A stretch of 64,000 nucleotides of DNA from Escherichia phage EscoHU1: the sequence record NC_133119.1; one strand, 5' to 3'. The notes beneath the pieces were generated by a model. The model was not told the origin of the DNA. It saw only the letters and a list, made by a program, of their open reading frames with translations, and made no database searches. Position numbers and translations under genes: made by a program. Shown piece after piece: positions 1 to 64,000 of this stretch. How positions within the stretch are numbered: position 1 is the stretch's first letter; the number at the start of each line of letters is the position of its first letter.

Positions 1-61
1 GCCCAGAGGTTCCCTAGATGAGAATGAGTCTCATTACCGCCCCGGTACTTAGCAAGCTAAT

Positions 62-96
62 AGTCACACCATGTTATCATTACACAGTGTGACTAT
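62..96. other. Hairpin at window left edge (8-bp stem AGTCACAC/GTGTGACT, 15-nt loop) followed by T-run on plus strand
   Basis: Inverted repeat read directly; function unknown. Confidence 0.3.
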
Positions 97-110
97 TTTA
101 TTTTTAATTG

Positions 111-845
111 TTAGGCAACTTTTAATTTATCAATGAATTGTTGCGGCGTGGTACTATATTCCGCGCGTTCTTCCTCGGTCATACCTTCCCAACACATTTT
201 TAAACGTTCGGCTAGGAATTGATAATCGTTATCATCATCTAACGATTCATCAATAAAGGTTTCACCGATCAATGTTACCCCGATTGATAGGATATCGTTA
301 ACGGCTTGAGCGTCCAGCGTTTTAAATCCAGCATTTGCCGCCGCCGATAATACACCTTTATGATCATCAATCATTGTAAAATCAGCGTTCGGGTATAGCT
401 GTTTAAACAGTTCAAAGTAATAAGATTTATATACAGCGTCTTTGCTGTGGTATATTTCGCTAACCTTATCCGCATCAAAGTATTTATGCAAAGTATCGCG
501 GGAAAATACGCGAATATTACTATTTCCGCGCCCTCTTAGACTTTGTTTACGCAAGAAATAATAATCAGATTTACCCATTAAGCGAGCGGTACAAATAAGG
601 TTTAAGGTATTGGGATCATTCATACATTGGCGCATATATTCAACCAATGGTAATAAGGAATCCTGCATAATTAATTCATGTTTGCAGGCTTCGCGGGAAT
701 ACTTAACTAAATCTAAATTCCCGTTATCGTCAAAGCAAGGCGCTACACGATGGAAAGAATTTATAATCGTTCCGTCTAAATCCCAAATCATAACGCGGGA
801 AATATGCGGGAAAGTGTGGGTAATATTCATGTTGACTTGATTCAT
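111..845 (-). CDS. dmp: 5'-deoxyribonucleotidase (HAD-family phosphatase), T5 dmp-like
   Basis: 244 aa ORF; HAD motif IWDLDGTI near N-terminus; size and leftmost position match T5 dmp. Confidence 0.75.
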   Translation of the reverse strand: MNQVNMNITHTFPHISRVMIWDLDGTIINSFHRVAPCFDDNGNLDLVKYSREACKHELIMQDSLLPLVEYMRQCMNDPNTLNLICTARLMGKSDYYFLRKQSLRGRGNSNIRVFSRDTLHKYFDADKVSEIYHSKDAVYKSYYFELFKQLYPNADFTMIDDHKGVLSAAANAGFKTLDAQAVNDILSIGVTLIGETFIDESLDDDNDYQFLAERLKMCWEGMTEEERAEYSTTPQQFIDKLKVA

Positions 846-932
846 TTGTTACATTCTCCATTTAAGGGATTTAGGTTAATTCAATCTTGCCAGCTAATTA
901 TATTAGATTAGCTGGCAATGTTCAATTAACTA

Positions 933-1325
933 TTAGAACGCCAGACCAAAAGCGAGAGCATCGGCGATAAAGCTAAGATCTTCACCATGTACACTAGAGC
1001 GAATCCCCGCGCAAGTGTAAACCATCGCGCTAGCTTCGGGATTGCAAACCGGACACGGCTTAACAACCGCAAACGCTAGACCGGATTTAAGCGCATCAAT
1101 AATAATTGTTTGCACTGTCAAAGTATCAGCGTAAACGCCTTTTGCTTTTGTATGGCTTGCCACTTTGCCGGTATCATAAGCAAAGGTAGTAACCTGCAAA
1201 GCGTCGTTATAATTCAGCAAATCAAAATTAACTTGCCCCGCTTCGACGTGGTAACGTTCGCCATTAGAATAAACTAGAACGATGGAAGAAGTAGCACGAT
1301 CAAAAGGAATGTTTTGGTTTTTCAT
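933..1325 (-). CDS. hypothetical pre-early protein
   Basis: 130 aa ORF, no overlap. Confidence 0.5.
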   Translation of the reverse strand: MKNQNIPFDRATSSIVLVYSNGERYHVEAGQVNFDLLNYNDALQVTTFAYDTGKVASHTKAKGVYADTLTVQTIIIDALKSGLAFAVVKPCPVCNPEASAMVYTCAGIRSSVHGEDLSFIADALAFGLAF

Positions 1326-1359
1326 GTTTATGACTCCAGATTATTTATATTTACGGGAT

Positions 1360-1638
1360 TTATTGAAAAAATACGTTTAAAGATAAATCAATTTTACGAA
1401 AGTATGTTTCGTCGCCGTCTTTCCTTTCTTGATTAAGGTAATCGCCTGTCATTACCTGAATAGAATCTTTTCCGAAAAAGATCATATTTTCGCCAATATT
1501 ACTATCCCATACGGCATACATTCCCGCGTACATCCCACGGGTAACTAAATAAACGAAACTATCAAAAGACATTTCAGACCATGCAATATCTTCTAAACAA
1601 TTGCTATCGGGGATAGATATATTAATTTTACTAGCCAT
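1360..1638 (-). CDS. hypothetical pre-early protein
   Basis: 92 aa ORF. Confidence 0.45.
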   Translation of the reverse strand: MASKINISIPDSNCLEDIAWSEMSFDSFVYLVTRGMYAGMYAVWDSNIGENMIFFGKDSIQVMTGDYLNQERKDGDETYFRKIDLSLNVFFQ

Positions 1639-1690
1639 TTAATAAACCTTTTATTAATGGCGGTATATTTCAACCGCCGATTAAATTTAA

Positions 1691-3355
1691 TTATGCAAAG
1701 AATTTACCGTTTTTGAAATCAATCAAAGTACGTTGCCCGTTTGCATAGGTAATTAAATGCGTTTGCGTCCAGCTTGACGCGCCCACGTTGTAACCCATAT
1801 CAAGCGACCCCGCCACGCCAGCGGTATAAACGCCGCCGTAAATGCTAGCCGTATGAGTATGACCAGTGTTAAGGCGTCCAAGTTTCTTAAACTGCTTAGG
1901 ATTGCCCCGACTGCCGTTAATGCCATTGTGACCATGTACGCCGCACTCAATGCCAGCGATTTTAAATGACTGGTCAGTAGTCAGGAAAATAGCGTTAAAT
2001 TCGCAACCTGCAACGTTTCTAAGCGCGTAATCTAGCACGTTAAAGGTATCATCCTTTTCAGCAATAGCGGCGTAAATCGCAGCGTTTAGACGGTGATACA
2101 ATTCCGCGTTTGCGGGATCGTCTTTAATGTTAGCGTTACGATCATCAAGCCAGCGTGAAAGAGCTAAATCATGGTTAGATTCCACAATGATTGTTTGAGA
2201 GAAATCACGCTCCATTGATTCTAATACGCGTCCAGTATCGATAAGATCATCAATAACTTTATCACGTCCTGCGGCGTACTGTTTAGCAAGGAATACACCA
2301 CTAGCGCGGTTGTGATGGTTGCGCGATGTAAAATCATGCACATCATGAATAAACTGATATTTAGGCTTGAGAATATCAAGCAAGCTGTTTTCACTAGCCC
2401 ATGATGCAACGGCGCAATCATCATCTAATTTTTCGGCGTGAATATCGCCATATTGCAAGCCTAGAACATGATCGGACGTTTTATAACATCCGGTAGGAGT
2501 AGCGCAAACATTCAAATCATAGAACATTCCGCTTTCATCCATTGTTTCAAGCTGGCGAACGAAAAATTCTCCGTCGTCGTCGAACTCCACCAGCAAAGCG
2601 CCGAAATTATGCAGAGCCTCAGCTTTTTGACCTGCTTTCTGCTGAATGTAGTTTTTAAGCGTAGCCGTTCCGGTTGAATACATACGGCGCACTACTTCAC
2701 CTTTTAACGCTGGCACACTTTCAGCGGTGATTTTAGCGTGACCTATTGCCAGCCCTTCAATATTTAAAGCCGTGGCGGTTTCTGCGAATCCTGAAAGCGG
2801 ATAATCTGCCGTTGGTAAAACGTTAATTTCAGCCATGAAAGCAAAGCGGCGGTTATTCAGGAAAACATTTTTATCGCAGATATATTTATCAAATGCGGGA
2901 TCGTATTTGATTCCTTCTGCACCTTCCCCGTTCTGGAATCCATTTTTATTATAAATGAATTTACTAATCAGCAATTCAGCACCGATATATTCAGCAAATT
3001 TTTCCAGACTTGCTAAAAAGTTTTTATGCGGGAAAGTATTATTTTGAATCGACGTTAGAATAAAACGGCGACCGGATTTAACTTCCCATTGTTCAACGGT
3101 ACTAGAAACAATTCCCGCCGCTTCGGGGCGATCATCATTTTTAATCGCCTTTTCAGCTTTTGCCGCTTTCGGTTTCGCTGGCTTGTTTGCTTCCAGCCAA
3201 TCACAAATCGCGGTTGAATGTTTCGGCGTATCATAAACAGCTTTTGAAATATCGTCGCAAACTTCCAATTTAGTAGCGCGTAAACGCTTACCGTAGAAAT
3301 TAAAATCAGCGGCCATTTTCAAAATTTGAGCTTGTTTTTCTGCGGAAATATTCAT
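1691..3355 (-). CDS. A1: A1-like pre-early protein (calcineurin-like metallophosphoesterase motifs)
   Basis: 554 aa ORF; GDIHAE and ESNHDL motifs; size and position match T5 A1. Confidence 0.7.
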   Translation of the reverse strand: MNISAEKQAQILKMAADFNFYGKRLRATKLEVCDDISKAVYDTPKHSTAICDWLEANKPAKPKAAKAEKAIKNDDRPEAAGIVSSTVEQWEVKSGRRFILTSIQNNTFPHKNFLASLEKFAEYIGAELLISKFIYNKNGFQNGEGAEGIKYDPAFDKYICDKNVFLNNRRFAFMAEINVLPTADYPLSGFAETATALNIEGLAIGHAKITAESVPALKGEVVRRMYSTGTATLKNYIQQKAGQKAEALHNFGALLVEFDDDGEFFVRQLETMDESGMFYDLNVCATPTGCYKTSDHVLGLQYGDIHAEKLDDDCAVASWASENSLLDILKPKYQFIHDVHDFTSRNHHNRASGVFLAKQYAAGRDKVIDDLIDTGRVLESMERDFSQTIIVESNHDLALSRWLDDRNANIKDDPANAELYHRLNAAIYAAIAEKDDTFNVLDYALRNVAGCEFNAIFLTTDQSFKIAGIECGVHGHNGINGSRGNPKQFKKLGRLNTGHTHTASIYGGVYTAGVAGSLDMGYNVGASSWTQTHLITYANGQRTLIDFKNGKFFA

Positions 3356-3463
3356 AACTAAATCAACTCCTATAAAGGGATAAATATTAATACTGGCAAT
3401 ATTGCCAAATATAACGCCTTGCCTGAAGTGAGGACAATTTAAAAGGCGTTATAATTTGCAATA

Positions 3464-3709
3464 TTATTCTAGAATTGGCATAAGACTAGAACTAAACCCG
3501 CAACTAATAGCCAGCGTTAAAAATATAATCGCCAGATATTTTTGTTTATTAGCTTGACGTTTAAACATATCAGCGGCATAAGCTGAATTAATGCCGATAA
3601 TAGAGATTATATATTTGCCGTAATTAAATATAAATATAGCGGCAACTATAAATAAACCTAAAATAAACGCTTCACTAGGAAAGAAAATCATTTTAATAAC
3701 TCCGGTCAA
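3464..3709 (-). CDS. small hydrophobic protein
   Basis: 81 aa ORF with two hydrophobic segments. Confidence 0.4.
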   Translation of the reverse strand: MTGVIKMIFFPSEAFILGLFIVAAIFIFNYGKYIISIIGINSAYAADMFKRQANKQKYLAIIFLTLAISCGFSSSLMPILE

Positions 3710-3720
3710 AGGGAAATTAT

Positions 3721-3740
3721 AGCGGGGAATATTCCCCGCT
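3721..3740. terminator. hairpin AGCGGGGAATATTCCCCGCT between minus-strand genes
   Basis: Perfect palindrome; same motif family as 7003-7023. Confidence 0.4.
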
Positions 3741-3749
3741 AATTAAAAT

Positions 3750-4166
3750 TTATTCACCTGCGGCCTGTTTCACTTCCTCCGCTACGCCTAACAATTGCGC
3801 CACGGCTTCCAGCGTTTCCAGTTTTGCACTTTCCAGACTTGCCAGATCATCAGCGTCTTTAATAACGCCAGCATCAATGGCATGTTTAGCCATAACGCGC
3901 ACATAGTGAGCTTTACGGACACTAGACCCGCCGCCAACTTTACGCGGTTTATCGCTTTTCTGGTACGCTTTTGCGCTTGTCAGTTTAGAACGTACAGACA
4001 CCGGACTAGCAGCGCCAACGGCGGCGGCAATTTCTTTTAAGCCGTCACTATTCGCAAACTCAATCCCGCTTTTAGCGACCATTTCAGAATACATAGAAAC
4101 AGCCTTTTCGGTGTTTTCTTCGTTCCAAGAAAATTTTGCGGTTTTTTCGGTTTTAACGTTAGACAT
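3750..4166 (-). CDS. A2: A2-like pre-early protein
   Basis: 138 aa basic/acidic ORF directly downstream of A1; size matches T5 A2. Confidence 0.55.
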   Translation of the reverse strand: MSNVKTEKTAKFSWNEENTEKAVSMYSEMVAKSGIEFANSDGLKEIAAAVGAASPVSVRSKLTSAKAYQKSDKPRKVGGGSSVRKAHYVRVMAKHAIDAGVIKDADDLASLESAKLETLEAVAQLLGVAEEVKQAAGE

Positions 4167-4266
4167 AATTTAATACTCCATTCAATTATTAATTAAGGGA
4201 TTATGATTAACTAATGTTAATCCATATATTCCCCATATTTCAGGGGAATATAAAAGTAACACTAAT

Positions 4267-4518
4267 TTATGCTATGGCTTGCCATTTATCATCTTTCTGA
4301 ATGACCTTTACAACGTCGCCAGATTTAACACGGACGTTATAAATCGGCTTGCCGTTGTTGCTACGTTCCGTTTCCGCGTAAACCGCTTCGATTTTATCGA
4401 AAGGATCAAGCGCCGCACCTTTGATACGTTCGGCTTTTCCGGTTAATTCATCAGTTTTAGTTACAAAAGGAATGAAAACAGATTGACCTACTTTCGGCGC
4501 GGTAATAACGTTTTGCAT
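4267..4518 (-). CDS. hypothetical protein
   Basis: 83 aa ORF. Confidence 0.45.
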   Translation of the reverse strand: MQNVITAPKVGQSVFIPFVTKTDELTGKAERIKGAALDPFDKIEAVYAETERSNNGKPIYNVRVKSGDVVKVIQKDDKWQAIA

Positions 4519-4682
4519 TTTTAATACTCCGGTTTATTGGGGATTATTCCACAATAGCGCCTCGATACTTTGAAACGCTATTAGATTATAATCCGCTAGG
4601 AGTTAGCCTAAACATTACCGTTATCCAAATTTTTAAAGAGCAGTTACTACGGGGAACATCTTAAAACCTATCGGCTAGCGTG

Positions 4683-4901
4683 TCAAGCGTTTTTTAAACT
4701 TTTTTCGATTTGATGTGAGTTATATAAATCAATCATTATATTACGCCACACCATTTCCAGCCCTTGTTGCTTGCCTTTCTTGTATTGCTTGAATCTGTAT
4801 TTTACAGATCGTTGCGCTACTGTCAACAAATTTTTTGTTCTGCTATCCAGTGGGCTAGCAGGTTTCGCACTAATCACTAAAGCGTTTTTTGATTTGATCA
4901 T
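4683..4901 (-). CDS. hypothetical basic protein
   Basis: 72 aa ORF. Confidence 0.3.
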   Translation of the reverse strand: MIKSKNALVISAKPASPLDSRTKNLLTVAQRSVKYRFKQYKKGKQQGLEMVWRNIMIDLYNSHQIEKSLKNA

Positions 4902-5287
4902 TATCGTCGATTCCTTATATTATATAAGTTTACCGCCGATAGGCTTTAAGATATTCCCTAATTTTTAAAGAGCATGGCGGTAAACTTCCCCGCCGTTGTA
5001 GTCTGGCCTTTCGTTTCCGTCTTGCCGTCCTACGAGATAAATAATAGGTTATTCCCGAAAATGGCGCAAGCATATTTTTGTAAAGAAACGTAAAGAAAAC
5101 CACTACTCGCAAACGTCCAGCGGCGCACTAAATTTAATGAAACGGGCGCGCGAATAACACCAAAACAACCATTTTAGCAAGTAATTTTTTCATTTATATT
5201 TGCTTTGCCCTACTTGACAAAATCTAAAATCCTCGTGGTGAGGTTTTCTCGGTGTACCCCTTATGATTGCCTATCTTTTCCTTTGAG

Positions 5288-5319
5288 GCGCTTAGAATCG
5301 CTTACAGAGCGTTTTAGAC
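5288..5319. repeat. 32-bp repeat copy 1 (GCGCTTAGAATCGCTTACAGAGCGTTTTAGAC)
   Basis: Near-identical copy at 9065-9096. Confidence 0.6.
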
Positions 5320-5647
5320 CCTGTTAATAACTTATACAAAAAGCAAAAATGAAATTTAATGAATTATCCACTTGATTTTTCAAAAAAGTATTTTCTGCTG
5401 TTATTTTTCATTGACAAATAAGTTTAGGCGTGTATCAGACCCTTAGCAGACTAACAATCGCTAGGATGATAATCACGCTGGTGGATTGTAACAGCCGAAA
5501 CAGTTAGCAGACTATTAATACTCTAAAAACCTATTAGCCAACTAACTATTTCATATTATATAATATACTTATAAATTAAAGAGAAATAATAACTATAAGA
5601 AACTATCGGCTAAGTGAGAACCACTATCATTTAGGTTATTCACAAAG

Positions 5648-5656
5648 TTATCCACA
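5648..5656 (+). promoter_or_regulatory. DnaA box TTATCCACA
   Basis: Perfect 9-mer consensus. Confidence 0.5.
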
Positions 5657-5696
5657 GCACAAAATAACTTGACGCAATAGGCGACGTTTTGGCGAC

Positions 5697-5705
5697 TTAT
5701 CCACA
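5697..5705 (+). promoter_or_regulatory. DnaA box TTATCCACA
   Basis: Perfect 9-mer consensus, 49 bp from the first. Confidence 0.5.
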
Positions 5706-5725
5706 GACTTATGTACAGGTTATCC

Positions 5726-5745
5726 TACTGTATAAATATACAGGG
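5726..5745. promoter_or_regulatory. LexA-box-like palindrome (CTGT-N8-ACAG core)
   Basis: TACTGTATAAATATACAGGG; core CTGTATAAATATACAG fits the SOS box. Confidence 0.45.
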
Positions 5746-5992
5746 TAGAATGGTAGCAGTAACAACCGCAATCAAATTTAAGCGGCCTAAAACGCGTTCT
5801 AAGCGGTTTTTCAGCATTACCCCTTATTATAATAAAGCCTTGTGTACGCTTACAGAGAGCTAGAAATAGAAAACGCGCGGTTAGCACAAAAATAGGCAGT
5901 AGGCAAGGAATAAAAAACCTTTTCTTTTTTCTTGCCCCTAGCGAACAAATATCTATATCATTCACTCACCGATTAACGAGGGAGACAAAGAA

Positions 5993-6994
5993 ATGTCTAC
6001 TGTAAGAATTGCAGTACCAACAAACGCAACTATTATTAAAGGTAGTTTGCGCAACCTGCTAGATGGTAGTAGTGCGGCAAGTATTCAGCACACCGCCGCA
6101 ATGGTTGAAAAAATTCACGAGGATATTTTAGATAATAATGATACTCATTATTCAGTCGATGATTTCACGCTATTACTAGACCAGACAAGGGCGCTAGTAA
6201 TTTTCAACCGTGATTATCACATTTTCCGTAATAGTCGTGGAACTGATATTGATTTTATCATTGTTGGTTATAGTGAGTCTCATAATGGTTACATTGCGCG
6301 ATTATATAACGTGCAAGAAAAAGAGCAGGTAACAGCAACAAAAGTAAATAGTATCAGGCTTGATAGTGTCGGGTCGTTATTAAATAGTATCTGGCGCGAA
6401 TTATCGTCAAGCTATAAAGGCGCGGATAGTGACGCAATCGAAACAACTGGCGTATTGTGTTTTGAACGCGCTAGCGGTAACATGTTGATTCCTGACGATT
6501 ATTTAGGGTACGGGAATGAATCAAACGTTGCAAACGCTGGATTTACATTAAAACCGCTTGACAACGTAGCAAAACAGGCTGTAGAATCTCAAACTTCAAG
6601 CGCAAATGCGCAAACTACTGAAAATAAAGGAAATATTATGTCTAAAGTATCTTCTATCGTTGCTGCTAATAAATCCGCCGTTGTAAACGCTGCTAAATTG
6701 GAAGCGGGTAAAATTGCACTGACTCAAATCACAAAAGTAGCGGCGAAAAAAGCGCCGTTTATGATTAAAGGGTATATTGATACGCCGATTGGTCGCGTAG
6801 TGATCGCTAACCTGCTGAGTGTAGCGGTTGACCAGTACGCCCCGACTAATGCGAAAGCGAAAGCGGTAGCAGGCGCGGCAATGGAAGCGGCAATGTTGGA
6901 AATGGTACAGAGTTTCAATATTGCGGAAATGATCGATGAAATGGTAAAAGGTATTGACATTTCTACTTTTACCAATAACACCGAAAGCGAGTAA
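5993..6994 (+). CDS. hypothetical protein (plus-strand gene in terminal-repeat region)
   Basis: 333 aa ORF; GAGGGAGA RBS 8 nt upstream of ATG. Confidence 0.55.
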   Translation: MSTVRIAVPTNATIIKGSLRNLLDGSSAASIQHTAAMVEKIHEDILDNNDTHYSVDDFTLLLDQTRALVIFNRDYHIFRNSRGTDIDFIIVGYSESHNGYIARLYNVQEKEQVTATKVNSIRLDSVGSLLNSIWRELSSSYKGADSDAIETTGVLCFERASGNMLIPDDYLGYGNESNVANAGFTLKPLDNVAKQAVESQTSSANAQTTENKGNIMSKVSSIVAANKSAVVNAAKLEAGKIALTQITKVAAKKAPFMIKGYIDTPIGRVVIANLLSVAVDQYAPTNAKAKAVAGAAMEAAMLEMVQSFNIAEMIDEMVKGIDISTFTNNTESE

Positions 6995-7002
6995 TAATAA
7001 CT

Positions 7003-7023
7003 AGCGGGGATTATTTCCCCGCT
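7003..7023 (+). terminator. rho-independent terminator
   Basis: AGCGGGGA-TTATT-TCCCCGCT hairpin then TTTACTATTT. Confidence 0.55.
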
Positions 7024-7059
7024 TTACTATTTCCCTGCTAATTAATAGGAGACTAATTA

Positions 7060-7554
7060 ATGTCAGAAGAAAAATATGGCTTTTCGCTAGAAAGTGTGAA
7101 TGAAGCTAAACACGATATGATCGTTTTAGTTGATTGTCATACTGGTTATTGCGGGGAGGGCTGGACGGAAGAACATTTTGTTCCCGCTGGCTGTGATCTG
7201 GATGCTTTCGCAAACGAACACGCATATGATAATGCTTCTCGTTTCGGTAGCGATGGGGAAGAAGATGAAGAAACAGGGGAATGGATTGAAAATGATAATG
7301 TATATGCGAGTCTTTATCATTATCAATTGAGTAAGTCCGGTACTTATGTAAATGGCGGCGATCCTATTAATATCGTTATGAAACTAATTATTAAACACGG
7401 TGGCGCGGAAATAATTGGTAACAAGGCGTTATTATACGCAAACCGATTAAAACAGCTTGTTTATATTCCTGATAATTCCCGTTGGGATGAATATGCCGTT
7501 TTACAGAAAGAATTAAAACGCTGTTTCGGCGTGGAAGCATTAGAAATAGTCTAA
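7060..7554 (+). CDS. hypothetical acidic protein
   Basis: 164 aa ORF. Confidence 0.5.
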   Translation: MSEEKYGFSLESVNEAKHDMIVLVDCHTGYCGEGWTEEHFVPAGCDLDAFANEHAYDNASRFGSDGEEDEETGEWIENDNVYASLYHYQLSKSGTYVNGGDPINIVMKLIIKHGGAEIIGNKALLYANRLKQLVYIPDNSRWDEYAVLQKELKRCFGVEALEIV

Positions 7555-7663
7555 TGTAAAGTTTTGTAAAGGTCGCTTTAATCGGCGGCCTTTTTTGTTA
7601 TAATGCCTTTACACCGAAACGGTGGATTGAAAATTTTCCCAAAATTTTTTGGAGGCGTTAAAA

Positions 7664-7894
7664 ATGGTTGCTTTCTCTTCTTCTGACTCTCTTTTCACTG
7701 GTAAAGGTTGGGTATCTAATCGCTGGATCATTGATCAAATGGTTTCGGAATTTGGGATAGGTAAAACTTATGTTACTATTCAGGCGCTTTATGATAATGA
7801 TCAGATTGACCAGCAAACCGCCGGATTTTTGCTGGACACGTTGAAATCAGAACATTGCACCAAAAAGCAAGCGGCAAAAATCGTTTTAATGTAA
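7664..7894 (+). CDS. hypothetical protein
   Basis: ATG preceded by GGAGG; start trimmed from track ORF 7649. Confidence 0.45.
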   Translation: MVAFSSSDSLFTGKGWVSNRWIIDQMVSEFGIGKTYVTIQALYDNDQIDQQTAGFLLDTLKSEHCTKKQAAKIVLM

Positions 7895-7947
7895 TTAATA
7901 ACGGGGCGTTACTTTCGCCCCTCATTCCCTAACTAGGAGTTAAGCAA

Positions 7948-8160
7948 ATGTTAAAGAATGTTTCCCTTGCCCGTTCTAAAGGTTTTAAGCTGGTGGATGT
8001 TAACACGTTCGAGCGTCCAGATTGTAAAATCGAATATGTAGCACGCAACAAAAACGCTTTCCGTGTTACAGAAAAGAAATTTGACAAGCGCGGAAATTTG
8101 GTAGCCGAAACGGTTAAACACTTTGCCACCTTTTACGCTGCGTTTCGTGGGGTGTTATGA
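7948..8160 (+). CDS. hypothetical protein
   Basis: 70 aa ORF with AGGAG RBS. Confidence 0.45.
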   Translation: MLKNVSLARSKGFKLVDVNTFERPDCKIEYVARNKNAFRVTEKKFDKRGNLVAETVKHFATFYAAFRGVL

Positions 8161-8269
8161 GATCCTTATATATTGCTCTAGCGTTTGCTACCGTTGGCGT
8201 TGTATGTTCCGTCGCCGCATTTGTTTTAAAAATGTACCTGATATTTTCCCAGCTTTAGGAGCTTGACAA

Positions 8270-8617
8270 ATGGTTATTTACGAGGGCAATCGTTTTGTTG
8301 CTAATTGCCGTCCGGCATTATTAGCAAACTATTTAAATCAGCTTTCACCAGTTTATAAAGGTGTGGTTAATATCTATGAAGGCAAAGCACATTATAAAAT
8401 TTCTGCCGTTGTCGCTCGCGAGCTTGCCTTTCAGTTTCTTACTTTTAACTCATGCGATATTCAGGTTATGGGTGAGTCATTAGTAGCAGAAAATGAAAAT
8501 GAATTTATTGACATTTTCCGCAAAGTATGTACCGAGCGCCTGATTATGAAAGGCGCATATATTCAATCAACCGCTGATAGTATTGAAACAGCGTTTCGAA
8601 AAATTGCATATGAATAG
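8270..8617 (+). CDS. hypothetical protein
   Basis: 115 aa ORF with AGGAG RBS. Confidence 0.5.
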   Translation: MVIYEGNRFVANCRPALLANYLNQLSPVYKGVVNIYEGKAHYKISAVVARELAFQFLTFNSCDIQVMGESLVAENENEFIDIFRKVCTERLIMKGAYIQSTADSIETAFRKIAYE

Positions 8618-8740
8618 CTGGTGGCGTAAAACGCAAAGTCACAAATCTAATAATACCGCTGGGAAACATTCCCAGCGTTTACGATTTGGTAATGGCTTCA
8701 CAATGATATTGATAATCATTCTCATTCTAGGAGCAATGGC

Positions 8741-8980
8741 ATGGCTGTAAGAATTTTACGATATGTAGAACGTAAAGAAACCGATATTATGCAGCATCAT
8801 TTAACTGATGCGCAATATGCGCAATTTTTAGAAATGCAGAAAAGCGGAGCTAGTACGGCGGCGCTAGGGGCGTGGATCAATTCAGTTTCAATATGTACGC
8901 ATTTTGATTCATACGGATATACGCCAGCCGAAACCGTCCAGATCTTTGACGACTACGAGAAGGAATACATAGCAGACTAA
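8741..8980 (+). CDS. hypothetical protein
   Basis: 79 aa ORF with AGGAG RBS. Confidence 0.45.
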   Translation: MAVRILRYVERKETDIMQHHLTDAQYAQFLEMQKSGASTAALGAWINSVSICTHFDSYGYTPAETVQIFDDYEKEYIAD

Positions 8981-8986
8981 TAATAA

Positions 8987-9008
8987 CGGGGCGCAACTAC
9001 CGGCCCCG
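8987..9008 (+). terminator. rho-independent terminator
   Basis: CGGGGC-loop-GCCCCG hairpin then CCTTTTCT. Confidence 0.55.
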
Positions 9009-9064
9009 CCTTTTCTGGCCTTCCTCAAATTTCCCCTTGTAAAATACCTCCTCCAAAAATAAAC

Positions 9065-9096
9065 GCGTTAGAATGCGTTACAGAGCGTTTTAGAGC
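9065..9096. repeat. 32-bp repeat copy 2
   Basis: Matches 5288-5319. Confidence 0.6.
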
Positions 9097-9124
9097 TATA
9101 TTAGAGCTATTCACTACACAGGAA

Positions 9125-9144
9125 TACTGTATAAATATACAGTA
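9125..9144. promoter_or_regulatory. LexA-box-like palindrome TACTGTATAAATATACAGTA
   Basis: 20-mer one base from E. coli SOS-box consensus TACTGTATATATATACAGTA. Confidence 0.5.
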
Positions 9145-9152
9145 GAATAACC

Positions 9153-9173
9153 TGTTGATAAGTCTGTTGATAA
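9153..9173 (-). promoter_or_regulatory. tandem DnaA-box-like 9-mers (TTATCAACA x2)
   Basis: TGTTGATAAGTCTGTTGATAA on plus strand; one mismatch to consensus each. Confidence 0.4.
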
Positions 9174-9264
9174 CGCCTCAAAATCGCTAGGATTTTGTCA
9201 GGTCAAATCGTGCTGTTAATAAACCTGTGAATAAATTAAATAACAGTGTTTCTCACTTCACTTT

Positions 9265-9415
9265 GTAAATGCGAGTCATTCTCGTTATCATTCGCGTTTC
9301 CCTTCCTAAATGCAAATCATTCTCATTCGTATTCCGGTAGTCAAATGATAACCATTCTCATTCGCATTCAACTTCTCAAATGCGAATCAATCTCATTATC
9401 ATTCGCATTTTGGCA
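9265..9415. repeat. about 4 direct repeats (~38 bp unit, AAATGCGAATCATTCTCATT...CATTCGC)
   Basis: Units start near 9269, 9310, 9343, 9381; each has internal TGCGAAT/ATTCGCA inverted repeat. Confidence 0.6.
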
Positions 9416-9447
9416 GGCAGGGCATTTTCATTTTGCCCTGCGCTTTT

Positions 9448-10049
9448 GTGCAAATCCGACATTTGCCCCCACGGATTACGTGCCAGCGTGCATGTGCGAA
9501 TCCGACAATTTTTGGTAGTGTGCAAATCCGATGGCAAATATTTTTTATATGTGCGAATCCGACAATGAATTTTCCTAAAAACTCCAGCAATCACGAGTGC
9601 GGCTCGATTCCTGTGGAATTAGCTAGAATATGCGCAGAACCGACAAGCGTTAAGGTGTGCGAATCCGACAAGATTTTTGTGACTTCGATGAGAGGGTGTG
9701 TAATTGTGTGAGTTTGTGGGAGAGTTGATGCAGCGAGAGAAAATTAGAGGAGAAACTGGAGGGTGCAGCTGTGGTGGCGTGAAACGCCTGGTTTGCTGCG
9801 TTTTTGGGGATAATGTGGGATGTTTTGGGATAATTGGGCATGGAGCGAGATAAAGTGAAATTTTATTAGCAAAATGGGGCAAAATCGCTTGACAAGTGAA
9901 AATTCCTGTGGCTCTAAAAACTCAGGCAAACATGGGCCTTCGGCCCGAAATAATGCTGCTATTTTCAGTGTTCATAAAAACTTTGGAGACTCCTATCAAT
10001 GTGCAAATCCGACCATAAATTTCTAGAAACACAGTGTGCAAATCCGACA
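9448..10049. repeat. iteron array: 14-mer GTGCRAATCCGACA in at least 8 copies (presumed first-step-transfer / injection-stop region)
   Basis: Copies at 9448, 9494, 9519, 9551, 9633 (variant), 9657, 10001, 10036; irregular spacing. Confidence 0.65.
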
Positions 10050-10445
10050 GTAATTTCCAGACTGACAAGAGTCAATTATTTTTCCTAGAAATAACCGCCC
10101 TCCCTATAACCGCCCTGTATTAAACCGCCTATTGCTGGAGTTTCTAGGAACATGAAAACCGCCTGAGTTGGCGAGAGAAACAGATTTAAAGTTTAGTGTA
10201 AACTCTAGAGTTAGTGCTCAACTATTCCTAGAAACTTAGGAGTCTAGAGGAAAGTATTGTGCCATCCTAGCAGATGAGCGGCAACCGGTGTATCATCTTG
10301 AACACAAATATTGCCTTTAAATATTATAAGGTAAGTAAAAGTTAATATACCCCCATTTCATGAGAGTTAGCCCCTCTAGGCGCGTGCGATTTAGTACTAT
10401 CATTTTGGTTCTCGTGAGAAAGAACATATTCTAGAACCACTCCTG
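10021..10445. repeat. dispersed TTCTAGAAA-like palindromic motifs
   Basis: Copies near 10021, 10085, 10143, 10235, 10431. Confidence 0.35.
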
Positions 10446-10596
10446 ACGTCGGAACCTATCAATGTTTTTCTTTGAGAAATGCTATTATAATCTACGGCCT
10501 AGAGGTAAAAACAAGTTGATGTTTTTAATCTATGAGATTATTATAACACATTATTCTCACGAATGTCAAGCATATTTCGTTACTTTTAAATTTTTG

Positions 10597-11325
10597 TCAT
10601 GAGTTTGGAGTTGGGTAAATTTTTATGCAACCTTGACTTAATAGATATTCTTCTGCCTCCACAGCCTTAACGTTGAATATCTCTTTTGCTCCATCGAATT
10701 TATAATGGTTAGCAAATTTGTTCTCGAAGAATTTATGTGCTTGATGCTCTAGTTTATAAGCAAGTTCTTTCGATCCTTTCTTATATTGATAGATACCAAA
10801 TACTTCCATATCTTCGAAACCAGGCACACGCAGTTTATCATACTCTAGATTCTTAAACCTTTGATGTGGCTCTCTAGAAACTCCAATCTTTGTCTTTAAT
10901 TTCTTCCTAGACTGATCTTTATTAGAGAAAATATAGAGATATGTAGGAAACTGAACATCCTCTTCTATTTCAGGTTTCTCTATAGGTGTGTTGAGGTTGC
11001 TTTCTCTAGCACATTGTAAACAGCCGTGCCCCTCTAAGTGGGATCTAGCAGTTTGCATAAAATAACCTTTATGCTTGTAACACCATATCTCTACTAGTTG
11101 GGTGGCTGTTTTATACTTAACTCTTTCGTACCCATATTCTTCTTTCTGGACTTTCAAAGCTTTCTTAATAAAGATAAGGTTTAATGCTTCTTGCTGGAAG
11201 TCTGGGTGAAGTTGTCTAATCTTTGTTATATTGGTAGAACCATTTGACTTCAAAAAGTTTTTAAGAGGAAACTTCCTGGCTTCCTCTCGTAGCTTTTCAT
11301 TTATCTCACTGCGTAAATCATCCAT
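10597..11325 (-). CDS. GIY-YIG-like (T5orf172-type) domain protein with N-terminal Cys/His motif
   Basis: 242 aa ORF; PTYLYIFSNKD...KIGVS resembles GIY-YIG/T5orf172 core; HLEGHGCLQCA. Confidence 0.45.
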   Translation of the reverse strand: MDDLRSEINEKLREEARKFPLKNFLKSNGSTNITKIRQLHPDFQQEALNLIFIKKALKVQKEEYGYERVKYKTATQLVEIWCYKHKGYFMQTARSHLEGHGCLQCARESNLNTPIEKPEIEEDVQFPTYLYIFSNKDQSRKKLKTKIGVSREPHQRFKNLEYDKLRVPGFEDMEVFGIYQYKKGSKELAYKLEHQAHKFFENKFANHYKFDGAKEIFNVKAVEAEEYLLSQGCIKIYPTPNS

Positions 11326-12043
11326 CTTTATTAACCTTTAGAATAACTCCTTTTGATGTCATGAAAAGGAATGTCGCTAAATAAGACGCTTCAGAGTTAA
11401 GGGAGGAATAATCCACATTTCCCCTAGGTCTAGTATCTTGTTCAGAGTCAAGAATTGTTGATACATCAAACTTAACAGACTTCGCAATTATTAGGGCTTG
11501 ATCTTGATCACGTAAGATCTCATAATGAGCTGCTAGCAGTGTTGGAGTAGCCTCAACATTGCTATCGATTATACTTAAGTGTAATTGTGCAAGTGTAGAT
11601 ACTATTCCTAGCTTTAGCTCAGACAATGATGAATATGGAGCTGCTGTGAACTTTTGAAGTCTAGGAAGATGGTCATACTCACATTTCTTCGGTGGGATCA
11701 TTAAGATGTTAGGATAACATTCTAATGCTGTCTTTGCTGATCCTTCCTTAAAACGTGGGAGTTCTATATCTGCAAATACATGATATGAATTAGCCGAGAA
11801 TCCTTTAATAGTTGGATCTACTGTTTGGATTAGGCGACGTAAACTTATGTAAGAAGCTGCTAAGGTAACTTCTTCGCAATCTTTATTATACTTAGGCTGT
11901 CCACTGGCGTCTAAGTATGCTGGATAAAATTCTGAACAAAATGCTACTGCATGGGCTTCTAATTCATTAAGTTCAGAGACACGTTTGCCGTTACAGCCCT
12001 TTGCGAGGCTGATAATTTCTGCTAAGTTCTTTTTAATACTCAT
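11318..12043 (-). CDS. hypothetical protein
   Basis: 241 aa ORF, 8-nt overlap with downstream gene. Confidence 0.5.
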   Translation of the reverse strand: MSIKKNLAEIISLAKGCNGKRVSELNELEAHAVAFCSEFYPAYLDASGQPKYNKDCEEVTLAASYISLRRLIQTVDPTIKGFSANSYHVFADIELPRFKEGSAKTALECYPNILMIPPKKCEYDHLPRLQKFTAAPYSSLSELKLGIVSTLAQLHLSIIDSNVEATPTLLAAHYEILRDQDQALIIAKSVKFDVSTILDSEQDTRPRGNVDYSSLNSEASYLATFLFMTSKGVILKVNKDG

Positions 12044-12651
12044 TAACGACCTCTACCAGCTTTATCTGCATCAATAGCTTCGAACACTTTCGTTAACATT
12101 TCTTCAAGCTCTCCTTCTTTGCTAGGATTGCTCAAACGGATAGTGTATGAATTCCTAGAAACTCCGGAGTCTTCTTGTGCTCCGCGATCTTTTGCAAAGC
12201 TCATCATTGCAACGCCAGCTTTATTACACTCGTCTACGCTAGATGCTTCCCCAAACTTATATGATTGTGTATTGCTTACCACGCCACCACAAGGAACATT
12301 GTGCAAATCCGACATTAATCTTTTATCAGAATTAGTCAGAGCAGTAATATGCCAAGGATCAGTACGAGGAATAGTTGTAGTACTCGGGCGGTTCACCTCA
12401 GTCTTCACAAGTTTGTATCCAGCATCGATTAGTGCATTAATCAGATTATCAGCTGGGATGCGAGCCGTGCCGAAGATCTTACGAGCATTCATGAGCTTAG
12501 CCTGAAACTCTTTACAAGCCTGAATATCAATGTGCAAAAACGACAGTTGCATAGATTTAAACTGTACTGTAGCAGTCAGATCTTTAAAGCTGTAATCCCA
12601 TGTATCAAGTTCATGATCTGCAACTACTTTAATGGTTTGTTGTGTAAACAT
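12043..12651 (-). CDS. hypothetical protein (iteron-like 14-mers inside coding sequence)
   Basis: 202 aa ORF; GTGCAAATCCGACA at 12301 and variant at 12532. Confidence 0.5.
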   Translation of the reverse strand: MFTQQTIKVVADHELDTWDYSFKDLTATVQFKSMQLSFLHIDIQACKEFQAKLMNARKIFGTARIPADNLINALIDAGYKLVKTEVNRPSTTTIPRTDPWHITALTNSDKRLMSDLHNVPCGGVVSNTQSYKFGEASSVDECNKAGVAMMSFAKDRGAQEDSGVSRNSYTIRLSNPSKEGELEEMLTKVFEAIDADKAGRGR

Positions 12652-12836
12652 TATCTATTCTCCGGTTTATCTAATAGCTTACGAGCTGCGATATTATGTT
12701 GTTTAATTTCTCGGTTAAGAATCTCATTCTCACTATTCAATTCTAGATTCTTAACATTGAGGCGACTGCATACAATTATCAAGCCTAGAATGGTTAAGAG
12801 TGAGCCACCTAGTAATACAAGAAGTAGTGTTTCCAT
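12651..12836 (-). CDS. small membrane protein
   Basis: 61 aa ORF with N-terminal TM segment. Confidence 0.35.
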   Translation of the reverse strand: METLLLVLLGGSLLTILGLIIVCSRLNVKNLELNSENEILNREIKQHNIAARKLLDKPENR

Positions 12837-12866
12837 AGCTTATCCCTTATTTTAGTATACACGAAA

Positions 12867-12890
12867 GGCCAGAACAATTAAGTCCTGGCC
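12867..12890 (-). terminator. hairpin GGCCAG-loop-CTGGCC after gene stop
   Basis: Inverted repeat; weak T-run. Confidence 0.35.
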
Positions 12891-12897
12891 TCTAGGA

Positions 12898-13281
12898 TTA
12901 GTGAAGTTGCTTGCCGTTTAAGGCCATATCAGCAGTTTCCAGAAGAGATTCGGTAATCTCACGAGAAACTAGATATTCATCAATTGAGTGGCGGCGTTTA
13001 AAGGCATAAGCATTAACAATCAGATCTAGAGCACCAAGAACATCATGAACAGTTACTTCTTCATCATTATCTAGCTCTTCTTGGGTAATCTCGATTAACT
13101 GGCCAACTGCCATTAAAAGCCCAAGAATATCTGCTGTTTCACTTGCCACCAGCGGATTAGCACATCCTACTGTAAGATCGAAAGCATGATTGACAATTGA
13201 CTGCCCATCAACGCTTCCTTCCTCAATCTGCTTCTCCAACTGCTTCATCTGCTCTAGCACTGGATTTTTCTTTTGTGTCAT
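12898..13281 (-). CDS. hypothetical protein
   Basis: Start moved to internal Met (MTQKKNPV) to reduce overlap. Confidence 0.45.
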   Translation of the reverse strand: MTQKKNPVLEQMKQLEKQIEEGSVDGQSIVNHAFDLTVGCANPLVASETADILGLLMAVGQLIEITQEELDNDEEVTVHDVLGALDLIVNAYAFKRRHSIDEYLVSREITESLLETADMALNGKQLH

Positions 13282-13690
13282 GGTAAAGATTTCCTGTATC
13301 AGTGGGAAGGAATGCCGATTGTGCCTTCGGCGGATGTTGTTTAGCAATCCAGTTGAGGATCAGTACACGGCTAGGAACGATATCGGTGTTATACCAGAAG
13401 TCATGAACCCAATGTCGTGCATCTTCGAACTTACCGAACTTATACGCTTTCTTAAACAGTTCAAAACCAAAACAATCAGGTGCAAAATCTACATCACGAT
13501 AAGGAATTACCTTAGAACCGGTGAGATCTTGAATCGCTGCGTTAATCTCTGTATGTGAGAACTTCGTCTCATGGAAAGTATTAAAGAAGCGGTAGTTAAA
13601 ACGTCCGTTCGTTTCGACAAACAACTGGATGAATAAATCATTAAATTGGCCATCAAACCAGTAATTCTGTAATCTTTGCAGTGCTGTCAT
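13223..13690 (-). CDS. hypothetical protein
   Basis: 155 aa ORF. Confidence 0.5.
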   Translation of the reverse strand: MTALQRLQNYWFDGQFNDLFIQLFVETNGRFNYRFFNTFHETKFSHTEINAAIQDLTGSKVIPYRDVDFAPDCFGFELFKKAYKFGKFEDARHWVHDFWYNTDIVPSRVLILNWIAKQHPPKAQSAFLPTDTGNLYHDTKEKSSARADEAVGEAD

Positions 13691-13887
13691 TTACGAACTC
13701 CATTTATTGCTGCGATAACGCCTTCATACATGAAAGGAAGAACTTGTGAAATGTGGAAATCTTGAACTGTCCAACCAGCTTCTTGGTACATAATGTTAAT
13801 GATTGCACAACTTAACATAAAGGCTGGTAGAACTATAAAGTAATCCCACGTTGCTTTCTGCAAGTTAGGGTTATAAAAATTAATCAT
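13687..13887 (-). CDS. small membrane protein
   Basis: 66 aa ORF. Confidence 0.4.
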   Translation of the reverse strand: MINFYNPNLQKATWDYFIVLPAFMLSCAIINIMYQEAGWTVQDFHISQVLPFMYEGVIAAINGVRK

Positions 13888-13987
13888 CTATTTTTAAGTC
13901 TCCGTATTACTTTGGCCTGCTCAACGATTATGAAAACGGCAACCACTAAACCGAAGATTAGGATTGCCGTAACAGTTGTTAAATCAA

Positions 13988-14320
13988 TCAAGGTAGACGC
14001 CAAACGTAATGGGCTGTCCAAAGTGTTTCTGGTTCATCGTCATGATGCATCACTAGGGACTCTGGAGAATAACTATTAGCCAGTTCTTTACGAACCATTT
14101 CACGTTCTTCACCAGTTTCAATATTTTTAACAATCACTTTCATATTAAGAGGGGTTAGCTCAGAAAGCGGTCGCCATAAGTCTTCCAGATCTGTTTTAGT
14201 TTTATTCTGGATGGATTGCAGGACTTCTAGTGTCTGTGGGTCTACGTTAATAAACCCACGTTCAGTAACAAAACCTAGAAACTCGTCCAGCAGGGTTAGT
14301 TCACTAAAATTAAGCTTCAT
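13988..14320 (-). CDS. hypothetical protein
   Basis: 110 aa ORF. Confidence 0.5.
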   Translation of the reverse strand: MKLNFSELTLLDEFLGFVTERGFINVDPQTLEVLQSIQNKTKTDLEDLWRPLSELTPLNMKVIVKNIETGEEREMVRKELANSYSPESLVMHHDDEPETLWTAHYVWRLP

Positions 14321-14555
14321 CTTTCAGAATATCCTCGATCATGTCAGAAGATTGCTGTAGTTCGTCTACAATGTGTTTAACGTCAGTTTTTGTTACTTTA
14401 CCGGCCAACATCGTGAACAGCATAGCAACGATGATGATTGGAACTGGCAGAACAAACAGTGCTACTTTACCAACGTTCTTTGGAGTCCAGGTGTGATACT
14501 TAGTAACCAGAATACCAACAATAACCAGATAAAAAGCTAAGATAATTAACATCAT
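14310..14555 (-). CDS. membrane protein
   Basis: 81 aa ORF, two TM segments. Confidence 0.45.
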   Translation of the reverse strand: MMLIILAFYLVIVGILVTKYHTWTPKNVGKVALFVLPVPIIIVAMLFTMLAGKVTKTDVKHIVDELQQSSDMIEDILKDEA

Positions 14556-14833
14556 TTCTTAATCTCCGTGATTACCTGAGCGCGCAGGACTTTAATAGGA
14601 AGTTTAGTGTTACCAACAAGAGTTTCAATATTCGTTAGCTTTTCTTTAAGGAGATCTGAGCGTCTTTGCGTGTCCTCGATATCTTTTTCAGCAGCTATAT
14701 ATTTTTCCCAAAGCGCATTGTTGGTGGCCTTCATTGCTTCCATATTTTTATTAGCATTAAGAATGCCAATGATTCCACCAATTGCTGCTAAAGTAGTGAG
14801 AACCAGCAATCCAATTAAAATTTCTGTAATCAT
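14552..14833 (-). CDS. membrane-anchored coiled-coil protein
   Basis: 93 aa ORF. Confidence 0.45.
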   Translation of the reverse strand: MITEILIGLLVLTTLAAIGGIIGILNANKNMEAMKATNNALWEKYIAAEKDIEDTQRRSDLLKEKLTNIETLVGNTKLPIKVLRAQVITEIKK

Positions 14834-15228
14834 TTAAATACTCCGTTGCCACATTCAATATATGGGCTTATAGTTCTATAAAACGTGATTTTTTCTAAAG
14901 ATTGGTCAATTGATTTACAAAATCTTTTGGCCTCTTCAATTTGATGCTTTATTTCTTCCAAGTCTTTCATAACGTGTGCATCTTTTACTTCAGCACCGGA
15001 ATATTTTGAGAGAGCTATATCAAACTCTGCTTGATTAAGCACAAGGTTTGCTTCTGCGAGCATTTTATTACGTTTTGCTTGTTCTTTGATTTCCGGGCTA
15101 ATGTACACTTGTTCAAGAGCTTCTTTCTTCTCATGCTGATTAAGCATGATGTCACTAACACCGAGTGTGATAGCTAGAGAGACTAGGGCATTCAGCCCTA
15201 GTACAAGTAAGAATTTTCCATTAGTCAT
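14830..15228 (-). CDS. membrane-anchored protein
   Basis: 132 aa ORF. Confidence 0.45.
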   Translation of the reverse strand: MTNGKFLLVLGLNALVSLAITLGVSDIMLNQHEKKEALEQVYISPEIKEQAKRNKMLAEANLVLNQAEFDIALSKYSGAEVKDAHVMKDLEEIKHQIEEAKRFCKSIDQSLEKITFYRTISPYIECGNGVFK

Positions 15229-15497
15229 TATTTCTTACCTTTCAGTTGCTTAACTTCACGCTCAAAAGATGCTGCACGACGTTCGGCAGTTGCTTGATGC
15301 TCTTTCGCAAAACGTGCTTCCTGTTTTGCGAGGTTGAATGCCATAGCATTCTTGTTCAGAGAATCGTACATCTTTTTCATTGCCGGAATAGACATCTTCA
15401 TGAGCTGACCTTCAAAACCCTGCATATCGAGGAGAATTGCCAGAACGTTAGCCATTTCAGTTTTAGTCATGTTTTCCATTAGAATTTCCTCTCTCAT
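15228..15497 (-). CDS. hypothetical protein
   Basis: 89 aa ORF, first gene after promoter. Confidence 0.5.
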   Translation of the reverse strand: MREEILMENMTKTEMANVLAILLDMQGFEGQLMKMSIPAMKKMYDSLNKNAMAFNLAKQEARFAKEHQATAERRAASFEREVKQLKGKK

Positions 15498-15511
15498 TAA
15501 TTTATGAACTT

Positions 15512-15540
15512 ATTATACAGAATTTTAAAGCTAAAAGCAA
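15512..15540 (-). promoter_or_regulatory. early sigma70 promoter (-35 TTGCTT, 17 bp, -10 TATAAT)
   Basis: Hexamers read on minus strand; A-rich upstream; RBS and ATG downstream. Confidence 0.7.
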
Positions 15541-15557
15541 CTGAATTTTTTATTTAC

Positions 15558-15989
15558 TTACCAATCGTTAACGAAACCTGAGAACTCAGAAGCAAATACT
15601 AACTCAAATTTCTCAGCAATTTCAGGATGATCCTTACAGATCAGTTCGATGCACTTCTCAGGTTCCATACCATCTTCTTCAGGATCACCGTAATACTTGT
15701 CCCAAAGATCATCAGGAATAACTTGCTCAGCTAGATCTTGGAAGTTCACTAACTGATAGCGTGGAGTATCCTCATTAATAAAGATCTCATGCAATTCCTC
15801 AGATACTTCTCCCTTATAATCGGAAATTAGCAGAGCATTGCAAGCAAAACATTCCCACATCATCAAACGCTCAGAAATCGGGTTCGATTTGTCTTGAACA
15901 TAGGACTGAAAGACTGCCTTAAAAGTAGATTTAACTTGCTCAAACTTATCTGCTGTTGCGATTAAAAGTGCTTTATCAATCTTTTGCAT
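15558..15989 (-). CDS. hypothetical protein
   Basis: 143 aa ORF. Confidence 0.5.
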   Translation of the reverse strand: MQKIDKALLIATADKFEQVKSTFKAVFQSYVQDKSNPISERLMMWECFACNALLISDYKGEVSEELHEIFINEDTPRYQLVNFQDLAEQVIPDDLWDKYYGDPEEDGMEPEKCIELICKDHPEIAEKFELVFASEFSGFVNDW

Positions 15990-16019
15990 TTTGATTCCTT
16001 CTCATCAATTTATAAAGTA

Positions 16020-16048
16020 ATTATACAGAAAACTAAGCATTTTAGCAA
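16020..16048 (-). promoter_or_regulatory. early sigma70 promoter (-35 TTGCTA, -10 TATAAT)
   Basis: 17-bp spacer. Confidence 0.7.
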
Positions 16049-16150
16049 ATGAAGTTTTAAAATAAAAGGCCTAAGCCTAGGCCCGTAAAGAAAGAGATAA
16101 GAACTACTATCCCTATTGCTATAAATATCTCACGAGCCATGCCATCAAAA

Positions 16151-16741
16151 TCAAACATTGATATCTCCTCTCAATACCGCTGCCACATCTTCATCGATTT
16201 GGAGTACTTCACCAGTAGTGCAGTTAACCACTTTATCATAGCTTGTGAATTTGCCAGACACAATATCCTCTAGAGGAATAGGAGTCTTGCTCATCTCAAA
16301 AGAGACGTTGATATAACGTGGGTCACGCACAGAATTAGTGTGCACATGTCCGTGAATGTTTAGCCTACCACGAAGTTCTGCTTCGTGCAATGGACAATGT
16401 GACAGCCAAAACTTCTTGCCACCACCTGTTTGCTTACCTAGAGCCTGAATATCATCATAAACGTCTACAAGATCTTTAATATGCAGACCCTGACGCTCAG
16501 CATCGTGGTTTCCCATAATTAGTTGGTTAGGCACGTTGTGGATAACCGACTTCAACTTGGCCAACCCTTCTCGCCCCACGGCACTATCTCCTAGCAGCAC
16601 AAGTTTTGTACGCTTGCCAATGTGCTTGGACAAAGTATCTAGGATATACTCATCGTGCTCTTTCATGTTCTTAAACCAGGGGCGAAAACGAAGAATCCCT
16701 GGGTGGTCTAAGTGGAGTTCACTCCAGAATTTAACTTTCAT
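16151..16741 (-). CDS. calcineurin-like metallophosphoesterase
   Basis: 196 aa; GDSAVG, GNHD, HGHVH motifs. Confidence 0.65.
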   Translation of the reverse strand: MKVKFWSELHLDHPGILRFRPWFKNMKEHDEYILDTLSKHIGKRTKLVLLGDSAVGREGLAKLKSVIHNVPNQLIMGNHDAERQGLHIKDLVDVYDDIQALGKQTGGGKKFWLSHCPLHEAELRGRLNIHGHVHTNSVRDPRYINVSFEMSKTPIPLEDIVSGKFTSYDKVVNCTTGEVLQIDEDVAAVLRGDINV

Positions 16742-16947
16742 TATTTATTCCTTACACATGTGGATGTAATAGTATAACTATCGTAGAATATACCTTTTGT
16801 GAGTCCAATTTGAATACTGGAATAATCTAGCTCACCTCCAGCTACATCACATAAGTGTTTTGTATCTTCTGCAGTAAATCTCATATTATCGTCGTAGGAA
16901 TCACATCCAGCTAGTATTAGTACTGATAATAGTAGTAATCTCTTCAT
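16741..16947 (-). CDS. putative lipoprotein
   Basis: 68 aa; signal peptide with LAGC lipobox. Confidence 0.5.
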   Translation of the reverse strand: MKRLLLLSVLILAGCDSYDDNMRFTAEDTKHLCDVAGGELDYSSIQIGLTKGIFYDSYTITSTCVRNK

Positions 16948-17315
16948 TACAGAACTTCCTCCGCATATTTATTCCAACCCTGACAATAACTACTAATACC
17001 ACGAAGTTTGAATATTTCATCATAAACCTCATGGTGCTCTTTCGCTTCTTGGTAGCCTTTGTCAACCTCTTCCTGTCGTGCTTGTTCAAATTCAACACGA
17101 TTCTCTAGCATCTTCCAGACTTCTTCGTACTCTGGCCAATCATGCTCTACTACGACTGTTTTAAGATCCTCTTTACCACGTTGTGCTCGACTATACCATA
17201 GTTTGGACAAGATATGCTCCAAAGTAGTAAAGTTACTTTGAGTGATATGCCCTAATTCTATGGCTTTCTCAATATCAGATAGCTTTATAACTACATAACG
17301 TTCTTCACGTTCCAT
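16947..17315 (-). CDS. hypothetical protein
   Basis: 122 aa ORF. Confidence 0.5.
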   Translation of the reverse strand: MEREERYVVIKLSDIEKAIELGHITQSNFTTLEHILSKLWYSRAQRGKEDLKTVVVEHDWPEYEEVWKMLENRVEFEQARQEEVDKGYQEAKEHHEVYDEIFKLRGISSYCQGWNKYAEEVL

Positions 17316-18193
17316 TATAGAATCCTCTGTACACCACAGCTATCATTTTTATCTGTGGTAAATGTCATGATTTTACCGGCTTCATCATTAAGTTGCGCAA
17401 CCGTCAACTGCCCGTTGAAAACACCGCCAGTATCGAGATAAACACGGTTCTTGTACAGAATTGGGTAAGGAACACCAGTGTGACCATGGAATACGAAATC
17501 TACACTTTCAACTTCTGGCACTTCCACAGTCAGTTCATCTTTAAATCCTGCATAACGCTGGAAATAGGGGTGCTCTGCACCTTGCTTAGACAGATGAAAA
17601 CCAATTTCCTGAATTACATCACGATCCCATAGATATGGCTCAATGTAATAACTAGGATGATCATTAGGATCATTTTCACTTGCAGCGATATGATCAATAA
17701 TATCGTCCCAATTAGGTGTATGTACATCTAATCCCGCATCTTTATATCGGAATGGTATTCCACCATGAACAACACCATATTTCTTGCCACGATGGAGTAC
17801 AGTCATGAATACTGGCATTTTAACTGCCATATCTTCTGCGATACCTTTAATTGTATCGGTATCCAGATCATTCATTGCCCACATTCCACCATTATACATC
17901 CAGTTGGCATAATCCCCGGCAATCATAAACTGATCATGGTTGCCACGAACGCTACGGAAGCGTGGGTTATATAAGAATTTGGCTAGAACCTGTAAGTTCT
18001 GCGGGCCACGGTCAATTAAGTCGCCAACACAGACAACATAGTCACGCTTTTCTTTATATCCTGCTAGTTTAAGAGCATCTTCCAGCATATCATTACAGCC
18101 GTGAATATCTCCTACGAAGAACAGGTTAACATCGTCTGGTACTACTAACATTTCGTGCAGGTTAAATTCTTTTTTCATTATCGAGTCATCCAA
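17315..18193 (-). CDS. Ser/Thr protein phosphatase (PPP family)
   Basis: 292 aa; GDIHG, GDLIDRG, GNHD motifs. Confidence 0.8.
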   Translation of the reverse strand: MDDSIMKKEFNLHEMLVVPDDVNLFFVGDIHGCNDMLEDALKLAGYKEKRDYVVCVGDLIDRGPQNLQVLAKFLYNPRFRSVRGNHDQFMIAGDYANWMYNGGMWAMNDLDTDTIKGIAEDMAVKMPVFMTVLHRGKKYGVVHGGIPFRYKDAGLDVHTPNWDDIIDHIAASENDPNDHPSYYIEPYLWDRDVIQEIGFHLSKQGAEHPYFQRYAGFKDELTVEVPEVESVDFVFHGHTGVPYPILYKNRVYLDTGGVFNGQLTVAQLNDEAGKIMTFTTDKNDSCGVQRIL

Positions 18194-18558
18194 TTAGTGT
18201 GTTTTTCAGCTTCTGTATCATTTGGCTCAAAGACAACGTGACAGTCTACTGCTTCCCAGAAAGATTGACGGATGATAGCATTTTGTTCTGCAATATCCAA
18301 TTCTTCCCATTCTTCAAGTGTTTCTAAATCTGTATCAACTTCGGTATCACAGCCCACCAGCCCCAAAGTAACAACAATAGTAACACGGCCTTCACGTTCT
18401 TCGGGATAAGCCTCAGCATATTCCCAAGCAGCCTGTTCAACATAGTATTCTTGCTCCGATTTAGACAAAGAGTTATACTTTTCTTCTGTGATTCCCATCT
18501 CTACAGCTCGAGTACCACAGACCACGTTGTTATGTATTATAAGATATGCGTAATTCAA
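18178..18558 (-). CDS. hypothetical acidic protein
   Basis: 126 aa ORF. Confidence 0.5.
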   Translation of the reverse strand: MNYAYLIIHNNVVCGTRAVEMGITEEKYNSLSKSEQEYYVEQAAWEYAEAYPEEREGRVTIVVTLGLVGCDTEVDTDLETLEEWEELDIAEQNAIIRQSFWEAVDCHVVFEPNDTEAEKHTNWMTR

Positions 18559-18589
18559 TGTGATACTCCTCTCATCAATTTATACATAT

Positions 18590-18618
18590 ATTATATCAAA
18601 ATTTTTAGCAGAAAGCAA
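18590..18618 (-). promoter_or_regulatory. early sigma70 promoter (-35 TTGCTT, -10 TATAAT)
   Basis: 17-bp spacer. Confidence 0.7.
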
Positions 18619-18628
18619 GTAATAAAAA

Positions 18629-18652
18629 ACCCAGATCAGCTAAGATCTGGGT
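18629..18652 (-). terminator. rho-independent terminator
   Basis: ACCCAGATC-loop-GATCTGGGT then T-run on minus strand. Confidence 0.55.
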
Positions 18653-18660
18653 TAGATTTA

Positions 18661-18951
18661 TTAATCTTCTGGATTATCTTCCAGGAAGTTTTTGATTGCA
18701 TCGTGCATAGTTTCTTTACGGAGCTGACGACCAATCAGAATGTGGTTGGCTTCCACACGACCATTAGGGAGACGATCTGCTAGAACTACTACAGGAACCT
18801 GACGAACGCCAAATTTCTGCATAAGTTCTGTGTTATCAGTCTCTTTATGAACTTCTAGACTGTAGTCCTGTACTACTTTATCAAATACAGGCTCGAACAT
18901 TTTGCACGGATTGCAGGTAGATCCCTTTAATAGATATACTAATTTACTCAT
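18661..18951 (-). CDS. thioredoxin/glutaredoxin-like protein (CxxC)
   Basis: 96 aa; CNPC motif near N-terminus. Confidence 0.5.
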   Translation of the reverse strand: MSKLVYLLKGSTCNPCKMFEPVFDKVVQDYSLEVHKETDNTELMQKFGVRQVPVVVLADRLPNGRVEANHILIGRQLRKETMHDAIKNFLEDNPED

Positions 18952-19354
18952 GTTTATTAATGGCCTCCAAAAATGCCTTCATCACTTTAACAGTTGCAGT
19001 GCTAAGATCTAAGGTAGCACCTAAGCACTCAGATACAGCAGCCTGATAAGGGGCTTTTAGCCTGCCTTCCGGTACTTGTACTTTCTTATAGGTTTTCTTT
19101 TTGACTTTATCCAGCATCGTTTCAAGAACATTGAGAGGCAACTTCTGACCTTCAATATTCACGCCAAGCTCTTCCATTAGCATGGTATTTAAGTCAATAC
19201 GAGTAAGTTTCTTGCCCTTGCTAGACATACGAATTCCCGCCTTTTTCTCAAGTTTTGCACGCTCTGGTGAATCGAGGTCACGTAATGCGATGTTCAATTC
19301 ATACGGAGCCATATTGTAATGGTTAGCCATCTGAGTATAGTAACGATCTGACAT
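18944..19354 (-). CDS. hypothetical protein
   Basis: 136 aa ORF. Confidence 0.5.
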   Translation of the reverse strand: MSDRYYTQMANHYNMAPYELNIALRDLDSPERAKLEKKAGIRMSSKGKKLTRIDLNTMLMEELGVNIEGQKLPLNVLETMLDKVKKKTYKKVQVPEGRLKAPYQAAVSECLGATLDLSTATVKVMKAFLEAINKHE

Positions 19355-19397
19355 TTGTGAAACTCCTCTGATTCAATTTATACAAATATTATATAAA

Positions 19398-19426
19398 AAT
19401 TTCAGCGGAAAGTCAACTACTTTTTT
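19398..19426 (-). promoter_or_regulatory. early sigma70 promoter (-35 TTGACT, -10 TATAAT)
   Basis: 17-bp spacer. Confidence 0.7.
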
Positions 19427-19429
19427 ATA

Positions 19430-19846
19430 TTAGTGTGCTTGATGTGGGAATCTCTTCCTAACTAAGTACATAGTTATTGGATATATTGAATACATAAGTA
19501 TAGGGGAGAAAAGGGTGAAATAAGCCGTGACTCCCCCAGCTAACATTAGTGGTATCAATGCTAGAGTAAGGGCCATAAGAATCATACCGAATGAGACAGC
19601 CAGGGCTACTGTGATGCAGTTCTCTAACTCCATCCAAAGCCAACAATATTTCGTATTCCTCTGGCAGTTGCATTTGCAAACGCCGAATGTGCCCATAATT
19701 ATATACTCTAGCCCATGAACGACTTTCTTTAATGTATCATTTTGGGTAACTAGTGCGACAACAGTGAGAATTATCATTAAGATGAAAATTACTAGGCTTA
19801 TTTTCCATATTCCTAGTAATATCATGGTGAATAGTTCTGCAAACAT
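19430..19846 (-). CDS. multi-pass membrane protein (Cys-rich loop)
   Basis: 138 aa, 3-4 TM segments. Confidence 0.45.
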   Translation of the reverse strand: MFAELFTMILLGIWKISLVIFILMIILTVVALVTQNDTLKKVVHGLEYIIMGTFGVCKCNCQRNTKYCWLWMELENCITVALAVSFGMILMALTLALIPLMLAGGVTAYFTLFSPILMYSIYPITMYLVRKRFPHQAH

Positions 19847-19892
19847 GGCTTTCTCCTATCATTAAGTTTTTAAAGCCCCCTTTGCTTTAAAA

Positions 19893-19912
19893 GGCGGGAA
19901 TTACCCCGCCTT
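19893..19912 (-). terminator. rho-independent terminator after endolysin gene
   Basis: GGCGGG-AATTA-CCCCGCC hairpin then T-run on minus strand. Confidence 0.5.
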
Positions 19913-19921
19913 GATTTATTA

Positions 19922-20335
19922 TCAGACTAATTCTACGTGACCACCGTCGTAAGTACCACGATCGATCTCATCATGATAATCACCAGAACTATTCCAGTCG
20001 GCACCAAAACGAAGTTTGACACCAAGTTCCTTACCGGCTTGTTCAAAAGCCTTCTTAACAGCCCAAAATGCTTCCAGATCTTTCCAATCAATCTTTCCAT
20101 TAATATATGGTGCAAAATCGATAGCGTCTCCAGTTACATGCTTACTCTTGCTAGGGTCTTTCAAAAATGAAGTACCATTAGCAATGTTTTGGGCACTTTG
20201 TGCTACTGTACGAATACCCTGTACGATTGTGAAATCATATGGAGATAATTCTAAAGCCCTACGAGCTACCTTCTGTAGCTCGGGCTTAACAGTTGCTAAT
20301 TGTTTTTCGCTATTTTTACCAAATTTAAAACTCAT
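19922..20335 (-). CDS. lys: endolysin, L-alanyl-D-glutamate peptidase-like
   Basis: 137 aa; HVTGDAIDF and DGGHVE Zn-peptidase motifs; size matches T5 endolysin. Confidence 0.8.
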   Translation of the reverse strand: MSFKFGKNSEKQLATVKPELQKVARRALELSPYDFTIVQGIRTVAQSAQNIANGTSFLKDPSKSKHVTGDAIDFAPYINGKIDWKDLEAFWAVKKAFEQAGKELGVKLRFGADWNSSGDYHDEIDRGTYDGGHVELV

Positions 20336-20988
20336 ATAGATCTACCTAATGATCTTTGCTGCGGTGAGCAAAGCTTTGTTAAGTACTCATTAAATTGTTC
20401 CGAGTCAGCTGTATCTACGGGTTTATCCTTCCAGGCAATACCTATGTATCCAGCATAGATATTATTTAGGTTGAAATACGGACAAGTGTAGACGTAATTA
20501 AAAGTAACGTTCTTAAACGCGGGTATATTTGACCCCATATATTTATTTACTTTTACACTTAAATCCGAAGCATAGTTAAAGCCTTCCAGGTGACGTCTAT
20601 AAAGTTCAGACGTCTTGTTTACTGCTTTATCGGCCAAGTCAGCCCTATCCAATTGCGCATTGCTTTCCCATGCAATAATGTTCGAATAATCGTTTATAGC
20701 ATCGGGTTTATACTTGACTACAAAAACAGCATCCGCACCCGTCTGAGAGAAAAGAACCATGCTCTTTTCTCGTGCTACATTAGGAAAGTTATCTATCCTT
20801 TGGGTTTGAACATCCTGTAAAACCGCAGACGTGGAGAAAGTCTTTAAAAATGACATCACCTCGCTAGTGTTACTTACAAACAAGAAAATAATGACAGCAA
20901 CTAAGATAGTTAGCAGACGTTTTAGTAGCGAAGCTGGATCTTTCGCTTCTTGGAGCAGTACCGTTAATAGTTGTAGAAACTTTTCCAC
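20332..20988 (-). CDS. putative holin / membrane protein upstream of endolysin
   Basis: 218 aa with one TM segment; stop overlaps lys start. Confidence 0.45.
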   Translation of the reverse strand: MEKFLQLLTVLLQEAKDPASLLKRLLTILVAVIIFLFVSNTSEVMSFLKTFSTSAVLQDVQTQRIDNFPNVAREKSMVLFSQTGADAVFVVKYKPDAINDYSNIIAWESNAQLDRADLADKAVNKTSELYRRHLEGFNYASDLSVKVNKYMGSNIPAFKNVTFNYVYTCPYFNLNNIYAGYIGIAWKDKPVDTADSEQFNEYLTKLCSPQQRSLGRSI

Positions 20989-21112
20989 TTGTAACCTCCT
21001 CTAACCATTACCATTATACTAATTCTAGAGGAAAATTACAATGTGTTTTTAAAGATCACTTATGGAGCACAATTTTTTGTCGTTGTCAAGAAGAATTTTA
21101 GGCAAAAGAAAA

Positions 21113-21134
21113 GCCAGAGTCGTTAAACTCTGGC
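21113..21134 (-). terminator. rho-independent terminator
   Basis: GCCAGAGT-loop-ACTCTGGC then TTTTCTTTTG on minus strand. Confidence 0.55.
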
Positions 21135-21144
21135 TTAAAACTAC

Positions 21145-21744
21145 TTACACTTCTCCATGTTCTTCTGGGTGCGGAGCTTGAGCTTTACTATATTGCTCTT
21201 TGCGATAATTCGCCAAAATTTCAATACGCTTATTGATTTCTTTGCTGTTGAGGTAGATATTCTTATTCTCTTTTACCATGTCCTCGATCTCGTCAATAGA
21301 GAAGAACGGGAAGTAAACATCGAGCATCATATCTTCTACAAACTGGTTGTAAGATTCATAGGCTTTCTTGATTTCTTGACCTTTCTCACAGAATCCGCCA
21401 GAGAACGTATGCCCCATAAGCGTAGCATGTGGATGTACAACCCAACCGTGGCAAGACAGGAAGATTGTGCAGTAAGCAGAAGCACTAGGACCGAGCAGGT
21501 GTCCAATAACCGTTCCACGACAGTTAGCGATTAAGTTAGATAGTTGTGCAGCAGTATCAACGTAACCACCAGGCCCATTAATCATCAGATTAATTTCATC
21601 ATCTTCACCAGCCTGCATCAGTATCATGGATAGGTCACGATACTCATCCGGTGAGCCTAATTCTTCATCAAAGAAAAAGGTATATTCGTTAGATTGGCGA
21701 ACAGTGTGAAACAGGTTAGTCTTTTCTTCTTTCTTATTAGTCAT
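21145..21744 (-). CDS. ClpP-like serine protease
   Basis: 199 aa; GPGGYVD and GPSASA segments resemble ClpP/S14 fold. Confidence 0.5.
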   Translation of the reverse strand: MTNKKEEKTNLFHTVRQSNEYTFFFDEELGSPDEYRDLSMILMQAGEDDEINLMINGPGGYVDTAAQLSNLIANCRGTVIGHLLGPSASAYCTIFLSCHGWVVHPHATLMGHTFSGGFCEKGQEIKKAYESYNQFVEDMMLDVYFPFFSIDEIEDMVKENKNIYLNSKEINKRIEILANYRKEQYSKAQAPHPEEHGEV

Positions 21745-21756
21745 AGTGATCCTTAA

Positions 21757-22509
21757 TTATCCAACTAGTGGTTCTAGCTCTAAGTCACAGAAGTGATACA
21801 CATCGGTACGAAGTGCATCAAGTCCGTTGAAGGTATTCTCAAATTTATGAGAAATGTATTTTTCAGGAATACCGCTTTCAGACGGATGATCTGTCTCGAT
21901 GCGATACTTATTAGTAATACCAGATTCAACCTTAATAAGCATGGAATCCATATCTAGAGTATTGGTTTCCATGATTAGCTCTCCCTCATTGGGGAAACGC
22001 ACATCGGTAACGATTGCGACGTCTGGGTCGTCTTTATCGATGGATTGCTCCAGAATTATGAGCCAAATGCGTTCATGCACCAGCTGCCTTCCTAACTCAG
22101 TACCTACAAGCTGTAGCATTTTTCTTGGGGAGATAAACACGCTATACAGCGCATCATCAGCTTGCCCAATTAACTGCTGAGGATCAAGGTATTTTCCTTC
22201 AAAAATCGGCCAAACGTACGAGAAGTCCTCAAACTTATCGATACCATACTTAAACCATACGTCTCTAGCTCGCTCCAATTGAGATTGTGTGACCGTAAAC
22301 CATTGGTCAATCTCTTTTCCCCTGCGCTCTCCCAGAAACTCTGGAGTTACCCCGAGGATTACGGATGCAAGTTCGTAAACTGGTTTAGCAAAACTGTAAC
22401 GACGGGATAAACACGTTGGGAACGTGTCATTACACCAGTCAATCATTAATTCTGCAACGGTATCTTTTCCCGCACCAGCCTCACCATGTAAACCGACTAA
22501 TACTGACAT
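21757..22509 (-). CDS. dnk: deoxynucleoside monophosphate kinase
   Basis: 250 aa; P-loop GEAGAGKDT; size matches T5 dNMP kinase. Confidence 0.7.
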   Translation of the reverse strand: MSVLVGLHGEAGAGKDTVAELMIDWCNDTFPTCLSRRYSFAKPVYELASVILGVTPEFLGERRGKEIDQWFTVTQSQLERARDVWFKYGIDKFEDFSYVWPIFEGKYLDPQQLIGQADDALYSVFISPRKMLQLVGTELGRQLVHERIWLIILEQSIDKDDPDVAIVTDVRFPNEGELIMETNTLDMDSMLIKVESGITNKYRIETDHPSESGIPEKYISHKFENTFNGLDALRTDVYHFCDLELEPLVG

Positions 22510-22862
22510 TAATCTTTCCTATTTGTAATGGGTGGATAGTAAACTAAGCAACGTTTTTCTTGTAAATCTTGACGATAGAAGCAAACCATACCAGTCAGTC
22601 GTGAAATGTAAGAGTAAACTGCTTCCTCGCATTTTGCTTTTGCATTCCAATCTTTGTAAGGTACAACAACTACTACGCCATCTTCGCCATTTGTAGCTAA
22701 TTTCTTTTCGAATTTGAAATCAAAGCTACACGGCTGAAGTCCTTTAGGCCAGTCAACATGGGCTTGCTTTAACTCGTGTGAAGGCTCTGGTTTTATTTCT
22801 TCTGCACAGCCTGTGATTGTGATTGCGGCTGCGAGCAGTACTCCAAGTTTCCAGTTAAACAT
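22509..22862 (-). CDS. putative lipoprotein
   Basis: 117 aa; lipobox ITGC. Confidence 0.5.
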   Translation of the reverse strand: MFNWKLGVLLAAAITITGCAEEIKPEPSHELKQAHVDWPKGLQPCSFDFKFEKKLATNGEDGVVVVVPYKDWNAKAKCEEAVYSYISRLTGMVCFYRQDLQEKRCLVYYPPITNRKD

Positions 22863-23242
22863 GCTAATCTTTCCTCGAACTCCTTACTCTGCTTTTTAGC
22901 AATTAATGTAACCAATCCAGGCTTTGCAGCTATAATGTCTTGACGACTAAGTGCTTTATCAAGCTGACTAATTTTCTTGTCTAGATCTGCTTGGGAAACA
23001 TTATTCATTGTGAAATACTGATTCATACGAGTTTCACGAAGTTCACTCTCAGCTTTCACATTATTAAGGGAAGTCTCTAGGGACGTAATCTTTTTAGTAG
23101 CTACTGCAAGATCACCTGCTAGAGTCTCAACCTTATTTACTAAGTGATAAGCACCGAATCCGATGCCTATCGCTAGACCTGCTCCCAGGATATACCACTT
23201 ACCTTGCCATATTCCTGAAAGAAGTTTTTGTATCAAATCCAT
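22793..23242 (-). CDS. membrane-anchored coiled-coil protein
   Basis: 149 aa ORF. Confidence 0.45.
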   Translation of the reverse strand: MDLIQKLLSGIWQGKWYILGAGLAIGIGFGAYHLVNKVETLAGDLAVATKKITSLETSLNNVKAESELRETRMNQYFTMNNVSQADLDKKISQLDKALSRQDIIAAKPGLVTLIAKKQSKEFEERLACLTGNLEYCSQPQSQSQAVQKK

Positions 23243-23897
23243 GTGCTGCTAACCTGTCTTTATCTGATACGGTAATCATATCAGGCTCACCAGTTCCTAG
23301 TACACCGAAGATATACTGTTCGAGAACTTGGTGTAAACGGTATAAGTTACTTTCAATTTCCTGCCACGGAATACCTGACTGGTGGAAACGAATGTTTGTC
23401 TGAATTACGAAGTTACGAACATCATCGTTATCGTTCTTCTTAATACCTTTCACATATGCAATTGGTACGCGCAGTTCAGATAAGATACGTTCTGCTTTAG
23501 GTTTTGCTTCAACCAACATATCTCGCATGGTTTCACGAACATCACCACGATTCTTGTCTAGTAAGTAAGAACGGGCATGTAATCCCATTTCTTCCATTTT
23601 ATCAAATACAGCATCGATGTTGAACGTTTTGAAACTGAATGCCGGATGCCAGCAGGACAGCTCATGTAACCAGTAAACTTCACCTGCAATAAACAGCGGA
23701 TTTACTGAGTATTCGAAATCACCACGGAAGGATAAGGAACCTTCACGAAACACCTGACGATTATGAACAATATTCTTTTCTACATCGTCGGTTACTTTTA
23801 CTAGCAGCTCTTCAGTTTTACGCTCCCAGACACGATCTGGATCAAATAAACTATTCTGCAAATCGTATACATCATTGAACTTTGAAATGATTCTCAT
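23199..23897 (-). CDS. hypothetical protein
   Basis: 232 aa ORF. Confidence 0.5.
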   Translation of the reverse strand: MRIISKFNDVYDLQNSLFDPDRVWERKTEELLVKVTDDVEKNIVHNRQVFREGSLSFRGDFEYSVNPLFIAGEVYWLHELSCWHPAFSFKTFNIDAVFDKMEEMGLHARSYLLDKNRGDVRETMRDMLVEAKPKAERILSELRVPIAYVKGIKKNDNDDVRNFVIQTNIRFHQSGIPWQEIESNLYRLHQVLEQYIFGVLGTGEPDMITVSDKDRLAAHGFDTKTSFRNMAR

Positions 23898-23928
23898 AAA
23901 TTATCCTTTTGCCTCAATCTATAAACAT

Positions 23929-23957
23929 ATTATACAATACTTGTGGCATCTGAGCAA
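23929..23957 (-). promoter_or_regulatory. early sigma70 promoter (-35 TTGCTC, -10 TATAAT)
   Basis: 17-bp spacer. Confidence 0.6.
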
Positions 23958-23979
23958 CTGAAATTTTATTACAAAAATA

Positions 23980-24006
23980 GCCCAGTCGCAAAATTGCAGG
24001 CTGGGC
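23980..24006. terminator. hairpin terminator (GCCCAG-loop-CTGGGC)
   Basis: T-rich on both sides. Confidence 0.5.
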
Positions 24007-24042
24007 TTTGTCATTATTATTCTTGCTAGGAGGTGATTATCA

Positions 24043-24432
24043 TCACTCTTGTTTACTTAATTCTCTAGCACGACGTAGCGATCCAGCGGTTCTCCATAGT
24101 TTAATGTCGTCAACAACTTCTTTGTAGGGAGCAATAGTAAGACCTAGCGGCCCCGCTACCAACAGTCCAAAGAAACCAATTACACGCATGTAAAGCAAGC
24201 ATTCTTTGGGAGTCATTGACTGGACAGCCTGTCTTTCCTCAGCACTGTCGAACTCGTGTTCTTGATCGTCTAAACGTAGGTACTTAATAAACCATTCAGC
24301 AGAATATTCATCCAGATGACGAATAACTGCAATAGCATAGCCTAAACCAATAATAAACCATGCTGCTACAATGAATAAAATAAAGCTCATGATATCTCCA
24401 GTTAAAGTTGAGGTCAGCGACCAACTCACCAC
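24043..24432 (-). CDS. membrane protein
   Basis: 129 aa ORF. Confidence 0.45.
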   Translation of the reverse strand: MVSWSLTSTLTGDIMSFILFIVAAWFIIGLGYAIAVIRHLDEYSAEWFIKYLRLDDQEHEFDSAEERQAVQSMTPKECLLYMRVIGFFGLLVAGPLGLTIAPYKEVVDDIKLWRTAGSLRRARELSKQE

Positions 24433-24506
24433 TTACCGCACTAAGGGGCACGACTCCCTTATCCGTAACAGTTGCAGGTGACGCAACTCGGTCCTACGCG
24501 AGTTCT

Positions 24507-24791
24507 TTACTTGCTCTGCATTTCAGCGCGAAACTTTTTCATCTTACGAGTTTTACGGAAGAAGAAGTAAGTAGCTACTGGCCCGAACAAGGTGTCCATG
24601 ATAAGCATACCTGACATAATGAATTTGAACATCTTTTCATCGTCAAATTCTGCTAATTCTGGTGGACGATATTTGTTTATAACATAAAGAATAACATCTT
24701 TATTTTTAGAGATATACAGATCATCAATCAGGCTGTAAATCGCGACAACTGCACCAATAACAAACCACAAAGCAAATGGAGAGATAATCAT
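24507..24791 (-). CDS. membrane protein
   Basis: 94 aa ORF. Confidence 0.4.
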   Translation of the reverse strand: MIISPFALWFVIGAVVAIYSLIDDLYISKNKDVILYVINKYRPPELAEFDDEKMFKFIMSGMLIMDTLFGPVATYFFFRKTRKMKKFRAEMQSK

Positions 24792-25081
24792 TTAAGATCC
24801 TTTTCATCAATTAGAATAGTAACAAACAATGGTACACAACCTGGGCACAAATCTTTACCAAACTTTTCCATCACATCCCAAAGTGGTAAAGTAATCACAC
24901 CATTCTTAACTCTAGGATCTGTATACTCAGCTATTCGTTTATTTGCAAAATCAGTAGCTAAATCTGAGTTATGCTCGTAGCTATAATCAGTCCAGAATTT
25001 AACATGATCCTTTCTAAGATATTCTAGTACAGCATCAGTTGCTGGAATCTGTACTAGACTGTTGAGATTTAGCTCTTTCAC
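24788..25081 (-). CDS. hypothetical protein
   Basis: 97 aa ORF. Confidence 0.45.
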   Translation of the reverse strand: MKELNLNSLVQIPATDAVLEYLRKDHVKFWTDYSYEHNSDLATDFANKRIAEYTDPRVKNGVITLPLWDVMEKFGKDLCPGCVPLFVTILIDEKDLK

Positions 25082-25454
25082 GTTCTTCTCTCCGACGTTT
25101 GCGTTCTTTCATCATGTAAGCTGCTACAACTTCATGGTAGTAGTCGTTAATGTTACCTTCAGGCAAGAAATGCTTAATCGTTTCTAGCTGGCAGACAACA
25201 CGGTAAAGATGTTTATTTGGTAAACATAATTTCATGCCCATAACAAATCCAGAGAAGCCTGGAACACTGAACATGGGTTGGGCTTCTACGTTGCCCTCTG
25301 GATTGATACTAAGTTCAATCGAGATGCCCATTTTCATGCTATAAAGCTGACAGCCTTCACCCTTGCCAAATCTTGACCAAACAGTGAAGTCCTCATCTAT
25401 CTGATCTTGGATTTCTTCGACTGCATGTTTAATTCTAGGGTCTAAATTACTCAT
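25035..25454 (-). CDS. hypothetical protein
   Basis: Start moved to internal Met to limit overlap. Confidence 0.4.
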   Translation of the reverse strand: MSNLDPRIKHAVEEIQDQIDEDFTVWSRFGKGEGCQLYSMKMGISIELSINPEGNVEAQPMFSVPGFSGFVMGMKLCLPNKHLYRVVCQLETIKHFLPEGNINDYYHEVVAAYMMKERKRRREERERAKSQQSSTDSSN

Positions 25455-25812
25455 CTTCACCTTCAAAGCCGCAGTCATAACGGCAAGTAAAAGAATCAGA
25501 ACTATTAGTACGTTGAGTAGTGATTTCACCACGTTTACTAACAGTAATAGCCGGAGTAGAGAAGTTTTTATTAGTATAGATTTCTACTTTGCCATTACGT
25601 TCTTTAACATCACGTACTTTACCATATTCGGTGGTAATGCCGTTCTGCTGAACTTTAACATTACCATTTTTCATAGAAACTTTGGTAGATGCCAGAGAAC
25701 CGAAACTAACTGCTGAGATTACTAGAGCAATAATAAACTTATTCATCTTCATCGTCCTCTTTACAGTCACGGCATACATCATAATCATTGAAAGAATGTT
25801 CGTGAGCTTCAC
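25447..25812 (-). CDS. secreted protein (signal peptide)
   Basis: 121 aa ORF. Confidence 0.45.
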   Translation of the reverse strand: MKLTNILSMIMMYAVTVKRTMKMNKFIIALVISAVSFGSLASTKVSMKNGNVKVQQNGITTEYGKVRDVKERNGKVEIYTNKNFSTPAITVSKRGEITTQRTNSSDSFTCRYDCGFEGEDE

Positions 25813-26020
25813 ACCACCAAGAACAAGAATCGCACAAGAAAATTTCTGTTTTCTCTATTGCCTGTCCAAGCAGTTCGTCTGCTTCATCTTCTGTAATTTT
25901 CAAACTACAAACATCAGCAACACGTTTAACAATCATTTTACCTGCTTCATGATAAGACATACAAGTCCCAACAACATCATGCTCAAGTACGTGAACAGCA
26001 CAGTCTAGTCGAGTTTTCAT
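25739..26020 (-). CDS. Cys-rich acidic protein
   Basis: 93 aa ORF. Confidence 0.45.
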   Translation of the reverse strand: MKTRLDCAVHVLEHDVVGTCMSYHEAGKMIVKRVADVCSLKITEDEADELLGQAIEKTEIFLCDSCSWWCEAHEHSFNDYDVCRDCKEDDEDE

Positions 26021-26050
26021 TTCAAAGCCCTCTCATCAATTTATATAAAT

Positions 26051-26079
26051 ATTATATCAAAAGGAGAGGGTTTTAGCAA
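26051..26079 (-). promoter_or_regulatory. early sigma70 promoter (-35 TTGCTA, -10 TATAAT)
   Basis: 17-bp spacer. Confidence 0.7.
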
Positions 26080-26096
26080 ATGAATTATTTACGAAA

Positions 26097-26492
26097 TTAG
26101 TCGTAGCACCACCATAACCCACGCTTACGCAGATCATGATCGCGATTATAGTCGTAATTTTCTGGATCTTTCATCACACGATGAAGTTCGCGACGGTTTC
26201 CCTGACGAACCATTTTGTTAGAATGCCACTTAACATTCCTACTAACAGAATCCCACCAGTGCCCATCTTTCTTCTCGTTACGGATGATATTTTCCTGAAT
26301 CTCCTTCTCAATTTCATCCCAAGTTTTAGCCCATGCTTCATTGGATCGAACTTGATAATACTTCCACTGCTTACCATCCCTATCCGTGTAGATATACGGA
26401 ATACGGATATTAGTGCTATGAAAATTATAAGTAGAACGATGTGCATCACGCCAGTGACGATCACCAGATTGTTTACGATATGTACGGCTCAT
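26097..26492 (-). CDS. hypothetical basic protein
   Basis: 131 aa ORF. Confidence 0.45.
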   Translation of the reverse strand: MSRTYRKQSGDRHWRDAHRSTYNFHSTNIRIPYIYTDRDGKQWKYYQVRSNEAWAKTWDEIEKEIQENIIRNEKKDGHWWDSVSRNVKWHSNKMVRQGNRRELHRVMKDPENYDYNRDHDLRKRGLWWCYD

Positions 26493-26550
26493 ATTACCTC
26501 CATTAAGTCTTTTAAATTAACTTAATGTGGGCGAACTTCAAAATATAACA

Positions 26551-26736
26551 TCAGTAATCTCCGTTGTCGTTGTATACTACCCCACTGCTCGGGAGTTCTT
26601 CTACTGTCACATCCTCGAATTCTATAGAACTTCTATGGTTTCTAGCCAGTTCGATTGCTTCTTCTGCAGTTTCTGCAACGACAATAGCTGTACCACCTAA
26701 CCACAGGCCGCTATAGTTCACTTTAAAAATTTTCAT
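26551..26736 (-). CDS. hypothetical protein
   Basis: 61 aa ORF. Confidence 0.4.
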   Translation of the reverse strand: MKIFKVNYSGLWLGGTAIVVAETAEEAIELARNHRSSIEFEDVTVEELPSSGVVYNDNGDY

Positions 26737-26761
26737 TTCGAAAATCCTACATACAAGAAAA

Positions 26762-26789
26762 CCCCAGACTACTTATTCAATAGCTGGGG
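26762..26789 (-). terminator. hairpin terminator (CCCCAG-loop-CTGGGG)
   Basis: T-runs on both sides. Confidence 0.5.
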
Positions 26790-26800
26790 TTTATTATTAA

Positions 26801-27100
26801 TTAGATAATTTCGACAATATCCTGAGTTACAAAACCGTCGAATTCATCAGAGATACCACCTGTAAAGGTGATGCCCATAATCATTGCATCCATCTTTTTA
26901 ATCTCCGAGATTTTCATACCTGCTTTACTATTCTTATAGTATTTGCGAGGATTCCCACACATCCAACAAGAACAGATGCAAGGAGTGGTAGTGATAATGC
27001 CTAACCGCTTAGGACTTTCTTCATGTGGGAAGACTGTCCAATACTTTTTGCGATTGTTTTTCACACGTTGCCGGTGATGGCGTCTTAATGCTCGATCCAC
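26801..27100 (-). CDS. hypothetical protein
   Basis: 99 aa ORF. Confidence 0.45.
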   Translation of the reverse strand: MDRALRRHHRQRVKNNRKKYWTVFPHEESPKRLGIITTTPCICSCWMCGNPRKYYKNSKAGMKISEIKKMDAMIMGITFTGGISDEFDGFVTQDIVEII

Positions 27101-27181
27101 ACATTTCTCCTAAAACTTGGGAGATAAATGGAGTTTGCTCGACTACCTTGCGTAGCTGGGAGAAATCGTATCCAAACCCCA

Positions 27182-27550
27182 TTATATCGCCTGAGTAAAT
27201 GTACGACTAATAACGTCGTTCTGTTGTTCACGCGTCAATGCGTTAAATCGAACAGCATAGCCAGAGACACGGATGGTCAACTGAGGATATTTTTCAGGAT
27301 GTTTCTGTGCATCCAAAAGCTGATCACGGCTTAACACATTGACATTTAGGTGCTGACCACCCTCGACTTGAGGAACCACTTCCACATCTACAATGCGAAA
27401 GGCCTCAGGGTCAAAGTGAGGTGTGATACCTTCTAGATCTTCGACTAGAACTTTCTGTTTAAGTTCACCATCTTTAGAATATAGTTGAATGATCTGATTG
27501 TTATGAACAATGTTAATTACGCCAGACTTAAGACTTTGATATGCTTTCAT
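27182..27550 (-). CDS. grcA: autonomous glycyl radical cofactor (GrcA/YfiD-like)
   Basis: 122 aa; C-terminus [12 protein letters not shown]...[20 protein letters not shown] matches glycyl-radical domain; T4 Y06I is an analogous phage case. Confidence 0.8.
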
Positions 27551-27922
27551 TAGATCTCCCTGATGTTAGAATTTGGCTCAGCTTTTTGTTAACCCAGAAG
27601 CAAGATAAAAACTGGAAGGCAGGCTTGCTTATTATCTAATCACTAGCTACTGTTGGGGTGCTAGCATTCCGGTGAGATTGATGGTCTCGATTAGATAAAT
27701 AAGCACTGGAACTTTGATTTTAACGTTGCGATCTTCCAGGTCTGTTGCAACTACGTGATTGCTCACGCTAAGACAATGGCTATCTAAAGCCCTAGCTTCT
27801 ACATTTATACTCCTGGATAGCATGGAGTTGCAGTCTACTTCCTGCTGTCACGCCCGGCCATTTATAGAATGTGGACTCTCTTCTCAGCAGGATCTGGTAC
27901 AATGACCTGATCCTCTGTTTAG

Positions 27923-27995
27923 TAGTTAGTAGTGGATTTGAACCACTGTAGTCACTCCGTATGAAGGAGGTGCATAACCACTCTGCCAACTAACT
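27923..27995 (-). tRNA. tRNA, anticodon CAU (Met or Ile2); CCA not encoded
   Basis: Manual fold: acceptor AGTTAGT/ACTAACT, T-loop TTCAAAT, loop TTCATAC. Confidence 0.65.
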
Positions 27996-28001
27996 ATAAT
28001 T

Positions 28002-28077
28002 TGGTACTCCGACTTGGGATCGAACCAAGATTTGACGATTATCGGTCGCCTGTTCTAACCGTTTGAACTATCGGAGC
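28002..28077 (-). tRNA. tRNA-Ile (GAU), tentative
   Basis: Acceptor GCTCCGA/TCGGAGT, CCA encoded; loop CCGATAA (C33 unusual). Confidence 0.6.
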
Positions 28078-28078
28078 A

Positions 28079-28372
28079 TTACATCATTTCGTCTAAGTAA
28101 GAGGTATACTGGTATTTAGCTTCTCCAGTTTTATCTACTTCGACTTCTGTTCTAGGTACTTTTCGTACCAGACCATGAATCATCTTATAGTTAATAGACT
28201 TAGATGGTTCGTGATCTTTTGGAAATACTTGTTTAACCGTTACTACTTTGAAGCCTTCACGAGGTGTTAGCACAACAACTTGATCACCCTCTTTGATTTT
28301 CCAAGACTCAGGAAATTCGTAAGTGTAGCGTTGACCACCCGTTTGGAATACGACAGAAAGATAACGTTTCAT
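28079..28372 (-). CDS. hypothetical protein
   Basis: 97 aa ORF downstream of promoter. Confidence 0.45.
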   Translation of the reverse strand: MKRYLSVVFQTGGQRYTYEFPESWKIKEGDQVVVLTPREGFKVVTVKQVFPKDHEPSKSINYKMIHGLVRKVPRTEVEVDKTGEAKYQYTSYLDEMM

Positions 28373-28402
28373 TTGGTTTCCCTCTCATTAATTTATATAA
28401 AT

Positions 28403-28431
28403 ATTATAACAAGAAATAAGAGAGAAGGCAA
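28403..28431 (-). promoter_or_regulatory. early sigma70 promoter (-35 TTGCCT, -10 TATAAT)
   Basis: 17-bp spacer. Confidence 0.6.
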
Positions 28432-28446
28432 ATGAATTTTTAAATT

Positions 28447-28521
28447 TGGTGCTCCCACCAGGAATCGAACCCGGTTCAGATGCTTACAAGGCAACTGCAT
28501 CGCCAGCAATGCTTTAGGAGC
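28447..28521 (-). tRNA. tRNA-Thr (UGU)
   Basis: Full cloverleaf, loop CTTGTAA, CCA encoded. Confidence 0.7.
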
Positions 28522-28688
28522 AATAAACCCGTTATTTCAACGGAATTTCTTTTTCAAATACAGGAGACTTATCAGACATTACTGTCATAGCCAACTGTTG
28601 TAAGAATTCGAAGGAGAGTTTTAAACGTTCTTCACCCAACTCAACCTCAACGCACTTCATTTGTTTATCTACCTTTAGCTTTAGATTA

Positions 28689-28910
28689 TCAGCCATCTTC
28701 GGGTTCTCTTTGCTCAGCTATTGCTAGCCAGTCTGGTAAAAGAAACTTAGTACGAAATTCCTCATATGTTTCTTCTGGATGAAAACTATAGCCTTGCTTT
28801 TCATCATTTAATAAAACCGAACCATCTTCTTGCTCATAAGCTCGATATGTTTCACCAATAATTAAAACTCGTCTATTAGGGTTTTTATTACGAAACTCAA
28901 AAACGTGCAT
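28689..28910 (-). CDS. hypothetical protein
   Basis: 73 aa ORF. Confidence 0.4.
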   Translation of the reverse strand: MHVFEFRNKNPNRRVLIIGETYRAYEQEDGSVLLNDEKQGYSFHPEETYEEFRTKFLLPDWLAIAEQREPEDG

Positions 28911-28926
28911 AACGTTTCCTTATATT

Positions 28927-29001
28927 TGGTGCGGGATACGAGAGTCGAACTCGTGTCTACTGGTTGGAAGCCAGTTATTCTAGCCACTGAACTAATCACG
29001 C
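28927..29001 (-). tRNA. tRNA-Gly (UCC)
   Basis: Loop CTTCCAA, T-loop TTCGACT, CCA encoded. Confidence 0.75.
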
Positions 29002-29007
29002 ATAAAT

Positions 29008-29083
29008 TGGCTGGAGAAGGAGGAATCGAACCTACCATTAACGGAGTCAAAGGCCGTTGTGCTAACCGTTACACTACTCTCCA
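29008..29083 (-). tRNA. tRNA-Gln (UUG)
   Basis: U1:A72, G73, loop CTTTGAC. Confidence 0.7.
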
Positions 29084-29089
29084 AGTATT

Positions 29090-29165
29090 TGGCTGGGATG
29101 CCACGGATCGAACGTGGGACCTTCGGAGTCAGAGGCCGACGATCTGCCAATTGATCTACATCCCA
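29090..29165 (-). tRNA. tRNA-Gln (CUG)
   Basis: U1:A72, G73, loop CTCTGAC. Confidence 0.7.
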
Positions 29166-29172
29166 ATAATTT

Positions 29173-29373
29173 TTATTCTACAGGAACCGTGGCAATTGGA
29201 TCTGGTTCTTCTAGACGTTTACCATTATGATCAACACGAATAATACCACAACCTTCACAGATTACAACAGCACCATAGCCTTCTTTAACTTCAGCTTCTG
29301 TAATCAGACCAGAAAGATCACCAGTATCTTTGCCCCACATATCGATAGAGCATTCTTTGCAGAAATCAGCCAT
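29173..29373 (-). CDS. small Cys-containing protein
   Basis: 66 aa ORF. Confidence 0.4.
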   Translation of the reverse strand: MADFCKECSIDMWGKDTGDLSGLITEAEVKEGYGAVVICEGCGIIRVDHNGKRLEEPDPIATVPVE

Positions 29374-29397
29374 ATTTTAGTTCCTATATAAGTTAAT

Positions 29398-29472
29398 TGG
29401 TGCATCCTCAGGGAATCGAACCCCGATCGTAAAGTTCGTAGCTTTACATTCTTTCCATTGAAATAAGGACGC
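29398..29472 (-). tRNA. tRNA-Arg (ACG)
   Basis: Anticodon stem TAAAG/CTTTA, loop CTACGAA. Confidence 0.75.
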
Positions 29473-29478
29473 AATATT

Positions 29479-29555
29479 TGGGGTGGCTAGTGGAATTCGA
29501 ATCCACATAGGCCTGATTCACAATCAGGATCATTAACCAATTATGATATAGCCAC
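29479..29555 (-). tRNA. tRNA-His (GUG)
   Basis: GTGGCTATA...TAGCCACCCCA closely matches E. coli tRNA-His ends; loop TTGTGAA. Confidence 0.85.
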
Positions 29556-29588
29556 AATTGAAAACTCGCAGGGTTAGCGAAACCATCC

Positions 29589-29768
29589 TCAAATAGCATT
29601 TTCTAGAATACTAATCAAGTTATCTTCTATTGCACGAAGCTCAAGACGAGTACGAATTTTCAATTGTGGCGGCTCTCCGAAACTCATCACACTAACAACT
29701 AGTTGATTACACCTGTATTCTCGCCCAGGAAATTCTCTAGAAAGGTGCACCGTTACTCTTTGAGCCAT
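29589..29768 (-). CDS. possible small protein (59 aa, below ORF-track cutoff)
   Basis: ATG..TGA frame found by hand; weak RBS. Confidence 0.25.
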   Translation of the reverse strand: MAQRVTVHLSREFPGREYRCNQLVVSVMSFGEPPQLKIRTRLELRAIEDNLISILENAI

Positions 29769-29774
29769 TGAATA

Positions 29775-29905
29775 TCAAGAAGCAGAAGGACTTGAACCTT
29801 CACGAGATAGACCATTTATCTCAGCCTCGTTTTCGGGTATCTTATGAGGAGTGGATGTTCCCCTTACGCCCTTTAGGAAGCCCCGTCTACCGATTCCGGC
29901 ATACT
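29775..29905 (-). other. tRNA-like element (class-II-type D-arm and T-arm but no closable acceptor stem); pseudogene or stable RNA
   Basis: GCCGGAATCGGTAGACGG and GAAGGTTCAAGTCCTTC arms about 85 nt apart. Confidence 0.3.
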
Positions 29906-29913
29906 TCAAGATT

Positions 29914-30003
29914 TGGCAGAAGATAATGGAGTCGAACCATCACCATATCACTACAGCGGGCCGGTTTTCAAGACCGGTTACGTACCACTACGTCCTATCT
30001 TCT
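29914..30003 (-). tRNA. tRNA-Ser (UGA)
   Basis: 90 nt with long variable arm; ACCGGTCTTGAAAACCGG as in E. coli tRNA-Ser; G73. Confidence 0.8.
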
Positions 30004-30358
30004 ATTGTTCGTATATTACAAAGTTTACAGATTCAGAGTAATAACCATTACTAGAACCATGCCATTTAACGGTTACACAGCCTTTAGCTGTGGCAAACTT
30101 ATACCATGTATGGGTTACTGAATCCCAATCTTCTGTAGCGTGTGTGATTACTTCCTCTGCTTCTATGATTGGATAACCTAAAAGGTCATGTAAATCACCA
30201 ATAATATCATCTATATGAACATCTTCACAGCAGTCCTGCTCATGATAAAACTTATAGTTCTTACCATCAGTACAAATGAAGATAAGAGTATCTTGGTCTT
30301 GGCATACACTAGTAAAAATTTTGCCAAGCATTTCATTATAGATTGTCACTTCTGACAT
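30002..30358 (-). CDS. hypothetical acidic protein
   Basis: 118 aa ORF. Confidence 0.45.
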   Translation of the reverse strand: MSEVTIYNEMLGKIFTSVCQDQDTLIFICTDGKNYKFYHEQDCCEDVHIDDIIGDLHDLLGYPIIEAEEVITHATEDWDSVTHTWYKFATAKGCVTVKWHGSSNGYYSESVNFVIYEQ

Positions 30359-30380
30359 ATTAGTTTCCTAGTAAGTTGTT

Positions 30381-30470
30381 TGGCGGAAGAAGAGAGATTC
30401 GAACTCTCAAGCCGTTTTACCAGTCAGCCACTTTCCAAGCGGTTTTCGTCACCTATCGATTTGCTCTTCC
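30381..30470 (-). tRNA. tRNA-Ser (GGA), tentative
   Basis: 90 nt, T-arm GAGAGTTCGAATCTCTC, G73, CCA; loop TTGGAAA; D-arm atypical. Confidence 0.55.
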
Positions 30471-30644
30471 GTAGATCTCAGGATTAAATCATAAACTTCA
30501 TTAGCGGATACTGGAAGTATGAGATTATACATCTTTTGGTCATACCTCTGACCATACTCTATAAACACATACTCTTTAGTTAATGTATTAACAGCTAACC
30601 AGATATCAGTTATAGGAGTTTTCATCATGAGTTAATCCAATGTT

Positions 30645-30725
30645 TGGTAGGGATGGAGGGACTCGAACCCACACCCGAAGACTAGAACCTAAATCTAGCG
30701 CGTCTGCCAATTTCGCCACATCCCC
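30645..30725 (-). tRNA. tRNA-Leu (UAG)
   Basis: Leu-type D-arm GCGAAATTGGCAGACGC; stem CTAGA/TCTAG, loop TTTAGGT. Confidence 0.7.
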
Positions 30726-30732
30726 ATTTTAT

Positions 30733-30951
30733 TTAGTTAGAAATAAATAGTAACCCTGCAACAATGGAACCTATGCCACTGAATACCATTATCAGCATAG
30801 CTTCTAAGCTGATAAAGCGGACGTTATATGGAGCGCCCCAAGAATAATCAGTAAAGAAAGTTTTCTTTTCTTTAGCTAAATCTTTAATAGTTCTAAAATA
30901 GATAGCTAGTGCTAAAGCTGCAAGAACTACAGAGGCTGCTAAGAATACCAT
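30733..30951 (-). CDS. small membrane protein
   Basis: 72 aa, two TM segments. Confidence 0.4.
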   Translation of the reverse strand: MVFLAASVVLAALALAIYFRTIKDLAKEKKTFFTDYSWGAPYNVRFISLEAMLIMVFSGIGSIVAGLLFISN

Positions 30952-30969
30952 ATTATTTCCTTAATTTGT

Positions 30970-31045
30970 TTGGTGGAGTCACTCAGAATTGAACTGAGTT
31001 CCACTGCTTGCAAGGCAGTAAGTTTAACCAAATAACCTATGACCC
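30970..31045 (-). tRNA. tRNA-Ala (UGC)
   Basis: G3:U70 pair, loop CTTGCAA, 3' end GACTCCACCA. Confidence 0.8.
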
Positions 31046-31050
31046 CGAAT

Positions 31051-31129
31051 TTGGTGGAGAATAAGAGATTCGAACTCTTCTGATATCCTCGGTGCAAGCG
31101 AGGTGTCCACTCCAAGCAGACCCATTCCC
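31051..31129 (-). tRNA. second tRNA with anticodon UGC (Ala-like, enlarged D-loop)
   Basis: 79 nt; G3:U70; loop CTTGCAC. Confidence 0.55.
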
Positions 31130-31392
31130 CAAAATCTTTAAGTTTACTAAGGCTATTAGCTCGGTGTGCGTATTACCCTCAGACATTAGCCAGTAGAGGA
31201 TAACCGCTCTTCACAAACCCGATACACTATTCAGTTGCCGCTGAATCTAGTGGACTAATCTAGAACTTATTGCAAAGTATCCCCCGCCATTAGGGGTCTA
31301 ATTGCAATTGTGCTTTTTGGCAGCCAGTCCTAGGTCGAGCTAATACCTTAGTGAACTTTGATGAGGATTTCTCCTCATCAATTTATATAAAT

Positions 31393-31421
31393 ATTATAAC
31401 AAGAAATTAAGCATCAAGCAA
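31393..31421 (-). promoter_or_regulatory. early sigma70 promoter (-35 TTGCTT, -10 TATAAT)
   Basis: 17-bp spacer. Confidence 0.7.
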
Positions 31422-31773
31422 GTACATTTTTAGCGATTTCTTGTAGTTCCTTAACGTCGCTAACGAAAAGGTAATCAGAGCTTCCAGAGTGCATACTCTG
31501 CATAACCACACCATCCTCTGGTGCATCTTCCTTCAAAGTAAGTCCTAACCAGAACTTGGCAAAACTAGGTGTTACCTCACCTTGACTTGCCTTGAACACA
31601 TCGCCTTCTGTGATCTCTTGACCAGTAGAGAGTCCCATGTACGGTACGTTCAGATCAATATCTTTGTAGAATTCAGCTAGATCTTGTTCGAAGTCCCAAC
31701 CTTTAGAGATAGCGAACTCCATTGTTACATGACCGAAATAGCCTTGAACCTTGCTTGATAATTGCATTTGCAA
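31414..31773 (-). CDS. hypothetical protein
   Basis: 119 aa ORF. Confidence 0.45.
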   Translation of the reverse strand: MQMQLSSKVQGYFGHVTMEFAISKGWDFEQDLAEFYKDIDLNVPYMGLSTGQEITEGDVFKASQGEVTPSFAKFWLGLTLKEDAPEDGVVMQSMHSGSSDYLFVSDVKELQEIAKNVLA

Positions 31774-31792
31774 TTCCTTATTTTGAGTTAAT

Positions 31793-31866
31793 TGGTACTC
31801 GGTGATAGAATCGAACTATCGCAACCGCCGTGTAAAGACGGGGTTCTCCCATTAAACTAACCGAGC
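31793..31866 (-). tRNA. tRNA-Val (UAC)
   Basis: Stem CCGTC/GGCGG, loop TTTACAC, CCA encoded. Confidence 0.7.
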
Positions 31867-31999
31867 AAAAGACGTCCTATAATATAGGCTTCAACTACAA
31901 ATTCACAGAAACCTGCTAAAAACATACCTATTGTAAAATCGGCAGAGAATACATAGGAATCTTTTATTTTCTGCTTCATTAAGTAAAACCAGATAGTCA

Positions 32000-32317
32000 T
32001 TAAAATCTCTCCATTCTAAAGCCAATGAAGTAAGGTGCATTACATGGAACATGCTTAAGATCTTTAAGAGTAATTTTACGTCCTAAGCGTCGTTCCATAC
32101 AAGTGAAACATAGAACAATATCTTTGGGCTGCTCTTTTCTTATCTGATCCCATACCCAATCTTCAACCATACACATTTCATGGTATTGTTCACAGTCTCG
32201 ACAATAATGACACTGATGTTCTGGTACTTTTTGATTTTTAATACACAGTTCAGTAAAGCGTTTTCCTGCTCTGCCAGACATTTCTGATATTGTTTCTAGA
32301 ACTTTGTTAATATTCAT
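32000..32317 (-). CDS. Cys-rich zinc-finger-like protein
   Basis: 105 aa; CHYCRDC and CFTC motifs. Confidence 0.45.
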   Translation of the reverse strand: MNINKVLETISEMSGRAGKRFTELCIKNQKVPEHQCHYCRDCEQYHEMCMVEDWVWDQIRKEQPKDIVLCFTCMERRLGRKITLKDLKHVPCNAPYFIGFRMERF

Positions 32318-32334
32318 AACAAATTCCTTTAAAT

Positions 32335-32412
32335 TGGTTGACCGTCTGGGATTCGAACCCAGAACCTACGAGGTAAAAGCTCGGTACTCTTATCCAGTTG
32401 AGTTAACGGTCA
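32335..32412 (-). tRNA. tRNA-Lys (UUU)
   Basis: Loop CTTTTAC; T-arm CTGGGTTCGAATCCCAG. Confidence 0.7.
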
Positions 32413-32600
32413 ATTTAATACATGTATACTTCTTTAATAGAGTAGACTTTCAAGTAAGGATGATTAATACCAAATTCCGCCATCACTTCGTTTTCATCTT
32501 TACCGTAGTGCGCTAGTGGATACTTCTTACGATCTTTGCTAGAACGTAAATCACTTACCTTTAAACGAAATAATTTCATTTCGAAATCCTTCTATTAAAT

Positions 32601-32678
32601 TGGAAGCGGGTGCAGGAATCGAACCTACCTCTTTCTAGCTTATGAGACTAGCGATCTCTACCAGAGATCTAACCCGCA
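32601..32678 (-). tRNA. tRNA, anticodon CAU (Met/fMet/Ile2), 1:72 mismatch
   Basis: Loop CTCATAA; acceptor position 1 unpaired. Confidence 0.6.
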
Positions 32679-32684
32679 ATTATT

Positions 32685-32761
32685 TGGTCTCCAATGAAGG
32701 ACTCGAACCTTCAACCCCACCGCCCCAAACGGTGTACTCTAGCCAATTGAGCTAATCGGAG
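32685..32761 (-). tRNA. tRNA-Pro (UGG)
   Basis: C1:G72, stem CACCG/CGGTG, loop TTTGGGG. Confidence 0.8.
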
Positions 32762-32793
32762 AATATTCTTTGTTAACTCACTTTATAAAATAT

Positions 32794-32822
32794 ATTATAC
32801 AGACATTTAAGTATAATAGCAA
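32794..32822 (-). promoter_or_regulatory. early sigma70 promoter (-35 TTGCTA, -10 TATAAT) preceding tRNA-Pro
   Basis: 17-bp spacer. Confidence 0.7.
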
Positions 32823-32978
32823 ATGAGTTTTTAATAAATTTACTTATTGCGTAGGCCACCTGGAGGGTTCAAGCCCCACGGCTGACAAAGAAGTTTGCGA
32901 GACTTCTCTTAAATGCCAGAATAGACCCGCCGATCTATCGGAACCTACTCGATAAGTAAACTTTCATTTACTTACTTA

Positions 32979-33365
32979 TTATGTGCTGTGTATTTCTCGA
33001 TGACAATTCGCACACACTAAAATACATTTCTGTAATTCTTCTCTCAGCTTATCCCTGGAAATACCAGAGGATCTGAATTGACTAATATTATAGTCTTTTG
33101 AGTTTTCATCAATATGATGAAAATCCAGAGCTTGTTTGCATTTATTATACCCACAAATAGAACATTCTAATATAGGGAAGTATTCTGCAATAATAGAATC
33201 AACAGTTTCACGTCTTTTTGCATTTTCGCTAATCTTACATGTTGGCTTCCACTTTTGTTTACCCGAGGGATATATTCCATTAGTATAGAAATATTCCTTG
33301 GTTAGTGGGTGTTCCACACCACAGTTTTTACAAAACTTGTATTCCATAGCTCCTCGAACAGTCAA
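32979..33365 (-). CDS. HNH homing endonuclease
   Basis: 128 aa; DFHHIDENSKDYN...CANCHREIH. Confidence 0.7.
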   Translation of the reverse strand: MTVRGAMEYKFCKNCGVEHPLTKEYFYTNGIYPSGKQKWKPTCKISENAKRRETVDSIIAEYFPILECSICGYNKCKQALDFHHIDENSKDYNISQFRSSGISRDKLREELQKCILVCANCHREIHST

Positions 33366-33483
33366 TCTAGGCAGGACTTGAACCTGCTATCACTTGTGCG
33401 GATTTACGAGAACCATTCTTTCACTCGAATCGAACGAGCTTCTACCCTCGGCAAGCTGGTGCCCCCTCTCCACCACGCTAGAA
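33366..33483 (-). other. tRNA-like element with two T-arm-like hairpins, no canonical cloverleaf
   Basis: GCAGGTTCAAGTCCTGC and GCTCGTTCGATTCGAGT on minus strand. Confidence 0.25.
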
Positions 33484-33491
33484 TGTTTATT

Positions 33492-33567
33492 TGGTACACC
33501 CACTAGGACTTGAACCTAGAACCCTCCGCTTAAGAGGCGGTAGCTCTAACCATTGAGCTATGGATGT
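33492..33567 (-). tRNA. tRNA-Lys (CUU), tentative
   Basis: D-stem GCTC/GAGC, loop CTCTTAA, A73. Confidence 0.55.
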
Positions 33568-33678
33568 ATATTAGTCCATTGTACATCTACAAAAGAAACC
33601 CCATTTACCGCAGTGTGGACACTGTCCTCCAGAGTTTCTAGCAAAGGATTTGAACTTCATTCAACACTCCTTTAAAGT

Positions 33679-33755
33679 TGGCGCGACCGATGGGATTCGA
33701 ACCCACATTCTCTCCCGTGACAGGGGAGTACCATTACCAAGCCAGCCCCGATCGC
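33679..33755 (-). tRNA. tRNA-Asp (GUC)
   Basis: Stem CTCCC/GGGAG, loop CTGTCAC, G73. Confidence 0.8.
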
Positions 33756-33764
33756 ATAATTTGT

Positions 33765-33950
33765 TTACTCAGCTTTGAGTTTTTCGATAGCTTCCTTAAC
33801 CTCTTTTAGAGCTTCACGACGTGCATTCTGTTGCTGCATATCTTGTATTAACGTCAGTTTTTGGTTTTCAATTTCTTGATCCCAGACCTTAATATTATTA
33901 ATTAGATTATCACGATCAGCTTCTAGTCGAGCAATTGCACGAGTTGTCAT
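33765..33950 (-). CDS. small coiled-coil protein
   Basis: 61 aa ORF. Confidence 0.4.
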   Translation of the reverse strand: MTTRAIARLEADRDNLINNIKVWDQEIENQKLTLIQDMQQQNARREALKEVKEAIEKLKAE

Positions 33951-33977
33951 ATCTATTTCCTCAGTTGTTAATGAAAT

Positions 33978-34060
33978 TGGCGGGCCGTGTAGGATTCGAA
34001 CCTACGTTGTCTTTCGACATGGATTAACAGTCCACCGCCAAACCGCTTGGCTAACGACCC
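33978..34060 (-). tRNA. tRNA-Asn (GUU) with 13-nt variable arm
   Basis: Anticodon arm TGGACTGTTAATCCA as E. coli tRNA-Asn; G73; 83 nt. Confidence 0.65.
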
Positions 34061-34067
34061 TAAAATT

Positions 34068-34143
34068 TGGACGACCGCATGAGATTCGAACTCACATAAG
34101 GAGGTTTTGCAGGCCTCCGCCTAAGCCATTCAGCCAACGGTCG
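34068..34143 (-). tRNA. tRNA-Cys (GCA)
   Basis: Loop CTGCAAA, U73, 3' end GTCGTCCA. Confidence 0.7.
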
Positions 34144-34321
34144 ATTTATCTTGTTTTTCGAGATCAACGAACTCTAAATCGTTGAAGTCTCCTAGAGTAC
34201 GGGAGTAATAACCGTCTCCAGCATCATAGCCTGATTTACCACACTTACACATCTTAAACTCACGTAGACGTGTAAAGATATGTTCAGAGCCACAACACTT
34301 AAATTTAACTAACTTTTTCAT
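34130..34321 (-). CDS. small zinc-ribbon-like protein
   Basis: 63 aa; CxGS...CKC; 3' end overlaps tRNA-Cys by about 14 nt. Confidence 0.35.
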   Translation of the reverse strand: MKKLVKFKCCGSEHIFTRLREFKMCKCGKSGYDAGDGYYSRTLGDFNDLEFVDLEKQDKSTVG

Positions 34322-34560
34322 CCAACACGCTCCGGTAAATCTTCGAGTTTATATTGAGTAGCCACATTAGCAGCATCTAGTAACAAACCCATATGTTTAA
34401 GAATTCTAGTGATAGCCTCGCCTTCTGCTTCTTCTACAAAGCAACGTAGTTGCATGAAGTCAATACCACCATCCATACCAGAGAAAATGTTAAGTAAGCG
34501 AAGCATTACCAGCTTACGTTCTTTTAATTCTTGTTCTGTCATGTTGCTTCTCCAGTTCAA
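34318..34560 (-). CDS. hypothetical protein
   Basis: 80 aa ORF. Confidence 0.4.
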   Translation of the reverse strand: MNWRSNMTEQELKERKLVMLRLLNIFSGMDGGIDFMQLRCFVEEAEGEAITRILKHMGLLLDAANVATQYKLEDLPERVG

Positions 34561-34571
34561 TTTATGTAATA

Positions 34572-34600
34572 ATTATACAGAACTTTAAGCGGTTAAGCAA
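34572..34600 (-). promoter_or_regulatory. early sigma70 promoter (-35 TTGCTT, -10 TATAAT)
   Basis: 17-bp spacer. Confidence 0.7.
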
Positions 34601-34880
34601 CTACATTTTTCAGAAATATGATGCCTTTCTTTTTCTTCTTATATTTCCATGTTAATGGATTCTGTCGATTATGAACGCTTGAGATCTTTGTCTCGTCAAA
34701 GTTCTTCAGTACCATGTAATCACAGGCCAACTGTTCCAGTGGGATGTGATCTCCGTCAAAAGCATAAACATAAGGCTGTTGACTGGCACGATAATGATAT
34801 ACTTTGTTAATTCTGCGTTTCAGTGACTTATCCGCACAGTAAATAAAGAAGTTTTCAGGATGCATCAGCATCTCCTTCAA
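34593..34880 (-). CDS. hypothetical protein
   Basis: 95 aa ORF. Confidence 0.4.
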   Translation of the reverse strand: MKEMLMHPENFFIYCADKSLKRRINKVYHYRASQQPYVYAFDGDHIPLEQLACDYMVLKNFDETKISSVHNRQNPLTWKYKKKKKGIIFLKNVVA

Positions 34881-34882
34881 AT

Positions 34883-34957
34883 TGGTGCACCCCGTTGGTA
34901 ACGATCCAACCTCTCAAGCTCTTCAGGCAAGCGCTAATCCATCTCAGCTAAAGGTGC
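34883..34957 (-). tRNA. tRNA-Phe-like (GAA), two U-U mismatches in anticodon stem, non-canonical T-loop
   Basis: Acceptor GCACCTT/GGGGTGC + ACCA; loop CTGAAGA; T-loop ATCGTTA. Confidence 0.5.
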
Positions 34958-34963
34958 AAATAT

Positions 34964-35043
34964 TGGCAAACCTACTAGGACTCGAACCTAGACCGTACGG
35001 TTTTGGAGACCGACATGCTGTCCAGTAACACTCTAGGGATGCA
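34964..35043 (-). tRNA. tRNA-Trp-like (CCA), 5' acceptor strand does not pair
   Basis: TCGGTCTCCAAAACCGT arm, T-arm, G73-CCA like E. coli tRNA-Trp; 5' half aberrant. Confidence 0.4.
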
Positions 35044-35048
35044 GAAAT

Positions 35049-35125
35049 TGGCGTCCTGTGCGGGGATCGAACCCGCAAATCCTACCTTGAAAGGGTAGTG
35101 ACTTTACCAGTTTGTCTAACAGGAC
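35049..35125 (-). tRNA. tRNA-Glu (UUC)
   Basis: GTCCTGT...ACAGGACGCCA ends, loop CTTTCAA. Confidence 0.8.
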
Positions 35126-35132
35126 TTAAATT

Positions 35133-35223
35133 TGGTGTTGGATGATGGAGTCGAACCACCCGAGACCCTTCCGAGTCGGCAGATTTACAGTCTGCTTCGC
35201 TACCTCTACGATACTAATCCAAC
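35133..35223 (-). tRNA. tRNA-Tyr (GUA)
   Basis: 91 nt; anticodon arm GCAGACTGTAAATCTGC identical to E. coli tRNA-Tyr. Confidence 0.85.
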
Positions 35224-35348
35224 ATATTTGAATGAAAAGTAAGTCGGTTAAACTCAAGGTGGAATATTTCAGGAAATCCTGACTTTACCCCTAAAAGCAA
35301 CTCGCTTAGTTACTTCTCATTCAGATATGTTTTCCAAATTAGATAACT

Positions 35349-35377
35349 ATTATACCAAGTTTTGAAGGACTGAGCAA
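35349..35377 (-). promoter_or_regulatory. early sigma70 promoter (-35 TTGCTC, -10 TATAAT) preceding tRNA-Tyr
   Basis: 17-bp spacer. Confidence 0.6.
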
Positions 35378-35413
35378 GTCAAATTTTAAAGAACTTGCTC
35401 AGTGCTATATCAG

Positions 35414-35689
35414 TTACTCGAAGCTAGGAGTGACACTCAGTTTGAATGGAAGCTCGAACACTTCTTCATAATCATCATTGAGCGTAATTACACGACCTTC
35501 TAGCTTAGTCATGGTGATTTCGATATCAGCCCTTGCATCAGGAGCCATACCAGCTTCCACACATTTAGCTTTGACTTCCGGCAGAAGTTCTACATCGTAG
35601 AAATAAAGCCATTCAATCTCACCCTCCCAGCCACCCCAGGATTTACAAACAGCACTTTCAACACCAGTTGCAGTAACACGTTTTGACAT
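35414..35689 (-). CDS. hypothetical acidic protein
   Basis: 91 aa ORF. Confidence 0.45.
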   Translation of the reverse strand: MSKRVTATGVESAVCKSWGGWEGEIEWLYFYDVELLPEVKAKCVEAGMAPDARADIEITMTKLEGRVITLNDDYEEVFELPFKLSVTPSFE

Positions 35690-35719
35690 TCGTTAACCCC
35701 TTCATCAATTTATATAACT

Positions 35720-35749
35720 ATTATATCAGAAATCTTAAGTAAAAAGCAA
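35720..35749 (-). promoter_or_regulatory. early sigma70 promoter (-35 TTGCTT, 18 bp, -10 TATAAT)
   Basis: Hexamers read on minus strand. Confidence 0.65.
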
Positions 35750-35779
35750 GTACATTTTTAAAATTTCTGCTTGGAGGAG

Positions 35780-36052
35780 TTAAACTCCTGATTCTTCAGC
35801 CAGATCAAGCCCAACCAACGTGATTGCCATAATAGCTGCGCCATGTTCTTTCTCTCCTAGCTCTTTGGCTTGAGTGAGAATATTGAGGAATTGCTTTTGA
35901 AAATCTGCAACTTCTTCTGTCATGCCTGCTTCAGCAATAATTCCTTTCAGCATAAAGCGTTGTGCTGTAATTTCAGGATTAGCCATTTGTTTTCTCCAGT
36001 TATTTAGAATGTAAGCCAAACTTAGGATCATAGCGATCGTAAGTCGTACCAT
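35780..36052 (-). CDS. hypothetical protein
   Basis: 90 aa ORF. Confidence 0.45.
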   Translation of the reverse strand: MVRLTIAMILSLAYILNNWRKQMANPEITAQRFMLKGIIAEAGMTEEVADFQKQFLNILTQAKELGEKEHGAAIMAITLVGLDLAEESGV

Positions 36053-36137
36053 TAGTTGAAGCCTTGATGCTATGAAAACGACAGTACATAAATTTACGTA
36101 GTGCTTTCTTAATAGCTTTCATTTTATTTCCTTAATT

Positions 36138-36214
36138 TGGTAGGGGTGGTGGGATTCGAACCCACAAAACCCGAATTTTAAGTCCGGTACCTATGCCAAT
36201 TCGATTACACCCCC
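36138..36214 (-). tRNA. tRNA with anticodon UAA (Leu by anticodon) in class-I frame
   Basis: 77 nt; stem CCGGA/TTCGG, loop CTTAAAA, 5-nt variable loop. Confidence 0.6.
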
Positions 36215-36223
36215 ATGTAATCT

Positions 36224-36571
36224 TTAGAGTTCGTAACCCTGAATATATCGAGCAAAACCAGTAATCTCGAACTGAATTGCCCATGCTACTTCCATATGCT
36301 CAATCTTACTAAAATGAGCGTCAGACTGTTCTAGGAAATAACGAGAGATTATAGGGAACTCAATGTCAAAATCTTCCTTATCCATACCATAGAAGAAGTT
36401 TCCAGAAATATTACGAACTTCACGAAAGAAATCCTCAATCTGAAAATCCATCAGAGGATAAGTATATTCCTCTTTGCTATCATCCGTTTGGAAGAAGCGG
36501 AAATGCACAAGGCAAGAGCCAATCAGATTTACTGCTGGAGTAGTGTAAATATCCATGTTAACCTCGATCAA
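36224..36571 (-). CDS. hypothetical acidic protein
   Basis: 115 aa ORF. Confidence 0.45.
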   Translation of the reverse strand: MIEVNMDIYTTPAVNLIGSCLVHFRFFQTDDSKEEYTYPLMDFQIEDFFREVRNISGNFFYGMDKEDFDIEFPIISRYFLEQSDAHFSKIEHMEVAWAIQFEITGFARYIQGYEL

Positions 36572-36743
36572 TATCTAGAGAAATTCCAAATTCTGGATTA
36601 ATACCAGAACCATTACATGCTGCACATTCCCACTCTTCAAAACGCATATCGCCAGGTTCAGCATCATTAATAGTACCTGTTCCATGGCAGTGAGCACACA
36701 TGCACTCTTCTAGTTCTTGTTTAAGCTCTTGAAACTTAGACAT
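36558..36743 (-). CDS. small Cys-rich protein
   Basis: 61 aa; CAHCHGTG...CAACNGSG. Confidence 0.4.
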   Translation of the reverse strand: MSKFQELKQELEECMCAHCHGTGTINDAEPGDMRFEEWECAACNGSGINPEFGISLDIDRG

Positions 36744-36760
36744 ATAGTCTCCTAGTTAAT

Positions 36761-36838
36761 TGGTGGCTCCCGGAGGATTCGAACCTACCTACCTTTCGCT
36801 TATGAGGCGACGGCTCATACCAAATGAGCTTGAGAACC
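36761..36838 (-). tRNA. tRNA, anticodon CAU (third CAU species)
   Basis: Acceptor GGTTCTC/GGGAGCC, loop CTCATAA, CCA encoded. Confidence 0.65.
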
Positions 36839-36843
36839 AAATT

Positions 36844-36915
36844 TGGAGGAAGATGCCAGACTCGAACTGGCACACCGTGTCTCCACAGCTACTGGCTGTT
36901 TAGCAAACAGCTCCC
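36844..36915 (-). other. tRNA-like element (T-arm, acceptor, CCA) with truncated anticodon region
   Basis: GCCAGTTCGAGTCTGGC + ATCTTCC-T-CCA; only about 16 nt between D-arm and T-arm. Confidence 0.3.
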
Positions 36916-36951
36916 TTACCTTTAGGGTTAATCTTCCAAATTTATGAATAT

Positions 36952-36980
36952 ATTATATTAGAAATTTAGCTTCATGGCAA
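36952..36980 (-). promoter_or_regulatory. early sigma70 promoter (-35 TTGCCA, -10 TATAAT)
   Basis: 17-bp spacer; overlaps stop of upstream gene. Confidence 0.6.
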
Positions 36981-37431
36981 GAAAATTTTTCAAGTTTTCT
37001 GTATTCATTTCATCTAAATCCATGAGGGAAGTAAACCCATTTAGTTTTTTAGCAAACTTCTCACCAGCAGAATCATTATCGCCTACGGCTACTACTTTAA
37101 AAGGTTGTAATTTTAGCTGCTTTAGCAATGCTTTGCTAGGGGAAGATCCTAGCATTGCTAGTGCGGGATATCCCGCGTTGTGTAGTGCCACAGCTTTAAA
37201 TACAGATTCTGCAACTAATACTAGGTCTTCATTACCTGTAAGAGTTTCTAAACCCCATAGACATTGAGTAGAAGAATGCGTAAAATATTTAGCTTCAGAA
37301 GGACATTTTCCATGACCTTTAGCTGCACTAGGGTTATATGTTTGATATCCACGTAACATGCCAGAGAAATCATACAGTGGAACTGTTAACCATCCATGTG
37401 GAGAGCCAACAGTGATACTTACCACTATCAA
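36958..37431 (-). CDS. hypothetical protein (possible Toprim-like fold)
   Basis: 157 aa; LVLVAESV...VVAVGDNDSAGEKF. Confidence 0.4.
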   Translation of the reverse strand: MIVVSITVGSPHGWLTVPLYDFSGMLRGYQTYNPSAAKGHGKCPSEAKYFTHSSTQCLWGLETLTGNEDLVLVAESVFKAVALHNAGYPALAMLGSSPSKALLKQLKLQPFKVVAVGDNDSAGEKFAKKLNGFTSLMDLDEMNTENLKNFLAMKLNF

Positions 37432-37505
37432 AGCCCCTAGATAAAAGATGTTGTTTTAACTCGTCAACAGTCATATATGACTCCTATCTATAATTTATAG
37501 AATAT

Positions 37506-37534
37506 ATTATATAGAAAATTTCGGCATTAAGCAA
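37506..37534 (-). promoter_or_regulatory. early sigma70 promoter (-35 TTGCTT, -10 TATAAT)
   Basis: 17-bp spacer. Confidence 0.7.
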
Positions 37535-37542
37535 GTGAAATT

Positions 37543-37839
37543 TTACTGAACACTGCACTGATACACTTGTTTGATACGTGTCACTGACTTCTTAGTTGGA
37601 TTGATAGAAGAACCTTGCCACCAACGTGATTCTGAGCTGAGAACAGCACCAGGAACAGCTTGTTCTTTTGGCAGAACAATATCAAAACATTGCTCACCCA
37701 TATTATCTTTAATGTGTGACCAAATATCCAAAGTAAATCGTTCTAACTTATTACAAACCTGAACTTGACAAAGTTCCTGTTGCGGAGCAGCAAATACAGA
37801 AGTAGATACTAGAGTCAATGCAAGTACAATGCGTTTCAT
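37543..37839 (-). CDS. secreted protein (signal peptide)
   Basis: 98 aa; MKRIVLALTLVSTSVFAAP. Confidence 0.45.
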   Translation of the reverse strand: MKRIVLALTLVSTSVFAAPQQELCQVQVCNKLERFTLDIWSHIKDNMGEQCFDIVLPKEQAVPGAVLSSESRWWQGSSINPTKKSVTRIKQVYQCSVQ

Positions 37840-37869
37840 GTTTGATTCCTCTCTCGAATTTATAAATAT

Positions 37870-37898
37870 ATTATACAGAAATTTTCTATATTAAGCAA
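37870..37898 (-). promoter_or_regulatory. early sigma70 promoter (-35 TTGCTT, -10 TATAAT)
   Basis: 17-bp spacer. Confidence 0.7.
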
Positions 37899-37916
37899 GT
37901 GAAAATTTCTGTATAA

Positions 37917-37937
37917 TAGCCCTCGCTTAGAGGGCTA
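37917..37937 (-). terminator. hairpin terminator (TAGCCCTC-GCTTA-GAGGGCTA)
   Basis: Directly after PnuC-like stop. Confidence 0.45.
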
Positions 37938-37945
37938 TAACTACT

Positions 37946-38638
37946 TTATTTGTTAACGCGTACAAAGTATCCTTTATAGGCTCCAAGAATGGAGTTACCT
38001 AAGAATACTAGCCACATTGCTAGGATTGCATAAGATGCACCTGTAGATTGAGCAGTTACAAGCCAAATGTATACAGTACCAATGTTAATAGCAATCCAGA
38101 TCAGCCATTGTTCAGCATATTGCTTGACCATAAGCCACATAGCAATCACACTACCAACCGCAGTAAATGCATCGAGCATCGGGAATGGATCAGCTGTAGT
38201 AGCAAGGAAGCTACCGTAACCTAAAGTAGCTACTGCTAGAACCCCTAGAGTCAGCAAAGCTTGGGCTTTAGTCAGAATCTTAGTTGGAACATCTGGCAGA
38301 TTACTTGGCTTATTTTTATGCCATAAGTACATTCCGTAGAACTGCATAGGAACGTAGTACAATAGGTTTAATGCTGCGTTACCATAAAGATCTGCATTTA
38401 AAGCTGTAATACCATAGGTAAGAACACCAACTAAGCCCCAAATATAGTTGGAAACGCGTCCTTTTGCAACCAAAATAACACAAACTACGTTGGTTATCGC
38501 AGTAGCCCAATCTAGAGGTGTACCATTATAGTTAGCTAAACTAATGAAGGCAACCGCTATGAACAGCCACAGATATTCCAGAGGTTTCCAGTTTTTAAAG
38601 TCATTTACGAGATAGTTAGTCATATTAAAACTCTCCAA
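37946..38638 (-). CDS. pnuC: nicotinamide riboside/NMN transporter PnuC-like
   Basis: 230 aa multi-TM; family resemblance (WLFIAVAFISL...YGMYLW). Confidence 0.65.
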   Translation of the reverse strand: MESFNMTNYLVNDFKNWKPLEYLWLFIAVAFISLANYNGTPLDWATAITNVVCVILVAKGRVSNYIWGLVGVLTYGITALNADLYGNAALNLLYYVPMQFYGMYLWHKNKPSNLPDVPTKILTKAQALLTLGVLAVATLGYGSFLATTADPFPMLDAFTAVGSVIAMWLMVKQYAEQWLIWIAINIGTVYIWLVTAQSTGASYAILAMWLVFLGNSILGAYKGYFVRVNK

Positions 38639-39680
38639 CGTTAAAGTGATGAATCAGCCAGTCTACTGCGTTTACTGCTTCGTCCATACGAACTTTGTAG
38701 TCCGGGGAGTCGATGTAAACAGTACGCCCTTCAGGGAACTGATTTGGAAATTCTTTCTTCATCTGCTCGAACAGTTCAGAAGTAATTGAACGATCGGAGT
38801 TAATACGTAAACCATCATCTACCCACTTGACAGTAGGCGCTAGAACAATTACTAAATCGTAATGTTCTTCTTTTGCAATTGCTGTAACCACAGGGTTCTT
38901 ACGATGTTCATAAAGTCTGTGGTAGAACTCAGTAATAAAAGCATTTGTATCCACAAACATGATCTTATTTGCAGTACGTTCTGCTTCAAATTCTAGCTCT
39001 TTGTGTCTGAACGCAATTTTACTATAATCTTCGCTGGTAAGCAGATTTTCGTTACCAACTAGATCAACTTCACAATACGTTCGGCCATATTCTTCTACCC
39101 ACGAAGTGTTGTATAGCTTCGCAAGGTATTTTGTTAAAGTAGTCTTTCCCGAGCTTTCAGTCCCAATGATTACAACCTTACGCACGTAATCTTTACGAAC
39201 TACGCTAGGAAGAAACTCCCAATACTTCATAAGATCATTACGAATCATTGTAGCTGAGATTGGAACACGAGTCCGATCAGAATCTACAATATAATGACCA
39301 AACTTCGGCAGATATTTCTTATATTCTGCATCATAGTCTAGTTCGCTAGAGAAAATGGTGATCTCAGGCAAATGTCCATAATTTTCATTAAGGATTCTAG
39401 CATATTCCGGCCAACCATTCGGATATTCAGGAATATCATCTTCAATAATGTACTCTACCGAAACGTGCTCAATATCCGCGTAAGTTTGTTCTAACCAACG
39501 AAGTCGATTCTTTAACTGTAATACTTCCTGATCACGTGTGTTCTGCTTATCCAGCCAACGATTATCATGACTAACTACAACAATAACTCGTTCACACATA
39601 GTTGCTGCTGTGTTTATTAGGTTAATATGACCACGCGTTAATGGTGCGAACTTACCAATTACTAGACCAGTCTTAATCAT
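38625..39680 (-). CDS. nadR: NadR-like bifunctional NMN adenylyltransferase / ribosylnicotinamide kinase
   Basis: GKFAPLTRGH nucleotidyltransferase motif + P-loop GTESSGKTT; start set at MIKTGLVIGKF after GAGG RBS. Confidence 0.7.
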   Translation of the reverse strand: MIKTGLVIGKFAPLTRGHINLINTAATMCERVIVVVSHDNRWLDKQNTRDQEVLQLKNRLRWLEQTYADIEHVSVEYIIEDDIPEYPNGWPEYARILNENYGHLPEITIFSSELDYDAEYKKYLPKFGHYIVDSDRTRVPISATMIRNDLMKYWEFLPSVVRKDYVRKVVIIGTESSGKTTLTKYLAKLYNTSWVEEYGRTYCEVDLVGNENLLTSEDYSKIAFRHKELEFEAERTANKIMFVDTNAFITEFYHRLYEHRKNPVVTAIAKEEHYDLVIVLAPTVKWVDDGLRINSDRSITSELFEQMKKEFPNQFPEGRTVYIDSPDYKVRMDEAVNAVDWLIHHFNVGEF

Positions 39681-39710
39681 ATTTGATTCCTCTCTCAAAT
39701 TTATAAATAT

Positions 39711-39739
39711 ATTATACAGAGAATTTAGCATTCAAGCAA
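39711..39739 (-). promoter_or_regulatory. early sigma70 promoter (-35 TTGCTT, -10 TATAAT)
   Basis: 17-bp spacer. Confidence 0.7.
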
Positions 39740-39855
39740 TCGAATTTTTTAACTTTTTAGAGGAAAATCGCAGGGCACTTAAGGGTAGCAGATGAGTGGT
39801 GAGGACCAGAAATTGTTACCCCAATAAAAATCCGGGGGCAATTTTTAAAGACCCC

Positions 39856-39884
39856 TTGACATTTTCGCTGGGATAGGATAAAGT
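39856..39884 (+). promoter_or_regulatory. candidate plus-strand promoter (-35 TTGACA, -10 TAAAGT)
   Basis: 17-bp spacer; -10 is weak. Confidence 0.3.
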
Positions 39885-39945
39885 ATATGTTATGGATGAG
39901 TGATCAAAGAGACACACATTTTCTATATACTAGGAGGTGTCAAAA

Positions 39946-40974
39946 ATGACAGAAGAAGTAGCTAAGAAACCTGAATCTCTAAGTGAAGTAGCAGCAGAAC
40001 TGCATCGTCACGAAGAATCAGACAAGAAAAAGTGGGAAAAGCTTAAAGCTCAAGAGCGAGCTGACGAGCATCATTATCATCATCACCATCATGAACACTA
40101 TGAGGAAGATGATGAAGACGACGAAGAAGAAGATGAACATGAACATCATGGTTATCACAAATATGGAGAAAGAAAAATGCAAGAACCAGTAAACGTATTC
40201 ACTAACGGCTTCCCTGGCCTGATGGGTGGTTACCCAGCTAACGCAGGTGCTTTCGGTGGAGAAGGTATGGGTCTATTCGGAGCTATCCTAATCGGTGCTC
40301 TATTAACAGGCGGATTCGGTGGATTTGGTGGATTTGGCGGACGTGGAGCAGGTGCTGTGGCTGAATTAACTGGTGTAGAAACTGTTCTGAGTAACCAAAA
40401 TACGTCAAGTATCCTATCTGCAATCAATACTGCTCGTACTGAAGCTAACCAGGGAACTGGTGCTGTTCTAAGCGCAGTAAATGGTGTAGGTGCTGCAGGT
40501 GCTGCTAGCACTCAGCAGATTCTGACTTCTCTGTACGGTACTGGTGCTAACCTGTCCAATCAGATCTGTCAGGAAACTCGTAGCGTTATTCAGGGTCAGT
40601 TTGACCTGTCTCGCCAGATCGATCAGTCCTTCGCGGCTAACCAGATCGCTCGTGCTCAAGACAAGTTTGATGCTGCTCAGATCGCTTTCCAGCAGACTAT
40701 TCAGACTAACAACCAGTTCGCTGCTGTAGCTGCACAGGCGTGCGCTAACCAGAACGCTCTGGAACGTCAGATCGCTGAATGTTGCTGTGAACTTCAGACT
40801 GCAATCGCTGGTGTAACTACTGCGCGTATTCAGGATGAATTAGATGAATGCCGTCTGCGTGAAGCAATCGCTGCAGGTAATGGTGCTAATGGTCAGGTAA
40901 TCAACCAAATCGCTGTAAGTCTTGGTGCTATCACTCAGACTCTAGCTGGTCTGCAGGCTAAACTGCCGGCTTAA
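39946..40974 (+). CDS. low-complexity protein: His/acidic-rich N-terminus, Gly-rich segment, Q/A-rich C-terminus
   Basis: AGGAGG RBS then ATG (track's GTG start at 39937 trimmed); HHYHHHHHEHYEEDDEDDEEEDEHEHH; GGFGGFGGFGG. Confidence 0.55.
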   Translation: MTEEVAKKPESLSEVAAELHRHEESDKKKWEKLKAQERADEHHYHHHHHEHYEEDDEDDEEEDEHEHHGYHKYGERKMQEPVNVFTNGFPGLMGGYPANAGAFGGEGMGLFGAILIGALLTGGFGGFGGFGGRGAGAVAELTGVETVLSNQNTSSILSAINTARTEANQGTGAVLSAVNGVGAAGAASTQQILTSLYGTGANLSNQICQETRSVIQGQFDLSRQIDQSFAANQIARAQDKFDAAQIAFQQTIQTNNQFAAVAAQACANQNALERQIAECCCELQTAIAGVTTARIQDELDECRLREAIAAGNGANGQVINQIAVSLGAITQTLAGLQAKLPA

Positions 40975-40996
40975 TAATTAAGGGGAGGAGCCCATT

Positions 40997-41431
40997 ATGA
41001 GTAAATATGGTTTTGTGAACAACGGATTTAATCAACAAATGGGCTCCCAGCAGCCCGTTCCGGGTCTAGATAACCCTTACTTACAACAGTTGCAACAGCG
41101 TTTGGCAGAAGCACAAAATATGCAACAGCAGTTCCAACAACCTGGAACTGCTAACCCTATGCAGATGATGCAACAGCAAATGGTAGGGCAGCCGCAAATG
41201 CCTCAACAAATGCAGCCTCAGATGCAGCAAATGCAACAAATGCCTCAACAGCAGCAAGTTCAACAACTCCAACATCCGCAGGTATCTGCGGAAGGACAGG
41301 CTGTTCTAGCCCTTTTCGAAGACTTCGCTAAAACAGAGGATGGGAAGCAACTTGTATCGCTTATGGGTAAGTTTAACAGCTTCTGTCAGAGTCAGGTTGC
41401 AAAAGCTCAGAATGGGGGTAATAACTCCTAA
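40997..41431 (+). CDS. Gln-rich protein
   Basis: 144 aa; GGAGG RBS; long Q/M/P repeats. Confidence 0.5.
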   Translation: MSKYGFVNNGFNQQMGSQQPVPGLDNPYLQQLQQRLAEAQNMQQQFQQPGTANPMQMMQQQMVGQPQMPQQMQPQMQQMQQMPQQQQVQQLQHPQVSAEGQAVLALFEDFAKTEDGKQLVSLMGKFNSFCQSQVAKAQNGGNNS

Positions 41432-41440
41432 GGAGAAATT

Positions 41441-41635
41441 ATGTGTTGTAGAAAACCTGTGTCATGCTGTCCTATGCCTGTAGCACGTTGTTGCTCTCCA
41501 GCAATGTTTACACAAATACCGGTGTTCAATCCCTTTGCCTTTAAGCCTACTCTTATCCTGCCCCCTAGAGTAGATTTTCAGTCAAGATTGGTCTCCCGTA
41601 TGGGTGGTTGCTGTACACCGAGAGTATGGTTCTAA
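41441..41635 (+). CDS. small Cys-rich protein
   Basis: 64 aa; AGGAG RBS; 9 Cys. Confidence 0.4.
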   Translation: MCCRKPVSCCPMPVARCCSPAMFTQIPVFNPFAFKPTLILPPRVDFQSRLVSRMGGCCTPRVWF

Positions 41636-41648
41636 ACCAAAAAACAAA

Positions 41649-41673
41649 AGCCCCTACGTCTTTTGACTAGGGG
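41649..41673. terminator. bidirectional rho-independent terminator
   Basis: GCCCCTA-loop-TAGGGGC with T-runs on both sides. Confidence 0.65.
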
Positions 41674-41682
41674 CTTTCTTGT

Positions 41683-42213
41683 TTATAAATTTAAGTAATC
41701 TAGAGAAGGTATCACACCATCAAATTCTTCTAGGATAGCAAACTCTCCAGCAAATTCTTTCCTCATTTCGTTAGCTTTTGCTATCGCACTTCCAAGATCT
41801 TCGTAACCAAAAGATCCTCCTGATCTTTTAATACCTTCCTTATCTCTTATTAATACTCTCCATTTTTGCCTGTTCTTCTCCCAGCATACATTAGCATACC
41901 CAGACTTAGACTTTAATTTCTTATTTCTTTGATTTTGAGAATCTGTAGATTCTCTTAGATTGTCCCATGCATTATTATTTCTAATCCTATCTTTATGATC
42001 GACCATGCTAGGTAGGTATCCTTTTACATAAAGGAATGCTAGAACATGGGCTAAGTACATTTTTCCAGAGATCTGAATTCTGATATATCCATCAGATGTT
42101 AGGCTTCCCGCAATGCTGCCGGCCTTCTTGTTTCCTCTACTAACCTTATATGTAAACAATCCAGTTTCTTGATCATAGTCAAAAAGCTCTTTCAATTTTT
42201 CTTGAGTTAACAT
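41683..42213 (-). CDS. HNH endonuclease with AP2-like DNA-binding domain
   Basis: 176 aa; YLAHVLAF...VDHKDRIRNNNAWDNLR; C-terminal GYANVCWEK...RSGGSFGYEDLGSAIAKANEMR. Confidence 0.7.
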   Translation of the reverse strand: MLTQEKLKELFDYDQETGLFTYKVSRGNKKAGSIAGSLTSDGYIRIQISGKMYLAHVLAFLYVKGYLPSMVDHKDRIRNNNAWDNLRESTDSQNQRNKKLKSKSGYANVCWEKNRQKWRVLIRDKEGIKRSGGSFGYEDLGSAIAKANEMRKEFAGEFAILEEFDGVIPSLDYLNL

Positions 42214-42287
42214 AAGTTCCTTAAATACAGAAAAGCCCTGCGCTCTCCAGGGAACGCAGGGCTTACTTCAGAGATTACATGCTGGTA

Positions 42288-43232
42288 TTACTTATTACGC
42301 ATATCCATGATCATCTGGCCATCGTAACCAGTTCCCACTACTGTTTGCGGTACACCACCTTGGTATTTTTCAGCACGAAGCATTTCAACTTCCAGCTGCT
42401 TCCAACGAATCATTTCAGGAGTAATGGTACGTTGCAGAGCGGCGTTAGCTTCAGCTTCTTTCTTAGCTGCGTACAGTTTAGCATCTGCGTCACGTTCGTT
42501 AGCTACTGCCATGTTTTCACGAGCAGAGCGATCTGCTTCAGCTTGCTTAACTTTCTGCTGTGCTTCTTGTTCAACACGAGCCAGTTCAGCTTTTGCTGCG
42601 TTAACTTGTTCTTCACGAACTTTTGTGTTCTGTACCTGTTCCATAATTACCGGTGGCAGAGTAATATCCTGAAGGAATACTTGCTTAACGGTGTAACCAT
42701 AAGGGCGCGCATACTCTTCTACTTCTTGCTGAATAGCAGTTTGCAGTTGAGCCTGAATCTTAGCGTCGAACAGATCTTGTGCTTTTGGTACAGACTTACC
42801 AAACTCACGAATCGTAGATAGCATCTTCTCTTCAACGTATTTGTTAAGAGCTTGATCCTGAGTACCTGCGTTAACACGGTTCATAGGAGCTTTAGCTCCA
42901 TCAAACTGTAACATAACGGTAATGTCAACAGTAGACTTAAACTTATCCTGGCTAGGAACCTGAAGTTTATCCAGTTTCATAGAAATATCTTTCGTACTAA
43001 AAGTATCAAAAGAGGCTAATGGGTTAACAATATGGAAGCCTGGCAATACAGGATTCGGGCTAACTTTACCCAGGAAAGTTTGAGTCTTAACAGTACCATC
43101 CTGAACAACTGTATAGGAATTGAGAGCCAGAATAAGAGCACCAAGACCAACAGCAGCACCAACACCCCAACGTTTAATAGTACGAATTACTTTTTGCTCA
43201 GAAGTCAGTTCTTTAGTGTTTTTAGTAAACAT
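42288..43232 (-). CDS. SPFH/band-7 (stomatin/prohibitin/HflK-like) membrane protein
   Basis: N-terminal TM then SPFH-like core and long coiled coil; start moved to MFTKNTKEL to clear the tRNA. Confidence 0.65.
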   Translation of the reverse strand: MFTKNTKELTSEQKVIRTIKRWGVGAAVGLGALILALNSYTVVQDGTVKTQTFLGKVSPNPVLPGFHIVNPLASFDTFSTKDISMKLDKLQVPSQDKFKSTVDITVMLQFDGAKAPMNRVNAGTQDQALNKYVEEKMLSTIREFGKSVPKAQDLFDAKIQAQLQTAIQQEVEEYARPYGYTVKQVFLQDITLPPVIMEQVQNTKVREEQVNAAKAELARVEQEAQQKVKQAEADRSARENMAVANERDADAKLYAAKKEAEANAALQRTITPEMIRWKQLEVEMLRAEKYQGGVPQTVVGTGYDGQMIMDMRNK

Positions 43233-43265
43233 ATATTTCCTTTGTTTAGTTACAGTTAATAAAAT

Positions 43266-43340
43266 TGGCCGAGGTGACAGGATTCGAACCTGCATAAAGG
43301 AATTTAGAAGACTCCTGCCTATCCCTTAGACTACACCCCG
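43266..43340 (-). tRNA. tRNA-Arg (UCU)
   Basis: Loop CTTCTAA, T-arm GCAGGTTCGAATCCTGT, G73-CCA. Confidence 0.75.
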
Positions 43341-44199
43341 TTTAGGTATTTTTAAGAACTCTCGTAAAAGTCCATAAAAATACCCGACGGTAGGTAGGGT
43401 CAGCCCCCTCAGATTAAGCTCTGCAGCCCTTCCGTCAGACAATATCTTCCAGTTTAAGTCAGGGTGACTTTGTGGTTATGTTCTCCGTATGTGAAGAACT
43501 CGGTTAGGCTTAGGTCATGACTCCCAGCCTGCTGCTGCCGCTCAACAGGAATTATCGCGAATTACCTGTACTATTGGGCACCATTAGTGACATCTCTCAT
43601 GTCAGCATTTCCCACTCTCATATTCACGCGGTCTGTTAGAATCGCACCTCCGATTTTCGATGCGAAGCTGGATGCCTAGTCTCTAGGTTAAACGGGGCAC
43701 ACACTAGGCAGTGATCCCGAGTTCCGAGTTTGGTTGAGGCCGTCAGGTTTCCTCGTGGTTTAGCTGTTTCGATTCTAACCTAATACTGATCAGGCGGTGT
43801 ACCTCCTGAACCGTCATAGTATGTACTACAGCAGCGAATGCTTATCCGGTATAAGCCCGAGTTATCTGATTCTTTCCGACCGCAGGATTCGAACCTGCAT
43901 CTTCCACCAGTTACGGTTTGATATTACCGTTTATACTAGGACGGCAGTGTTATCACATAAGTCAGTTCGACACCCCACTAACATAAACTAGAGAAGAGTT
44001 TACGAGATTTCGGGACAGCTCCCGAGTTTTCCGCAGATTTTCAGTTCCCTATCAATAGCAATAAGCGTTAGCTCGTAGCCTCTCTCAGAGTACTTACTAG
44101 TCTCCAACTCACCGACTCTATTCAGTGGAATAGCTATCCTAGTAGGAATCACTAAACTCACTCAGCGTAATCGGCTCGCTGTTCTCTAATTTATGAATC
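43341..44199 (-). ncRNA. candidate structured non-coding RNA / long leader (GC-richer ORF-free island)
   Basis: About 860 nt with no ORF of 60 aa or more on the transcribed strand; immediately downstream of promoter 44200-44228; T-arm-like hairpin at about 43875-43895. Confidence 0.35.
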
Positions 44200-44228
44200 T
44201 ATTATACAGAATTTTGAAGCGTTTAGCA
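44200..44228 (-). promoter_or_regulatory. early sigma70 promoter (-35 TTGCTA, -10 TATAAT) reading into the ORF-free island
   Basis: 17-bp spacer. Confidence 0.7.
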
Positions 44229-44237
44229 AATCAATTT

Positions 44238-44681
44238 TTAATTAAATTCGCCAGCAACCTGAGCAGCAATGCCACCATCGTAACGACCAGGAAACTCTTC
44301 CTTAATCGCTTTCATCAGCATACCCTTTGTAATCCCAGGATTCAACTTAACTAATTCTGCAAAGTATTTGCGAATCTCAGAATCAGATAACTGAGGCGGC
44401 AGATACTGTTGTAGCCATTTGTTCAGTATATATTCATACTGAGCAGACTGCAAGCTATAATTATCAAGGTCTTGACCGTGAAGTTTAGCTTTCGTCTGAT
44501 TAATGCTTTTCAGTTGAGCTTTTAGATAAGATACAAACTGTTCAGAAGTAATGAAGTCTTTATCAACACGCTGAAGATCTCCGATTATGGTCTGGTAGCT
44601 TTTAGCTACTTCTTTATCAGAACCATCAACCTTAGATTCCTGCAAAGCCCTACGCAAAACATCTAGAATATTCTCTTCCAT
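44238..44681 (-). CDS. GatB/YqeY-domain-like protein
   Basis: 147 aa; C-terminus GMLMKAIKEEFPGRYDGGIAAQVAGEF. Confidence 0.5.
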   Translation of the reverse strand: MEENILDVLRRALQESKVDGSDKEVAKSYQTIIGDLQRVDKDFITSEQFVSYLKAQLKSINQTKAKLHGQDLDNYSLQSAQYEYILNKWLQQYLPPQLSDSEIRKYFAELVKLNPGITKGMLMKAIKEEFPGRYDGGIAAQVAGEFN

Positions 44682-44689
44682 TATTTAAT

Positions 44690-44851
44690 TCCCAGTGCTT
44701 GGTTAAAAGATTGTTCTGTCATAACTGCCGAGACTTTGGCGAAATCAAACTTCTTAGGGTTTGTAGTAATTTCAGCAACGTTAGTAGTTTTAACTGTTTT
44801 CGTAGTACGGATACCACGAGTATTAACACCAATAATTACAACTGATTTCAT
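44690..44851 (-). CDS. possible small protein (about 55 aa)
   Basis: ATG after GAGAGG RBS downstream of promoter 44883-44911; below ORF-track cutoff. Confidence 0.35.
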
Positions 44852-44882
44852 ATTTCGCTTCCTCTCATTAATTTATGAAAGT

Positions 44883-44911
44883 ATTATACAGAAATTTAAG
44901 TCTTTAAGCAA
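44883..44911 (-). promoter_or_regulatory. early sigma70 promoter (-35 TTGCTT, -10 TATAAT)
   Basis: 17-bp spacer. Confidence 0.7.
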
Positions 44912-44919
44912 TCGAATTT

Positions 44920-45387
44920 TTAAGTTTTCTTAACCACAGGCTTATAGAACGTATGACCTTGAATCTTCGTTGTTTTCTTAAACTTCTTTGTCCAGTACGG
45001 TTTATCTTTACCACTATGAAAGTATAACGCTCCATGTGTTGGATCTTGTGGTAAATCAACGTAGTATATCACTCTAGCTAAATTCTTAGCAACTTGCCAA
45101 GCCTCATCGGTTTTATCAACTTTTGGTCTCTTGGCCACCCAAGAGAACTGGTTAGACTGATATACTACTTTACAGTAAGAATCAGGAAAAGTACCAGAGT
45201 TAACACGGTTTTTAGTAACCTGTGCAACTGCGATCATTCCTTTAGTGCCCTCACCTCGTGCTTCGAAGTAGATGTTTTTTGCAATGCAATCAATCTGCTT
45301 TGAGTCGTAGGTCGCATGACTATTGAAGCTATAGGTTAGGGCAGCTATTAAAAGCAAAGCTGCCTTCATTTTATTTACTCCGGCCAA
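44920..45387 (-). CDS. secreted cell-wall hydrolase (SleB/CwlJ-like)
   Basis: 155 aa; signal peptide; YFEARGEG...AVAQVTKNR. Confidence 0.55.
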   Translation of the reverse strand: MAGVNKMKAALLLIAALTYSFNSHATYDSKQIDCIAKNIYFEARGEGTKGMIAVAQVTKNRVNSGTFPDSYCKVVYQSNQFSWVAKRPKVDKTDEAWQVAKNLARVIYYVDLPQDPTHGALYFHSGKDKPYWTKKFKKTTKIQGHTFYKPVVKKT

Positions 45388-45692
45388 TCGTACTCAATAC
45401 GATTAGGGCTTTCTTGATACCCTTCGTCTAGGAGATCATTACGCATGGTCTCTTTAGCTACTGGGTTCGAGGTTACTAGTACCACTTTCTTGGGTCTCTG
45501 ACCAAATTCTAGGAGTAAACGAAGAATTTGATAACCTTCCATACCATCTACAGCCAGATCGTTATCCATATAAACGAAATGACCGGTGGTATCGGTTTTA
45601 TTCAGAAACTCAACAGCGGCTTCGGGGGTTCGAATGATAATGTCCATTCCATGAAGGTTACGCACATCATCAATCAGAATATGAAAAATCAT
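45375..45692 (-). CDS. hypothetical protein
   Basis: 105 aa ORF. Confidence 0.45.
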   Translation of the reverse strand: MIFHILIDDVRNLHGMDIIIRTPEAAVEFLNKTDTTGHFVYMDNDLAVDGMEGYQILRLLLEFGQRPKKVVLVTSNPVAKETMRNDLLDEGYQESPNRIEYDWPE

Positions 45693-45722
45693 AATAGCCT
45701 CGTCTCATCAATTTAAAAATAT

Positions 45723-45751
45723 ATTATACAGAAAACTAAACTAATTAGCAA
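45723..45751 (-). promoter_or_regulatory. early sigma70 promoter (-35 TTGCTA, -10 TATAAT)
   Basis: 17-bp spacer. Confidence 0.7.
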
Positions 45752-46131
45752 ATACATTTTTAAATTGAGAGACTAGTAAACCGATAAACAGCCTAGAGGC
45801 GCCACAGGCCATATCTTATGAGCCATGTACCTTTGATCTAGGGTTTGAATCATCAACGAATACTTTGCATCTTTTAGCTTTAGAAGGTTAGAAGTTTGAG
45901 TTCTTTTAACTTTTCAGCTTTCATACTTGAGCGTTGATCTTTGAAGTTGTGTTGGTACTACCAACGACCGTTTTTACAGTTCAGCTTAAGAGGCTGGTGT
46001 AATAAACATAATCTCCAATAGATTATACTTTATAGTATGGTCAGCGGTCTTATTTAACCTCGTATTTCAACCGCTGCTGCGAGGTAAGATGCTTGGGCTT
46101 TCGTCTACCGATTTACTAGTCTTTTAAATTA

Positions 46132-46770
46132 TTACTCTACTTCGATGAAAGTAGAGGCGTTGGACTCAGACAGAACAAAGTCAACGTTAGTTGCAAAGTC
46201 CTGGTATTCTTCGTCGTGTTGCTTGATCAGCTTTTCTAGCTCCAGCGGATCGATCAGGAACGGAGTGTTCTTGAGTTCCAGCAGGTTAAGCTGCATCTTA
46301 ACTTCATCCTCGGAAGTCTTCTTGTCGCGGGTAGCCATGGTATCCTGCAGACGCTCATACTTGGCGTCAAACTGAGCCTTCTGAGTGTTAAACTTAACAG
46401 TAGCAGCATGGAACTGCTTACGCATGTTAGCCAGCAACTGAGCTTTGAGTTCCATAGAACGCTTAGCTTCGATTGCTTCCGCAACAGTCATAGAGCGAGA
46501 ACCGATCTCTACAACAGTTTCAGCATTGCTCTTGATCAGCGCTGCTTTCAGATGATCACGCTGGGTCATCATATCCAGCAGAGACTGGAAATCAGTTTTA
46601 ATACGAGTAGACAGAGCATCTACTTCGATTGCAGCACCAACGACAACTTGATTCTTGTCTTTACCTTCACCAACAGCAATCAAAAGCTGTTGTTCAGTAG
46701 CTTTACGGATTTTAGCTTCCAGAGACTTGATAGTTGCCAGAGCACGAGTTTTAGAGATACGAGTAGACAT
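46132..46770 (-). CDS. hypothetical coiled-coil protein
   Basis: 212 aa ORF. Confidence 0.5.
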   Translation of the reverse strand: MSTRISKTRALATIKSLEAKIRKATEQQLLIAVGEGKDKNQVVVGAAIEVDALSTRIKTDFQSLLDMMTQRDHLKAALIKSNAETVVEIGSRSMTVAEAIEAKRSMELKAQLLANMRKQFHAATVKFNTQKAQFDAKYERLQDTMATRDKKTSEDEVKMQLNLLELKNTPFLIDPLELEKLIKQHDEEYQDFATNVDFVLSESNASTFIEVE

Positions 46771-46824
46771 TATTTGCTTCCTTATATGAAGTTTGAGATT
46801 TGAATTTGTTTTAAAAACGGTCTA

Positions 46825-47007
46825 TTACAGACCGATTGCCAGCAGAGTGCGCAGAACAGTATCAGAACTGTTATCAATATTCGGATTGGCGCGATTCAGT
46901 ACGTTAAAGATTTTCTGGATGCCGGACTGACGTTCAGCCATATGACGCAGACCCAGGTTACGTTTTGCTACTTTACCATTTTTACGGACGTTTTTAGATA
47001 CTGGCAT
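46825..47007 (-). CDS. small basic protein
   Basis: 60 aa ORF. Confidence 0.35.
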   Translation of the reverse strand: MPVSKNVRKNGKVAKRNLGLRHMAERQSGIQKIFNVLNRANPNIDNSSDTVLRTLLAIGL

Positions 47008-47047
47008 AATTGTTTTCCTTTTGTTGTTCTCTCAAATTTATGAATAT

Positions 47048-47076
47048 ATTATACAGGATTTTGGAGCTGAAAGCAA
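47048..47076 (-). promoter_or_regulatory. early sigma70 promoter (-35 TTGCTT, -10 TATAAT)
   Basis: 17-bp spacer. Confidence 0.7.
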
Positions 47077-47077
47077 A

Positions 47078-47779
47078 TCAAATTTTGATTTTTTCGATCA
47101 TGACGGCTACACAATAACTTTCAACTAAAGCATCGAATGCTGGATCATGCTTCACAGGATAGATTCCATAACGAATGGTGTCCATCTTTTCCATTTTAGC
47201 TTTTGCCCAGCTAGCACCTTCGGCTTCTAGATCTTTATAGCTATAACCAGCTTGCATCCACTGATTACGGAAAGATCGAACGTTACCTAAGTTCCAGAAT
47301 TTCCACGGAACTATTTCTTCATGGGTTCCGGCATGGAACGTATTTGCAGAGTAGATTGTCATATCAAACTCTGGGCCATTGCCGTAATACAGAGCATTAT
47401 CTCCTAGAGACAATTCCATAATGTTCTGAGCCATAGAGAAGGCAGCATAATTAGAGCCTACGTCATTAGTGCAGTGATGCTTACCATCACGGAAGGCAAT
47501 CAGTTTAGGATTACGACCATTTAGAGCCTCCATAATATGGAGCGCAGATGGACTGTTTTTAGCTTGATCCATCCAGAATGCAATAGTAGAGGCAGTTACC
47601 TTAGCACCCGCATTAAGCTGATCTTGAACGTCTAGAGTAACGAATACCAGATCAGGATCTTTATCAATTCCGTGCATCGCTACAAAAGCGAAAGAAGGCA
47701 TTGCAATATGAGTAGTACCGCAATTTCCTGGAGTACCTAGAGATTCAATGTCCAGCATACCAAAGGGCTTGAATTTCAT
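47078..47779 (-). CDS. hypothetical protein, possible DEDD-type exonuclease
   Basis: 233 aa; N-terminal MLDIESLG motif; assignment tentative. Confidence 0.4.
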   Translation of the reverse strand: MKFKPFGMLDIESLGTPGNCGTTHIAMPSFAFVAMHGIDKDPDLVFVTLDVQDQLNAGAKVTASTIAFWMDQAKNSPSALHIMEALNGRNPKLIAFRDGKHHCTNDVGSNYAAFSMAQNIMELSLGDNALYYGNGPEFDMTIYSANTFHAGTHEEIVPWKFWNLGNVRSFRNQWMQAGYSYKDLEAEGASWAKAKMEKMDTIRYGIYPVKHDPAFDALVESYCVAVMIEKIKI

Positions 47780-47809
47780 AATTATGTCCTTTATTGTTGT
47801 AGAAAGCTA

Positions 47810-48022
47810 TTAAAGAGCTGTCTCTTTAATAGAATCCCACTGTTTGGGGTCTTTCAGAGGAAGTTCCTCTTCTTCAAACAGGTCTGTTCCATTTTCGTTA
47901 ACATCCCAGTTTTCTTCCATGATCTCTTCTAGAAGCTCATGTTTAGAAAGACGAGTGTAGTCTCTAGCAGATTTATGAGTGCTAGCACGATTAAAATCAT
48001 TCTTTGCAACGAAGTTACGCAT
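47810..48022 (-). CDS. hypothetical protein
   Basis: 70 aa ORF. Confidence 0.4.
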   Translation of the reverse strand: MRNFVAKNDFNRASTHKSARDYTRLSKHELLEEIMEENWDVNENGTDLFEEEELPLKDPKQWDSIKETAL

Positions 48023-48039
48023 AGTTTCTCCAAATAAGA

Positions 48040-48053
48040 GGGGCTTTCGCCCC
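48040..48053 (-). terminator. short hairpin terminator (GGGGC-TTTC-GCCCC)
   Basis: After stop of gene 48064-48279. Confidence 0.4.
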
Positions 48054-48063
48054 CTGATTTAAA

Positions 48064-48279
48064 TTACTTGCCCAGCAGTTTAAGGATATTTTCCTTAATA
48101 GTTTGAGCAGATTTTTCACTCTTATTGGTTTCAGCCAGTTTCAGAGCGAGTTCTTCCTGCTGTTTCTGAATATCAGCAGCAGTTTTCTGGTCAGCTTCAA
48201 TACGAGCTTGAAGTTCATCAGTAATAGTGGTAAAGGAAGCAACGATTTCAGTAACGGAACGTGGTTTCTTAGAGAACAT
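48064..48279 (-). CDS. small coiled-coil protein
   Basis: 71 aa ORF. Confidence 0.4.
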   Translation of the reverse strand: MFSKKPRSVTEIVASFTTITDELQARIEADQKTAADIQKQQEELALKLAETNKSEKSAQTIKENILKLLGK

Positions 48280-48315
48280 AAAAATATCCTTAATTAGTCA
48301 GAGAAAGAGTTAATA

Positions 48316-48331
48316 TATGGGGCTTTCGCCC
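48316..48331 (-). terminator. short hairpin (TGGGGC-TTTC-GCCCCA)
   Basis: After stop of gene 48341-48856. Confidence 0.35.
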
Positions 48332-48340
48332 CATTAATCA

Positions 48341-48856
48341 TTACTTCGCTTTACGCTTACGAGCAGGTTTAGCGGATTTACGCTCAGAAGCACCAGTAAA
48401 CTTAATACCGATACCATAGCACAGAGCGCGAACGTTGTCACGGCTATACTCTACACCGAAAATATTCGGTTTAACGGAGCCAAACTGTCCACGGGATTCA
48501 CGCATTACGTCAGCCATTGGCTTACGCTTCTGATTGACTGCTTTTTCATAGTCTTTCAGAGCCATACCGTTGCGGGCGAACATCTCAGCACCGCCGTTAA
48601 AGCTCAGAGTTACTGGTACAGACTTATGACCTTCACCTTTTATGAACACAACCTGCTTAGCAGTTGCGCGAGTAGAGTTCTTGGCCTTCGGCTTCTGGCG
48701 AACCGGAGCCGGAGACTTCAGGGCAGTCTGAGCCTGAGCATCAGTAGGATGCTTACGCAGATGACGTTCCAGACGAGTCTTACGATTGGCTTCGGTCTGA
48801 GTGAAAGTTTTAACTGCCGGAGCTGCCTGAGTTTTTGCGTTTTTCTGCTTAGCCAT
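48341..48856 (-). CDS. basic, probably nucleic-acid-binding protein
   Basis: 171 aa, Lys/Arg-rich termini. Confidence 0.45.
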   Translation of the reverse strand: MAKQKNAKTQAAPAVKTFTQTEANRKTRLERHLRKHPTDAQAQTALKSPAPVRQKPKAKNSTRATAKQVVFIKGEGHKSVPVTLSFNGGAEMFARNGMALKDYEKAVNQKRKPMADVMRESRGQFGSVKPNIFGVEYSRDNVRALCYGIGIKFTGASERKSAKPARKRKAK

Positions 48857-48894
48857 TATTTGTTTTCCTTTTTGTTGATCAATTTATGAGATAT

Positions 48895-48923
48895 ATTATA
48901 CGAAATTTTGAAGCGTTTAGCAA
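48895..48923 (-). promoter_or_regulatory. early sigma70 promoter (-35 TTGCTA, -10 TATAAT)
   Basis: 17-bp spacer. Confidence 0.7.
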
Positions 48924-48939
48924 ATGAATTTTTTAAAAA

Positions 48940-49218
48940 TTATCTGCCGATCATCTTAGCTTGTTCCTCACTGGAAACGTACTGATAACCACCCTTGTTA
49001 TATGCAGGAGCAGTACACAGTTTCTTGCGCTCAATTTCTTCTTGAGCTTTGCGTTCCCTTTCGGCTAATTCTTCATCTAGGTAAACTAGACGTTGCTCCG
49101 GAGGTGGTGGAAGCCTAGTTTCTGGCTCACCAATATTTGCCTTTCTGATCTGACGCGGAGATTGTGCGCGTTTTCTCAAAGGTTTAAATCCTAATGAGTT
49201 TGAGTTGTAAATTCGCAT
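48940..49218 (-). CDS. hypothetical protein
   Basis: 92 aa ORF. Confidence 0.4.
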   Translation of the reverse strand: MRIYNSNSLGFKPLRKRAQSPRQIRKANIGEPETRLPPPPEQRLVYLDEELAERERKAQEEIERKKLCTAPAYNKGGYQYVSSEEQAKMIGR

Positions 49219-49245
49219 AAAGCCCTCCTCACTTTCAATACGAAT

Positions 49246-49274
49246 ATTATACTAAATTCGAGGGCTTTAAGCAA
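49246..49274 (-). promoter_or_regulatory. early sigma70 promoter (-35 TTGCTT, -10 TATAAT) inside a 9-bp inverted repeat
   Basis: AAAGCCCTC...GAGGGCTTT flanks the -10. Confidence 0.6.
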
Positions 49275-49294
49275 GTGAATTTTTAAATTATTTA

Positions 49295-49783
49295 TTACAT
49301 CTCAGCAAGTTCTTGCTCAGTAATTACAGTATTGCATAGAGCATCAACTTCTTCGTTACCACGAATACCTGAGTGACCTTTAACCTTAACAAAGGTTGGG
49401 TTAGTATCATGGAAATTAATATACTGTTGAGTTAGTTTAAACGCTTCTTGCCAGAGTTCTAGATTAAGAGGAGTTTCACCATCTCCTTTCTTCCATCCTT
49501 TCTTCTGCCAAGACCACATCCAGCTTTCCATACCATTTTTGCAGTAAGCAGAATCAGTGTAGATAATTACTGGACGATTATCTTTCTTAGTAGACCAACG
49601 AAGAACTTCAACAATTGCAGTAAGTTCCATTTCGTTATTAGTAGTTTTATGGCTGAAGCCAGATTTAGAGCCAATACGATCATCATTATCATTATAGACA
49701 ACGAATCCCCACGCACCTAAACCAGGATTGCCCTTACATGCACCATCTGTATATATGTGGAAAACCGACATTATTTGCTCCAA
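49295..49783 (-). CDS. rnh: ribonuclease H (RNase HI)
   Basis: 162 aa; TDGACKGNPG, ELTA, TDS, KGHSG..NEEVD motifs. Confidence 0.8.
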   Translation of the reverse strand: MEQIMSVFHIYTDGACKGNPGLGAWGFVVYNDNDDRIGSKSGFSHKTTNNEMELTAIVEVLRWSTKKDNRPVIIYTDSAYCKNGMESWMWSWQKKGWKKGDGETPLNLELWQEAFKLTQQYINFHDTNPTFVKVKGHSGIRGNEEVDALCNTVITEQELAEM

Positions 49784-50040
49784 TCAATTTCAAGCCAAAA
49801 ACCTTCACGCTGCTCATACTTAGCTTCCACAACATAACCTAGTTTGCTAAGTTTTTGCATGACGCTATTTCTAGCATTTTCTGAATATTCAGTCAATCCC
49901 TGGATGTGACAGTTAAATTCTTTATCTTTGATGGCTTTGTCAATCTCTACGGCAATAAGTGACTCTAAGTCAATTACTTCCTTTTTAATACTAGCAATAG
50001 TATTTTGTTTTGCTTCTAAAGCAGATAAAAGAATAGACAT
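49771..50040 (-). CDS. hypothetical protein
   Basis: 89 aa ORF. Confidence 0.45.
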   Translation of the reverse strand: MSILLSALEAKQNTIASIKKEVIDLESLIAVEIDKAIKDKEFNCHIQGLTEYSENARNSVMQKLSKLGYVVEAKYEQREGFWLEIDWSK

Positions 50041-50294
50041 TATTTTTCACCTTCTATAATGACCCTAGTCGCTGGTGGAACTGGCGGCATAGGTGGGATA
50101 CGTGGATGACCTCTCTGTGCATCATTTGGTGCTCTTGGTGGTTCAAGTCTAATTGCCCTTAATTCCTTTTCTAGGAATTGTTCTAACGCCCGTTCTATGA
50201 AATGATCGAAAGGTAAATGGTAATACTGAGACAGAGCTAAGAACCTGCGTTCTTGACTTTGTGTTAAATAAACTTTCTTTTTAAAGAGTCCCAT
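50040..50294 (-). CDS. hypothetical protein
   Basis: Start set at MGLFKKK after GGAGA RBS; track ORF extends into promoter. Confidence 0.45.
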   Translation of the reverse strand: MGLFKKKVYLTQSQERRFLALSQYYHLPFDHFIERALEQFLEKELRAIRLEPPRAPNDAQRGHPRIPPMPPVPPATRVIIEGEK

Positions 50295-50318
50295 AAGTGT
50301 CTCCAATTTATAAAATAT

Positions 50319-50347
50319 ATTATATTTTAATTTCACTCAGTAAGCAA
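50319..50347 (-). promoter_or_regulatory. early sigma70 promoter (-35 TTGCTT, -10 TATAAT)
   Basis: 17-bp spacer. Confidence 0.7.
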
Positions 50348-50364
50348 ATGAAATTTAAATATAA

Positions 50365-50380
50365 TAGCCCCGAAGGGCTA
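50365..50380 (-). terminator. hairpin terminator (TAGCCC-CGAA-GGGCTA)
   Basis: Directly after thyA stop. Confidence 0.45.
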
Positions 50381-50386
50381 TTTGAA

Positions 50387-51241
50387 TTAGACTGTGAATG
50401 GGTATGCAATAGCAGGATGGTGTTCATAGCCACGAACAGTAAAATCATCTTTATTTACCCACGTTAATACATCATCCAAAGTTTGGATATTTGGATTGAT
50501 TTCTAAAGTAGGAGATGCAAAAGGTTCACGATCGAATTGCTTGTGTTCCAGCAGAACATTATACTGATCTTCATAGATATGAAGATTAATAATCTTTTGA
50601 CGAGCAATACCTGGCTTAAGACCTGTAATCTGTGCCATAATAGCTAGAAGTGCATAGCATTGCACCATATTAAATACTTGGCCCAGCAAGAAATCATTAG
50701 ACCTCTGGAAAGAGTTTAGGTATAGTGTATCACCTAAAATAGAGAATTGATGGGTATGCATACACGGACGTAGGCATCCTTTACGAAATTCCCCAGGGTT
50801 CCAAAAAGTTAAAATTTCTCCACGATCGTCAATCCCTCTTTTCAAATTATGATAGACTTTGGCTAACTGATCAAATACCATACCATCAGAATTAGTCCAA
50901 TGACGTCCTTGAACACCATAGACTCGTCCCATATCATCCTCGCCTTTACGGAATGGATTACCTAGCCAGGCAATATTTTCATTTGCATTAGCATTCCATG
51001 TATTAACACCAATAGCGCGGAATTGTGCTGCTGAGTCGTACCCACGGAGATATCCGATCATTTCCATTATTGCTTGTTTAGCAAATGCTTTACGAGTAGT
51101 TACTAGCGGCAGTTCTCCTGCTCCTACGTTAAAGGTAAAGTCTGCATCAATAATGGTTAGGCAACGAACCCCTGTTCTAGGATTCGTTACCCATACACCC
51201 TCTTCAAGAATACGTTTTCCAGTTTCAATATATTGCTTCAT
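50387..51241 (-). CDS. thyA: thymidylate synthase
   Basis: 284 aa; [10 protein letters not shown] and PCMHTHQF active-site region. Confidence 0.85.
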
Positions 51242-51768
51242 TTAAATATCACCAATTCTTGTAAGAATGAAAGCGTTTTATCTGCATTCTGTCCTGCCAC
51301 ATAGTCCATTCTAGTTGCCATTGAATTAGTTAAAGTAATATGATGATGCAGATGTACATCAGCAGATAATGGTGTGGCTGAAGTAATAGTAGAGATATAC
51401 GCCATATCTAGATGATTTTTGACATACATTTCAAGAAGCAGAGTTGCTCCCCCTAATACTACAGTTACCTCTTCCTTGAGAAAATCAGGCAGACGGTATC
51501 CAATGTTGCTTATGCGTGTAGCTGATCTTATAGAGTTCGGTAGTGGTCTATTTGCATAAATAAATAGGTCAGAATCTCCTAGTATTCTTTTTTGCAGAGT
51601 CTCAGGGAATGCTAACCAAGTTCCTGCTCCTACAATAATATTGTCAGGTGCCAGAGAATCCAATGTAGCATAGAAGATATCTAGTTCTTCTTTGAAAGAA
51701 CCCCAGGGGAGCTTACCATTGAGGCCGAACTCCCCATTCGGCCCAGTTGCATAGATTGCTGTTATCAT
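51238..51768 (-). CDS. frd: dihydrofolate reductase
   Basis: 176 aa; [19 protein letters not shown]-terminus; overlaps thyA start. Confidence 0.7.
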
Positions 51769-52913
51769 TAGAACATATCCTCAAATTCGTTGCCAAGATC
51801 TTTCAGAGTATCAGCAGAGGTTTCAGTTACTTGACCTACACGGTACGCTGCACCAATCTGAATCTCTTGTGGAGCAGGTTGTAAAGATGTAGTATCCAAC
51901 CAGTTCATAATCCACGGAATAGGGTTCTTAGTAATTACAGGTAAGTGGCTTGGCCATTCTACACCAATGTGCATAAATGCGTTACGTCCTACAAAGTAAA
52001 GGTATTCTTCAAGCAATTCTGCGTTCAAACCAATCAGACTGCGGCCTTTAAAGATAAAGTGGCCCCATTCAATCTCAGTTTTCAGAGTTTTTAGGAGTTG
52101 TGCTGGTGCTTTAGCTAATGCTTCATCTACCAGATCTTTATCAAACTGCTGGAACATAATCTGGATGATAGCTTTAGACATTTGAGTATGTAGAGCTTCA
52201 TCTTTAGCGATTAATTGCAGGTTCTTAGCAATACCTTGCAGAATATCGTTCTCTGCTAGAGCAAAGGTACATGCAAAGGATGCGTAGAACTGCATTGCTT
52301 CCAGACCGTAGATTGCAAAGTAAGCATCTAACAGCTTAGCCTGAGTTTCACGTTTAACTTCAGGGAACTCAGTTTCTGGATAAGTATTATCACCACGATG
52401 ATCACGTACTGCAAGGAAATACTGACCTAACAGATACAATTCATCAAACAGTTCAACAGAATCTGCGATACGTGCAAATGCTTCTTGGTTTTTAGTTACA
52501 GAATCAATAAATTCTGCTGGATCAGTCAGAACGTTACGAATAATATTACTATACGCACGGCTGTGCAGATCTTCGAAGTAGCTCCACTGCTTGAGCATAC
52601 CCTCCAATTCAGGACGGCTTACAAGCGGCATAATAGCTGCTTCAGGAGCACGGCTAATGAAAGAATCTGTTTGGGTCTGCCATGCTAAGTTCAGGAGAGT
52701 AATTTCCTGAATATCACGCGGGAGGTTTGGCCATTGTTTCTTATCGGCTTCCAGACTGATTTCAGTTTCAGTCCAAAATTGAGAACGTTGCAGAAGTGCT
52801 AGACGCTCAAGTTCAGGATGTGCTACACGAACGTAATCTGCGATACCAAGAGAATCGCCCAGGAAAAGGTCAGCGTTAGTATGATCCCAATTCAGGTTTA
52901 GTAAAGTAGTCAT
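51768..52913 (-). CDS. nrdB: ribonucleotide reductase small subunit (class Ia beta)
   Basis: 381 aa; position directly downstream of nrdA and family resemblance. Confidence 0.8.
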   Translation of the reverse strand: MTTLLNLNWDHTNADLFLGDSLGIADYVRVAHPELERLALLQRSQFWTETEISLEADKKQWPNLPRDIQEITLLNLAWQTQTDSFISRAPEAAIMPLVSRPELEGMLKQWSYFEDLHSRAYSNIIRNVLTDPAEFIDSVTKNQEAFARIADSVELFDELYLLGQYFLAVRDHRGDNTYPETEFPEVKRETQAKLLDAYFAIYGLEAMQFYASFACTFALAENDILQGIAKNLQLIAKDEALHTQMSKAIIQIMFQQFDKDLVDEALAKAPAQLLKTLKTEIEWGHFIFKGRSLIGLNAELLEEYLYFVGRNAFMHIGVEWPSHLPVITKNPIPWIMNWLDTTSLQPAPQEIQIGAAYRVGQVTETSADTLKDLGNEFEDMF

Positions 52914-52944
52914 TGATTTTCCTCTTTCTCACTATTTCAGGAAT

Positions 52945-52973
52945 ATTATAGCAAATCTGGTAGCGATTAGCAA
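52945..52973 (-). promoter_or_regulatory. early sigma70 promoter (-35 TTGCTA, -10 TATAAT) before nrdB
   Basis: 17-bp spacer. Confidence 0.7.
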
Positions 52974-52991
52974 GTAAAATTTCAAAGAAAA

Positions 52992-53011
52992 AGGAGACCC
53001 GAAGATCTCCT
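52992..53011. terminator. hairpin terminator (AGGAGA-loop-TCTCCT) with T-runs on both sides
   Basis: After nrdA stop. Confidence 0.5.
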
Positions 53012-53019
53012 TGTTTTTA

Positions 53020-55350
53020 TTATAACTGACAGCCTCCTGATGCACAGCCTACTGCTTCTTCACCAGCTCCACCACCATTTTCAGTATTAAAATTAGCATA
53101 ATACCAAGTTTTTATACCATACTTAACAGCGATCATGAAGTCACGAACTACTACTGGGCCTGGAATGATTTCATTCTCGAATTTAGAGTAGTCATAATAC
53201 GACTGGAAGCTTGAAGACTGATTCAGGAACTTCTGGTAAACAGCATTCCACTTAATATACTCTACCCTATCAATGTCATAAGCCAGTTTATAGCTCATTA
53301 ATGTATCCCAATCAGTTGCACCTGGAGCAATTGCAATTACTTTATTCACTGCACTACCCTTGATAGATACAATCTTACGAGGCGGTTCAATAGAGTTAGT
53401 AACACCTAGCAGTACAGAGGAACTTTCACCCGGCATCTGAGCAGTCAGAACGGAGTTACGCATACCATATTTCAGGATATCTGCACGTAGAGATTCCCAA
53501 TCCATTTCTAGATCTACAGTTACCAGTTCATCAACAGTTTTCTTGTACGTGTCGATTACCAGAGTTCCTTGTGAAGGCTTAGTACGATTAAACCAGTCAC
53601 ATGCACCTTGTTCTTTAGCCAGACGTACAGAGGCTTTATGCAGGAAGTAGGACAGCTTTTCAGCTTCACGGTGAATCCAGTTACGGGCTTCAACACCTTC
53701 GTAAGCCAAACCTTCTGCTGCCATTGCACCTGCTGCGTTCATCAGGCCAATACCAACGTTTCGACGTTTCTTAGCCGTGTATTCCATAGTTGGGAATGGG
53801 TAATCCTGAATCTCGATGATTGTATCAACGAATTTCAGAAGAATGTAGCAAGTTTTCTCCCATTCAGCCAGAGATTCCATACGACCTAGTACAACACCAC
53901 CTAAGTTACACAGAGATACTTCACCAATATCTTCTGGACGCATATCGTCTAACTGATCTTGGGTCTTATACAGCTCCGTAATGTGATGGAATGGACGGGT
54001 TGGCTGAGTAATTTCAACACAAAGGTTGGTCATACGAATCGGGTCAAGGAAGTTACCATGACGGTTAGATTCACCAATGTGATGAGCATACATACGCCCT
54101 GTTTCCATACGGATACGTAACCAAGTATCTAGGATTTCTTTTGCAGAGATTCTAGGAGCTGCTGGAATTGTTTTTCCTTCGTGGTCGATCTTTGTAAGAG
54201 ATGCCACACGTTTCTCCGCTGCCACGTAGATTTCTTCAAACTTAGCCTCATCTTCTCCATAAAACGCTTCATGAACTTCTGGTGCGTAGAAGTAGGACAT
54301 TAGCGTAATATCTTCGTTTTTCAGGTAACGTTTTAACAGAAGGTTGTTAAAGCTCAGAGAGTAATCCATCTTATCGATTTTATTCTCGTCTGTAGCACGT
54401 TGCTGCTTAACCTGCATCAACTGAATGATTTCAGGATCGAAGTATGGGTAAGACACAGTAGCAGAACCACCACGGGTTTGCTGAGTGTTAGCTTTTACTG
54501 ATCGGTCAATGTGTCGATAATATGGCAGTTTTCCGGAATGCGGGAATGCCCCATTTCGCACCGGATCAGCAATTGATCGGCTTTCAAGATGATACCCGAT
54601 TCCCGCTCTGGCCGCGACCATTTTGAATACGATGTGCTCGGCTGTGTCGATGCTGTCCAGTGTGTCAGTGGAATCCACGAGGCAGCAACTAGCAAATCCA
54701 CGGTCACTAGAGCGCAGACCAACCAGTGGCGGCGTAGGAACGTTGATTTTGTGGAGTGACATTGCGTTGTAGAGGTCGATTGCATCTAGGATTGTCCAGT
54801 TAGGTTGAGATAACATCGCCATTGCCATACCCATGTAGGCAAACTGCGGGGTTTCATAAATTTCACCAGTTGCAATATTACGACGGGAATACTTGTCGAA
54901 GAACTGTTTCAGTCCACCACTAGTGAATAAACGATCGCGATCATGATCAATAACTTGGTTCAGAGCGTCAAACTGATCATCGCTAATCCATGCACTCATG
55001 TCTTCCCAAGCGCCGACACGAACCATATGATCGTGGAAGAAACGCAGAGAAGGAGGTTCAAAGGAATCATATAGGCGTTTACGCATCTGCGCAAGACGTA
55101 ATTCCTTTGCTACAGTATCATATGCTGGGTTGTCTTTGATAAGACCTTCAGCGGCTTTAATTAACACATCTTGGAGTGTATCGGAGTCTACAACACCTTT
55201 GGGCAGATTTTTCAGGGCAGCCATAACTACGGCAGACCAACTTACGTCAGTATCTTTACATGCCCACGCAGCCCAATCATTGAGTTTTTCAGGAGCAAAG
55301 TCCTGAACAGTACCGTCACGTTTAATTACTTTTTCGATACGATGGCTCAT
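53020..55350 (-). CDS. nrdA: ribonucleotide reductase large subunit (class Ia alpha)
   Basis: MSHRIEKVIKRDGT start aligns with E. coli NrdA N-terminus; AAGGAAAG RBS; track's 35-aa extension trimmed. Confidence 0.85.
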   Translation of the reverse strand: MSHRIEKVIKRDGTVQDFAPEKLNDWAAWACKDTDVSWSAVVMAALKNLPKGVVDSDTLQDVLIKAAEGLIKDNPAYDTVAKELRLAQMRKRLYDSFEPPSLRFFHDHMVRVGAWEDMSAWISDDQFDALNQVIDHDRDRLFTSGGLKQFFDKYSRRNIATGEIYETPQFAYMGMAMAMLSQPNWTILDAIDLYNAMSLHKINVPTPPLVGLRSSDRGFASCCLVDSTDTLDSIDTAEHIVFKMVAARAGIGYHLESRSIADPVRNGAFPHSGKLPYYRHIDRSVKANTQQTRGGSATVSYPYFDPEIIQLMQVKQQRATDENKIDKMDYSLSFNNLLLKRYLKNEDITLMSYFYAPEVHEAFYGEDEAKFEEIYVAAEKRVASLTKIDHEGKTIPAAPRISAKEILDTWLRIRMETGRMYAHHIGESNRHGNFLDPIRMTNLCVEITQPTRPFHHITELYKTQDQLDDMRPEDIGEVSLCNLGGVVLGRMESLAEWEKTCYILLKFVDTIIEIQDYPFPTMEYTAKKRRNVGIGLMNAAGAMAAEGLAYEGVEARNWIHREAEKLSYFLHKASVRLAKEQGACDWFNRTKPSQGTLVIDTYKKTVDELVTVDLEMDWESLRADILKYGMRNSVLTAQMPGESSSVLLGVTNSIEPPRKIVSIKGSAVNKVIAIAPGATDWDTLMSYKLAYDIDRVEYIKWNAVYQKFLNQSSSFQSYYDYSKFENEIIPGPVVVRDFMIAVKYGIKTWYYANFNTENGGGAGEEAVGCASGGCQL

Positions 55351-55471
55351 TTGGCTTTCCTTTTTGTAGTTATCAGGATTTAGGAAATAGTTTACTTTAT
55401 TCTCAGTCATTTGGCAAATAAAATTTTCTGATAGAAAAGGCCCAAGTATTTTCATACCCAGGCCTTCTATA

Positions 55472-55714
55472 TTACCAGTCTAGTTTTTCGGCTTGATTAA
55501 TTACTTTTGCTTTCGCATTTGCCCTCAAAAGAATATCTACTGATGTTGAAAGTTCATTATAATTAAAAGGCCGATTTGGATTAGAGGCTACAATTTTCCA
55601 CGCTAGGGTAGTCTTAGGACTTTCTTCCCCTTCCTTACGTGTAATCATATTAGCAGCACTCAGTGAAGTACGGTGGATCTTAGTTTTGCGGTGCAGATGT
55701 ACGACGTTTCCCAT
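55472..55714 (-). CDS. hypothetical protein
   Basis: 80 aa ORF. Confidence 0.4.
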   Translation of the reverse strand: MGNVVHLHRKTKIHRTSLSAANMITRKEGEESPKTTLAWKIVASNPNRPFNYNELSTSVDILLRANAKAKVINQAEKLDW

Positions 55715-55715
55715 A

Positions 55716-56477
55716 TTACACCTTCCCCATATCCTTAAAGATATCGTAGAATGCTTTAGACTCTGGTGAGCGAACGTTGTCGATCAGTTCGATCATAGAG
55801 AAAGGGGAGTTTTCGTACTTCTCATAGACTTCCATAAGAAGTGCTAGACCTGAATCACCCTTGATGTCTTTCTGAGCTATATCCCCACAGATAATTAAAC
55901 GACAATCTTGTCCTACACGAGTCAAGAGACAGACCATTGCTTCAACGGAGATATTCTGAGCTTCATCGACAATTACATAGGAGTTGTTGAAAGTTCGGCC
56001 ACGGGCGTGTTCGATAGCCAGGAATTTGATTTTCTGACGTTCGACATATCCTTTGTAGGCGTGATCACCGATTGCCCATTTCATGCCATCGGCTATTGGT
56101 TCCAACCAAGGCTCTAGCTTTTCTGCTAGATCACCTGGGAGCATACCAAGAGATTTACCTAGAGGTTCGTTCGGACGCACGAGGATCACTTGCTCAATAT
56201 CTGAGTGAATGTCTACGAGTTCCTGAGCTGCAAGAACGGATGGGATAAAGGTTTTACCAGTACCTGGTTCACCGATACCCACAGTCACTGTGTTATTCTT
56301 GATCATATTGATATATGATTTTTGCTCACAGTTTTTACCAACTAGGGATTTAGCAACTGGATTGGCATAATCACCAGAGAAATCTGCTTGAATTACGTTA
56401 CTCTCGTACTTGTTGCCACGCTTTCTTGAACCATTGCGGTTCTCTCTTTTTTGACGTGCTTTTCCCATAAATAACAC
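55716..56477 (-). CDS. phoH: PhoH-like ATPase
   Basis: 253 aa; P-loop GEPGTGKT and PhoH-type downstream motifs. Confidence 0.8.
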   Translation of the reverse strand: MLFMGKARQKRENRNGSRKRGNKYESNVIQADFSGDYANPVAKSLVGKNCEQKSYINMIKNNTVTVGIGEPGTGKTFIPSVLAAQELVDIHSDIEQVILVRPNEPLGKSLGMLPGDLAEKLEPWLEPIADGMKWAIGDHAYKGYVERQKIKFLAIEHARGRTFNNSYVIVDEAQNISVEAMVCLLTRVGQDCRLIICGDIAQKDIKGDSGLALLMEVYEKYENSPFSMIELIDNVRSPESKAFYDIFKDMGKV

Positions 56478-56541
56478 TCCTATAGTGTACTTCGCTAACA
56501 GAGGATCAACAAAAAGATCTTGTTTATCAACTTACAAATAT

Positions 56542-56570
56542 ATTATACCAATATATGTGGTAGAAAGCAA
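56542..56570 (-). promoter_or_regulatory. early sigma70 promoter (-35 TTGCTT, -10 TATAAT) before phoH
   Basis: 17-bp spacer. Confidence 0.7.
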
Positions 56571-56762
56571 CTACAATTTTAAATAAGCCTATGATATTGC
56601 ATTTAAATAAAAAATTTGCTTGCTTTTATTGGGAAATGTATGGTACTAGATAATCATTTTATATCGCGTACACGGGGGCGTGATTATACTATTTTTAGTA
56701 GAGGTTGGCAAATAAAATTTTTTGACTCAGATCAATTTACAGAATGTTATAGTAAAATATTG

Positions 56763-56791
56763 TTGACATCCGCCTTCGAATGAGTTATAAT
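56763..56791 (+). promoter_or_regulatory. consensus sigma70 promoter (-35 TTGACA, 17 bp, -10 TATAAT) before nrdD
   Basis: Both hexamers perfect; AAGGAGAG RBS and ATG at 56821. Confidence 0.8.
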
Positions 56792-56820
56792 AGTAGTCTT
56801 AGTTAGAGAAGGAGAGTATA

Positions 56821-58695
56821 ATGAATCGCAATGAAGAACTAAAGTATAAAGGAATGCAGTCCTTGATTAGAAACTGCAAAGAAATTATCGAAGGATCAGC
56901 AGATGAAGAGCTACTCTTTAATAATGCGAACAAACCAAGTGAACGTTTCCCTACACAAAGGGATATGCTTGCAGGGGAATTGAGTAAATATCTGATTCTG
57001 GAAGAAATGCCAATCCAGATTCGAAATGCTCACATGATTGGTGATATTCACTTCCATGATGCTGATTACGCTGCGTTAGGTATGACTAACTGTTGCCTGG
57101 TTGCTTTGGAAGATATGTTGAAGAATGGTATGAAGGTTGGTAATGCTGAAATCAGTACACCAAACTCTATTACTACTGCGGCTGCTATCACAGCTCAGAT
57201 TATCACTCAGGTTAGCTCCCATCAATATGGTGGTACTTCTGTAGACCGATTAGATGAAGTACTGGCTCCTTATGTTCGTAAGTCTTATGATAAGAATCAT
57301 GCGTTTGCAAAGCGTTGGACTAAGGATGAAGCCAAAGCATCTGTAATGGCTACGGAAATGACTGAGAAAGAAGTTTACGATGCCTGTCAAGGTCTAGAGT
57401 ATGAAATCAATACGATGTTCAACTCTAATGGTCAGAGTCCATTTATTACCTTTGGTTTTGGTCTAGGAACTTCCTGGGAAGCACGTCTTGTACAGAAAGC
57501 AATCTTAGAAGTGCGTATGGATGGTTTGGGTATCAATAAACGTACAGCTATCTTTCCTAAACTGGTATTTGTTTTGCGTGATGGCGTAAATATGAAACCT
57601 GGTGATGTTAACTATGATATCAAGAAGTTAGCTATGAAATGTACTGCTGAACGTATATATCCTGACTACATCAGTTATGATAAGGTTGTAGAAGTTACGG
57701 GAGACTACAAAGTCTCTATGGGCTGTCGTTCATTCCTGGCTGCTGCGGAAGATGGTGAAACTTCTGGTCGTAACAACTTAGGCGTTGTTTCCGTAAACCT
57801 TCCTCGAATCGCTATCGAAGCGGAAGGAAATATTGATATATTCTTCGATCTGCTTGAGCTGCGTGTGGATACCGCGTTAAAAGCATTGGAGTGGAGGGTT
57901 GATCGCTTAAAATACATTCAAGCTAAAGCTGCGCCCATCCTCTATATGTCAGGAGCCTTTGGATTACGTCTGGGGCCAGATGAATATGTATTTGATCATT
58001 TCTACAAGCGTGCTTCTGTATCTCTAGGATATATTGGTTGCCACGAAATGTTGCAGCTCATGTTTGGTAAAGATGTAGATACAATGTCTGAGTCTTGTAC
58101 CAAGTTCGTTCAACGTGTGCTACAATATATGCGTGATCGTGCTGATCAGAAGAAGGAAGAGACTCAACTAGGGTATAGTCTGTATGCTACACCATCTGAA
58201 TCTCTATGTGATCGCTTCTGTCGCCTAGACCGTGAGTATTTCCCAGAGCATGAAGATATTCTGGCTAAAGGATATTACACTAATTCCCATCACCTTGATG
58301 TGGAACGTAAGGTTGCTCCAAATGTGAAGTTTGATTATGAGTCTAACTTTACTCCTATTGCTTCTGGTGGGTGCATTTCCTATGTGGAATTACCGGATAT
58401 GAAACGATTCCCTGATGCACTGGAATGGGTTATTAACTATGCTGCAAGTAAAGTTCATTACTTCGGTATTAATACTCCAGTAGACTCTTGTGGGGAATGT
58501 GGGTTCTTGGGTGAAACTATAGCTTCTGAGGATGGTTTCAAATGCCCAATTTGTGGCAATCATGATCCTGAGACTCTTGAGGTAACTCGTCGAGTTTGTG
58601 GATATCTTGGAAATCCAGGTGCTCGTCCATTTAACCCAGGTAAACAACATGAGGTTATGGGTCGAGTGAAACATCAGGACATTCGCGCTAAATAA
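56821..58695 (+). CDS. nrdD: anaerobic ribonucleoside-triphosphate reductase (class III)
   Basis: 624 aa; C-terminal Cys cluster and glycyl-radical motif TRRVCGYLG. Confidence 0.85.
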   Translation: MNRNEELKYKGMQSLIRNCKEIIEGSADEELLFNNANKPSERFPTQRDMLAGELSKYLILEEMPIQIRNAHMIGDIHFHDADYAALGMTNCCLVALEDMLKNGMKVGNAEISTPNSITTAAAITAQIITQVSSHQYGGTSVDRLDEVLAPYVRKSYDKNHAFAKRWTKDEAKASVMATEMTEKEVYDACQGLEYEINTMFNSNGQSPFITFGFGLGTSWEARLVQKAILEVRMDGLGINKRTAIFPKLVFVLRDGVNMKPGDVNYDIKKLAMKCTAERIYPDYISYDKVVEVTGDYKVSMGCRSFLAAAEDGETSGRNNLGVVSVNLPRIAIEAEGNIDIFFDLLELRVDTALKALEWRVDRLKYIQAKAAPILYMSGAFGLRLGPDEYVFDHFYKRASVSLGYIGCHEMLQLMFGKDVDTMSESCTKFVQRVLQYMRDRADQKKEETQLGYSLYATPSESLCDRFCRLDREYFPEHEDILAKGYYTNSHHLDVERKVAPNVKFDYESNFTPIASGGCISYVELPDMKRFPDALEWVINYAASKVHYFGINTPVDSCGECGFLGETIASEDGFKCPICGNHDPETLEVTRRVCGYLGNPGARPFNPGKQHEVMGRVKHQDIRAK

Positions 58696-58701
58696 TGAAT
58701 C

Positions 58702-58726
58702 AGCCAGGTTGCTAGTCGACCTGGCT
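58702..58726 (+). terminator. rho-independent terminator after nrdD
   Basis: AGCCAGGT-loop-ACCTGGCT then TTTTATTTTATTT. Confidence 0.7.
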
Positions 58727-58793
58727 TTTATTTTATTTGCTTTCGAGCTAAAACTTATGTATAATTGATTTATAAATTTGAGAGGAGAAAGCT

Positions 58794-59075
58794 ATGAGCG
58801 AATTGCTTCCGAAAGTAGATGTTTCCCATCTTGGAGAGCCTAGTGAAGAACGTAAGGCTCTAGATTGGTTGGGCGGATTTGATTATCGTCGTGTTGTTGC
58901 AACATGGAATGATAAGAAAGTTAAGAAGTTTCGGATACATTATGTAGGTAAAGACAAGTGGCTCTGGATTGATTATGAAGAATCGAAGGGGTCTACTAAG
59001 GCTGTGAAAATTTATCGTATGTATGGGTATTATTATGCTCACTGTGATAAGAATGAATTTACAGTACAGAACTAA
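58794..59075 (+). CDS. hypothetical protein
   Basis: 93 aa; GAGGAG RBS. Confidence 0.45.
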   Translation: MSELLPKVDVSHLGEPSEERKALDWLGGFDYRRVVATWNDKKVKKFRIHYVGKDKWLWIDYEESKGSTKAVKIYRMYGYYYAHCDKNEFTVQN

Positions 59076-59084
59076 GGAACAAGA

Positions 59085-59288
59085 ATGAAAAACGTAAAAC
59101 ATCTTAAGTATCGCTTAATTTACAACGGACGTATGGAAACAGAAGATCTAGCTCAGCTAGCGATCAATTCAGATGAAGTTACAGTTCGTGCTTTGTCCAT
59201 CGAGAAGCTGCGTGCTTCTTACGAAAATCGTATTATGGAATTGGAGGAAAAACTTTATGGACTTCTTGAATCAGAATCTAAAAAGTAA
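59085..59288 (+). CDS. hypothetical protein
   Basis: 67 aa ORF. Confidence 0.4.
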   Translation: MKNVKHLKYRLIYNGRMETEDLAQLAINSDEVTVRALSIEKLRASYENRIMELEEKLYGLLESESKK

Positions 59289-59451
59289 TTTAGAAAATAT
59301 GCTTATGGAGCAGTGGAATGCTGGGTATAATGCTGGAGTAGCTACCTGTATTGCTGGTTTGGATATGCTTATTAAGCAAGAGAAGGTTCGCCCAGAAGAA
59401 GCAATTCTGCTCCAAAATATCATCGAAGGATTCAAGCAAGGAATCGTATAA
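59257..59451 (+). CDS. hypothetical protein
   Basis: GGAGG RBS then ATG; stop overlaps Sir2-like start. Confidence 0.4.
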   Translation: MDFLNQNLKSNLENMLMEQWNAGYNAGVATCIAGLDMLIKQEKVRPEEAILLQNIIEGFKQGIV

Positions 59452-60302
59452 TGCGTAGACTAATCGTTGTTAGTGGTGCAGGTTTGAGTGTAGATAGTGG
59501 TGTTCGTGCTTTCCGTACTGATACTGCTAGTGGGAAATCCTTGTGGGATGAGTACGATCTAGAGGAAGTATGTAGCTTGCCTAACTTTGAAGCTGGCTTC
59601 CGTCGCTTCTGTGGTGAAGATGACCCTAACTACTTCAGTGCTCGTTTCCCTGGCATTGATGAAGATGGTAACGATCTGTATCTCAAGACTCATGAGTTCT
59701 ACAACATGCGTCGTCAGGAATTACAGACTGTTGAGCCTAACATTGCCCATCTGCGAATTGCAGAATGGTTCCAGCGTTATGGTGCGGATAGCGTGAAGAA
59801 CTTCACTACTAACGTTGATGACCTTCTGGAACGTGCTGGTATCCCTCGTGATGAAATCATTCACGCTCACGGGTACTTGAAAGAGGTGATCTATCGTCAG
59901 GGTCGCAACCAAATCATCGAAGATGTTGGGTATACTGCGATTGCCCCTGAGGATTACGAATGGGTAAAACCAAACGTAACATTCTTTGGTGAGACGGCTC
60001 CGTGGTATATGGGTCAGATTAACCTGTTTGATACACTTACTAGCAATGATATGGTTATTGTAGTAGGTTGTAGCAACCAAGTAATCGACTTCAACTGGGA
60101 GCTATTTCCTGCTGTATGTCGTGGAACTAAGATGATGGTTGTTAACCCACAAGTTCGTTATGACGAACAGCTTGAGTATGAGAAACGTGGTGTTACTGTA
60201 TGGCGTGCTGGAGCTGCCGAAGTTTTTGGTAACAAACAATTCATTGGCCAAGTTGAAGCTTTTATGGAAGGAACTATTTATGCACCAGAAAAGCATAGGT
60301 GA
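59451..60302 (+). CDS. Sir2-like (sirtuin-family) NAD-dependent enzyme, no obvious zinc ribbon
   Basis: 283 aa; GAGLSVDSGVRAFR, TTNVDDLLERAG, HAHG, VTFFGE. Confidence 0.65.
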   Translation: MRRLIVVSGAGLSVDSGVRAFRTDTASGKSLWDEYDLEEVCSLPNFEAGFRRFCGEDDPNYFSARFPGIDEDGNDLYLKTHEFYNMRRQELQTVEPNIAHLRIAEWFQRYGADSVKNFTTNVDDLLERAGIPRDEIIHAHGYLKEVIYRQGRNQIIEDVGYTAIAPEDYEWVKPNVTFFGETAPWYMGQINLFDTLTSNDMVIVVGCSNQVIDFNWELFPAVCRGTKMMVVNPQVRYDEQLEYEKRGVTVWRAGAAEVFGNKQFIGQVEAFMEGTIYAPEKHR

Positions 60303-60442
60303 TCTTTTAGTATGGCCGGACGGTAGTTGGTGCTACCGTTTCGAATTTGCTACCGATGACTTCTCATGGAAGAGTGATGATTTCTGTGTTATCTACGAAG
60401 ATACAGCAGAATGGAAAGAATTCCTGATTAAGGAGGGAGAAT

Positions 60443-60628
60443 ATGGTGAAGAAGATTTTTAAGGGTATCTGGAAAGGTCTAGTATGGTTTGTCAACCTAA
60501 TTGGTGTGATTACCATTTATTCTCTGTTCCTATCTGTTATATGGGGTAAAGGTGAACTGAAGGTTCCAGTTCCTTTTACTGATGAAGTTAAAGTCTGGAC
60601 GTGGGATGCTACTGGTGGAAATAAGTAA
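60443..60628 (+). CDS. small membrane protein
   Basis: 61 aa with TM segment. Confidence 0.4.
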   Translation: MVKKIFKGIWKGLVWFVNLIGVITIYSLFLSVIWGKGELKVPVPFTDEVKVWTWDATGGNK

Positions 60629-61121
60629 TACTCCTGTGATTTTCCTGGATATTGATGGGGTGCTCAATTCGAGCATCTCTCACCATCATGCCCCAGATAA
60701 TGAAAAGCTGTTCTTTGGCAGTGATTGGGTTTATAAACCATTACTCCAGGCTTTTCAGAACTTCCTTAAACCTTCTCCAATAATGATTGTTGGGGTATCT
60801 TCATGGTTTTCTGTACGAAACGAGATGGAGAACGTTCAGATTATGACCGGGCTCGGTTTGATCGATCGTTTCCTTGGTACAACAGATTTTACTGGAGGTG
60901 GTTTATCTCGAGGTAATTCTGTCTTACGTTTCGTAGAAAAACATAAGCTCAAGCATTGGTGCGTCCTAGATGATGCTGGTGCTATGATGTACCAATTTCC
61001 TACTGTTATTGTAAATGGCAGGACTGGAATAAACCTTCAAGATTTAAATGCTATCAGCTATATGCTGGAATTTAGTCCAGATCTTGAAATGTGTAAGGCT
61101 CTTCAGAAACTTAAGGTATAA
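60582..61121 (+). CDS. HAD-like hydrolase
   Basis: FLDIDGVLN motif; true start may be the internal Met at 60606. Confidence 0.45.
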   Translation: MKLKSGRGMLLVEISNTPVIFLDIDGVLNSSISHHHAPDNEKLFFGSDWVYKPLLQAFQNFLKPSPIMIVGVSSWFSVRNEMENVQIMTGLGLIDRFLGTTDFTGGGLSRGNSVLRFVEKHKLKHWCVLDDAGAMMYQFPTVIVNGRTGINLQDLNAISYMLEFSPDLEMCKALQKLKV

Positions 61122-61123
61122 GC

Positions 61124-61552
61124 ATGTTCAATAATATTTTCATGAAAGAGGTAAATCCTATGCTTCTCAACTTCTGGTGCTCTCTCCCTAATGGTATGTA
61201 TAATGAAACCATCAATCTGCTCAAGATTTGGTGTGAGAATAACGATATCTTCTTATCCTTTAAAGGCCCGCTAGAGGAAGCTCCGTGTATTGGAGTTAGC
61301 GTGGATTTAGGGGAGGGAGTAGAAGAGATTGTAGACTGGAAAGAACTCGATGAAATGGGTCTGGTTTTTGCCTTGAACCATAAGCTGTTTATGCCTGCAA
61401 ATCACCGTCTTATTGTAAATTATCGCACTGGTGAAGCTCCTGCTTTCCAGGTAAATGAACGTGAGGGCTGGTCATATTCGCCCGAGGAAGTAAATGAGGG
61501 GATTCAGAAACTTCGTCGTTTCGGATATATGATCCCAGGTTTAACTGCTTAA
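61124..61552 (+). CDS. hypothetical protein, tandem paralog A
   Basis: 142 aa; C-terminal half similar to next ORF. Confidence 0.5.
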   Translation: MFNNIFMKEVNPMLLNFWCSLPNGMYNETINLLKIWCENNDIFLSFKGPLEEAPCIGVSVDLGEGVEEIVDWKELDEMGLVFALNHKLFMPANHRLIVNYRTGEAPAFQVNEREGWSYSPEEVNEGIQKLRRFGYMIPGLTA

Positions 61553-61561
61553 GGAGGCAGA

Positions 61562-61957
61562 ATGGAACAAGTATTTTGGCGTCAGATAGATCCTAGTTTG
61601 GTAGAGCGTGCTGAGGGGCTCCTTGCACGTTGGTTGGGGGTTGACAAGGTTAGTGTAACATTTCCGTTTACTTCTGTAACAGACCCTAGTGTAGGTGTCT
61701 TTGTGGACGAAAATGAAGATGATGGTTGGGAAGCTGACTGGAATGAATTGTCCAGCATGGGCTTGATTGTTGCCCTCAACTTCTCTATATTCCATCCACG
61801 TGGCTTAGCCATTACACGTGACCCCGAAACTGGTGAATCCCCTTATCTTTTGCAAGTAGAAGATGATATTTGGGAGTACACCGAAGATATTCTCGAAGAA
61901 GCTAAAGGTCAATTAAATCGCATTGGAATCTATGTCCCAGGCCTAAATGATGATTGA
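61562..61957 (+). CDS. hypothetical protein, tandem paralog B
   Basis: 131 aa; GGAGG RBS; shares ...GL[IV][FV]ALN...[IM]PGL with previous ORF. Confidence 0.5.
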   Translation: MEQVFWRQIDPSLVERAEGLLARWLGVDKVSVTFPFTSVTDPSVGVFVDENEDDGWEADWNELSSMGLIVALNFSIFHPRGLAITRDPETGESPYLLQVEDDIWEYTEDILEEAKGQLNRIGIYVPGLNDD

Positions 61958-61980
61958 TTTTCATTAGCTCAATCCTGATT

Positions 61981-62001
61981 ACCGAGTCAAAATGACTCGG
62001 T
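61981..62001 (+). terminator. rho-independent terminator
   Basis: ACCGAGTCA-AAAT-GACTCGGT then TTTCTCT. Confidence 0.65.
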
Positions 62002-62062
62002 TTTCTCTGTGCTCAAGGACACTGATAGCACCTTCGGAAAAATTTTACTTGCAGGATGCTCA

Positions 62063-62075
62063 AAATCTTGATATA
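62063..62075 (+). promoter_or_regulatory. candidate extended -10 promoter (TGATATAAT)
   Basis: TG-N-TATAAT read directly; no clear -35. Confidence 0.35.
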
Positions 62076-62573
62076 ATATTTATATTGAATTGAGAGACAT
62101 TAGTAAAAATTGATTTTGCTAATTTTTCTTGTTTACAATCCGCAATACGGAACAGTTAGGCTGCCCCATTAAGGGTTGTTTTAACTATTACTAGTGTTTA
62201 TACTGCATTAGTTAATTATCAATTAAGTGATCTGCGTACCCTGAATTCGGAAAGGTAAATCCAAACCGTGCATATTTAGCTCGTTATATAGGCAGAGTTT
62301 TATATGGGGGTGCGAACGAAAAGAGCAGCGAATGGTGACACGTCCAGTAGCCACCTACCAATAGGATAGTGAGGGCAATCAGAATCGGCTTAGCGGCCAA
62401 TGACCTAGGTTCTGATCTGGATAAGAGTTAAGAGAGCGCAGCACTGAGGTATGATAACTTATTCATACTGCTTGATGATGATTAATGTTTGTGTAAATGG
62501 TAGTAATAGTTGTTCTATTCTTCTGAATAGTCCTAAAGAAAGATATCCGAATAACCAACATAGGAGTATTGTT

Positions 62574-64000
62574 GTGTTCTCAATCCTACAAGGTCACGCA
62601 GGATTTTCCAGAGATAAAGCCACTGGCATCTGGAAAGAGATCAAAGTGGAAGATTACACCTTTGCAAAGCGATTCTCTAAAGAGCATCCAGAAGGTAAAC
62701 CAGCTTCCATGCCCTTCAAATTTGATGTACTTGAAGAACTTGACCCGCAAAACCTTGCTGAAATGTTACCTATCATGCGTCGTCTTACCAAAGACCCGCA
62801 TATTGTAGCTATTCGTGGTAAATGTTTAGCCCCAAAAGATAATGTGCGTCGTACCAGGGGAAACTTTAACGTATCCAATCCTAGTCATATTATTGCTATG
62901 GACGTGGATGGTATTGTAGATACTGGTGGTTATGACAAGTTTAATCTTGTTGGCATGGCACGTCATATTATTAAGATGTTGAATAGTATTAGCGAGGATA
63001 TGTTTCCTCTTGATGCAGGGTTTATTGCCCATGCATCGTCTTCGGCTGGATTAAAACCAGGTATCCGAATGCACTTAATGCTAGAATCTAATGTCAAGGT
63101 AACGCAGGGACAGTTAAAGTTCTTATTTACATCTATCAATGACAGTAGTAAGCAAAAGTATGGCTTTGATATTGCTGACTTAGCTTATTATTCTTCTGTT
63201 CAGCTTCACTATTTTGCAGATCCCTTATTTGATGATGGTATAGTCGATCCGTTTAAAGCGGAGAATAAACCACGTCTTGTATATGTTAAGGGTTCGAAGG
63301 TGAATCTACCTAATAACCTAGTTGACTTTGAAACAACTAGAGGTGAGTTTAAAGAAGAGTTCTACTCCTTACTTGATCAAATTAAAGGCAAGAAGGCTGC
63401 ATCTGATAAAGTGGAAGAAACCATCAGCGAACTAGAAGAAGCTGAGGATGGAGTGTACCTGCGTATTATCCCAAAACTTTATCACAGAGCGTTAGAAGAT
63501 GGTGTTGACTTTACGTGGTTAGAACGTGAGATTAAACCAGCTTTATCTGAGTATATTGCGACTAAAGATAATAGTCGTAATATTCAAGATTACTTTAATA
63601 ACGGTCGTAAGCAGGCTCTCAAAGCCTTTGTAAATAACTCCAAACGTGAGATTCCACCAAACTTAAAAGGTGTACCATTAAAACGTCTAGACACAGATTC
63701 TCCACCAGAAGTTCCGTACCTGAAAATTAACATTGTACCCCCAAAAGGACATTTAACATTTGTTAAGGCAAGTCTTGGTACGGGTAAAACTACAGCAGTA
63801 ACTAAGTGGCTAGATGCAGGTGTTCTTCCAGGAAACTTTATTGCAATCACAAATACTAGGGCACTTGTATCTTCTAACGCGAAGAAATTCGGTGCTGGTC
63901 AGTATGATAAGTCAGTTGATATGCTGAACTTCAAACGTGGTGCCATTGATCGTATGTCTTCAACTATTCACTCTATCCATAAGTTCAAGAGCTTTGTGGG
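62574..64000 (+). CDS. replication protein, primase-helicase-like, N-terminal part (runs off window)
   Basis: Open frame from GTG after TAGGAG RBS to window end; Walker A LGTGKTT near 63780; start uncertain. Confidence 0.5.
   Translation, partial: MFSILQGHAGFSRDKATGIWKEIKVEDYTFAKRFSKEHPEGKPASMPFKFDVLEELDPQNLAEMLPIMRRLTKDPHIVAIRGKCLAPKDNVRRTRGNFNVSNPSHIIAMDVDGIVDTGGYDKFNLVGMARHIIKMLNSISEDMFPLDAGFIAHASSSAGLKPGIRMHLMLESNVKVTQGQLKFLFTSINDSSKQKYGFDIADLAYYSSVQLHYFADPLFDDGIVDPFKAENKPRLVYVKGSKVNLPNNLVDFETTRGEFKEEFYSLLDQIKGKKAASDKVEETISELEEAEDGVYLRIIPKLYHRALEDGVDFTWLEREIKPALSEYIATKDNSRNIQDYFNNGRKQALKAFVNNSKREIPPNLKGVPLKRLDTDSPPEVPYLKINIVPPKGHLTFVKASLGTGKTTAVTKWLDAGVLPGNFIAITNTRALVSSNAKKFGAGQYDKSVDMLNFKRGAIDRMSSTIHSIHKFKSFV

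What the first reader, a model, noticed from the sequence alone, without database searches (positions are those of the whole stretch)
10597..12836. Compact gene module immediately inside the repeat boundary, with iteron copies embedded in a coding sequence
Three translationally coupled ORFs plus a small membrane ORF follow a terminator hairpin at the distal end of the early operon. The first has a GIY-YIG/T5orf172-like core and a Cys/His motif. The 202-aa ORF contains the iteron 14-mer exactly (12301) and a variant (12532) inside its coding sequence, so one sequence serves as both codons and a likely protein-binding site. Placement and content look like an accessory or mobile module.
Basis: partly seen in the sequence, partly recalled or inferred. 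Interest (0 to 1): 0.5.

Follow-up and report, generated by a model that had tools for sequence, protein, structure and literature searches.

The report
Terminal-repeat iteron conserved inside phage gene
In this T5-like phage, one exact copy of a short DNA repeat that normally clusters around the end of the terminal repeat sits inside a conserved but dispensable gene and has been kept letter-for-letter across relatives, so the same 15 bases probably serve as codons and as a protein-binding site; the surrounding "module" is an ordinary operon end with one mobile nuclease gene added.

Summary
The window is the left end of Escherichia phage EscoHU1, a T5-like phage. The described features are real. 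Four overlapping minus-strand ORFs (61, 202, 241, 242 aa) follow a strong hairpin. The 242-aa product has a T5orf172 domain. The 15-mer TGTGCAAATCCGACA occurs exactly at 12300-12314 inside the 202-aa ORF.

This 15-mer is the known but functionally unassigned DRD repeat of T5 Repeat Region 3. Eight copies flank the inferred terminal-repeat end (about 9914).

The in-gene copy is not chance:
- It lies at the same codons (S-D-L/M-H) in 27 of 28 related loci, T5.019 included.
- Those codons never vary synonymously, although they use rare codons.
- Its few variants are ones also seen in non-coding copies.

The second copy (12531) is specific to this lineage.

The block is not one mobile module. ORF61 and ORF202 (T5.020/T5.019) are near-universal in T5-like phages and dispensable in T5 by knockdown. 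ORF241 is one of two alternative genes at its slot. Only ORF242 shows the sporadic distribution of a homing-endonuclease-like insertion.

The factor that binds the repeat, and its function (packaging cut or DNA-injection control), remain inferred. I rate this a new, coding-embedded member of a known repeat family, of moderate interest.

The parts
12651..12836 (-). ORF61, homologue of T5.020; small single-pass membrane protein; first gene after the hairpin
   Evidence: (phrog_5799, E 5e-35). Always directly upstream of the ORF202 homologue in 29 loci.
12043..12651 (-). ORF202, homologue of T5.019. A protein family found only in T5-like phages. The N-terminal 135 codons are conserved; the C-terminal third is mosaic.
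   Evidence: AlphaFold2 mean pLDDT 55.8; only residues 17-86 are modelled with moderate confidence.
12300..12314 (+). Exact DRD iteron copy inside ORF202, read on the opposite strand as codons (A)TG TCG GAT TTG CAC A(AT) = M-S-D-L-H-N
   Evidence: 0 mismatches; same place in 27 of 28 loci; no synonymous variation; rare codons; 28.5 bits, the maximum score.
12531..12545 (+). DRD-like variant TGTGCAAAAACGACA (2 mismatches), lineage-specific
   Evidence: 18/20 match to 9994-10013 including the flank; only in the window and L003-L005; 4-6 mismatches in the other loci; 19.4 bits, at the low end of the range of real copies.
12152..12172 (+). TTCCTAGAAACTCCGGAGTCT, a copy of a second boundary-region motif (TTYCTAGRAA family) inside ORF202
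   Evidence: only 6 TTYCTAGRAA sites in 64 kb, 4 of them at 10020-10234; present in ORF202 of 11 of 29 loci, so only partly conserved.
11318..12043 (-). ORF241, phrog_8993, function unknown; variable slot that holds a T5.018-type gene in other phages
   Evidence: AlphaFold2 mean pLDDT 56.8, uninformative.
10597..11325 (-). ORF242: T5.023-like N-terminal domain with a Cys/His motif (nt 11008-11325) fused to a T5orf172 (GIY-YIG superfamily) nuclease domain (nt 10648-10941); sporadically distributed, homing-endonuclease-like
   Evidence: PF10544, 28.2 bits; phrog_4605 on residues 1-144; phrog_681 endonuclease.
12864..12893 (-). Stable hairpin between the upstream 149-aa gene (T5.025 homologue) and ORF61; putative partial terminator and mosaic breakpoint
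   Evidence: dG -19.9, z -4.6; T5 annotates the equivalent as a putative terminator; identity to L003 drops from 97.8% to 91.7% here.
9447..9670 (+). Six non-coding DRD iterons inside the terminal repeat (starts 9447, 9493, 9519, 9550, 9631, 9656)
   Evidence: T5 has the same start-to-start spacings of 46, 26, 31, 81 and 25 nt.
10000..10049 (+). Two non-coding DRD iterons just outside the terminal repeat, in unique DNA
9806..9920 (.). Conserved block that abuts the inferred right end of the terminal repeat (about 9914)
   Evidence: T5 LTR ends at 10219, equivalent to window 9914. (the only stretch alignable with Klebsiella Sugarlandvirus phages; it ends 14 nt before the annotated repeat end of IME260).

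Best explanation
The region is the distal end of the leftward early operon of a T5-like phage. It holds a near-universal gene pair (T5.020/T5.019 homologues), a variable gene (ORF241) and an inserted T5orf172 homing-endonuclease-like gene (ORF242).

Inside the T5.019 homologue lies a true outlying member of the DRD iteron family. The main DRD arrays flank the right end of the terminal repeat about 2.3 kb away. The copy is kept by selection on the DNA itself, on top of selection on the encoded peptide S-D-L/M-H. The 15 bases therefore do double duty, as codons on one strand and as a recognition site for the same sequence-specific factor that reads the boundary arrays.

Shown: identity with the family, same orientation, conserved position, absence of synonymous change, and use of rare codons.

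Inferred: that a protein binds the site. My preferred reading of the iterons as a whole is also inferred. They mark the terminal-repeat right boundary for the machinery that cuts or handles DNA there. The most likely candidate is terminase recognition at packaging initiation. Control of the stop and restart of two-step DNA injection is nearly as likely. In either case the in-gene copy would be a distal auxiliary site.
For: Family and chance: the exact 15-mer lies at 12300-12314, and the family is far above chance. T5 has 9 non-coding copies plus one in T5.019, and none elsewhere in its first 65 kb.

Conservation of position: the copy sits at the same codons in 27 of 28 IMG/VR loci whose proteins are 54-82% identical to the query.

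Nucleotide-level constraint:
- TCG, GAT, CAC, AAT and GTT are invariant in 29 coding sequences. Leu is always TTG.
- The adjacent conserved residues P, C, G and G do vary synonymously.
- This is the only run of 5 invariant degenerate codons in the gene. About 31% of such columns are invariant, which gives p of about 0.002 for a site chosen in advance.
- S-D-L-H would be encoded this way with probability 0.0015 under the window's codon usage.

Variants fit the family: in-gene copies score 21.1-28.5 bits, against 18.4-28.5 for 89 distinct non-coding copies. The common in-gene variant TGTGCATATCCGACA also occurs in non-coding copies of Klebsiella phage IME260.

Link to the repeat boundary: the arrays flank the annotated terminal-repeat end in two genera. 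T5 and the window have 6 copies to the left and 2-3 to the right. IME260 has 5 to the left and 6 to the right.

Context: the predicted structure places the iteron codons in a low-confidence linker next to indel-rich sequence.

Gene content and variability.
Against: - There are no binding data of any kind.
- 16 of 29 in-gene copies carry a central A-to-T change (L to M), and one locus (L029) has 3 mismatches. The exact sequence is therefore not indispensable.
- The peptide S-D-[LM]-H-N-V-P-C-G-G is itself conserved, so part of the DNA conservation comes from protein constraint.
- The 29 sequences are phylogenetically related, so the p-values are rough.
- The distance from the in-gene copy to the boundary arrays varies from about 1.3 to 2.6 kb.
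- Sugarlandvirus phages have the arrays but no T5.019 homologue and no distal copy within 7.4 kb. A distal site is therefore not generally required.
- The choice between packaging and injection rests on the position of the arrays and on general knowledge. That knowledge is that the DNA end injected first is packaged last, and that pac/cos sites are often flanked by repeated terminase-binding motifs. No test done here bears on it.
Confidence: 0.6

Rival explanations
1. The in-gene match is a passive by-product. An ancestral sequence happened to resemble, or derived from, a DRD copy. It is now held only by selection on the peptide S-D-[LM]-H-N-V-P-C-G-G and by shared ancestry, and has no cis-acting role.
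For: - The peptide motif is conserved together with the adjacent P-C-G-G, which evolves like ordinary coding sequence.
- 16 of 29 copies deviate at the centre and one locus has 3 mismatches.
- Spacing to the arrays is not conserved.
- Sugarlandviruses do without a distal copy.
Against: - There is no synonymous variation at five consecutive codons that use rare codons (TCG 4.8%, TTG 11.6%), while the neighbouring conserved residues do vary.
- The deviations are confined to variants also found in non-coding copies (TGTGCATATCCGACA...CCGATG...CCGACG/C).
- An exact 15-mer has a chance expectation of about 1e-4 per window.
Confidence: 0.25
2. One reading: the whole four-gene block is an accessory or mobile cassette inserted next to the repeat boundary.
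For: - The block lies between two mosaic breakpoints, at about 12850 and at the non-coding region.
- ORF242 is a sporadic T5orf172 nuclease gene.
- ORF241 alternates with another gene.
- T5.018, T5.019 and T5.020 are scored 'Not Fit' in the CRISPRi-ART screen of T5 (PMC11879866, supplementary file 16).
Against: - ORF61 and ORF202 are present and adjacent in all 29 loci and in about 97% of T5-like records.
- The N-terminal 135 codons of ORF202 are collinear and conserved in every lineage.
- Only ORF242 shows a presence/absence pattern consistent with mobility.
Confidence: 0.08
3. The iterons are replication-origin repeats, as for the lambda ori iterons inside gene O, and ORF202 encodes or overlaps the origin.
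For: The repeats are direct and all in one orientation. The left half TGTGCAAAT differs by one base from the relaxed DnaA box TGTGNAWAA (by inspection). DnaA boxes are reported nearby (Davison, bioRxiv 10.1101/866236).
Against: - ORF202 holds one conserved copy, not a phased cluster.
- The ORF202 family is absent from Sugarlandviruses, which have the same arrays, so it is not the cognate binder.
- According to the literature cited by Davison, T5 origins map near the genome centre.
- T5.019 knockdown has no fitness cost.
Confidence: 0.04
4. The motif acts at the RNA level. Plus-strand transcripts that carry DRD copies could pair with the complementary 15 nt in the ORF202 mRNA and regulate it.
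For: The complementarity is a perfect 15 nt. A conserved strong promoter lies in the region.
Against: - That promoter fires on the minus strand, so it produces the same sense as the mRNA, not the antisense.
- No convincing plus-strand promoter was found across the arrays.
- No Rfam family matches.
- Eight to eleven tandemly spaced copies in non-coding DNA are more typical of protein binding.
Confidence: 0.03

Closest known systems
DRD direct repeats of T5 'Repeat Region 3' (injection-stop-signal region); described by Wang et al. 2005 and Davison 2015 as cited in Davison 2020, bioRxiv 10.1101/866236
   Same: Same 15-nt consensus TGTGC(A/G)AATCCGAC(A/C), same strand, and the same array with identical spacing in T5 and in the window.
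   Different: The literature I could read counts nine copies, all non-coding, and assigns them no function. The copy described here is a tenth, 1.7-2.3 kb further into unique DNA, inside T5.019 and its homologues, and is constrained together with the reading frame.
Packaging recognition sites that lie within genes or are flanked by repeated terminase-binding motifs (P22 pac in gene 3, P1 pac in pacA, SPP1 pacL/pacR, lambda cosB R sites); from my own knowledge, not tested here
   Same: Short repeated motifs lie on both sides of a genome-end cut site. There is precedent for such motifs overlapping coding sequence.
   Different: No terminase binding or cut mapping exists for T5 DRDs. All copies are in one orientation. 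The in-gene copy lies about 2.4 kb from the cut. The same region is also the classical injection-stop locus.
Lambda-type replication origins with iterons embedded in the initiator gene (ori inside gene O); from my own knowledge
   Same: Direct repeats that double as codons.
   Different: In lambda, a phased cluster of four repeats sits inside the gene for its own binding protein. Here there is one conserved copy in a dispensable gene that cannot be the general binder, because the gene is absent from Sugarlandviruses that have the arrays.
Free-standing homing endonuclease genes of T-even and T5 phages (seg/mob genes, T5 heg genes) and T5orf172-domain proteins (Pfam PF10544)
   Same: ORF242 has the T5orf172 domain above Pfam's threshold. 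It is inserted between conserved neighbours with overlapping stop and start codons, and its distribution among close relatives is patchy.
   Different: Its N-terminal half is a homologue of the widespread stand-alone gene T5.023, at 65% identity. Neither nuclease activity nor a homing site was tested.

Membership tests
DRD iteron family of T5-like phages | Match to the 15-nt consensus within the score range of accepted copies | tested here: met
   The copy at 12300-12314 scores 28.5 bits, the maximum. In-gene copies in relatives score 21.1-28.5 bits, against 18.4-28.5 for 89 distinct non-coding copies.
DRD iteron family of T5-like phages | Same orientation as the array | tested here: met
   All copies in the window, T5, IME260 and the 28 loci lie on the same strand relative to the terminal repeat.
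DRD iteron family of T5-like phages | Conserved across relatives beyond what coding alone requires | tested here: met
   Present in 27 of 28 loci. There is no synonymous change in 29 coding sequences, and rare codons are used. The p-values are rough because the sequences are related.
DRD iteron family of T5-like phages | Location within the clustered array around the terminal-repeat end | tested here: not met
   The copy is isolated, 2.25 kb from the nearest array copy (10035-10049) and inside a gene. The distance varies from 1.3 to 2.6 kb among relatives.
DRD iteron family of T5-like phages | Bound by the same factor as the array copies | not testable with these tools
   No binding factor is known for any DRD copy.
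T5orf172 / GIY-YIG-superfamily nuclease (ORF242) | Pfam PF10544 above the gathering threshold | tested here: met
   28.2 bits against a cut-off of 20, residues 129-226. PF13455 (MUG113) scores 24.6 against 22.3.
T5orf172 / GIY-YIG-superfamily nuclease (ORF242) | Core motifs: tyrosine-containing first strand, K-I-G, Arg, and a C-terminal Glu in G-x-x-E-(I/W)-F | tested here: inconclusive
   By inspection, YLYIF, TKIGVS, SREPHQR and GAKEIF are present. No structure or profile-column check was made.
T5orf172 / GIY-YIG-superfamily nuclease (ORF242) | Nuclease activity and a homing site | not testable with these tools
   An experiment is required.
Mobile or accessory gene module | Patchy presence/absence among close relatives, with clean insertion boundaries | tested here: not met
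   Met for ORF242 only: full-length in about 60 records and in 4 of 29 loci at this site. Partly met for ORF241 (17 of 29 loci). Not met for ORF202 and ORF61, which occur in all 29 loci and, for ORF202, in 438 records.
Replication-origin iterons embedded in a gene (lambda ori type) | Phased cluster of three or more repeats within the gene of the cognate initiator | tested here: not met
   There is one conserved copy plus one lineage-specific variant 231 nt away. The ORF202 family is absent from IME260, which has the arrays.
Phage packaging (pac/cos-type) recognition region | Repeated motifs that flank the genome-end cut site | tested here: met
   The arrays lie on both sides of the annotated terminal-repeat end in T5 (10219) and IME260 (10277), and by homology in the window (about 9914). 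The ends are taken from database annotation and were not mapped here.
Phage packaging (pac/cos-type) recognition region | Binding by the small terminase subunit and dependence of cutting on the motifs | not testable with these tools
   No data were found.

The most novel reading that the evidence does not exclude
The in-gene DRD copy is a working distal site. It would cooperate, for example by DNA looping or as a second loading point, with the iteron arrays at the terminal-repeat boundary, in either packaging initiation or restart of second-step DNA transfer. Because it sits in a dispensable gene, it can be altered by synonymous recoding without touching the essential non-coding region. That would give the first clean genetic and biochemical handle on the factor that reads these repeats, and so on the unresolved mechanism of T5 two-step injection and terminal-repeat processing.
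Probability: 0.25. Interest if true: 0.65.

Novelty: new member of a known kind. Interest (0 to 1): 0.4.

Why it matters
The repeats around the T5 terminal-repeat end have been known for decades and are highly conserved. Yet they have no assigned function or binding partner, and they lie in a cis-essential region that is hard to mutate. A conserved extra copy under joint coding and DNA-level constraint shows that the motif is selected as DNA even away from the array. It also offers a site where the motif can be destroyed by silent changes in a non-essential gene. Finally, the work corrects the picture of the neighbourhood: the gene pair T5.020/T5.019 is core, and only the T5orf172 gene looks mobile.

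Tried and rejected
- ORF202 protein function. Pfam, NCBIfam and PDB sequence searches found nothing. The AlphaFold2 model was poor (pLDDT 55.8) and Foldseek against PDB gave no hit below E = 0.78. An exhaustive HMMER search of 1.84 billion representatives found only the family itself plus spurious hits to long repetitive surface proteins.\n- ORF241. It has homologues only in T5-like phages. The AlphaFold2 model (pLDDT 56.8) was too poor to search with.\n- ORF242 against PDB sequences: nothing significant.\n- ORF202 protein as the iteron-binding factor: rejected. IME260 has the arrays but no ORF202 homologue.\n- Third boundary motif GGGCGGTT, also present in ORF202 (12386-12393): rejected as meaningful. 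Those codons (N-R-P) vary freely at synonymous sites. It serves as a negative control.\n- Second in-gene DRD (12531) as an ancient element: rejected. It arose in the window's sublineage.\n- Link to nick sites: the T5 major nick (GCGC, 9748/9749) lies 3 nt from the first DRD. However, the other annotated nicks in the first 65 kb have no DRD nearby.\n- CRP, sigma-54 and IHF consensus comparisons by eye: no convincing fit.\n- Rfam and tRNA scans of 8800-13400: no hit.\n- Literature searches for T5 pac or terminase recognition: nothing usable. Davison 2015 and Zivanovic 2014 are not held.
Full report
**Identity of the window.** The 202-aa product is 100% identical to EscoHU1_018 of Escherichia phage EscoHU1. 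At DNA level the region is 84-94% identical to many Epseptimavirus and Tequintavirus phages. Window position 68 aligns with T5 position 83, so the window starts at about the genome's left end. T5 annotates its left terminal repeat as 1..10219. The homologous point in the window is 9914, after ...cctgtggctc. Klebsiella phage IME260, of the genus Sugarlandvirus, shares only a 115-bp block with the window (9806-9920). That block ends 14 nt before its annotated repeat end at 10277. The finding therefore lies about 0.7-2.9 kb into unique DNA, at the distal end of the leftward (minus-strand) early operon.

**Observation check.** The four ORFs exist as described, with 1-, 1- and 8-nt overlaps.
- A stable hairpin lies at 12864-12893 (dG -19.9 kcal/mol, z = -4.6). 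It separates them from the upstream T5.025 homologue, where T5 annotates a putative terminator.
- ORF242 passes Pfam's threshold for T5orf172 and carries a Cys/His motif.
- The 15-mer TGTGCAAATCCGACA is exact at 12300-12314, and a 2-mismatch variant lies at 12531-12545.
- The family comprises 8 non-coding copies at 9447-10049 plus these two. It is far above chance: 12 hits with up to 3 mismatches against 1.8 expected.

**What the iteron is.** It is the DRD direct repeat of T5 Repeat Region 3, the region of the injection stop signal. Davison lists "nine DRD repeats" there, stresses their conservation and assigns no function (bioRxiv 10.1101/866236). A 2026 preprint still describes the region only as rich in repeats.
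- In T5 I find the nine non-coding copies (9752-10491) plus one copy with a single mismatch at 12153 inside T5.019. There is nothing else in the first 65 kb.
- The array spacing (46, 26, 31, 81, 25 nt; then 35 nt) is identical in T5 and in the window.
- Six copies lie inside the terminal repeat and two or three just outside it, so the array straddles the repeat end.
- IME260 has the same motif, 5 copies to the left and 6 to the right of its repeat end. The arrangement is therefore older than the T5-like subfamily.

**Is the in-gene copy more than coincidence?** I fetched 28 IMG/VR loci that encode ORF202 relatives at 54-82% identity.
- In 27 of them a copy with at most 2 mismatches lies at the same place in the gene.
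- In a codon alignment of 29 distinct coding sequences, the codons under the motif are invariant: TCG (29/29), GAT (28/28 Asp), CAC (29/29), AAT (29/29) and GTT (27/27 Val). Leu is always TTG.
- The next four conserved residues (P, C, G, G) use 2-4 codons each.
- Of 103 alignment columns with a conserved, degenerate amino acid, 32 show a single codon. The motif is the only run of five such columns, which gives p of about 0.002 for a site named in advance.
- The codons are not the preferred ones. TCG accounts for 4.8% of Ser codons, TTG for 11.6% of Leu and CAC for 35% of His. The joint probability of this encoding is 0.0015.
- A weight matrix built from 89 distinct non-coding copies scores the in-gene copies at 21.1-28.5 bits, within the non-coding range of 18.4-28.5. 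The window's copy has the maximum score.
- The deviations that do occur are TGTGCATATCCGACA (Leu to Met, 16 of 29)...CCGACG and ...CCGATG. All are variants also found among non-coding copies in IME260, T5 or the window.
- As a negative control, a GGGCGGTT boundary motif that also occurs in ORF202 varies freely at synonymous sites.

I conclude that the DNA sequence itself is under selection, together with the peptide.

Three caveats apply. The sequences are related. One locus (L029) has 3 mismatches. The distance to the array is not conserved.

**The second copy (12531).** It matches the copy at 9994-10013 in 18 of 20 positions, flank included. But it exists only in the window and its three closest relatives. 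In the other loci the homologous codons have 4-6 mismatches. It is either a recent gain or chance. I do not count it as established.

A further boundary motif, TTYCTAGRAA, has four copies at 10020-10234 and one at 12152 in ORF202. Only six occur in the whole 64 kb. The ORF202 copy is present in only 11 of 29 loci.

**The genes.**
- *ORF202 (T5.019 homologue) and ORF61 (T5.020 homologue).* They are adjacent in all 29 loci. ORF202 occurs in 438 phage records, against about 447 non-Klebsiella records that carry the repeat region. The family has no relatives outside T5-like phages, even in an exhaustive profile search. It has no Pfam, NCBIfam or PDB match.
- *ORF202 structure and mosaicism.* AlphaFold2 gives only a moderately confident small N-terminal domain. 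It places the iteron codons in a low-confidence linker beside indel-rich sequence. DNA homology among lineages stops at codon 135 (window 12246), and the C-terminal third is mosaic.
- *Dispensability.* In the CRISPRi-ART screen of T5, T5.018, T5.019 and T5.020 are all scored "Not Fit" (PMC11879866, supplementary file 16). The proteins are therefore dispensable in the laboratory.
- *ORF241.* It belongs to a family present in 289 records and 17 of 29 loci. In 11 loci a T5.018-type gene takes its place, with only weak similarity between the two.
- *ORF242.* It is full-length in about 60 records. In more than 400 records only its first 106 residues match, as the stand-alone gene T5.023 located upstream of T5.020 (65% identity, Cys/His motif included). 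The window lacks that upstream copy. ORF242 thus looks like a T5.023-type domain fused to a T5orf172 nuclease, with the patchy distribution of a free-standing homing endonuclease gene.

The "module" is therefore a composite: a core pair, one variable slot and one mobile-looking gene.

**Mechanism.**
- *Shown.* The in-gene site is a conserved, correctly oriented, high-scoring member of the boundary iteron family.
- *Inferred.* It is read by the same DNA-binding factor as the arrays.
- *Excluded.* T5.019 is not that factor, because IME260 has the arrays without any ORF202 homologue, and it has no distal copy either.
- *Packaging, my first choice.* The arrays flank the terminal-repeat right end in two genera. 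From general knowledge, the end injected first (the left end) is packaged last. Packaging should therefore begin with a cut at the repeat's right boundary, and terminase recognition sites are commonly repeated motifs that flank the cut, sometimes within genes (P22, P1, SPP1, lambda cosB).
- *Injection control, almost as plausible.* The first-step-transfer shear point maps within the DRD array.
- *Nothing here separates the two.* A distal copy could act as an auxiliary loading or looping site.

**Comparison and novelty.** The repeat family is known. In the literature I could access, a conserved tenth copy embedded in T5.019 is not mentioned, and neither are the synonymous-site constraint or the presence of the same arrays around the repeat end in Sugarlandvirus. 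I could not read Wang 2005 or Davison 2015. I classify this as a new member of a known kind. Interest is moderate. It will not surprise a phage specialist greatly, but it provides a tractable site for silent mutagenesis and a probe for finding the unknown binder.

Noticed in passing
window 10540-10569 (minus strand): A perfect sigma-70 promoter (TTGACA, 18 nt, TG-n-TATAAT; 12 of 12) lies just downstream of the ORF242 stop. It points towards the terminal-repeat boundary and the DRD copies. An equivalent TTGACA...TGTTATAAT or TGTTATCAT lies about 480-690 bp (mostly 480-525 bp) upstream of the first DRD in 21 of 29 loci, whichever gene precedes it. No gene, tRNA or Rfam family lies downstream. 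A terminator-like hairpin lies at 10174-10159.
   Followed up: partly
window 10085-10300: This is a highly conserved non-coding stretch between the promoter and the DRDs. It has an ~80-nt block (TTCAAGATGATACACC.GTTGCCGCTCATCTGCTAGGATGGCACA...), four AACCGCC repeats at 10093-10163, and four TTYCTAGRAA palindromic motifs at 10020-10234. It probably corresponds to the part of T5 Repeat Region 3 that extends into unique DNA.
   Followed up: partly
window 9806-9920; L033 2501-2617: This 115-bp block directly abuts the terminal-repeat right end. It is the only stretch of the region alignable by BLAST between T5-like phages and Klebsiella Sugarlandvirus phages (74-78% identity). It is a candidate for the actual end-processing signal.
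   Followed up: partly
window 9438-9461; T5 9748/9749: The annotated T5 major single-strand nick (GCGC consensus) lies 3 nt to the left of the first DRD copy. The window has the same ccctgcgcttttGTGCAAATCCGACA. Other annotated T5 nicks in the first 65 kb have no DRD nearby.
   Followed up: partly
L001 4744-5361 (Salmonella phage KKP 3953): The ORF202 homologue is broken into three ORFs (51, 107 and 66 aa) by two frame changes, yet it keeps the in-gene iteron (TGTGCATATCCGACA at L001 5000). This is either a pseudogene or sequencing errors.
   Followed up: partly
window 12837-12900 compared with T5 12695-13864: The window lacks the block T5.021-T5.024 that lies between the hairpin and T5.020 in T5 and most relatives. 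Its only T5.023-type domain is the N-terminus of ORF242, downstream of ORF241. L015 and L022 share this layout, and L016 has both copies.
   Followed up: partly
window 12246 (codon 135 of ORF202) and about 12850: These are recurrent mosaic breakpoints. DNA homology of ORF202 with most relatives ends at codon 135, about 54 nt past the iteron. Identity to L003 falls from 97.8% to 91.7% at the hairpin.
   Followed up: no
window 9447-9455 and other DRD left halves: The DRD left half TGTGCAAAT differs by one base from the relaxed DnaA-box complement TGTGNAWAA. This is by inspection only. The equally conserved right half CCGACA is not part of a DnaA box.
   Followed up: no
window 49756-49770: An isolated DRD-like site, TGTGGAAAACCGACA (2 mismatches, 16.8 bits), is the next best weight-matrix hit after the family. 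I did not examine it further.
   Followed up: no

Follow-up and report, generated by a model that had tools for sequence, protein, structure and literature searches.

A T5-type phage member of the autonomous glycyl radical cofactor family, with host pyruvate formate-lyase as its probable client

Small proteins that serve as spare parts for glycyl radical enzymes have been described in Escherichia coli and in phage T4. Wagner (2001), as cited in PMC8683613, found that YfiD and T4 Y06I take a glycyl radical from the activating enzyme of pyruvate formate-lyase (PFL) and restore oxygen-cleaved PFL in vitro. YfiD, also named GrcA, and Y06I are the only validated spare parts (PMC8683613), and a 2026 review knows of spare parts for formate lyases only (PMC13450708). 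GrcA also restores formate production to full-length PflB-G734A in vivo (PMC12338860, Table 1).

E. coli GrcA/YfiD (6owr; TIGR04365; IPR011140) is a small standalone protein whose C-terminal domain mimics PFL residues ~698-759. Its residues 1-60 are disordered by NMR, yet both the binding of cleaved PFL and efficient installation of the radical depend on them (PMC8683613). The presence of this family in coliphages has been known since 2001. T4 vs.6, the gene for Y06I, and T5.056 of phage T5 both belong to phrog_1209, which is labelled "unknown function", and a 2025 functional-genomics re-annotation gives both genes as "unknown function" as well (PMC11879866). A literature search for a T5-type GrcA or for T5.056 found no papers. 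Here we describe the T5.056 ortholog of Escherichia phage EscoHU1 and compare it with these systems.

Family identity, naming and origin of the gene

The window, by which we mean the whole 64,000-nucleotide stretch of sequence record NC_133119.1 that was analysed, contains an ATG-initiated ORF that fills exactly the interval listed for the GrcA-like gene in Table 1, stop codon included. The size of its product is that of a small standalone protein (~115-130 aa) with its own ribosome-binding site and stop codon, and not that of a domain of a large enzyme; the same ribosome-binding site is annotated at the equivalent position in the record of Salmonella phage Seabear. The 7 kb around the gene are 99.6% identical to Seabear and to Salmonella phage Stitch (Demerecviridae, Epseptimavirus), and the ortholog in the reference T5 genome, T5.056, carries a glycine-radical-domain annotation.

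Table 1. Coordinates of the GrcA-like gene, its parts, its transcription unit and nrdD in the window
Feature	Position	Strand	Remarks
GrcA-like autonomous glycyl-radical protein	27182-27550	-	122 aa; T5.056 ortholog; PHROG 1209
Conserved N-terminal module, aa 1-40	27431-27550	-	four-stranded beta meander predicted; probable diverged counterpart of GrcA N-terminal region
Variable linker, aa 41-62	27365-27430	-	most variable columns; dN/dS 0.134
Glycyl-radical domain, aa 63-122	27185-27364	-	includes radical hairpin and the beta-strand duplicating PFL's retained strand
Gly97 codon GGC, predicted radical-bearing glycine	27260-27262	-	aligns with PflB Gly734 / GrcA Gly102
Shine-Dalgarno GGAG	27556-27559	-	5 nt 5' of ATG; read from sequence
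Likely promoter, equivalent of T5 early promoter P11	28403-28431	-	TTGCCT-17-TATAAT, extended -10 TG; scan 10/12
ORF between P11-like promoter and tRNAs	28079-28372	-	
tRNA-Met and tRNA-Ile	27922-28077	-	ARAGORN, Rfam; upstream in the GrcA-like gene's transcription unit
99-aa Cys-rich ORF	26801-27100	-	T5.055 homolog, phrog_4499; downstream of GrcA-like gene; last before terminator
Intrinsic terminator	26755-26792	-	GC-rich hairpin and U-tract; -21.8 kcal/mol, z=-4.1
NrdD, class III anaerobic ribonucleotide reductase	56821-58695	+	PF13597 573 bits; 54% identity to E. coli NrdD; outside the GrcA-like unit

The protein matches the Pfam Gly_radical model (PF01228) at aa 62-103 with E=4e-18, in agreement with a sequence-only reading of this DNA that had recognized a small protein ending in a glycyl-radical domain. 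Comparison with solved structures retrieved E. coli GrcA/YfiD (E=2e-29) and PFL residues 698-758 (E=1.6e-26), with far weaker matches to other glycyl radical enzymes (E 1e-12 or worse). By BLASTP the protein shares 74% identity with E. coli GrcA across aa 51-122 (E=1e-37) and 57% with the end of PflB across 97 residues (E=1e-32). The phrog_1209 profile is matched over its full length (E=7.2e-47), with aa 1-122 falling on profile positions 1-121 of 121. The T4-like homologs, encoded by vs.6 and named "autonomous glycyl radical cofactor", are likewise full-length matches at ~50% identity. The GrcA-like identity proposed in the same reading was confirmed. Like the GrcA-like protein, Y06I is phage-encoded and ~120 aa long, starts with MKAYQ, has a two-module layout and carries an identical radical loop and PFL-type strand; of the T4 and T5-type proteins, it is the one that has been tested biochemically.

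The NCBIfam equivalog model for GrcA, TIGR04365, aligned to aa 54-121 with 118.3 bits, below its cutoff of 170, because the N-terminal half of the phage protein has diverged. Since this model was built for bacterial GrcA, the phage protein should be called a family relative and not a bacterial-type equivalog. By these sequence relationships, the gene encodes the T5-type representative of the GrcA/YfiD/Y06I family of autonomous glycyl radical cofactors. It is of an already known kind, represented by T5.056 and T4 Y06I, and the finding is not new: the annotation of T5.056 and many records that already name the gene "autonomous glycyl radical cofactor" predate this analysis.

Other records use a variety of names, including 'ribonucleotide reductase subunit' (Stitch, LVR16A, YZU-L1), 'formate acetyltransferase' (Seabear), 'pyruvate formate-lyase', '2-ketobutyrate formate-lyase', 'acetyltransferase' and 'hypothetical protein'. 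The formate acetyltransferase label is wrong because the protein has neither the catalytic barrel of that ~760-aa ten-stranded enzyme nor its Cys418/Cys419, in which it differs from both PflB and TdcE; the pyruvate formate-lyase/formate acetyltransferase model TIGR01255 scored 84 bits against a cutoff of 994 and was matched at profile positions 683-743 of 744 and no more. A ribonucleotide reductase subunit (NrdD or NrdG) was also rejected: the protein has no detectable similarity to the phage NrdD by BLASTP (E=16) and, containing no cysteine, has no CxxxCxxC activase motif. The correct uniform name for the gene is "autonomous glycyl radical cofactor (GrcA-like)".

Homologs were found by tblastn in 1,582 phage records, of which ~440 are T5-likes at 80% identity or above, and a protein database search added further homologs in jumbo enterobacterial phages and in Vibrio phages. 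The ORF and its ribosome-binding site are intact in hundreds of genomes.

We also considered where the T5-type gene came from. Its DNA is 71-74% identical to grcA, pflB and tdcE, and no more. Identity to the host genes at third codon positions is 27-30/60, which is saturated, and the gene's GC content (41%) is that of the phage (40%). The saturated third positions and matching GC therefore point to an old, ameliorated resident, and recent capture from a host is ruled out by the DNA divergence and the phage-like GC. The T4-like phage AR1 differs in this respect. The radical domain encoded by its vs.6 is identical to that of E. coli GrcA at 60/60 residues, compared with 48/60 for the long-ameliorated T5-type domain, and the last 185 nt of the gene match E. 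coli K-12 grcA at 182/185 positions (98%). The matching stretch starts precisely where the radical domain does (…EGGQ) and runs to the stop codon, and the N-terminal half is phage-type; the AR1 radical domain thus looks like a recent host-derived cassette exchange.

Radical domain, N-terminal module and selection

The sequence-only reading had staked its proposal on retention of the radical-bearing glycine, and alignment bore this out: Gly97 lies within an intact RVSGYAV fingerprint, is invariant across 61 sequences, and is surrounded by a segment, R94-N103, that is identical in all of them. An alignment of ten sequences (phage, GrcA and PflB) has 44 invariant columns between E63 and T119. Both the radical loop and the strand that inserts into PFL are identical in YfiD and PFL. 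Over its 60 residues the domain shares 47 with PflB, 48 with GrcA and 51 with TdcE (78-85%), with the same hairpin and helices as the PflB and TdcE C-termini. The homologs from jumbo enterobacterial phages (SE_PL/K64-1 type) and Vibrio phages, which belong to different phage families, have the closest radical domains among those compared (51-52/60).

An AlphaFold2 (AF2) model of the protein, with a mean pLDDT of 76.7, places the strands of the radical hairpin at residues 92-95 and 98-101 and flanking helices at 75-83 and 107-117; residues 61-71, which make up most of the PFL-inserting strand, are of low confidence. The model matches the NMR structure of GrcA, and a Foldseek search with it retrieved YfiD 6owr (E=2.6e-5) and PFL 2pfl. 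In the Foldseek overlays a core of 41-44 residues also superposes on other glycyl radical enzymes at sub-1.5 Å.

The radical domain differs from that of host PflB at 13 of its 60 positions; the validated T4 protein, in contrast, matches host GrcA at 60/60, and compatibility of the T5-type protein with host PFL is therefore an assumption on our part. Together with the diverged N-terminal module, these 13 substitutions leave room for altered behaviour, and a protein of this kind might act as a decoy or inhibitor that soaks up PflA, or occupies PFL without catalysis, to redirect pyruvate flux or lower formate; nothing direct favours this. However, the activase-recognition loop and the PFL-inserting strand are conserved at every residue, and most of the substitutions affect sites that already vary between GrcA and PflB. 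In addition, the T4 homolog restores activity and does not block it (PMC8683613). We regard a decoy as very unlikely.

A second question is which formate lyase the protein would serve. The C-terminal 60 residues are closest to TdcE, and in the tail that follows Gly97 (aa 101-122; 27185-27250, minus strand) 20 of 22 residues are identical to E. coli TdcE, compared with 16/22 for PflB and 15/22 for GrcA. The spare-part mechanism could thus be the same but tuned to TdcE, the 2-ketobutyrate/pyruvate formate-lyase, rather than to PflB, as the name '2-ketobutyrate formate-lyase' used by some annotators would have it. The margin over the whole domain is, however, 3-4 residues in 60, and the first half of the domain is nearer to GrcA than to TdcE. 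PflB is also far more abundant than TdcE. Tuning to TdcE seems unlikely to us; TdcE also has PFL activity and is itself a client of PflA, so one target does not exclude the other.

The N-terminal ~50 residues gave no pairwise or NCBIfam alignment to bacterial GrcA. We looked at this segment with profile-profile comparisons. The T5-type segment compared directly with bacterial GrcA by hhalign gave a probability of 20% over the last 14 residues only. Its match to the corresponding segments of other phages reached 96% (E=2.9e-9) over nearly the full length, with a 7-residue insertion, and those segments matched bacterial GrcA at 98.4% (E=5.6e-15). The insertion, DGELKQK, sets the T5-type N-terminus apart from the T4-like and other phage proteins; the jumbo enterobacterial and Vibrio phage proteins have an alignable N-terminal module without it. 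The profiles thus suggest that the N-terminal half is linked to bacterial GrcA by transitive homology and that the protein is a strongly diverged family member over its whole length. The same transitive homology argues against a chimera of a novel N-terminus and a captured PFL tail.

In the AF2 model, residues 2-36 are predicted to form a four-stranded beta module (pLDDT 82-88), for which Foldseek returned nothing significant. YfiD has been reported to be disordered in its N-terminus, in contrast to this predicted order, and because the YfiD disorder is experimental we treat order in the T5-type module as a lead and not as a result.

Among 33 T5-like orthologs, aa 1-40 are almost invariant, nearly matching the radical domain, and variation is mostly about aa 41-62. 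The window protein is 94% identical to T5.056, at a dS of 0.58 and an overall dN/dS of 0.058; by part, dN/dS is 0.024 in the N-terminal module (aa 1-40), 0.134 in the linker (aa 41-62) and 0.014 in the radical domain (aa 63-122). The gene is under strong purifying selection in both modules. These values refute a relic without function, derived from a captured 3' end of pflB or grcA, a reading that could otherwise appeal to the dispensability of the gene in a laboratory knock-down screen (PMC11879866). The ORF and ribosome-binding site preserved across genomes, and homology to GrcA that seems to run the full length and is not that of a fragment, also argue against it, and we consider a relic practically out of the question.

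Transcription unit

In T5 the annotated order is P11, T5.058, tRNA-Ile, T5.057, tRNA-Met, T5.056, T5.055 and a rho-independent terminator, and this layout is kept in the window (Table 1). The P11-like site lies within a segment that is 88% identical to the T5 region with annotated P11, and the terminator is homologous to the one annotated after T5.055. Upstream of the GrcA-like gene, 27 tRNA genes predicted by ARAGORN and interspersed small ORFs occupy 27922-36937, all on the minus strand, and the gene sits at the 3' edge of this region. Based on the gene order and the homologous T5 promoter, we infer that the GrcA-like gene is probably expressed early, by read-through from the P11-like promoter.

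The P11-like site belongs to a ~60-75 nt repeat (28384-28441, minus strand) that matches the annotated T5 early promoters P11 and P13b and the promoter upstream of T5.053. Similar copies are present near 26015-26089, 31374-31407, 35695-35771, 15983-16061, 19365-19439, 44852-44927 and 48878-48942. As judged from their sequences, these are evidently promoter cassettes dispersed through the early region.

The spacer between tRNA-Met and the GrcA-like gene is 371 nt of non-coding DNA (27551-27921, minus strand), compared with 13 nt in T5. In some T5-likes, mainly Epseptimavirus-type Salmonella phages, most or all of the spacer is kept at 79-100% identity, and it is also present in Yersinia phage phiR2-01 (79%). 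A search for structured RNA in the spacer gave no Rfam match at E<=1 besides the flanking tRNAs, and its fold has z=-2.0; the spacer might represent a degenerate tRNA or the remnant of a stable RNA. We also considered a dedicated promoter within the spacer. The sole site, at 27592-27563, scores 9/12 and was rejected because transcription would begin inside or past the Shine-Dalgarno sequence; we take it as a chance match.

The ORF that lies downstream of the GrcA-like gene encodes a protein very basic at its N-terminus, with a cysteine cluster, CICSCWMCGNPRK, that formally fits CxxxCxxC. Despite this fit, its 99 residues are far too few for a radical-SAM enzyme, and no Pfam domain matched it. 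A functional link between this ORF and the GrcA-like gene found no support: its homologs are mostly confined to T5-likes and are absent from the T4-likes that carry vs.6. Weak matches to it are present in some jumbo phages.

Relation to NrdD and a proposed role in infection

The sequence-only reading had also pointed to a phage NrdD, encoded alongside the small protein, and proposed that the spare part rescues oxygen-damaged NrdD or host PFL. The NrdD is real (Table 1). The two genes do share a genome, but they are not neighbours: they lie 29 kb apart, on opposite strands and in different transcription units. Nothing positional or transcriptional links the GrcA-like gene to nrdD. Other genes accompany nrdD itself, namely a Sir2-family protein (PF02146, E=1e-21) at 59451-60302 (plus strand) in the operon downstream and, upstream, an ORF at 55716-56477 (minus strand) whose near-identical equivalent in Seabear bears the annotation 'phosphate starvation inducible protein' (PhoH-like).

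For the proposed rescue, the two clients fared differently. If the GrcA-like protein were a spare part for phage NrdD cleaved by oxygen at its radical glycine, it would fit that the Pfam Gly_radical superfamily model picks up both proteins and that both genes, in one genome, are for anaerobic metabolism; the authors of PMC8683613 also speculate that spare parts for other glycyl radical enzymes may exist. Pairwise similarity between the two proteins is nevertheless lacking, and R-V-x-G-Y alone is common to them around the radical glycine. The GrcA-like protein lacks both the CGEC...CPIC zinc ribbon and the RRVCGYLG loop found at the C-terminus of NrdD, and NrdG would have to accept a PFL-type loop. 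The radical domain instead resembles PFL-type C-termini, the only kind for which spare parts are known, and the sequence comparisons suggest that it is built to replace a PFL-type C-terminus and not that of NrdD. Rescue of NrdD is not supported, and we consider it highly improbable. Host PFL, the other proposed client, is plausible given the 78-85% domain identity and the biochemical validation of T4 Y06I (PMC8683613). By this homology to a biochemically validated phage protein, host PFL as the client is well supported.

We searched for a phage-encoded activase. No PflA or NrdG homolog was found by tblastn of the E. coli proteins against the window and Seabear 63601-112472 (E ~0.5 or worse), and a six-frame scan of the window for ORFs of at least 80 aa found no activase-sized ORF with CxxxCxxC. 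When PflA was compared with all phages by tblastn, most of the matches were to NrdG from T4-likes and other large myoviruses; T4 has its own NrdG, unlike the T5-type phage. With no phage homolog of PflA or NrdG, NrdD and the GrcA-like protein would have to rely on host activases: host NrdG would serve NrdD, and host PflA the GrcA-like protein.

We favour, as the likely reading, a spare-part protein that is radicalized by host PflA and restores host PFL during infection. The gene would be transcribed together with the early genes of the tRNA region, and within the RVSGYAV loop Gly97 would receive its radical from host PflA. The 60-residue radical domain would insert into host PflB, or possibly TdcE, whose own domain has been cut by oxygen or was never activated, with the conserved N-terminal module docking to the damaged enzyme as YfiD residues 1-60 do. 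Gly97 would then hand the radical to PFL Cys419, so that pyruvate's conversion into acetyl-CoA and formate, and with it fermentative ATP, is restored. T5 degrades host DNA early, according to a preprint (bioRxiv 10.64898/2026.04.02.716235), and an infected cell would therefore be unable to replace PflB or induce grcA, a reason for the phage to have its own version. The benefit to the phage would arise where an infected cell in the gut, under fluctuating oxygen, can make no new PflB or GrcA.

In a dCas13d knock-down screen under standard laboratory infection, both T4 vs.6 and T5.056 are scored as "Not Fit", meaning no defect (PMC11879866). This result fits a conditional role under fluctuating oxygen and is not positive evidence for one.

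In a variant of the spare-part reading, the T5-type protein would be a GrcA of shifted function, with different or broader clients (TdcE, or undamaged PflB that has not been activated), or one that sustains fermentative ATP after loss of host DNA. We mention this because the N-terminal module is constrained and possibly ordered, with a lineage-specific insertion, and because the tail is TdcE-like; on balance we find it doubtful, if worth keeping in mind. If it were true, the gene would be a true auxiliary metabolic gene whose loss would be visible only in anaerobic or microaerobic infection. Because T5-type phages carry NrdD and GrcA without an activase and destroy host DNA early, they offer a clean system in which to ask whether phages maintain the anaerobic energy metabolism of their hosts in the gut.

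What the first reader, a model, noticed from the sequence alone, without database searches (positions are those of the whole stretch)
27923..36838. Full decoding set with three CAU tRNAs and several isoacceptor pairs
I count 28 tRNA genes including three with anticodon CAU (27923, 32601, 36761; candidates for elongator Met, initiator and lysidine-Ile), two Gln, two UGC (Ala-like), two Lys, two Ser, two Arg and two Leu-reading species. One Leu-reading tRNA (UAA, 36138) is in a class-I frame. Which CAU species is which cannot be decided by eye.
Basis: seen in the sequence. Interest (0 to 1): 0.35.

Follow-up and report, generated by a model that had tools for sequence, protein, structure and literature searches.

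The report
T5-like phage tRNA gene cluster
This is the well-known tRNA-rich region of a T5-like Salmonella/E. coli phage: 29 tRNA genes that top up or replace host tRNAs during infection, so it is real but ordinary and already described.

Summary
Corrections:
- Only 26 lie in 27923-36838. Ser-GCU (36844-36937) and Arg-UCU (43266-43340) lie outside.
- There are three Ser genes, not two.
- Phe exists only as a low-scoring 29th gene (34883-34957), which ARAGORN rejects.

The window is a T5-like phage (Demerecviridae, Epseptimavirus; about 96-97% identical to Salmonella phages Stitch and Seabear). Its gene order matches the phage T5 tRNA region.

The three CAU genes can be assigned by orthology to the curated T5 record and by identity elements:
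- 27922-27995 is elongator Met.
- 32601-32678 is the initiator-type tRNA, 78/78 identical to T5 tRNAfM.
- 36761-36838 is Ile2.

"Full decoding set" is true only per amino acid. GGU/GGC (66% of phage Gly codons) and CGG have no phage reader under E. coli wobble rules. The Gly-GCC gene of the nearest relatives is replaced here by an HNH endonuclease ORF.

Published T5 work shows the region is dispensable in the laboratory and that single tRNAs (Lys, Thr, Asn, Tyr) defeat tRNA-cleaving defences.

Novelty: already known. Interest is low.

Side result: the about 0.85 kb non-coding stretch upstream of Arg-UCU, homologous to T5 "RNAX", shows clear covariation.

The parts
43266..43340 (-). tRNA-Arg (UCU), 75 nt
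   Evidence: ARAGORN; Rfam 49.3 bits; 1 nt different from T5 tRNAR
36844..36937 (-). tRNA-Ser (GCU), 94 nt, class II, discriminator U73
   Evidence: (47.1 bits); Stitch record flags it as pseudo
36761..36838 (-). tRNA-Ile2 type (CAU, presumed lysidine), 78 nt
   Evidence: 40 bits; orthologue of T5 tRNAI2; C29:G41, U12:A23, A73, A37, A38 present
36138..36214 (-). tRNA-Leu (UAA), 77 nt, class-I frame (5-nt variable loop)
   Evidence: (57.4 bits); A73, A15, U48, G18G19, A20a present; at least 95% identical in 321 phage records
35133..35223 (-). tRNA-Tyr (GUA), 91 nt, class II
   Evidence: 32.6 bits; identical to TrudiGerster and S131 alleles
35049..35125 (-). tRNA-Glu (UUC), 77 nt
   Evidence: 61.1 bits
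34964..35040 (-). tRNA-Trp (CCA), 77 nt, two acceptor-stem mismatches
   Evidence: (35.2 bits); Stitch record flags it as pseudo
34883..34957 (-). tRNA-Phe (GAA), 75 nt, low-scoring: two U.U mismatches in the anticodon stem, T-loop AUCGUUA
   Evidence: Rfam 33.4 bits; not found by ARAGORN; orthologue of T5 tRNAF
34068..34143 (-). tRNA-Cys (GCA), 76 nt
   Evidence: 40.7 bits
33978..34060 (-). tRNA-Asn (GUU), 83 nt, 13-nt variable arm
   Evidence: (59 bits)
33679..33755 (-). tRNA-Asp (GUC), 77 nt
   Evidence: 46.8 bits
33492..33567 (-). tRNA-Lys (CUU), 76 nt
   Evidence: 64.8 bits
32685..32761 (-). tRNA-Pro (UGG), 77 nt
   Evidence: 55.4 bits
32601..32678 (-). initiator-type tRNA-fMet (CAU), 78 nt
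   Evidence: 43.6 bits; 78/78 identical to T5 tRNAfM; U1.U72 mismatch, G2:C71, C3:G70, G4:C69, A11:U24
32335..32412 (-). tRNA-Lys (UUU), 78 nt, rare allele with loop CUUUUAC
   Evidence: (60.6 bits); at least 99% identical in 15 records, otherwise 80% or less
31793..31866 (-). tRNA-Val (UAC), 74 nt
   Evidence: 57.8 bits
31052..31130 (-). tRNA-Ala (UGC), 79 nt, G3:U70
   Evidence: Rfam 38.1 bits with laxer filters
30971..31046 (-). tRNA-Ala (UGC), 76 nt, G3:U70
   Evidence: (59.6 bits)
30645..30725 (-). tRNA-Leu (UAG), 81 nt, shortened 9-nt variable arm
   Evidence: (53.5 bits)
30381..30470 (-). tRNA-Ser (GGA), 90 nt, atypical D arm
   Evidence: ARAGORN; below Rfam tRNA threshold, tRNA-Sec 25.2 bits; orthologue of T5 tRNAS2
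29914..30003 (-). tRNA-Ser (UGA), 90 nt
   Evidence: 32.1 bits
29479..29555 (-). tRNA-His (GUG), 77 nt, C73 but T at position -1
   Evidence: (59.9 bits)
29398..29472 (-). tRNA-Arg (ACG), 75 nt
   Evidence: 55 bits
29090..29165 (-). tRNA-Gln (CUG), 76 nt
   Evidence: 56.4 bits
29008..29083 (-). tRNA-Gln (UUG), 76 nt
   Evidence: 50 bits
28927..29001 (-). tRNA-Gly (UCC), 75 nt
   Evidence: 65.5 bits
28447..28521 (-). tRNA-Thr (UGU), 75 nt
   Evidence: 47.4 bits; anticodon arm identical to T5 tRNAT
28002..28077 (-). tRNA-Ile (GAU), 76 nt, C33 in the loop CCGAUAA
   Evidence: (58.9 bits)
27922..27995 (-). elongator tRNA-Met (CAU), 74 nt, no encoded CCA
   Evidence: 52.5 bits; 1 nt different from T5 tRNAM; U4:A69, A5:U68, U29:A41 as in E. 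coli metT
28403..36980 (-). Seven T5-type early promoters (A-tract, TTGCTT-like -35, 16-18 nt spacer, TATAAT) at 36980, 35749, 35377, 34600, 32822, 31421 and 28431. They split the cluster into mixed tRNA and small-ORF transcription units.
   Evidence: pattern search; positions correspond to promoters annotated in T5
32979..33365 (-). HNH endonuclease ORF (128 aa) sitting where the nearest relatives carry tRNA-Gly (GCC)
   Evidence: (HNH 17 bits, below Pfam's cut-off)
29557..29910 (-). Homologues of T5 stable RNAs rnaIII (29557-29662) and tRNA-like rna1 (29767-29910)
   Evidence: blastn against T5 misc_RNA features; T5 annotation
31211..31345 (-). Homologue of T5 stable RNA rna2H
32848..33485 (-). 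Homologues of T5 rnaIV (32848-32948) and tRNA-like rna2 (33361-33485), flanking the HNH ORF
43346..44200 (-). Homologue of T5 'RNAX': about 855 nt non-coding leader from a T5-type promoter (44229-44201) to tRNA-Arg. It is structured and contains a tRNA-like element at 43874-43945.

Best explanation
The finding is the tRNA-rich region of a T5-like virulent phage (family Demerecviridae, genus Epseptimavirus), the same locus long known in phage T5. It holds 29 tRNA genes on one strand: 28 clear ones plus a weak Phe. They are interspersed with small ORFs, an HNH homing-type endonuclease gene and homologues of T5's stable RNAs. At least seven strong T5-type early promoters transcribe them as mixed tRNA/mRNA units, with an eighth for the outlying RNAX-Arg unit. 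Host enzymes (RNase P, CCA-adding enzyme, modification enzymes, aminoacyl-tRNA synthetases) then process and charge the tRNAs. The three CAU genes are an elongator Met (27922-27995), an initiator-type formylatable Met (32601-32678) and an Ile2 type (36761-36838). The Ile2 type would need host TilS to convert C34 to lysidine so that it reads AUA. The set covers all 20 amino acids plus initiation but not all codons. It most likely works in two non-exclusive ways. First, it raises the supply of readers for the A-ending codons that this AT-rich genome uses far more than its host. Second, it provides sequence-diverged substitutes for host tRNAs that tRNA-cleaving defence nucleases destroy, or outnumbers those tRNAs. 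Shown here: the genes, their anticodons, orthology to T5, identity elements, promoters, codon bias and structure-preserving evolution. Shown by others for T5: expression, formylation, dispensability, and rescue from PARIS and Retron-Eco7. Inferred: that the same functions apply to this phage's alleles, and that CAU3 is lysidinylated.
For: Identity of the locus. 625 phage records match. The best are Stitch and Seabear at 97% over 91% of the cluster and 96.2% over 90% of 19 kb. Both are Epseptimavirus. Gene order and anticodons match T5 and five other T5-like phages. CAU assignment. C29:G41, an IleRS identity pair (my own knowledge), is kept in all four divergent alleles of the Ile2-type gene while the other anticodon-stem pairs change compensatorily. 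The fMet-type gene has an unpaired 1:72 together with G2:C71, C3:G70, G4:C69 and A11:U24. These are the formyltransferase determinants listed in PMC9976931. [quoted passage not shown] Functional constraint: among close alleles, 39 of 41 stem pairs changed on both sides keep pairing. Anticodon loops change at 0.005 per site against 0.055-0.067 in stems. Promoters. Codon bias: the ten NNA codons read by phage U34 or L34 tRNAs are all enriched 1.35-5.9 fold in 81 phage ORFs compared with 41 E. coli genes (AGA 5.9, CUA 4.4, GGA 3.1, AUA 2.6). Anti-defence role: T5 tRNA-Lys(UUU), Thr(UGU) and Asn(GUU) neutralise PARIS AriB, which cuts at U36AAUC|A41 (PMC11464382; PMC12409363). The window Lys-UUU reads UACCUC there and the window Thr-UGU reads UAAGCA, as in T5. 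T5-family tRNA-Tyr rescues phages from Retron-Eco7 (PMC11555353).
Against: No expression, charging or modification data exist for this phage. Several genes look impaired: Trp has two acceptor mismatches, Phe has two U.U mismatches in the anticodon stem, Ser-GGA fails the Rfam tRNA model, and His has no encoded G-1. T5 record notes say many anticodon-swapped versions do not act as suppressors. The codon test restricted to Watson-Crick cognate codons is not significant (p = 0.085). The NNA enrichment is confounded by the AT-richness of the genome. Anticodon stems are not more variable than other stems (0.067 against 0.055-0.064 per site), so this small sample shows no focused arms-race signal. 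The window Asn allele keeps the host-like UAAUC|C sequence at the AriB site. The Ile2-type gene has U4:A69 rather than C4:G69, so TilS recognition is uncertain. The fMet-type gene has only one of the three G:C pairs typical of bacterial initiators, and has U73.
Confidence: 0.88

Rival explanations
1. Pure codon-usage adaptation: the tRNAs exist only to speed translation of AT-rich phage genes whose preferred codons are rare in the host, with no role in countering immunity.
For: All ten NNA codons with a phage U34/L34 reader are enriched 1.35-5.9 fold over E. coli usage. The host-rare AGA, CUA, AUA and GGA are among the most enriched. This is the classical explanation cited in PMC4810235.
Against: The test on Watson-Crick cognate codons is weak (p = 0.085). 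Several phage tRNAs read codons the phage uses less than the host (AAA, CAG, GAC, AAC, UAC, AUC, AGC). Published T5 experiments show specific rescue from PARIS and Retron-Eco7 by single tRNAs. T5 tRNA deletion mutants grow on defence-free hosts.
Confidence: 0.3
2. Autonomous decoding set: the phage carries a complete translation-ready tRNA complement so that it no longer depends on host tRNAs.
For: 29 genes cover all 20 amino acids and include an initiator-type tRNA.
Against: Under E. coli wobble rules (my own knowledge) there is no reader for GGU/GGC, which are 66% of phage Gly codons, nor for CGG. The Gly-GCC gene of the closest relatives is absent. Phe and Trp genes are structurally weak. 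Gene content varies between 22 and 28 among seven related phages by ARAGORN. T5 variants lacking 16-17 tRNA genes are viable.
Confidence: 0.07
3. The 36761-36838 CAU gene is a third methionine tRNA (not lysidinylated) rather than tRNA-Ile2.
For: It has U4:A69, as in E. coli elongator tRNA-Met, instead of the C4:G69 used by E. coli TilS and IleRS. It has G27.A43 rather than G27.U43 (determinants from my own knowledge of Ikeuchi et al. 2005 and Nureki et al. 1994).
Against: The curated T5 record calls the orthologue tRNAI2. C5:G68, U12:A23, C29:G41, A37, A38 and A73 are Ile2-like, and C29:G41 is kept in four divergent alleles. AUA is 2.6-fold enriched in phage genes and has no other phage reader. 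A separate elongator Met gene already exists.
Confidence: 0.12
4. A sizeable subset of the genes (Trp, Phe, Ser-GGA, Ser-GCU, possibly His) are decaying pseudogenes or non-decoding tRNA-like RNAs that are carried along.
For: These genes have low Rfam scores (25-35 bits) and stem mismatches. Stitch and T5 records carry pseudo flags. T5 notes say anticodon swaps do not give suppressors. His has T at -1.
Against: The same odd features are conserved across phages. The Phe anticodon stem is identical in T5. The Phe T stem changed compensatorily and T54:A58 swapped to A54:U58. His is 77/77 identical in six of seven phages. T5 tRNA-Phe is a substrate of E. coli PheRS according to PMC9976931.
Confidence: 0.2

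Closest known systems
Phage T5 tRNA gene region (AY543070 coordinates about 28.0-41.6 kb; called the 'tRNA-rich region' of T5-like phages in PMC11555353)
   Same: Same strand, same gene order, same promoter type. The initiator-type tRNA and tRNA-His are identical. Met, Thr and Arg-UCU are near-identical. The same stable-RNA genes are present (rnaIII, rna1, rna2H, rnaIV, rna2, rnaX), along with interspersed small ORFs and HNH endonucleases.
   Different: The window has extra genes absent from the T5 record: Arg-ACG, Lys-CUU, Leu-UAA and a second Ala-UGC. It carries different alleles for Ile-GAU, Asn, Lys-UUU, Tyr, Ser-GCU, Leu-UAG and Trp. It lacks rnaI and rna3. Its HNH genes sit at other positions.
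Salmonella phages Stitch (KM236244) and Seabear (MK728824), Epseptimavirus
   Same: 96-97% nucleotide identity. 27 of the same tRNA genes are annotated or detected, in the same order.
   Different: They carry tRNA-Gly (GCC) where the window has an HNH ORF. Their Lys-UUU allele is only 78% identical to the window's. Leu-UAA differs by one compensatory pair.
Phage T4 tRNA cluster (eight tRNAs) and other large tRNA sets in virulent phages
   Same: These are phage-encoded tRNAs processed and charged by host enzymes, linked to codon bias and to escape from anticodon nucleases (PMC4810235; PMC11555353).
   Different: The T4 set is much smaller, has no initiator and is not a near-complete amino acid set (from PMC4810235 and my own knowledge).
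GOLLD and ROOL large structured RNAs of phages and prophages (comparison for the RNAX homologue only)
   Same: Large (0.7-1.3 kb), conserved, structured non-coding RNA in phage genomes, next to tRNA genes and with a tRNA-like module inside. The comparison itself comes from my own knowledge of Weinberg et al. 2009 and 2017.
   Different: No match to any Rfam 15 model other than tRNA, even at E up to 5-10, so it is not a member of those families by sequence/structure model.

Membership tests
T5-like (Demerecviridae) tRNA-rich region | Nucleotide homology and shared gene order with the T5 tRNA region | tested here: met
   same order of anticodons; 85% identity to T5 over 48% of the cluster; 97% to Epseptimavirus phages
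T5-like (Demerecviridae) tRNA-rich region | Transcription from T5-type early promoters on the same strand as the tRNAs | tested here: met
   seven sites within the cluster plus one before RNAX-Arg; 28 on the minus strand of the window against 2 on the plus strand; positions match promoters annotated in T5. Activity was not measured.
T5-like (Demerecviridae) tRNA-rich region | Presence of the T5 stable RNAs among the tRNA genes | tested here: met
   rnaIII, rna1, rna2H, rnaIV, rna2 and rnaX homologues at 78-96% identity; rnaI and rna3 not found
Bacterial initiator tRNA-fMet (gene 32601-32678) | Unpaired or weak 1:72 pair | tested here: met
   U1.U72; U.C in S131 and U:A in TrudiGerster
Bacterial initiator tRNA-fMet (gene 32601-32678) | Minor formyltransferase determinants G2:C71, C3:G70, G4:C69 and A73 (PMC9976931) | tested here: inconclusive
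   The three base pairs are present, but the discriminator is U73, not A73
Bacterial initiator tRNA-fMet (gene 32601-32678) | Purine11:pyrimidine24 (A11:U24) | tested here: met
   D stem GAUC/GAUC gives A11:U24
Bacterial initiator tRNA-fMet (gene 32601-32678) | Three consecutive G:C pairs 29-31:39-41 in the anticodon stem (my own knowledge) | tested here: not met
   A29:U41, G30:C40, U31.G39. The gene is therefore called 'initiator-type', on the strength of 78/78 identity to T5 tRNAfM.
Bacterial initiator tRNA-fMet (gene 32601-32678) | Formylation of the charged tRNA | not testable with these tools
   Only the title of Chen et al. 1975 (reference list of PMC4810235) and the name used in PMC11464382 are available
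tRNA-Ile2 (lysidine, CAU) (gene 36761-36838) | IleRS elements A73, U12:A23, C29:G41, A37, A38 (my own knowledge: Nureki et al. 1994) | tested here: met
   C29:G41 is kept in four divergent alleles
tRNA-Ile2 (lysidine, CAU) (gene 36761-36838) | TilS and IleRS acceptor pairs C4:G69 and C5:G68 (my own knowledge: Ikeuchi et al. 2005) | tested here: inconclusive
   U4:A69 (Met-like) but C5:G68 (Ile2-like)
tRNA-Ile2 (lysidine, CAU) (gene 36761-36838) | Lysidine at position 34 and charging with Ile | not testable with these tools
   Needs mass spectrometry or a charging assay
Elongator tRNA-Met (gene 27922-27995) | CAU anticodon, paired 1:72, A73, and acceptor and anticodon-stem pairs like the host elongator | tested here: met
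   A1:U72, A73, U4:A69, A5:U68 and U29:A41 as in E. coli metT; orthologue of T5 tRNAM
E. coli-type tRNA-Leu identity (gene 36138-36214) | A73, A15:U48, G18G19, A20a; long variable arm not required (PMC9976931) | tested here: met
   All are present in the sequence. The acceptor stem (G1.U72) and D loop resemble the phage Leu-UAG gene. Charging was not tested.
tRNA-Ala (genes 30971-31046 and 31052-31130) | G3:U70 with A73 | tested here: met
Bacterial tRNA-His (gene 29479-29555) | Encoded G-1 opposite C73 (PMC9976931) | tested here: not met
   C73 is present but position -1 is T in the window and in six relatives including T5. The anticodon GUG and the rest of the acceptor stem equal those of E. 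coli tRNA-His.
GOLLD / ROOL RNAs (for 43346-44200) | Match to the Rfam covariance models | tested here: not met
   No hit at E up to 5-10 in the window or in six homologous loci

The most novel reading that the evidence does not exclude
The island may be more than a decoding supplement. It contains structurally deviant but strictly conserved tRNAs: a class-I-frame Leu-UAA, an Asn with a 13-nt variable arm, a His without encoded G-1 and an Ile-GAU with C33. It also contains tRNA-like stable RNAs. One is the about 0.85 kb covarying RNAX homologue, which wraps a tRNA-like acceptor/T-arm module in a helix with five covarying pairs. Together these could be a coordinated counter-defence system of nuclease-resistant substitutes and RNA decoys for tRNA-targeting immunity. 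RNAX could be an undescribed family of large structured phage RNA, analogous to GOLLD and ROOL.
Probability: 0.15. Interest if true: 0.6.

Novelty: already known. Interest (0 to 1): 0.1.

Why it matters
For the finding itself, very little is new. It confirms that this window comes from a T5-like phage and that its tRNA repertoire is the standard, already annotated one. Practical value is limited to three points:
- The three CAU genes can now be labelled Met, fMet-type and Ile2-type instead of three 'tRNA-Met', which is how GenBank records of the close relatives label them.
- The weak Phe gene missed by ARAGORN should be annotated.
- This phage has lost Gly-GCC to a homing-type endonuclease gene and carries a rare Lys-UUU allele. 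That could matter for predicting sensitivity to tRNA-cleaving defences such as PARIS or PrrC.

The one item that might repay further work is outside the finding: the conserved, covarying RNAX RNA of unknown function.

Tried and rejected
- **ARAGORN with 90% thresholds and introns allowed.** It gave 41 calls, most of them implausible intron-containing models kilobases long. Only 29777-29908 and 43873-43946 coincide with T5's tRNA-like RNAs. It still did not find Phe.
- **Alternative register for the Phe gene.** ViennaRNA paired a 4-bp stem giving loop GCCUGAA, which would mean anticodon CUG and C33. I rejected this in favour of the Rfam alignment (anticodon GAA, U33) and the T5 annotation.
- **Test for an arms-race signature.** Per-site differences among close alleles are 0.067 in the anticodon stem, 0.055 in the acceptor stem and 0.064 in the T stem, so there is no excess.
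- **Codon test on Watson-Crick cognate codons.** Mann-Whitney p = 0.085, not significant.
- **Generic sigma-70 promoter scan.** It found 32 sites against 39.9 expected, so it was uninformative. A T5-specific pattern was needed.
- **Covariation for Leu-UAA.** Homologues are at least 95% identical in 321 records. Only one compensatory pair could be scored.
- **Rfam scans for any family covering the stable-RNA homologues or RNAX.** Only tRNA matched.
- **Viral-contig scan for more diverse RNAX copies.** It returned only isolate-type T5-like genomes.
- **Literature.** The 1975 PNAS paper on T5 Met/fMet tRNAs is not held. No paper on RNAX or the T5 stable RNAs was found.
- **Pfam on ten small ORFs in and next to the cluster.** Hits were DUF7448, a Toprim domain and a sub-threshold YqeY match. 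None explains the tRNAs.

Full report

ARAGORN finds 28 tRNA genes in the window, all on the minus strand.

Rfam's tRNA model independently scores 26 of them above its gathering score. With laxer filters it also scores the second Ala-UGC gene at 38.1 bits. Only Ser-GGA (30381-30470) stays below the tRNA model.

Four corrections are needed:
- Only 26 genes lie within 27923-36838. Ser-GCU is at 36844-36937 and Arg-UCU at 43266-43340.
- There are three Ser genes, not two.
- The 28 genes cover 19 amino acids. Phe comes only from a 29th gene at 34883-34957. Rfam scores it at 33.4 bits with anticodon GAA. ARAGORN rejects it even at lowered thresholds.
- Rfam's other extra hit, 43874-43945 (29.3 bits), has no alignable anticodon arm and no CCA. 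It is a tRNA-like module, not a tRNA.

A cloverleaf parse of every gene confirms two further points. Leu-UAA is 77 nt with a 5-nt variable loop, so it does have a class-I frame. Both UGC genes have G3:U70 with A73, the alanine identity pair.

**2. What is it?**

The 9.1 kb cluster matches 625 phage records. The best are Salmonella phages Stitch and Seabear at 97% identity over 91%, and 96.2% over 90% of a 19 kb stretch. Both are Demerecviridae, genus Epseptimavirus.

Phage T5 itself matches at 85% over 48%, with the same gene order. ARAGORN run on seven T5-like phages gives the same series of anticodons in the same order, with 22-28 genes per phage. The finding is therefore the tRNA-rich region of T5-like phages, a locus studied since the 1970s (references in PMC4810235). 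It has recently been extracted from 250 T5-like genomes (PMC11555353).

The T5-specific promoter pattern is an A-tract, a TTGCTT-like -35 box and TATAAT. It occurs 28 times on the minus strand of the window and twice on the plus strand. Seven sites lie inside the cluster and one lies before the Arg-UCU unit. These positions correspond to the promoters annotated in T5. The generic sigma-70 scan was uninformative.

Homologues of T5's annotated stable RNAs lie between the tRNA genes:

| T5 stable RNA | Window coordinates |
|---|---|
| rnaIII | 29557-29662 |
| rna1 (tRNA-like) | 29767-29910 |
| rna2H | 31211-31345 |
| rnaIV | 32848-32948 |
| rna2 (tRNA-like) | 33361-33485 |

**3. Which CAU gene is which?**

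The curated T5 record AY543070 names three CAU genes by position:
- tRNAM, at the promoter-distal end next to Ile-GAU.
- tRNAfM, next to Pro.
- tRNAI2, next to Ser-GCU.

The window genes at the same positions compare as follows. The first is 1 nt different from T5. The second is 78/78 identical. The third is identical in the acceptor, D and T arms but has a compensatorily replaced anticodon stem.

Identity elements agree with these names:
- **27922-27995 (elongator Met).** It has a paired A1:U72, A73, and U4:A69, A5:U68 and U29:A41, as in E. coli metT.
- **32601-32678 (initiator type).** It has an unpaired U1.U72, G2:C71, C3:G70, G4:C69 and A11:U24. These are the formyltransferase determinants listed in PMC9976931. 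It lacks two of the three G:C pairs of the initiator anticodon stem and has U73. I therefore call it initiator-type, relying on its identity to the T5 gene. Nature 2024 also calls that T5 gene tRNA-fMet, and a 1975 paper title reports a T5 formylmethionine tRNA (the paper itself is not held).
- **36761-36838 (Ile2 type).** It has A73, U12:A23, C29:G41, A37 and A38. C29:G41 is kept in all four divergent alleles seen in T5, chee24, TrudiGerster and the window, while the neighbouring pairs change. It has U4:A69 rather than C4:G69, so recognition by TilS is not certain. That it is simply a third Met tRNA remains a minor rival.

**4. Is it a full decoding set?**

Per amino acid, yes, if the weak Phe gene is counted. 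Per codon, no.

Under E. coli wobble rules (my own knowledge) Gly-UCC reads GGA and GGG, and ICG does not read CGG. In 81 long phage ORFs, GGU plus GGC make up 66% of Gly codons, and CGG is 1% of Arg codons.

The nearest relatives carry a Gly-GCC gene between the rna2 and rnaIV homologues. In the window that segment is replaced by a 128-aa HNH ORF. This ORF is at least 95% identical in only five records and has distant relatives in many unrelated phages, as expected for a mobile endonuclease gene.

T5 variants that lack 16-17 of the tRNA genes are viable. The set is therefore an accessory, not an autonomous decoding system.

**5. How does it most likely work?**

*Shown here.* The genes evolve like functional tRNAs. 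Among close alleles, 39 of 41 stem pairs changed on both sides keep pairing (allele pairs overlap, so these are not independent events). Anticodon loops change at 0.005 per site against 0.055-0.067 in stems.

The window's Leu-UAA differs from all five relatives by one compensatory pair, U28:A42 to C28:G42. The Phe T stem changed compensatorily compared with T5.

*Codon supply.* All ten NNA codons read by a phage U34 or lysidine tRNA are used 1.35-5.9 times more in phage ORFs than in 41 E. coli genes. The highest are AGA 5.9, CUA 4.4, GGA 3.1 and AUA 2.6. This is confounded by AT-richness, and the broader cognate-codon test is not significant (p = 0.085).

*Anti-defence.* For T5, tRNA-Lys(UUU), Thr(UGU) and Asn(GUU) are necessary and sufficient to neutralise the PARIS nuclease AriB. 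AriB cuts host tRNAs at U36AAUC|A41. T5-family tRNA-Tyr, driven by a strong promoter, rescues phages from Retron-Eco7.

In the window, Lys-UUU reads UACCUC at that site and Thr-UGU reads UAAGCA, as in T5. Asn keeps the host-like UAAUCC. Resistance of the window's alleles is inferred, not shown.

I looked for extra variability in anticodon stems as an arms-race signature and found none in this small sample.

**6. The class-I-frame Leu gene**

E. coli LeuRS needs A73, the A15:U48 pair, G18G19 and A20a, but neither the anticodon nor the long variable arm (PMC9976931). All of these elements are present in the 77-nt gene.

Its G1.U72 acceptor stem and its D loop resemble the phage's Leu-UAG gene. 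Leucine is the only plausible identity.

The gene is at least 95% identical in 321 phage records and is routinely annotated tRNA-Leu. In chee24 and S131 the Leu-UAG gene is also 77 nt, while it is 81 nt here and 85 nt in T5. Loss of the long arm is therefore a recurring feature of this phage family, not a peculiarity of this window.

**7. Comparison with what is known, and novelty**

The locus is a member of the T5-like tRNA-rich region on every tested criterion: homology, gene order, promoters and stable RNAs. Every gene has an annotated counterpart in deposited genomes.

The window's phage is not identical to any record. It is a mosaic: it carries the Lys-UUU allele of phages beppo and faergetype, the HNH ORF of MET_P1_137_112 and otherwise a Stitch-like backbone. 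That is ordinary variation. My verdict is that the finding is already known and of low interest.

**8. Side result outside the finding**

The 855 nt between the promoter at 44229-44201 and Arg-UCU have no long ORF. They are homologous to T5 'rnaX', which the T5 record annotates as a stable RNA of unknown function.

Homologues occur in 523 phage records, including Klebsiella Sugarlandvirus phages at 73-80% identity. Most are unannotated. Length from promoter to end motif ranges from 727 to 1282 nt.

I aligned ten representatives. RNAalifold predicts 89 pairs, and 25-26 of them show compensatory changes. Of all pair cells, 97% are paired, against 36-43% when partners are slid by 1-3 columns. None of 500 shuffles reaches the observed covariation. 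Two caveats apply: the structure was derived from the same alignment, and there are only about four effective lineages.

The best-supported helix (five covarying pairs) encloses the tRNA-like module at 43874-43945. A 17-bp AT-rich hairpin sits directly before tRNA-Arg.

The single-sequence fold has z = -2.3. No Rfam family other than tRNA matches, and I found no paper on it.

Noticed in passing
window 43346-44200 (minus strand): Homologue of T5 'RNAX' (a stable RNA of unknown function). It is an about 855 nt non-coding transcript leader before tRNA-Arg, conserved in 523 T5-like phage records. It has 25-26 covarying base pairs and an embedded tRNA-like acceptor/T-arm module (43874-43945). It matches no Rfam family other than tRNA, and no paper on it was found.
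   Followed up: partly
window 32979-33365 (minus strand): A 128-aa HNH endonuclease ORF (Pfam HNH 17 bits, below cut-off) occupies the place where Stitch, Seabear and TrudiGerster carry tRNA-Gly (GCC); T5 has neither. The ORF is at least 95% identical in only five phage records, with distant relatives in many unrelated phages.
   Followed up: partly
window 29479-29556 (minus strand): tRNA-His has C73 but a T at position -1 instead of the encoded G-1 that bacterial HisRS needs. The gene and the T at -1 are conserved in all seven T5-like phages compared, including T5. How it is charged is unexplained.
   Followed up: partly
window 28002-28077 (minus strand): tRNA-Ile (GAU) has C at the nearly universal U33 position (loop CCGAUAA) in the Epseptimavirus allele. 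The T5, chee24 and S131 allele has U33.
   Followed up: partly
window 27922-27995 (minus strand): The elongator tRNA-Met gene lacks an encoded CCA in the window, Seabear and Stitch (the sequence continues ...ACTAACTAC taaa). T5, chee24, TrudiGerster and S131 encode CCA. All other tRNA genes in the window encode CCA.
   Followed up: partly
window 33978-34060 (minus strand): tRNA-Asn (GUU) is 83 nt with a 13-nt variable arm (GUC-GAAA-GAC), an unusual class-II-like feature for Asn. It is shared with Seabear, Stitch and TrudiGerster. The T5 allele is 78 nt.
   Followed up: partly
window 29557-29662, 29767-29910, 31211-31345, 32848-32948, 33361-33485 (minus strand): These are homologues of T5 stable RNAs rnaIII, rna1 (tRNA-like), rna2H, rnaIV and rna2 (tRNA-like), at 78-96% identity. 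rnaI and rna3 have no match. The rnaIII homologue overlaps a 59-aa ORF (29589-29768) that the Seabear and Stitch records annotate as a protein.
   Followed up: partly
window 35224-35328 (minus strand): The leader between the promoter at 35377-35349 and tRNA-Tyr carries a long inverted repeat (atatctgaatgagaagtaa ... ttacttttcattcaaatat). Its 3' arm ends exactly at the 5' end of tRNA-Tyr. It may be a processing or stability element for the highly expressed Tyr tRNA.
   Followed up: no
window 32335-32412 (minus strand); L001, L007, L008, L010: tRNA-Lys (UUU) exists in at least four different alleles among seven T5-like phages, each with a different anticodon stem. The window's allele (loop CUUUUAC) is at least 99% identical in only 15 records (for example beppo and faergetype) and 80% or less in the rest.
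   Followed up: partly
L008 6168-6244 (chee24) and L010 4257-4330 (S131): In these Tequintavirus phages the Leu-UAG gene is also 77 nt with a short variable loop, against 81 nt in the window and 85 nt in T5. This suggests repeated shortening of the long arm in phage Leu tRNAs.
   Followed up: no
window 44238-44681 (minus strand): The 147-aa ORF immediately upstream of the RNAX promoter gives a weak YqeY-like match (25.4 bits, Pfam cut-off 27). RefSeq records of relatives call their copy 'tRNA amidotransferase'.
   Followed up: no
GenBank MG065642.1 (hit H19): A record named 'Campylobacter phage A148' is 96% identical to this Salmonella/E. coli T5-like tRNA region over 85% of its length. The host label looks doubtful.
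   Followed up: no
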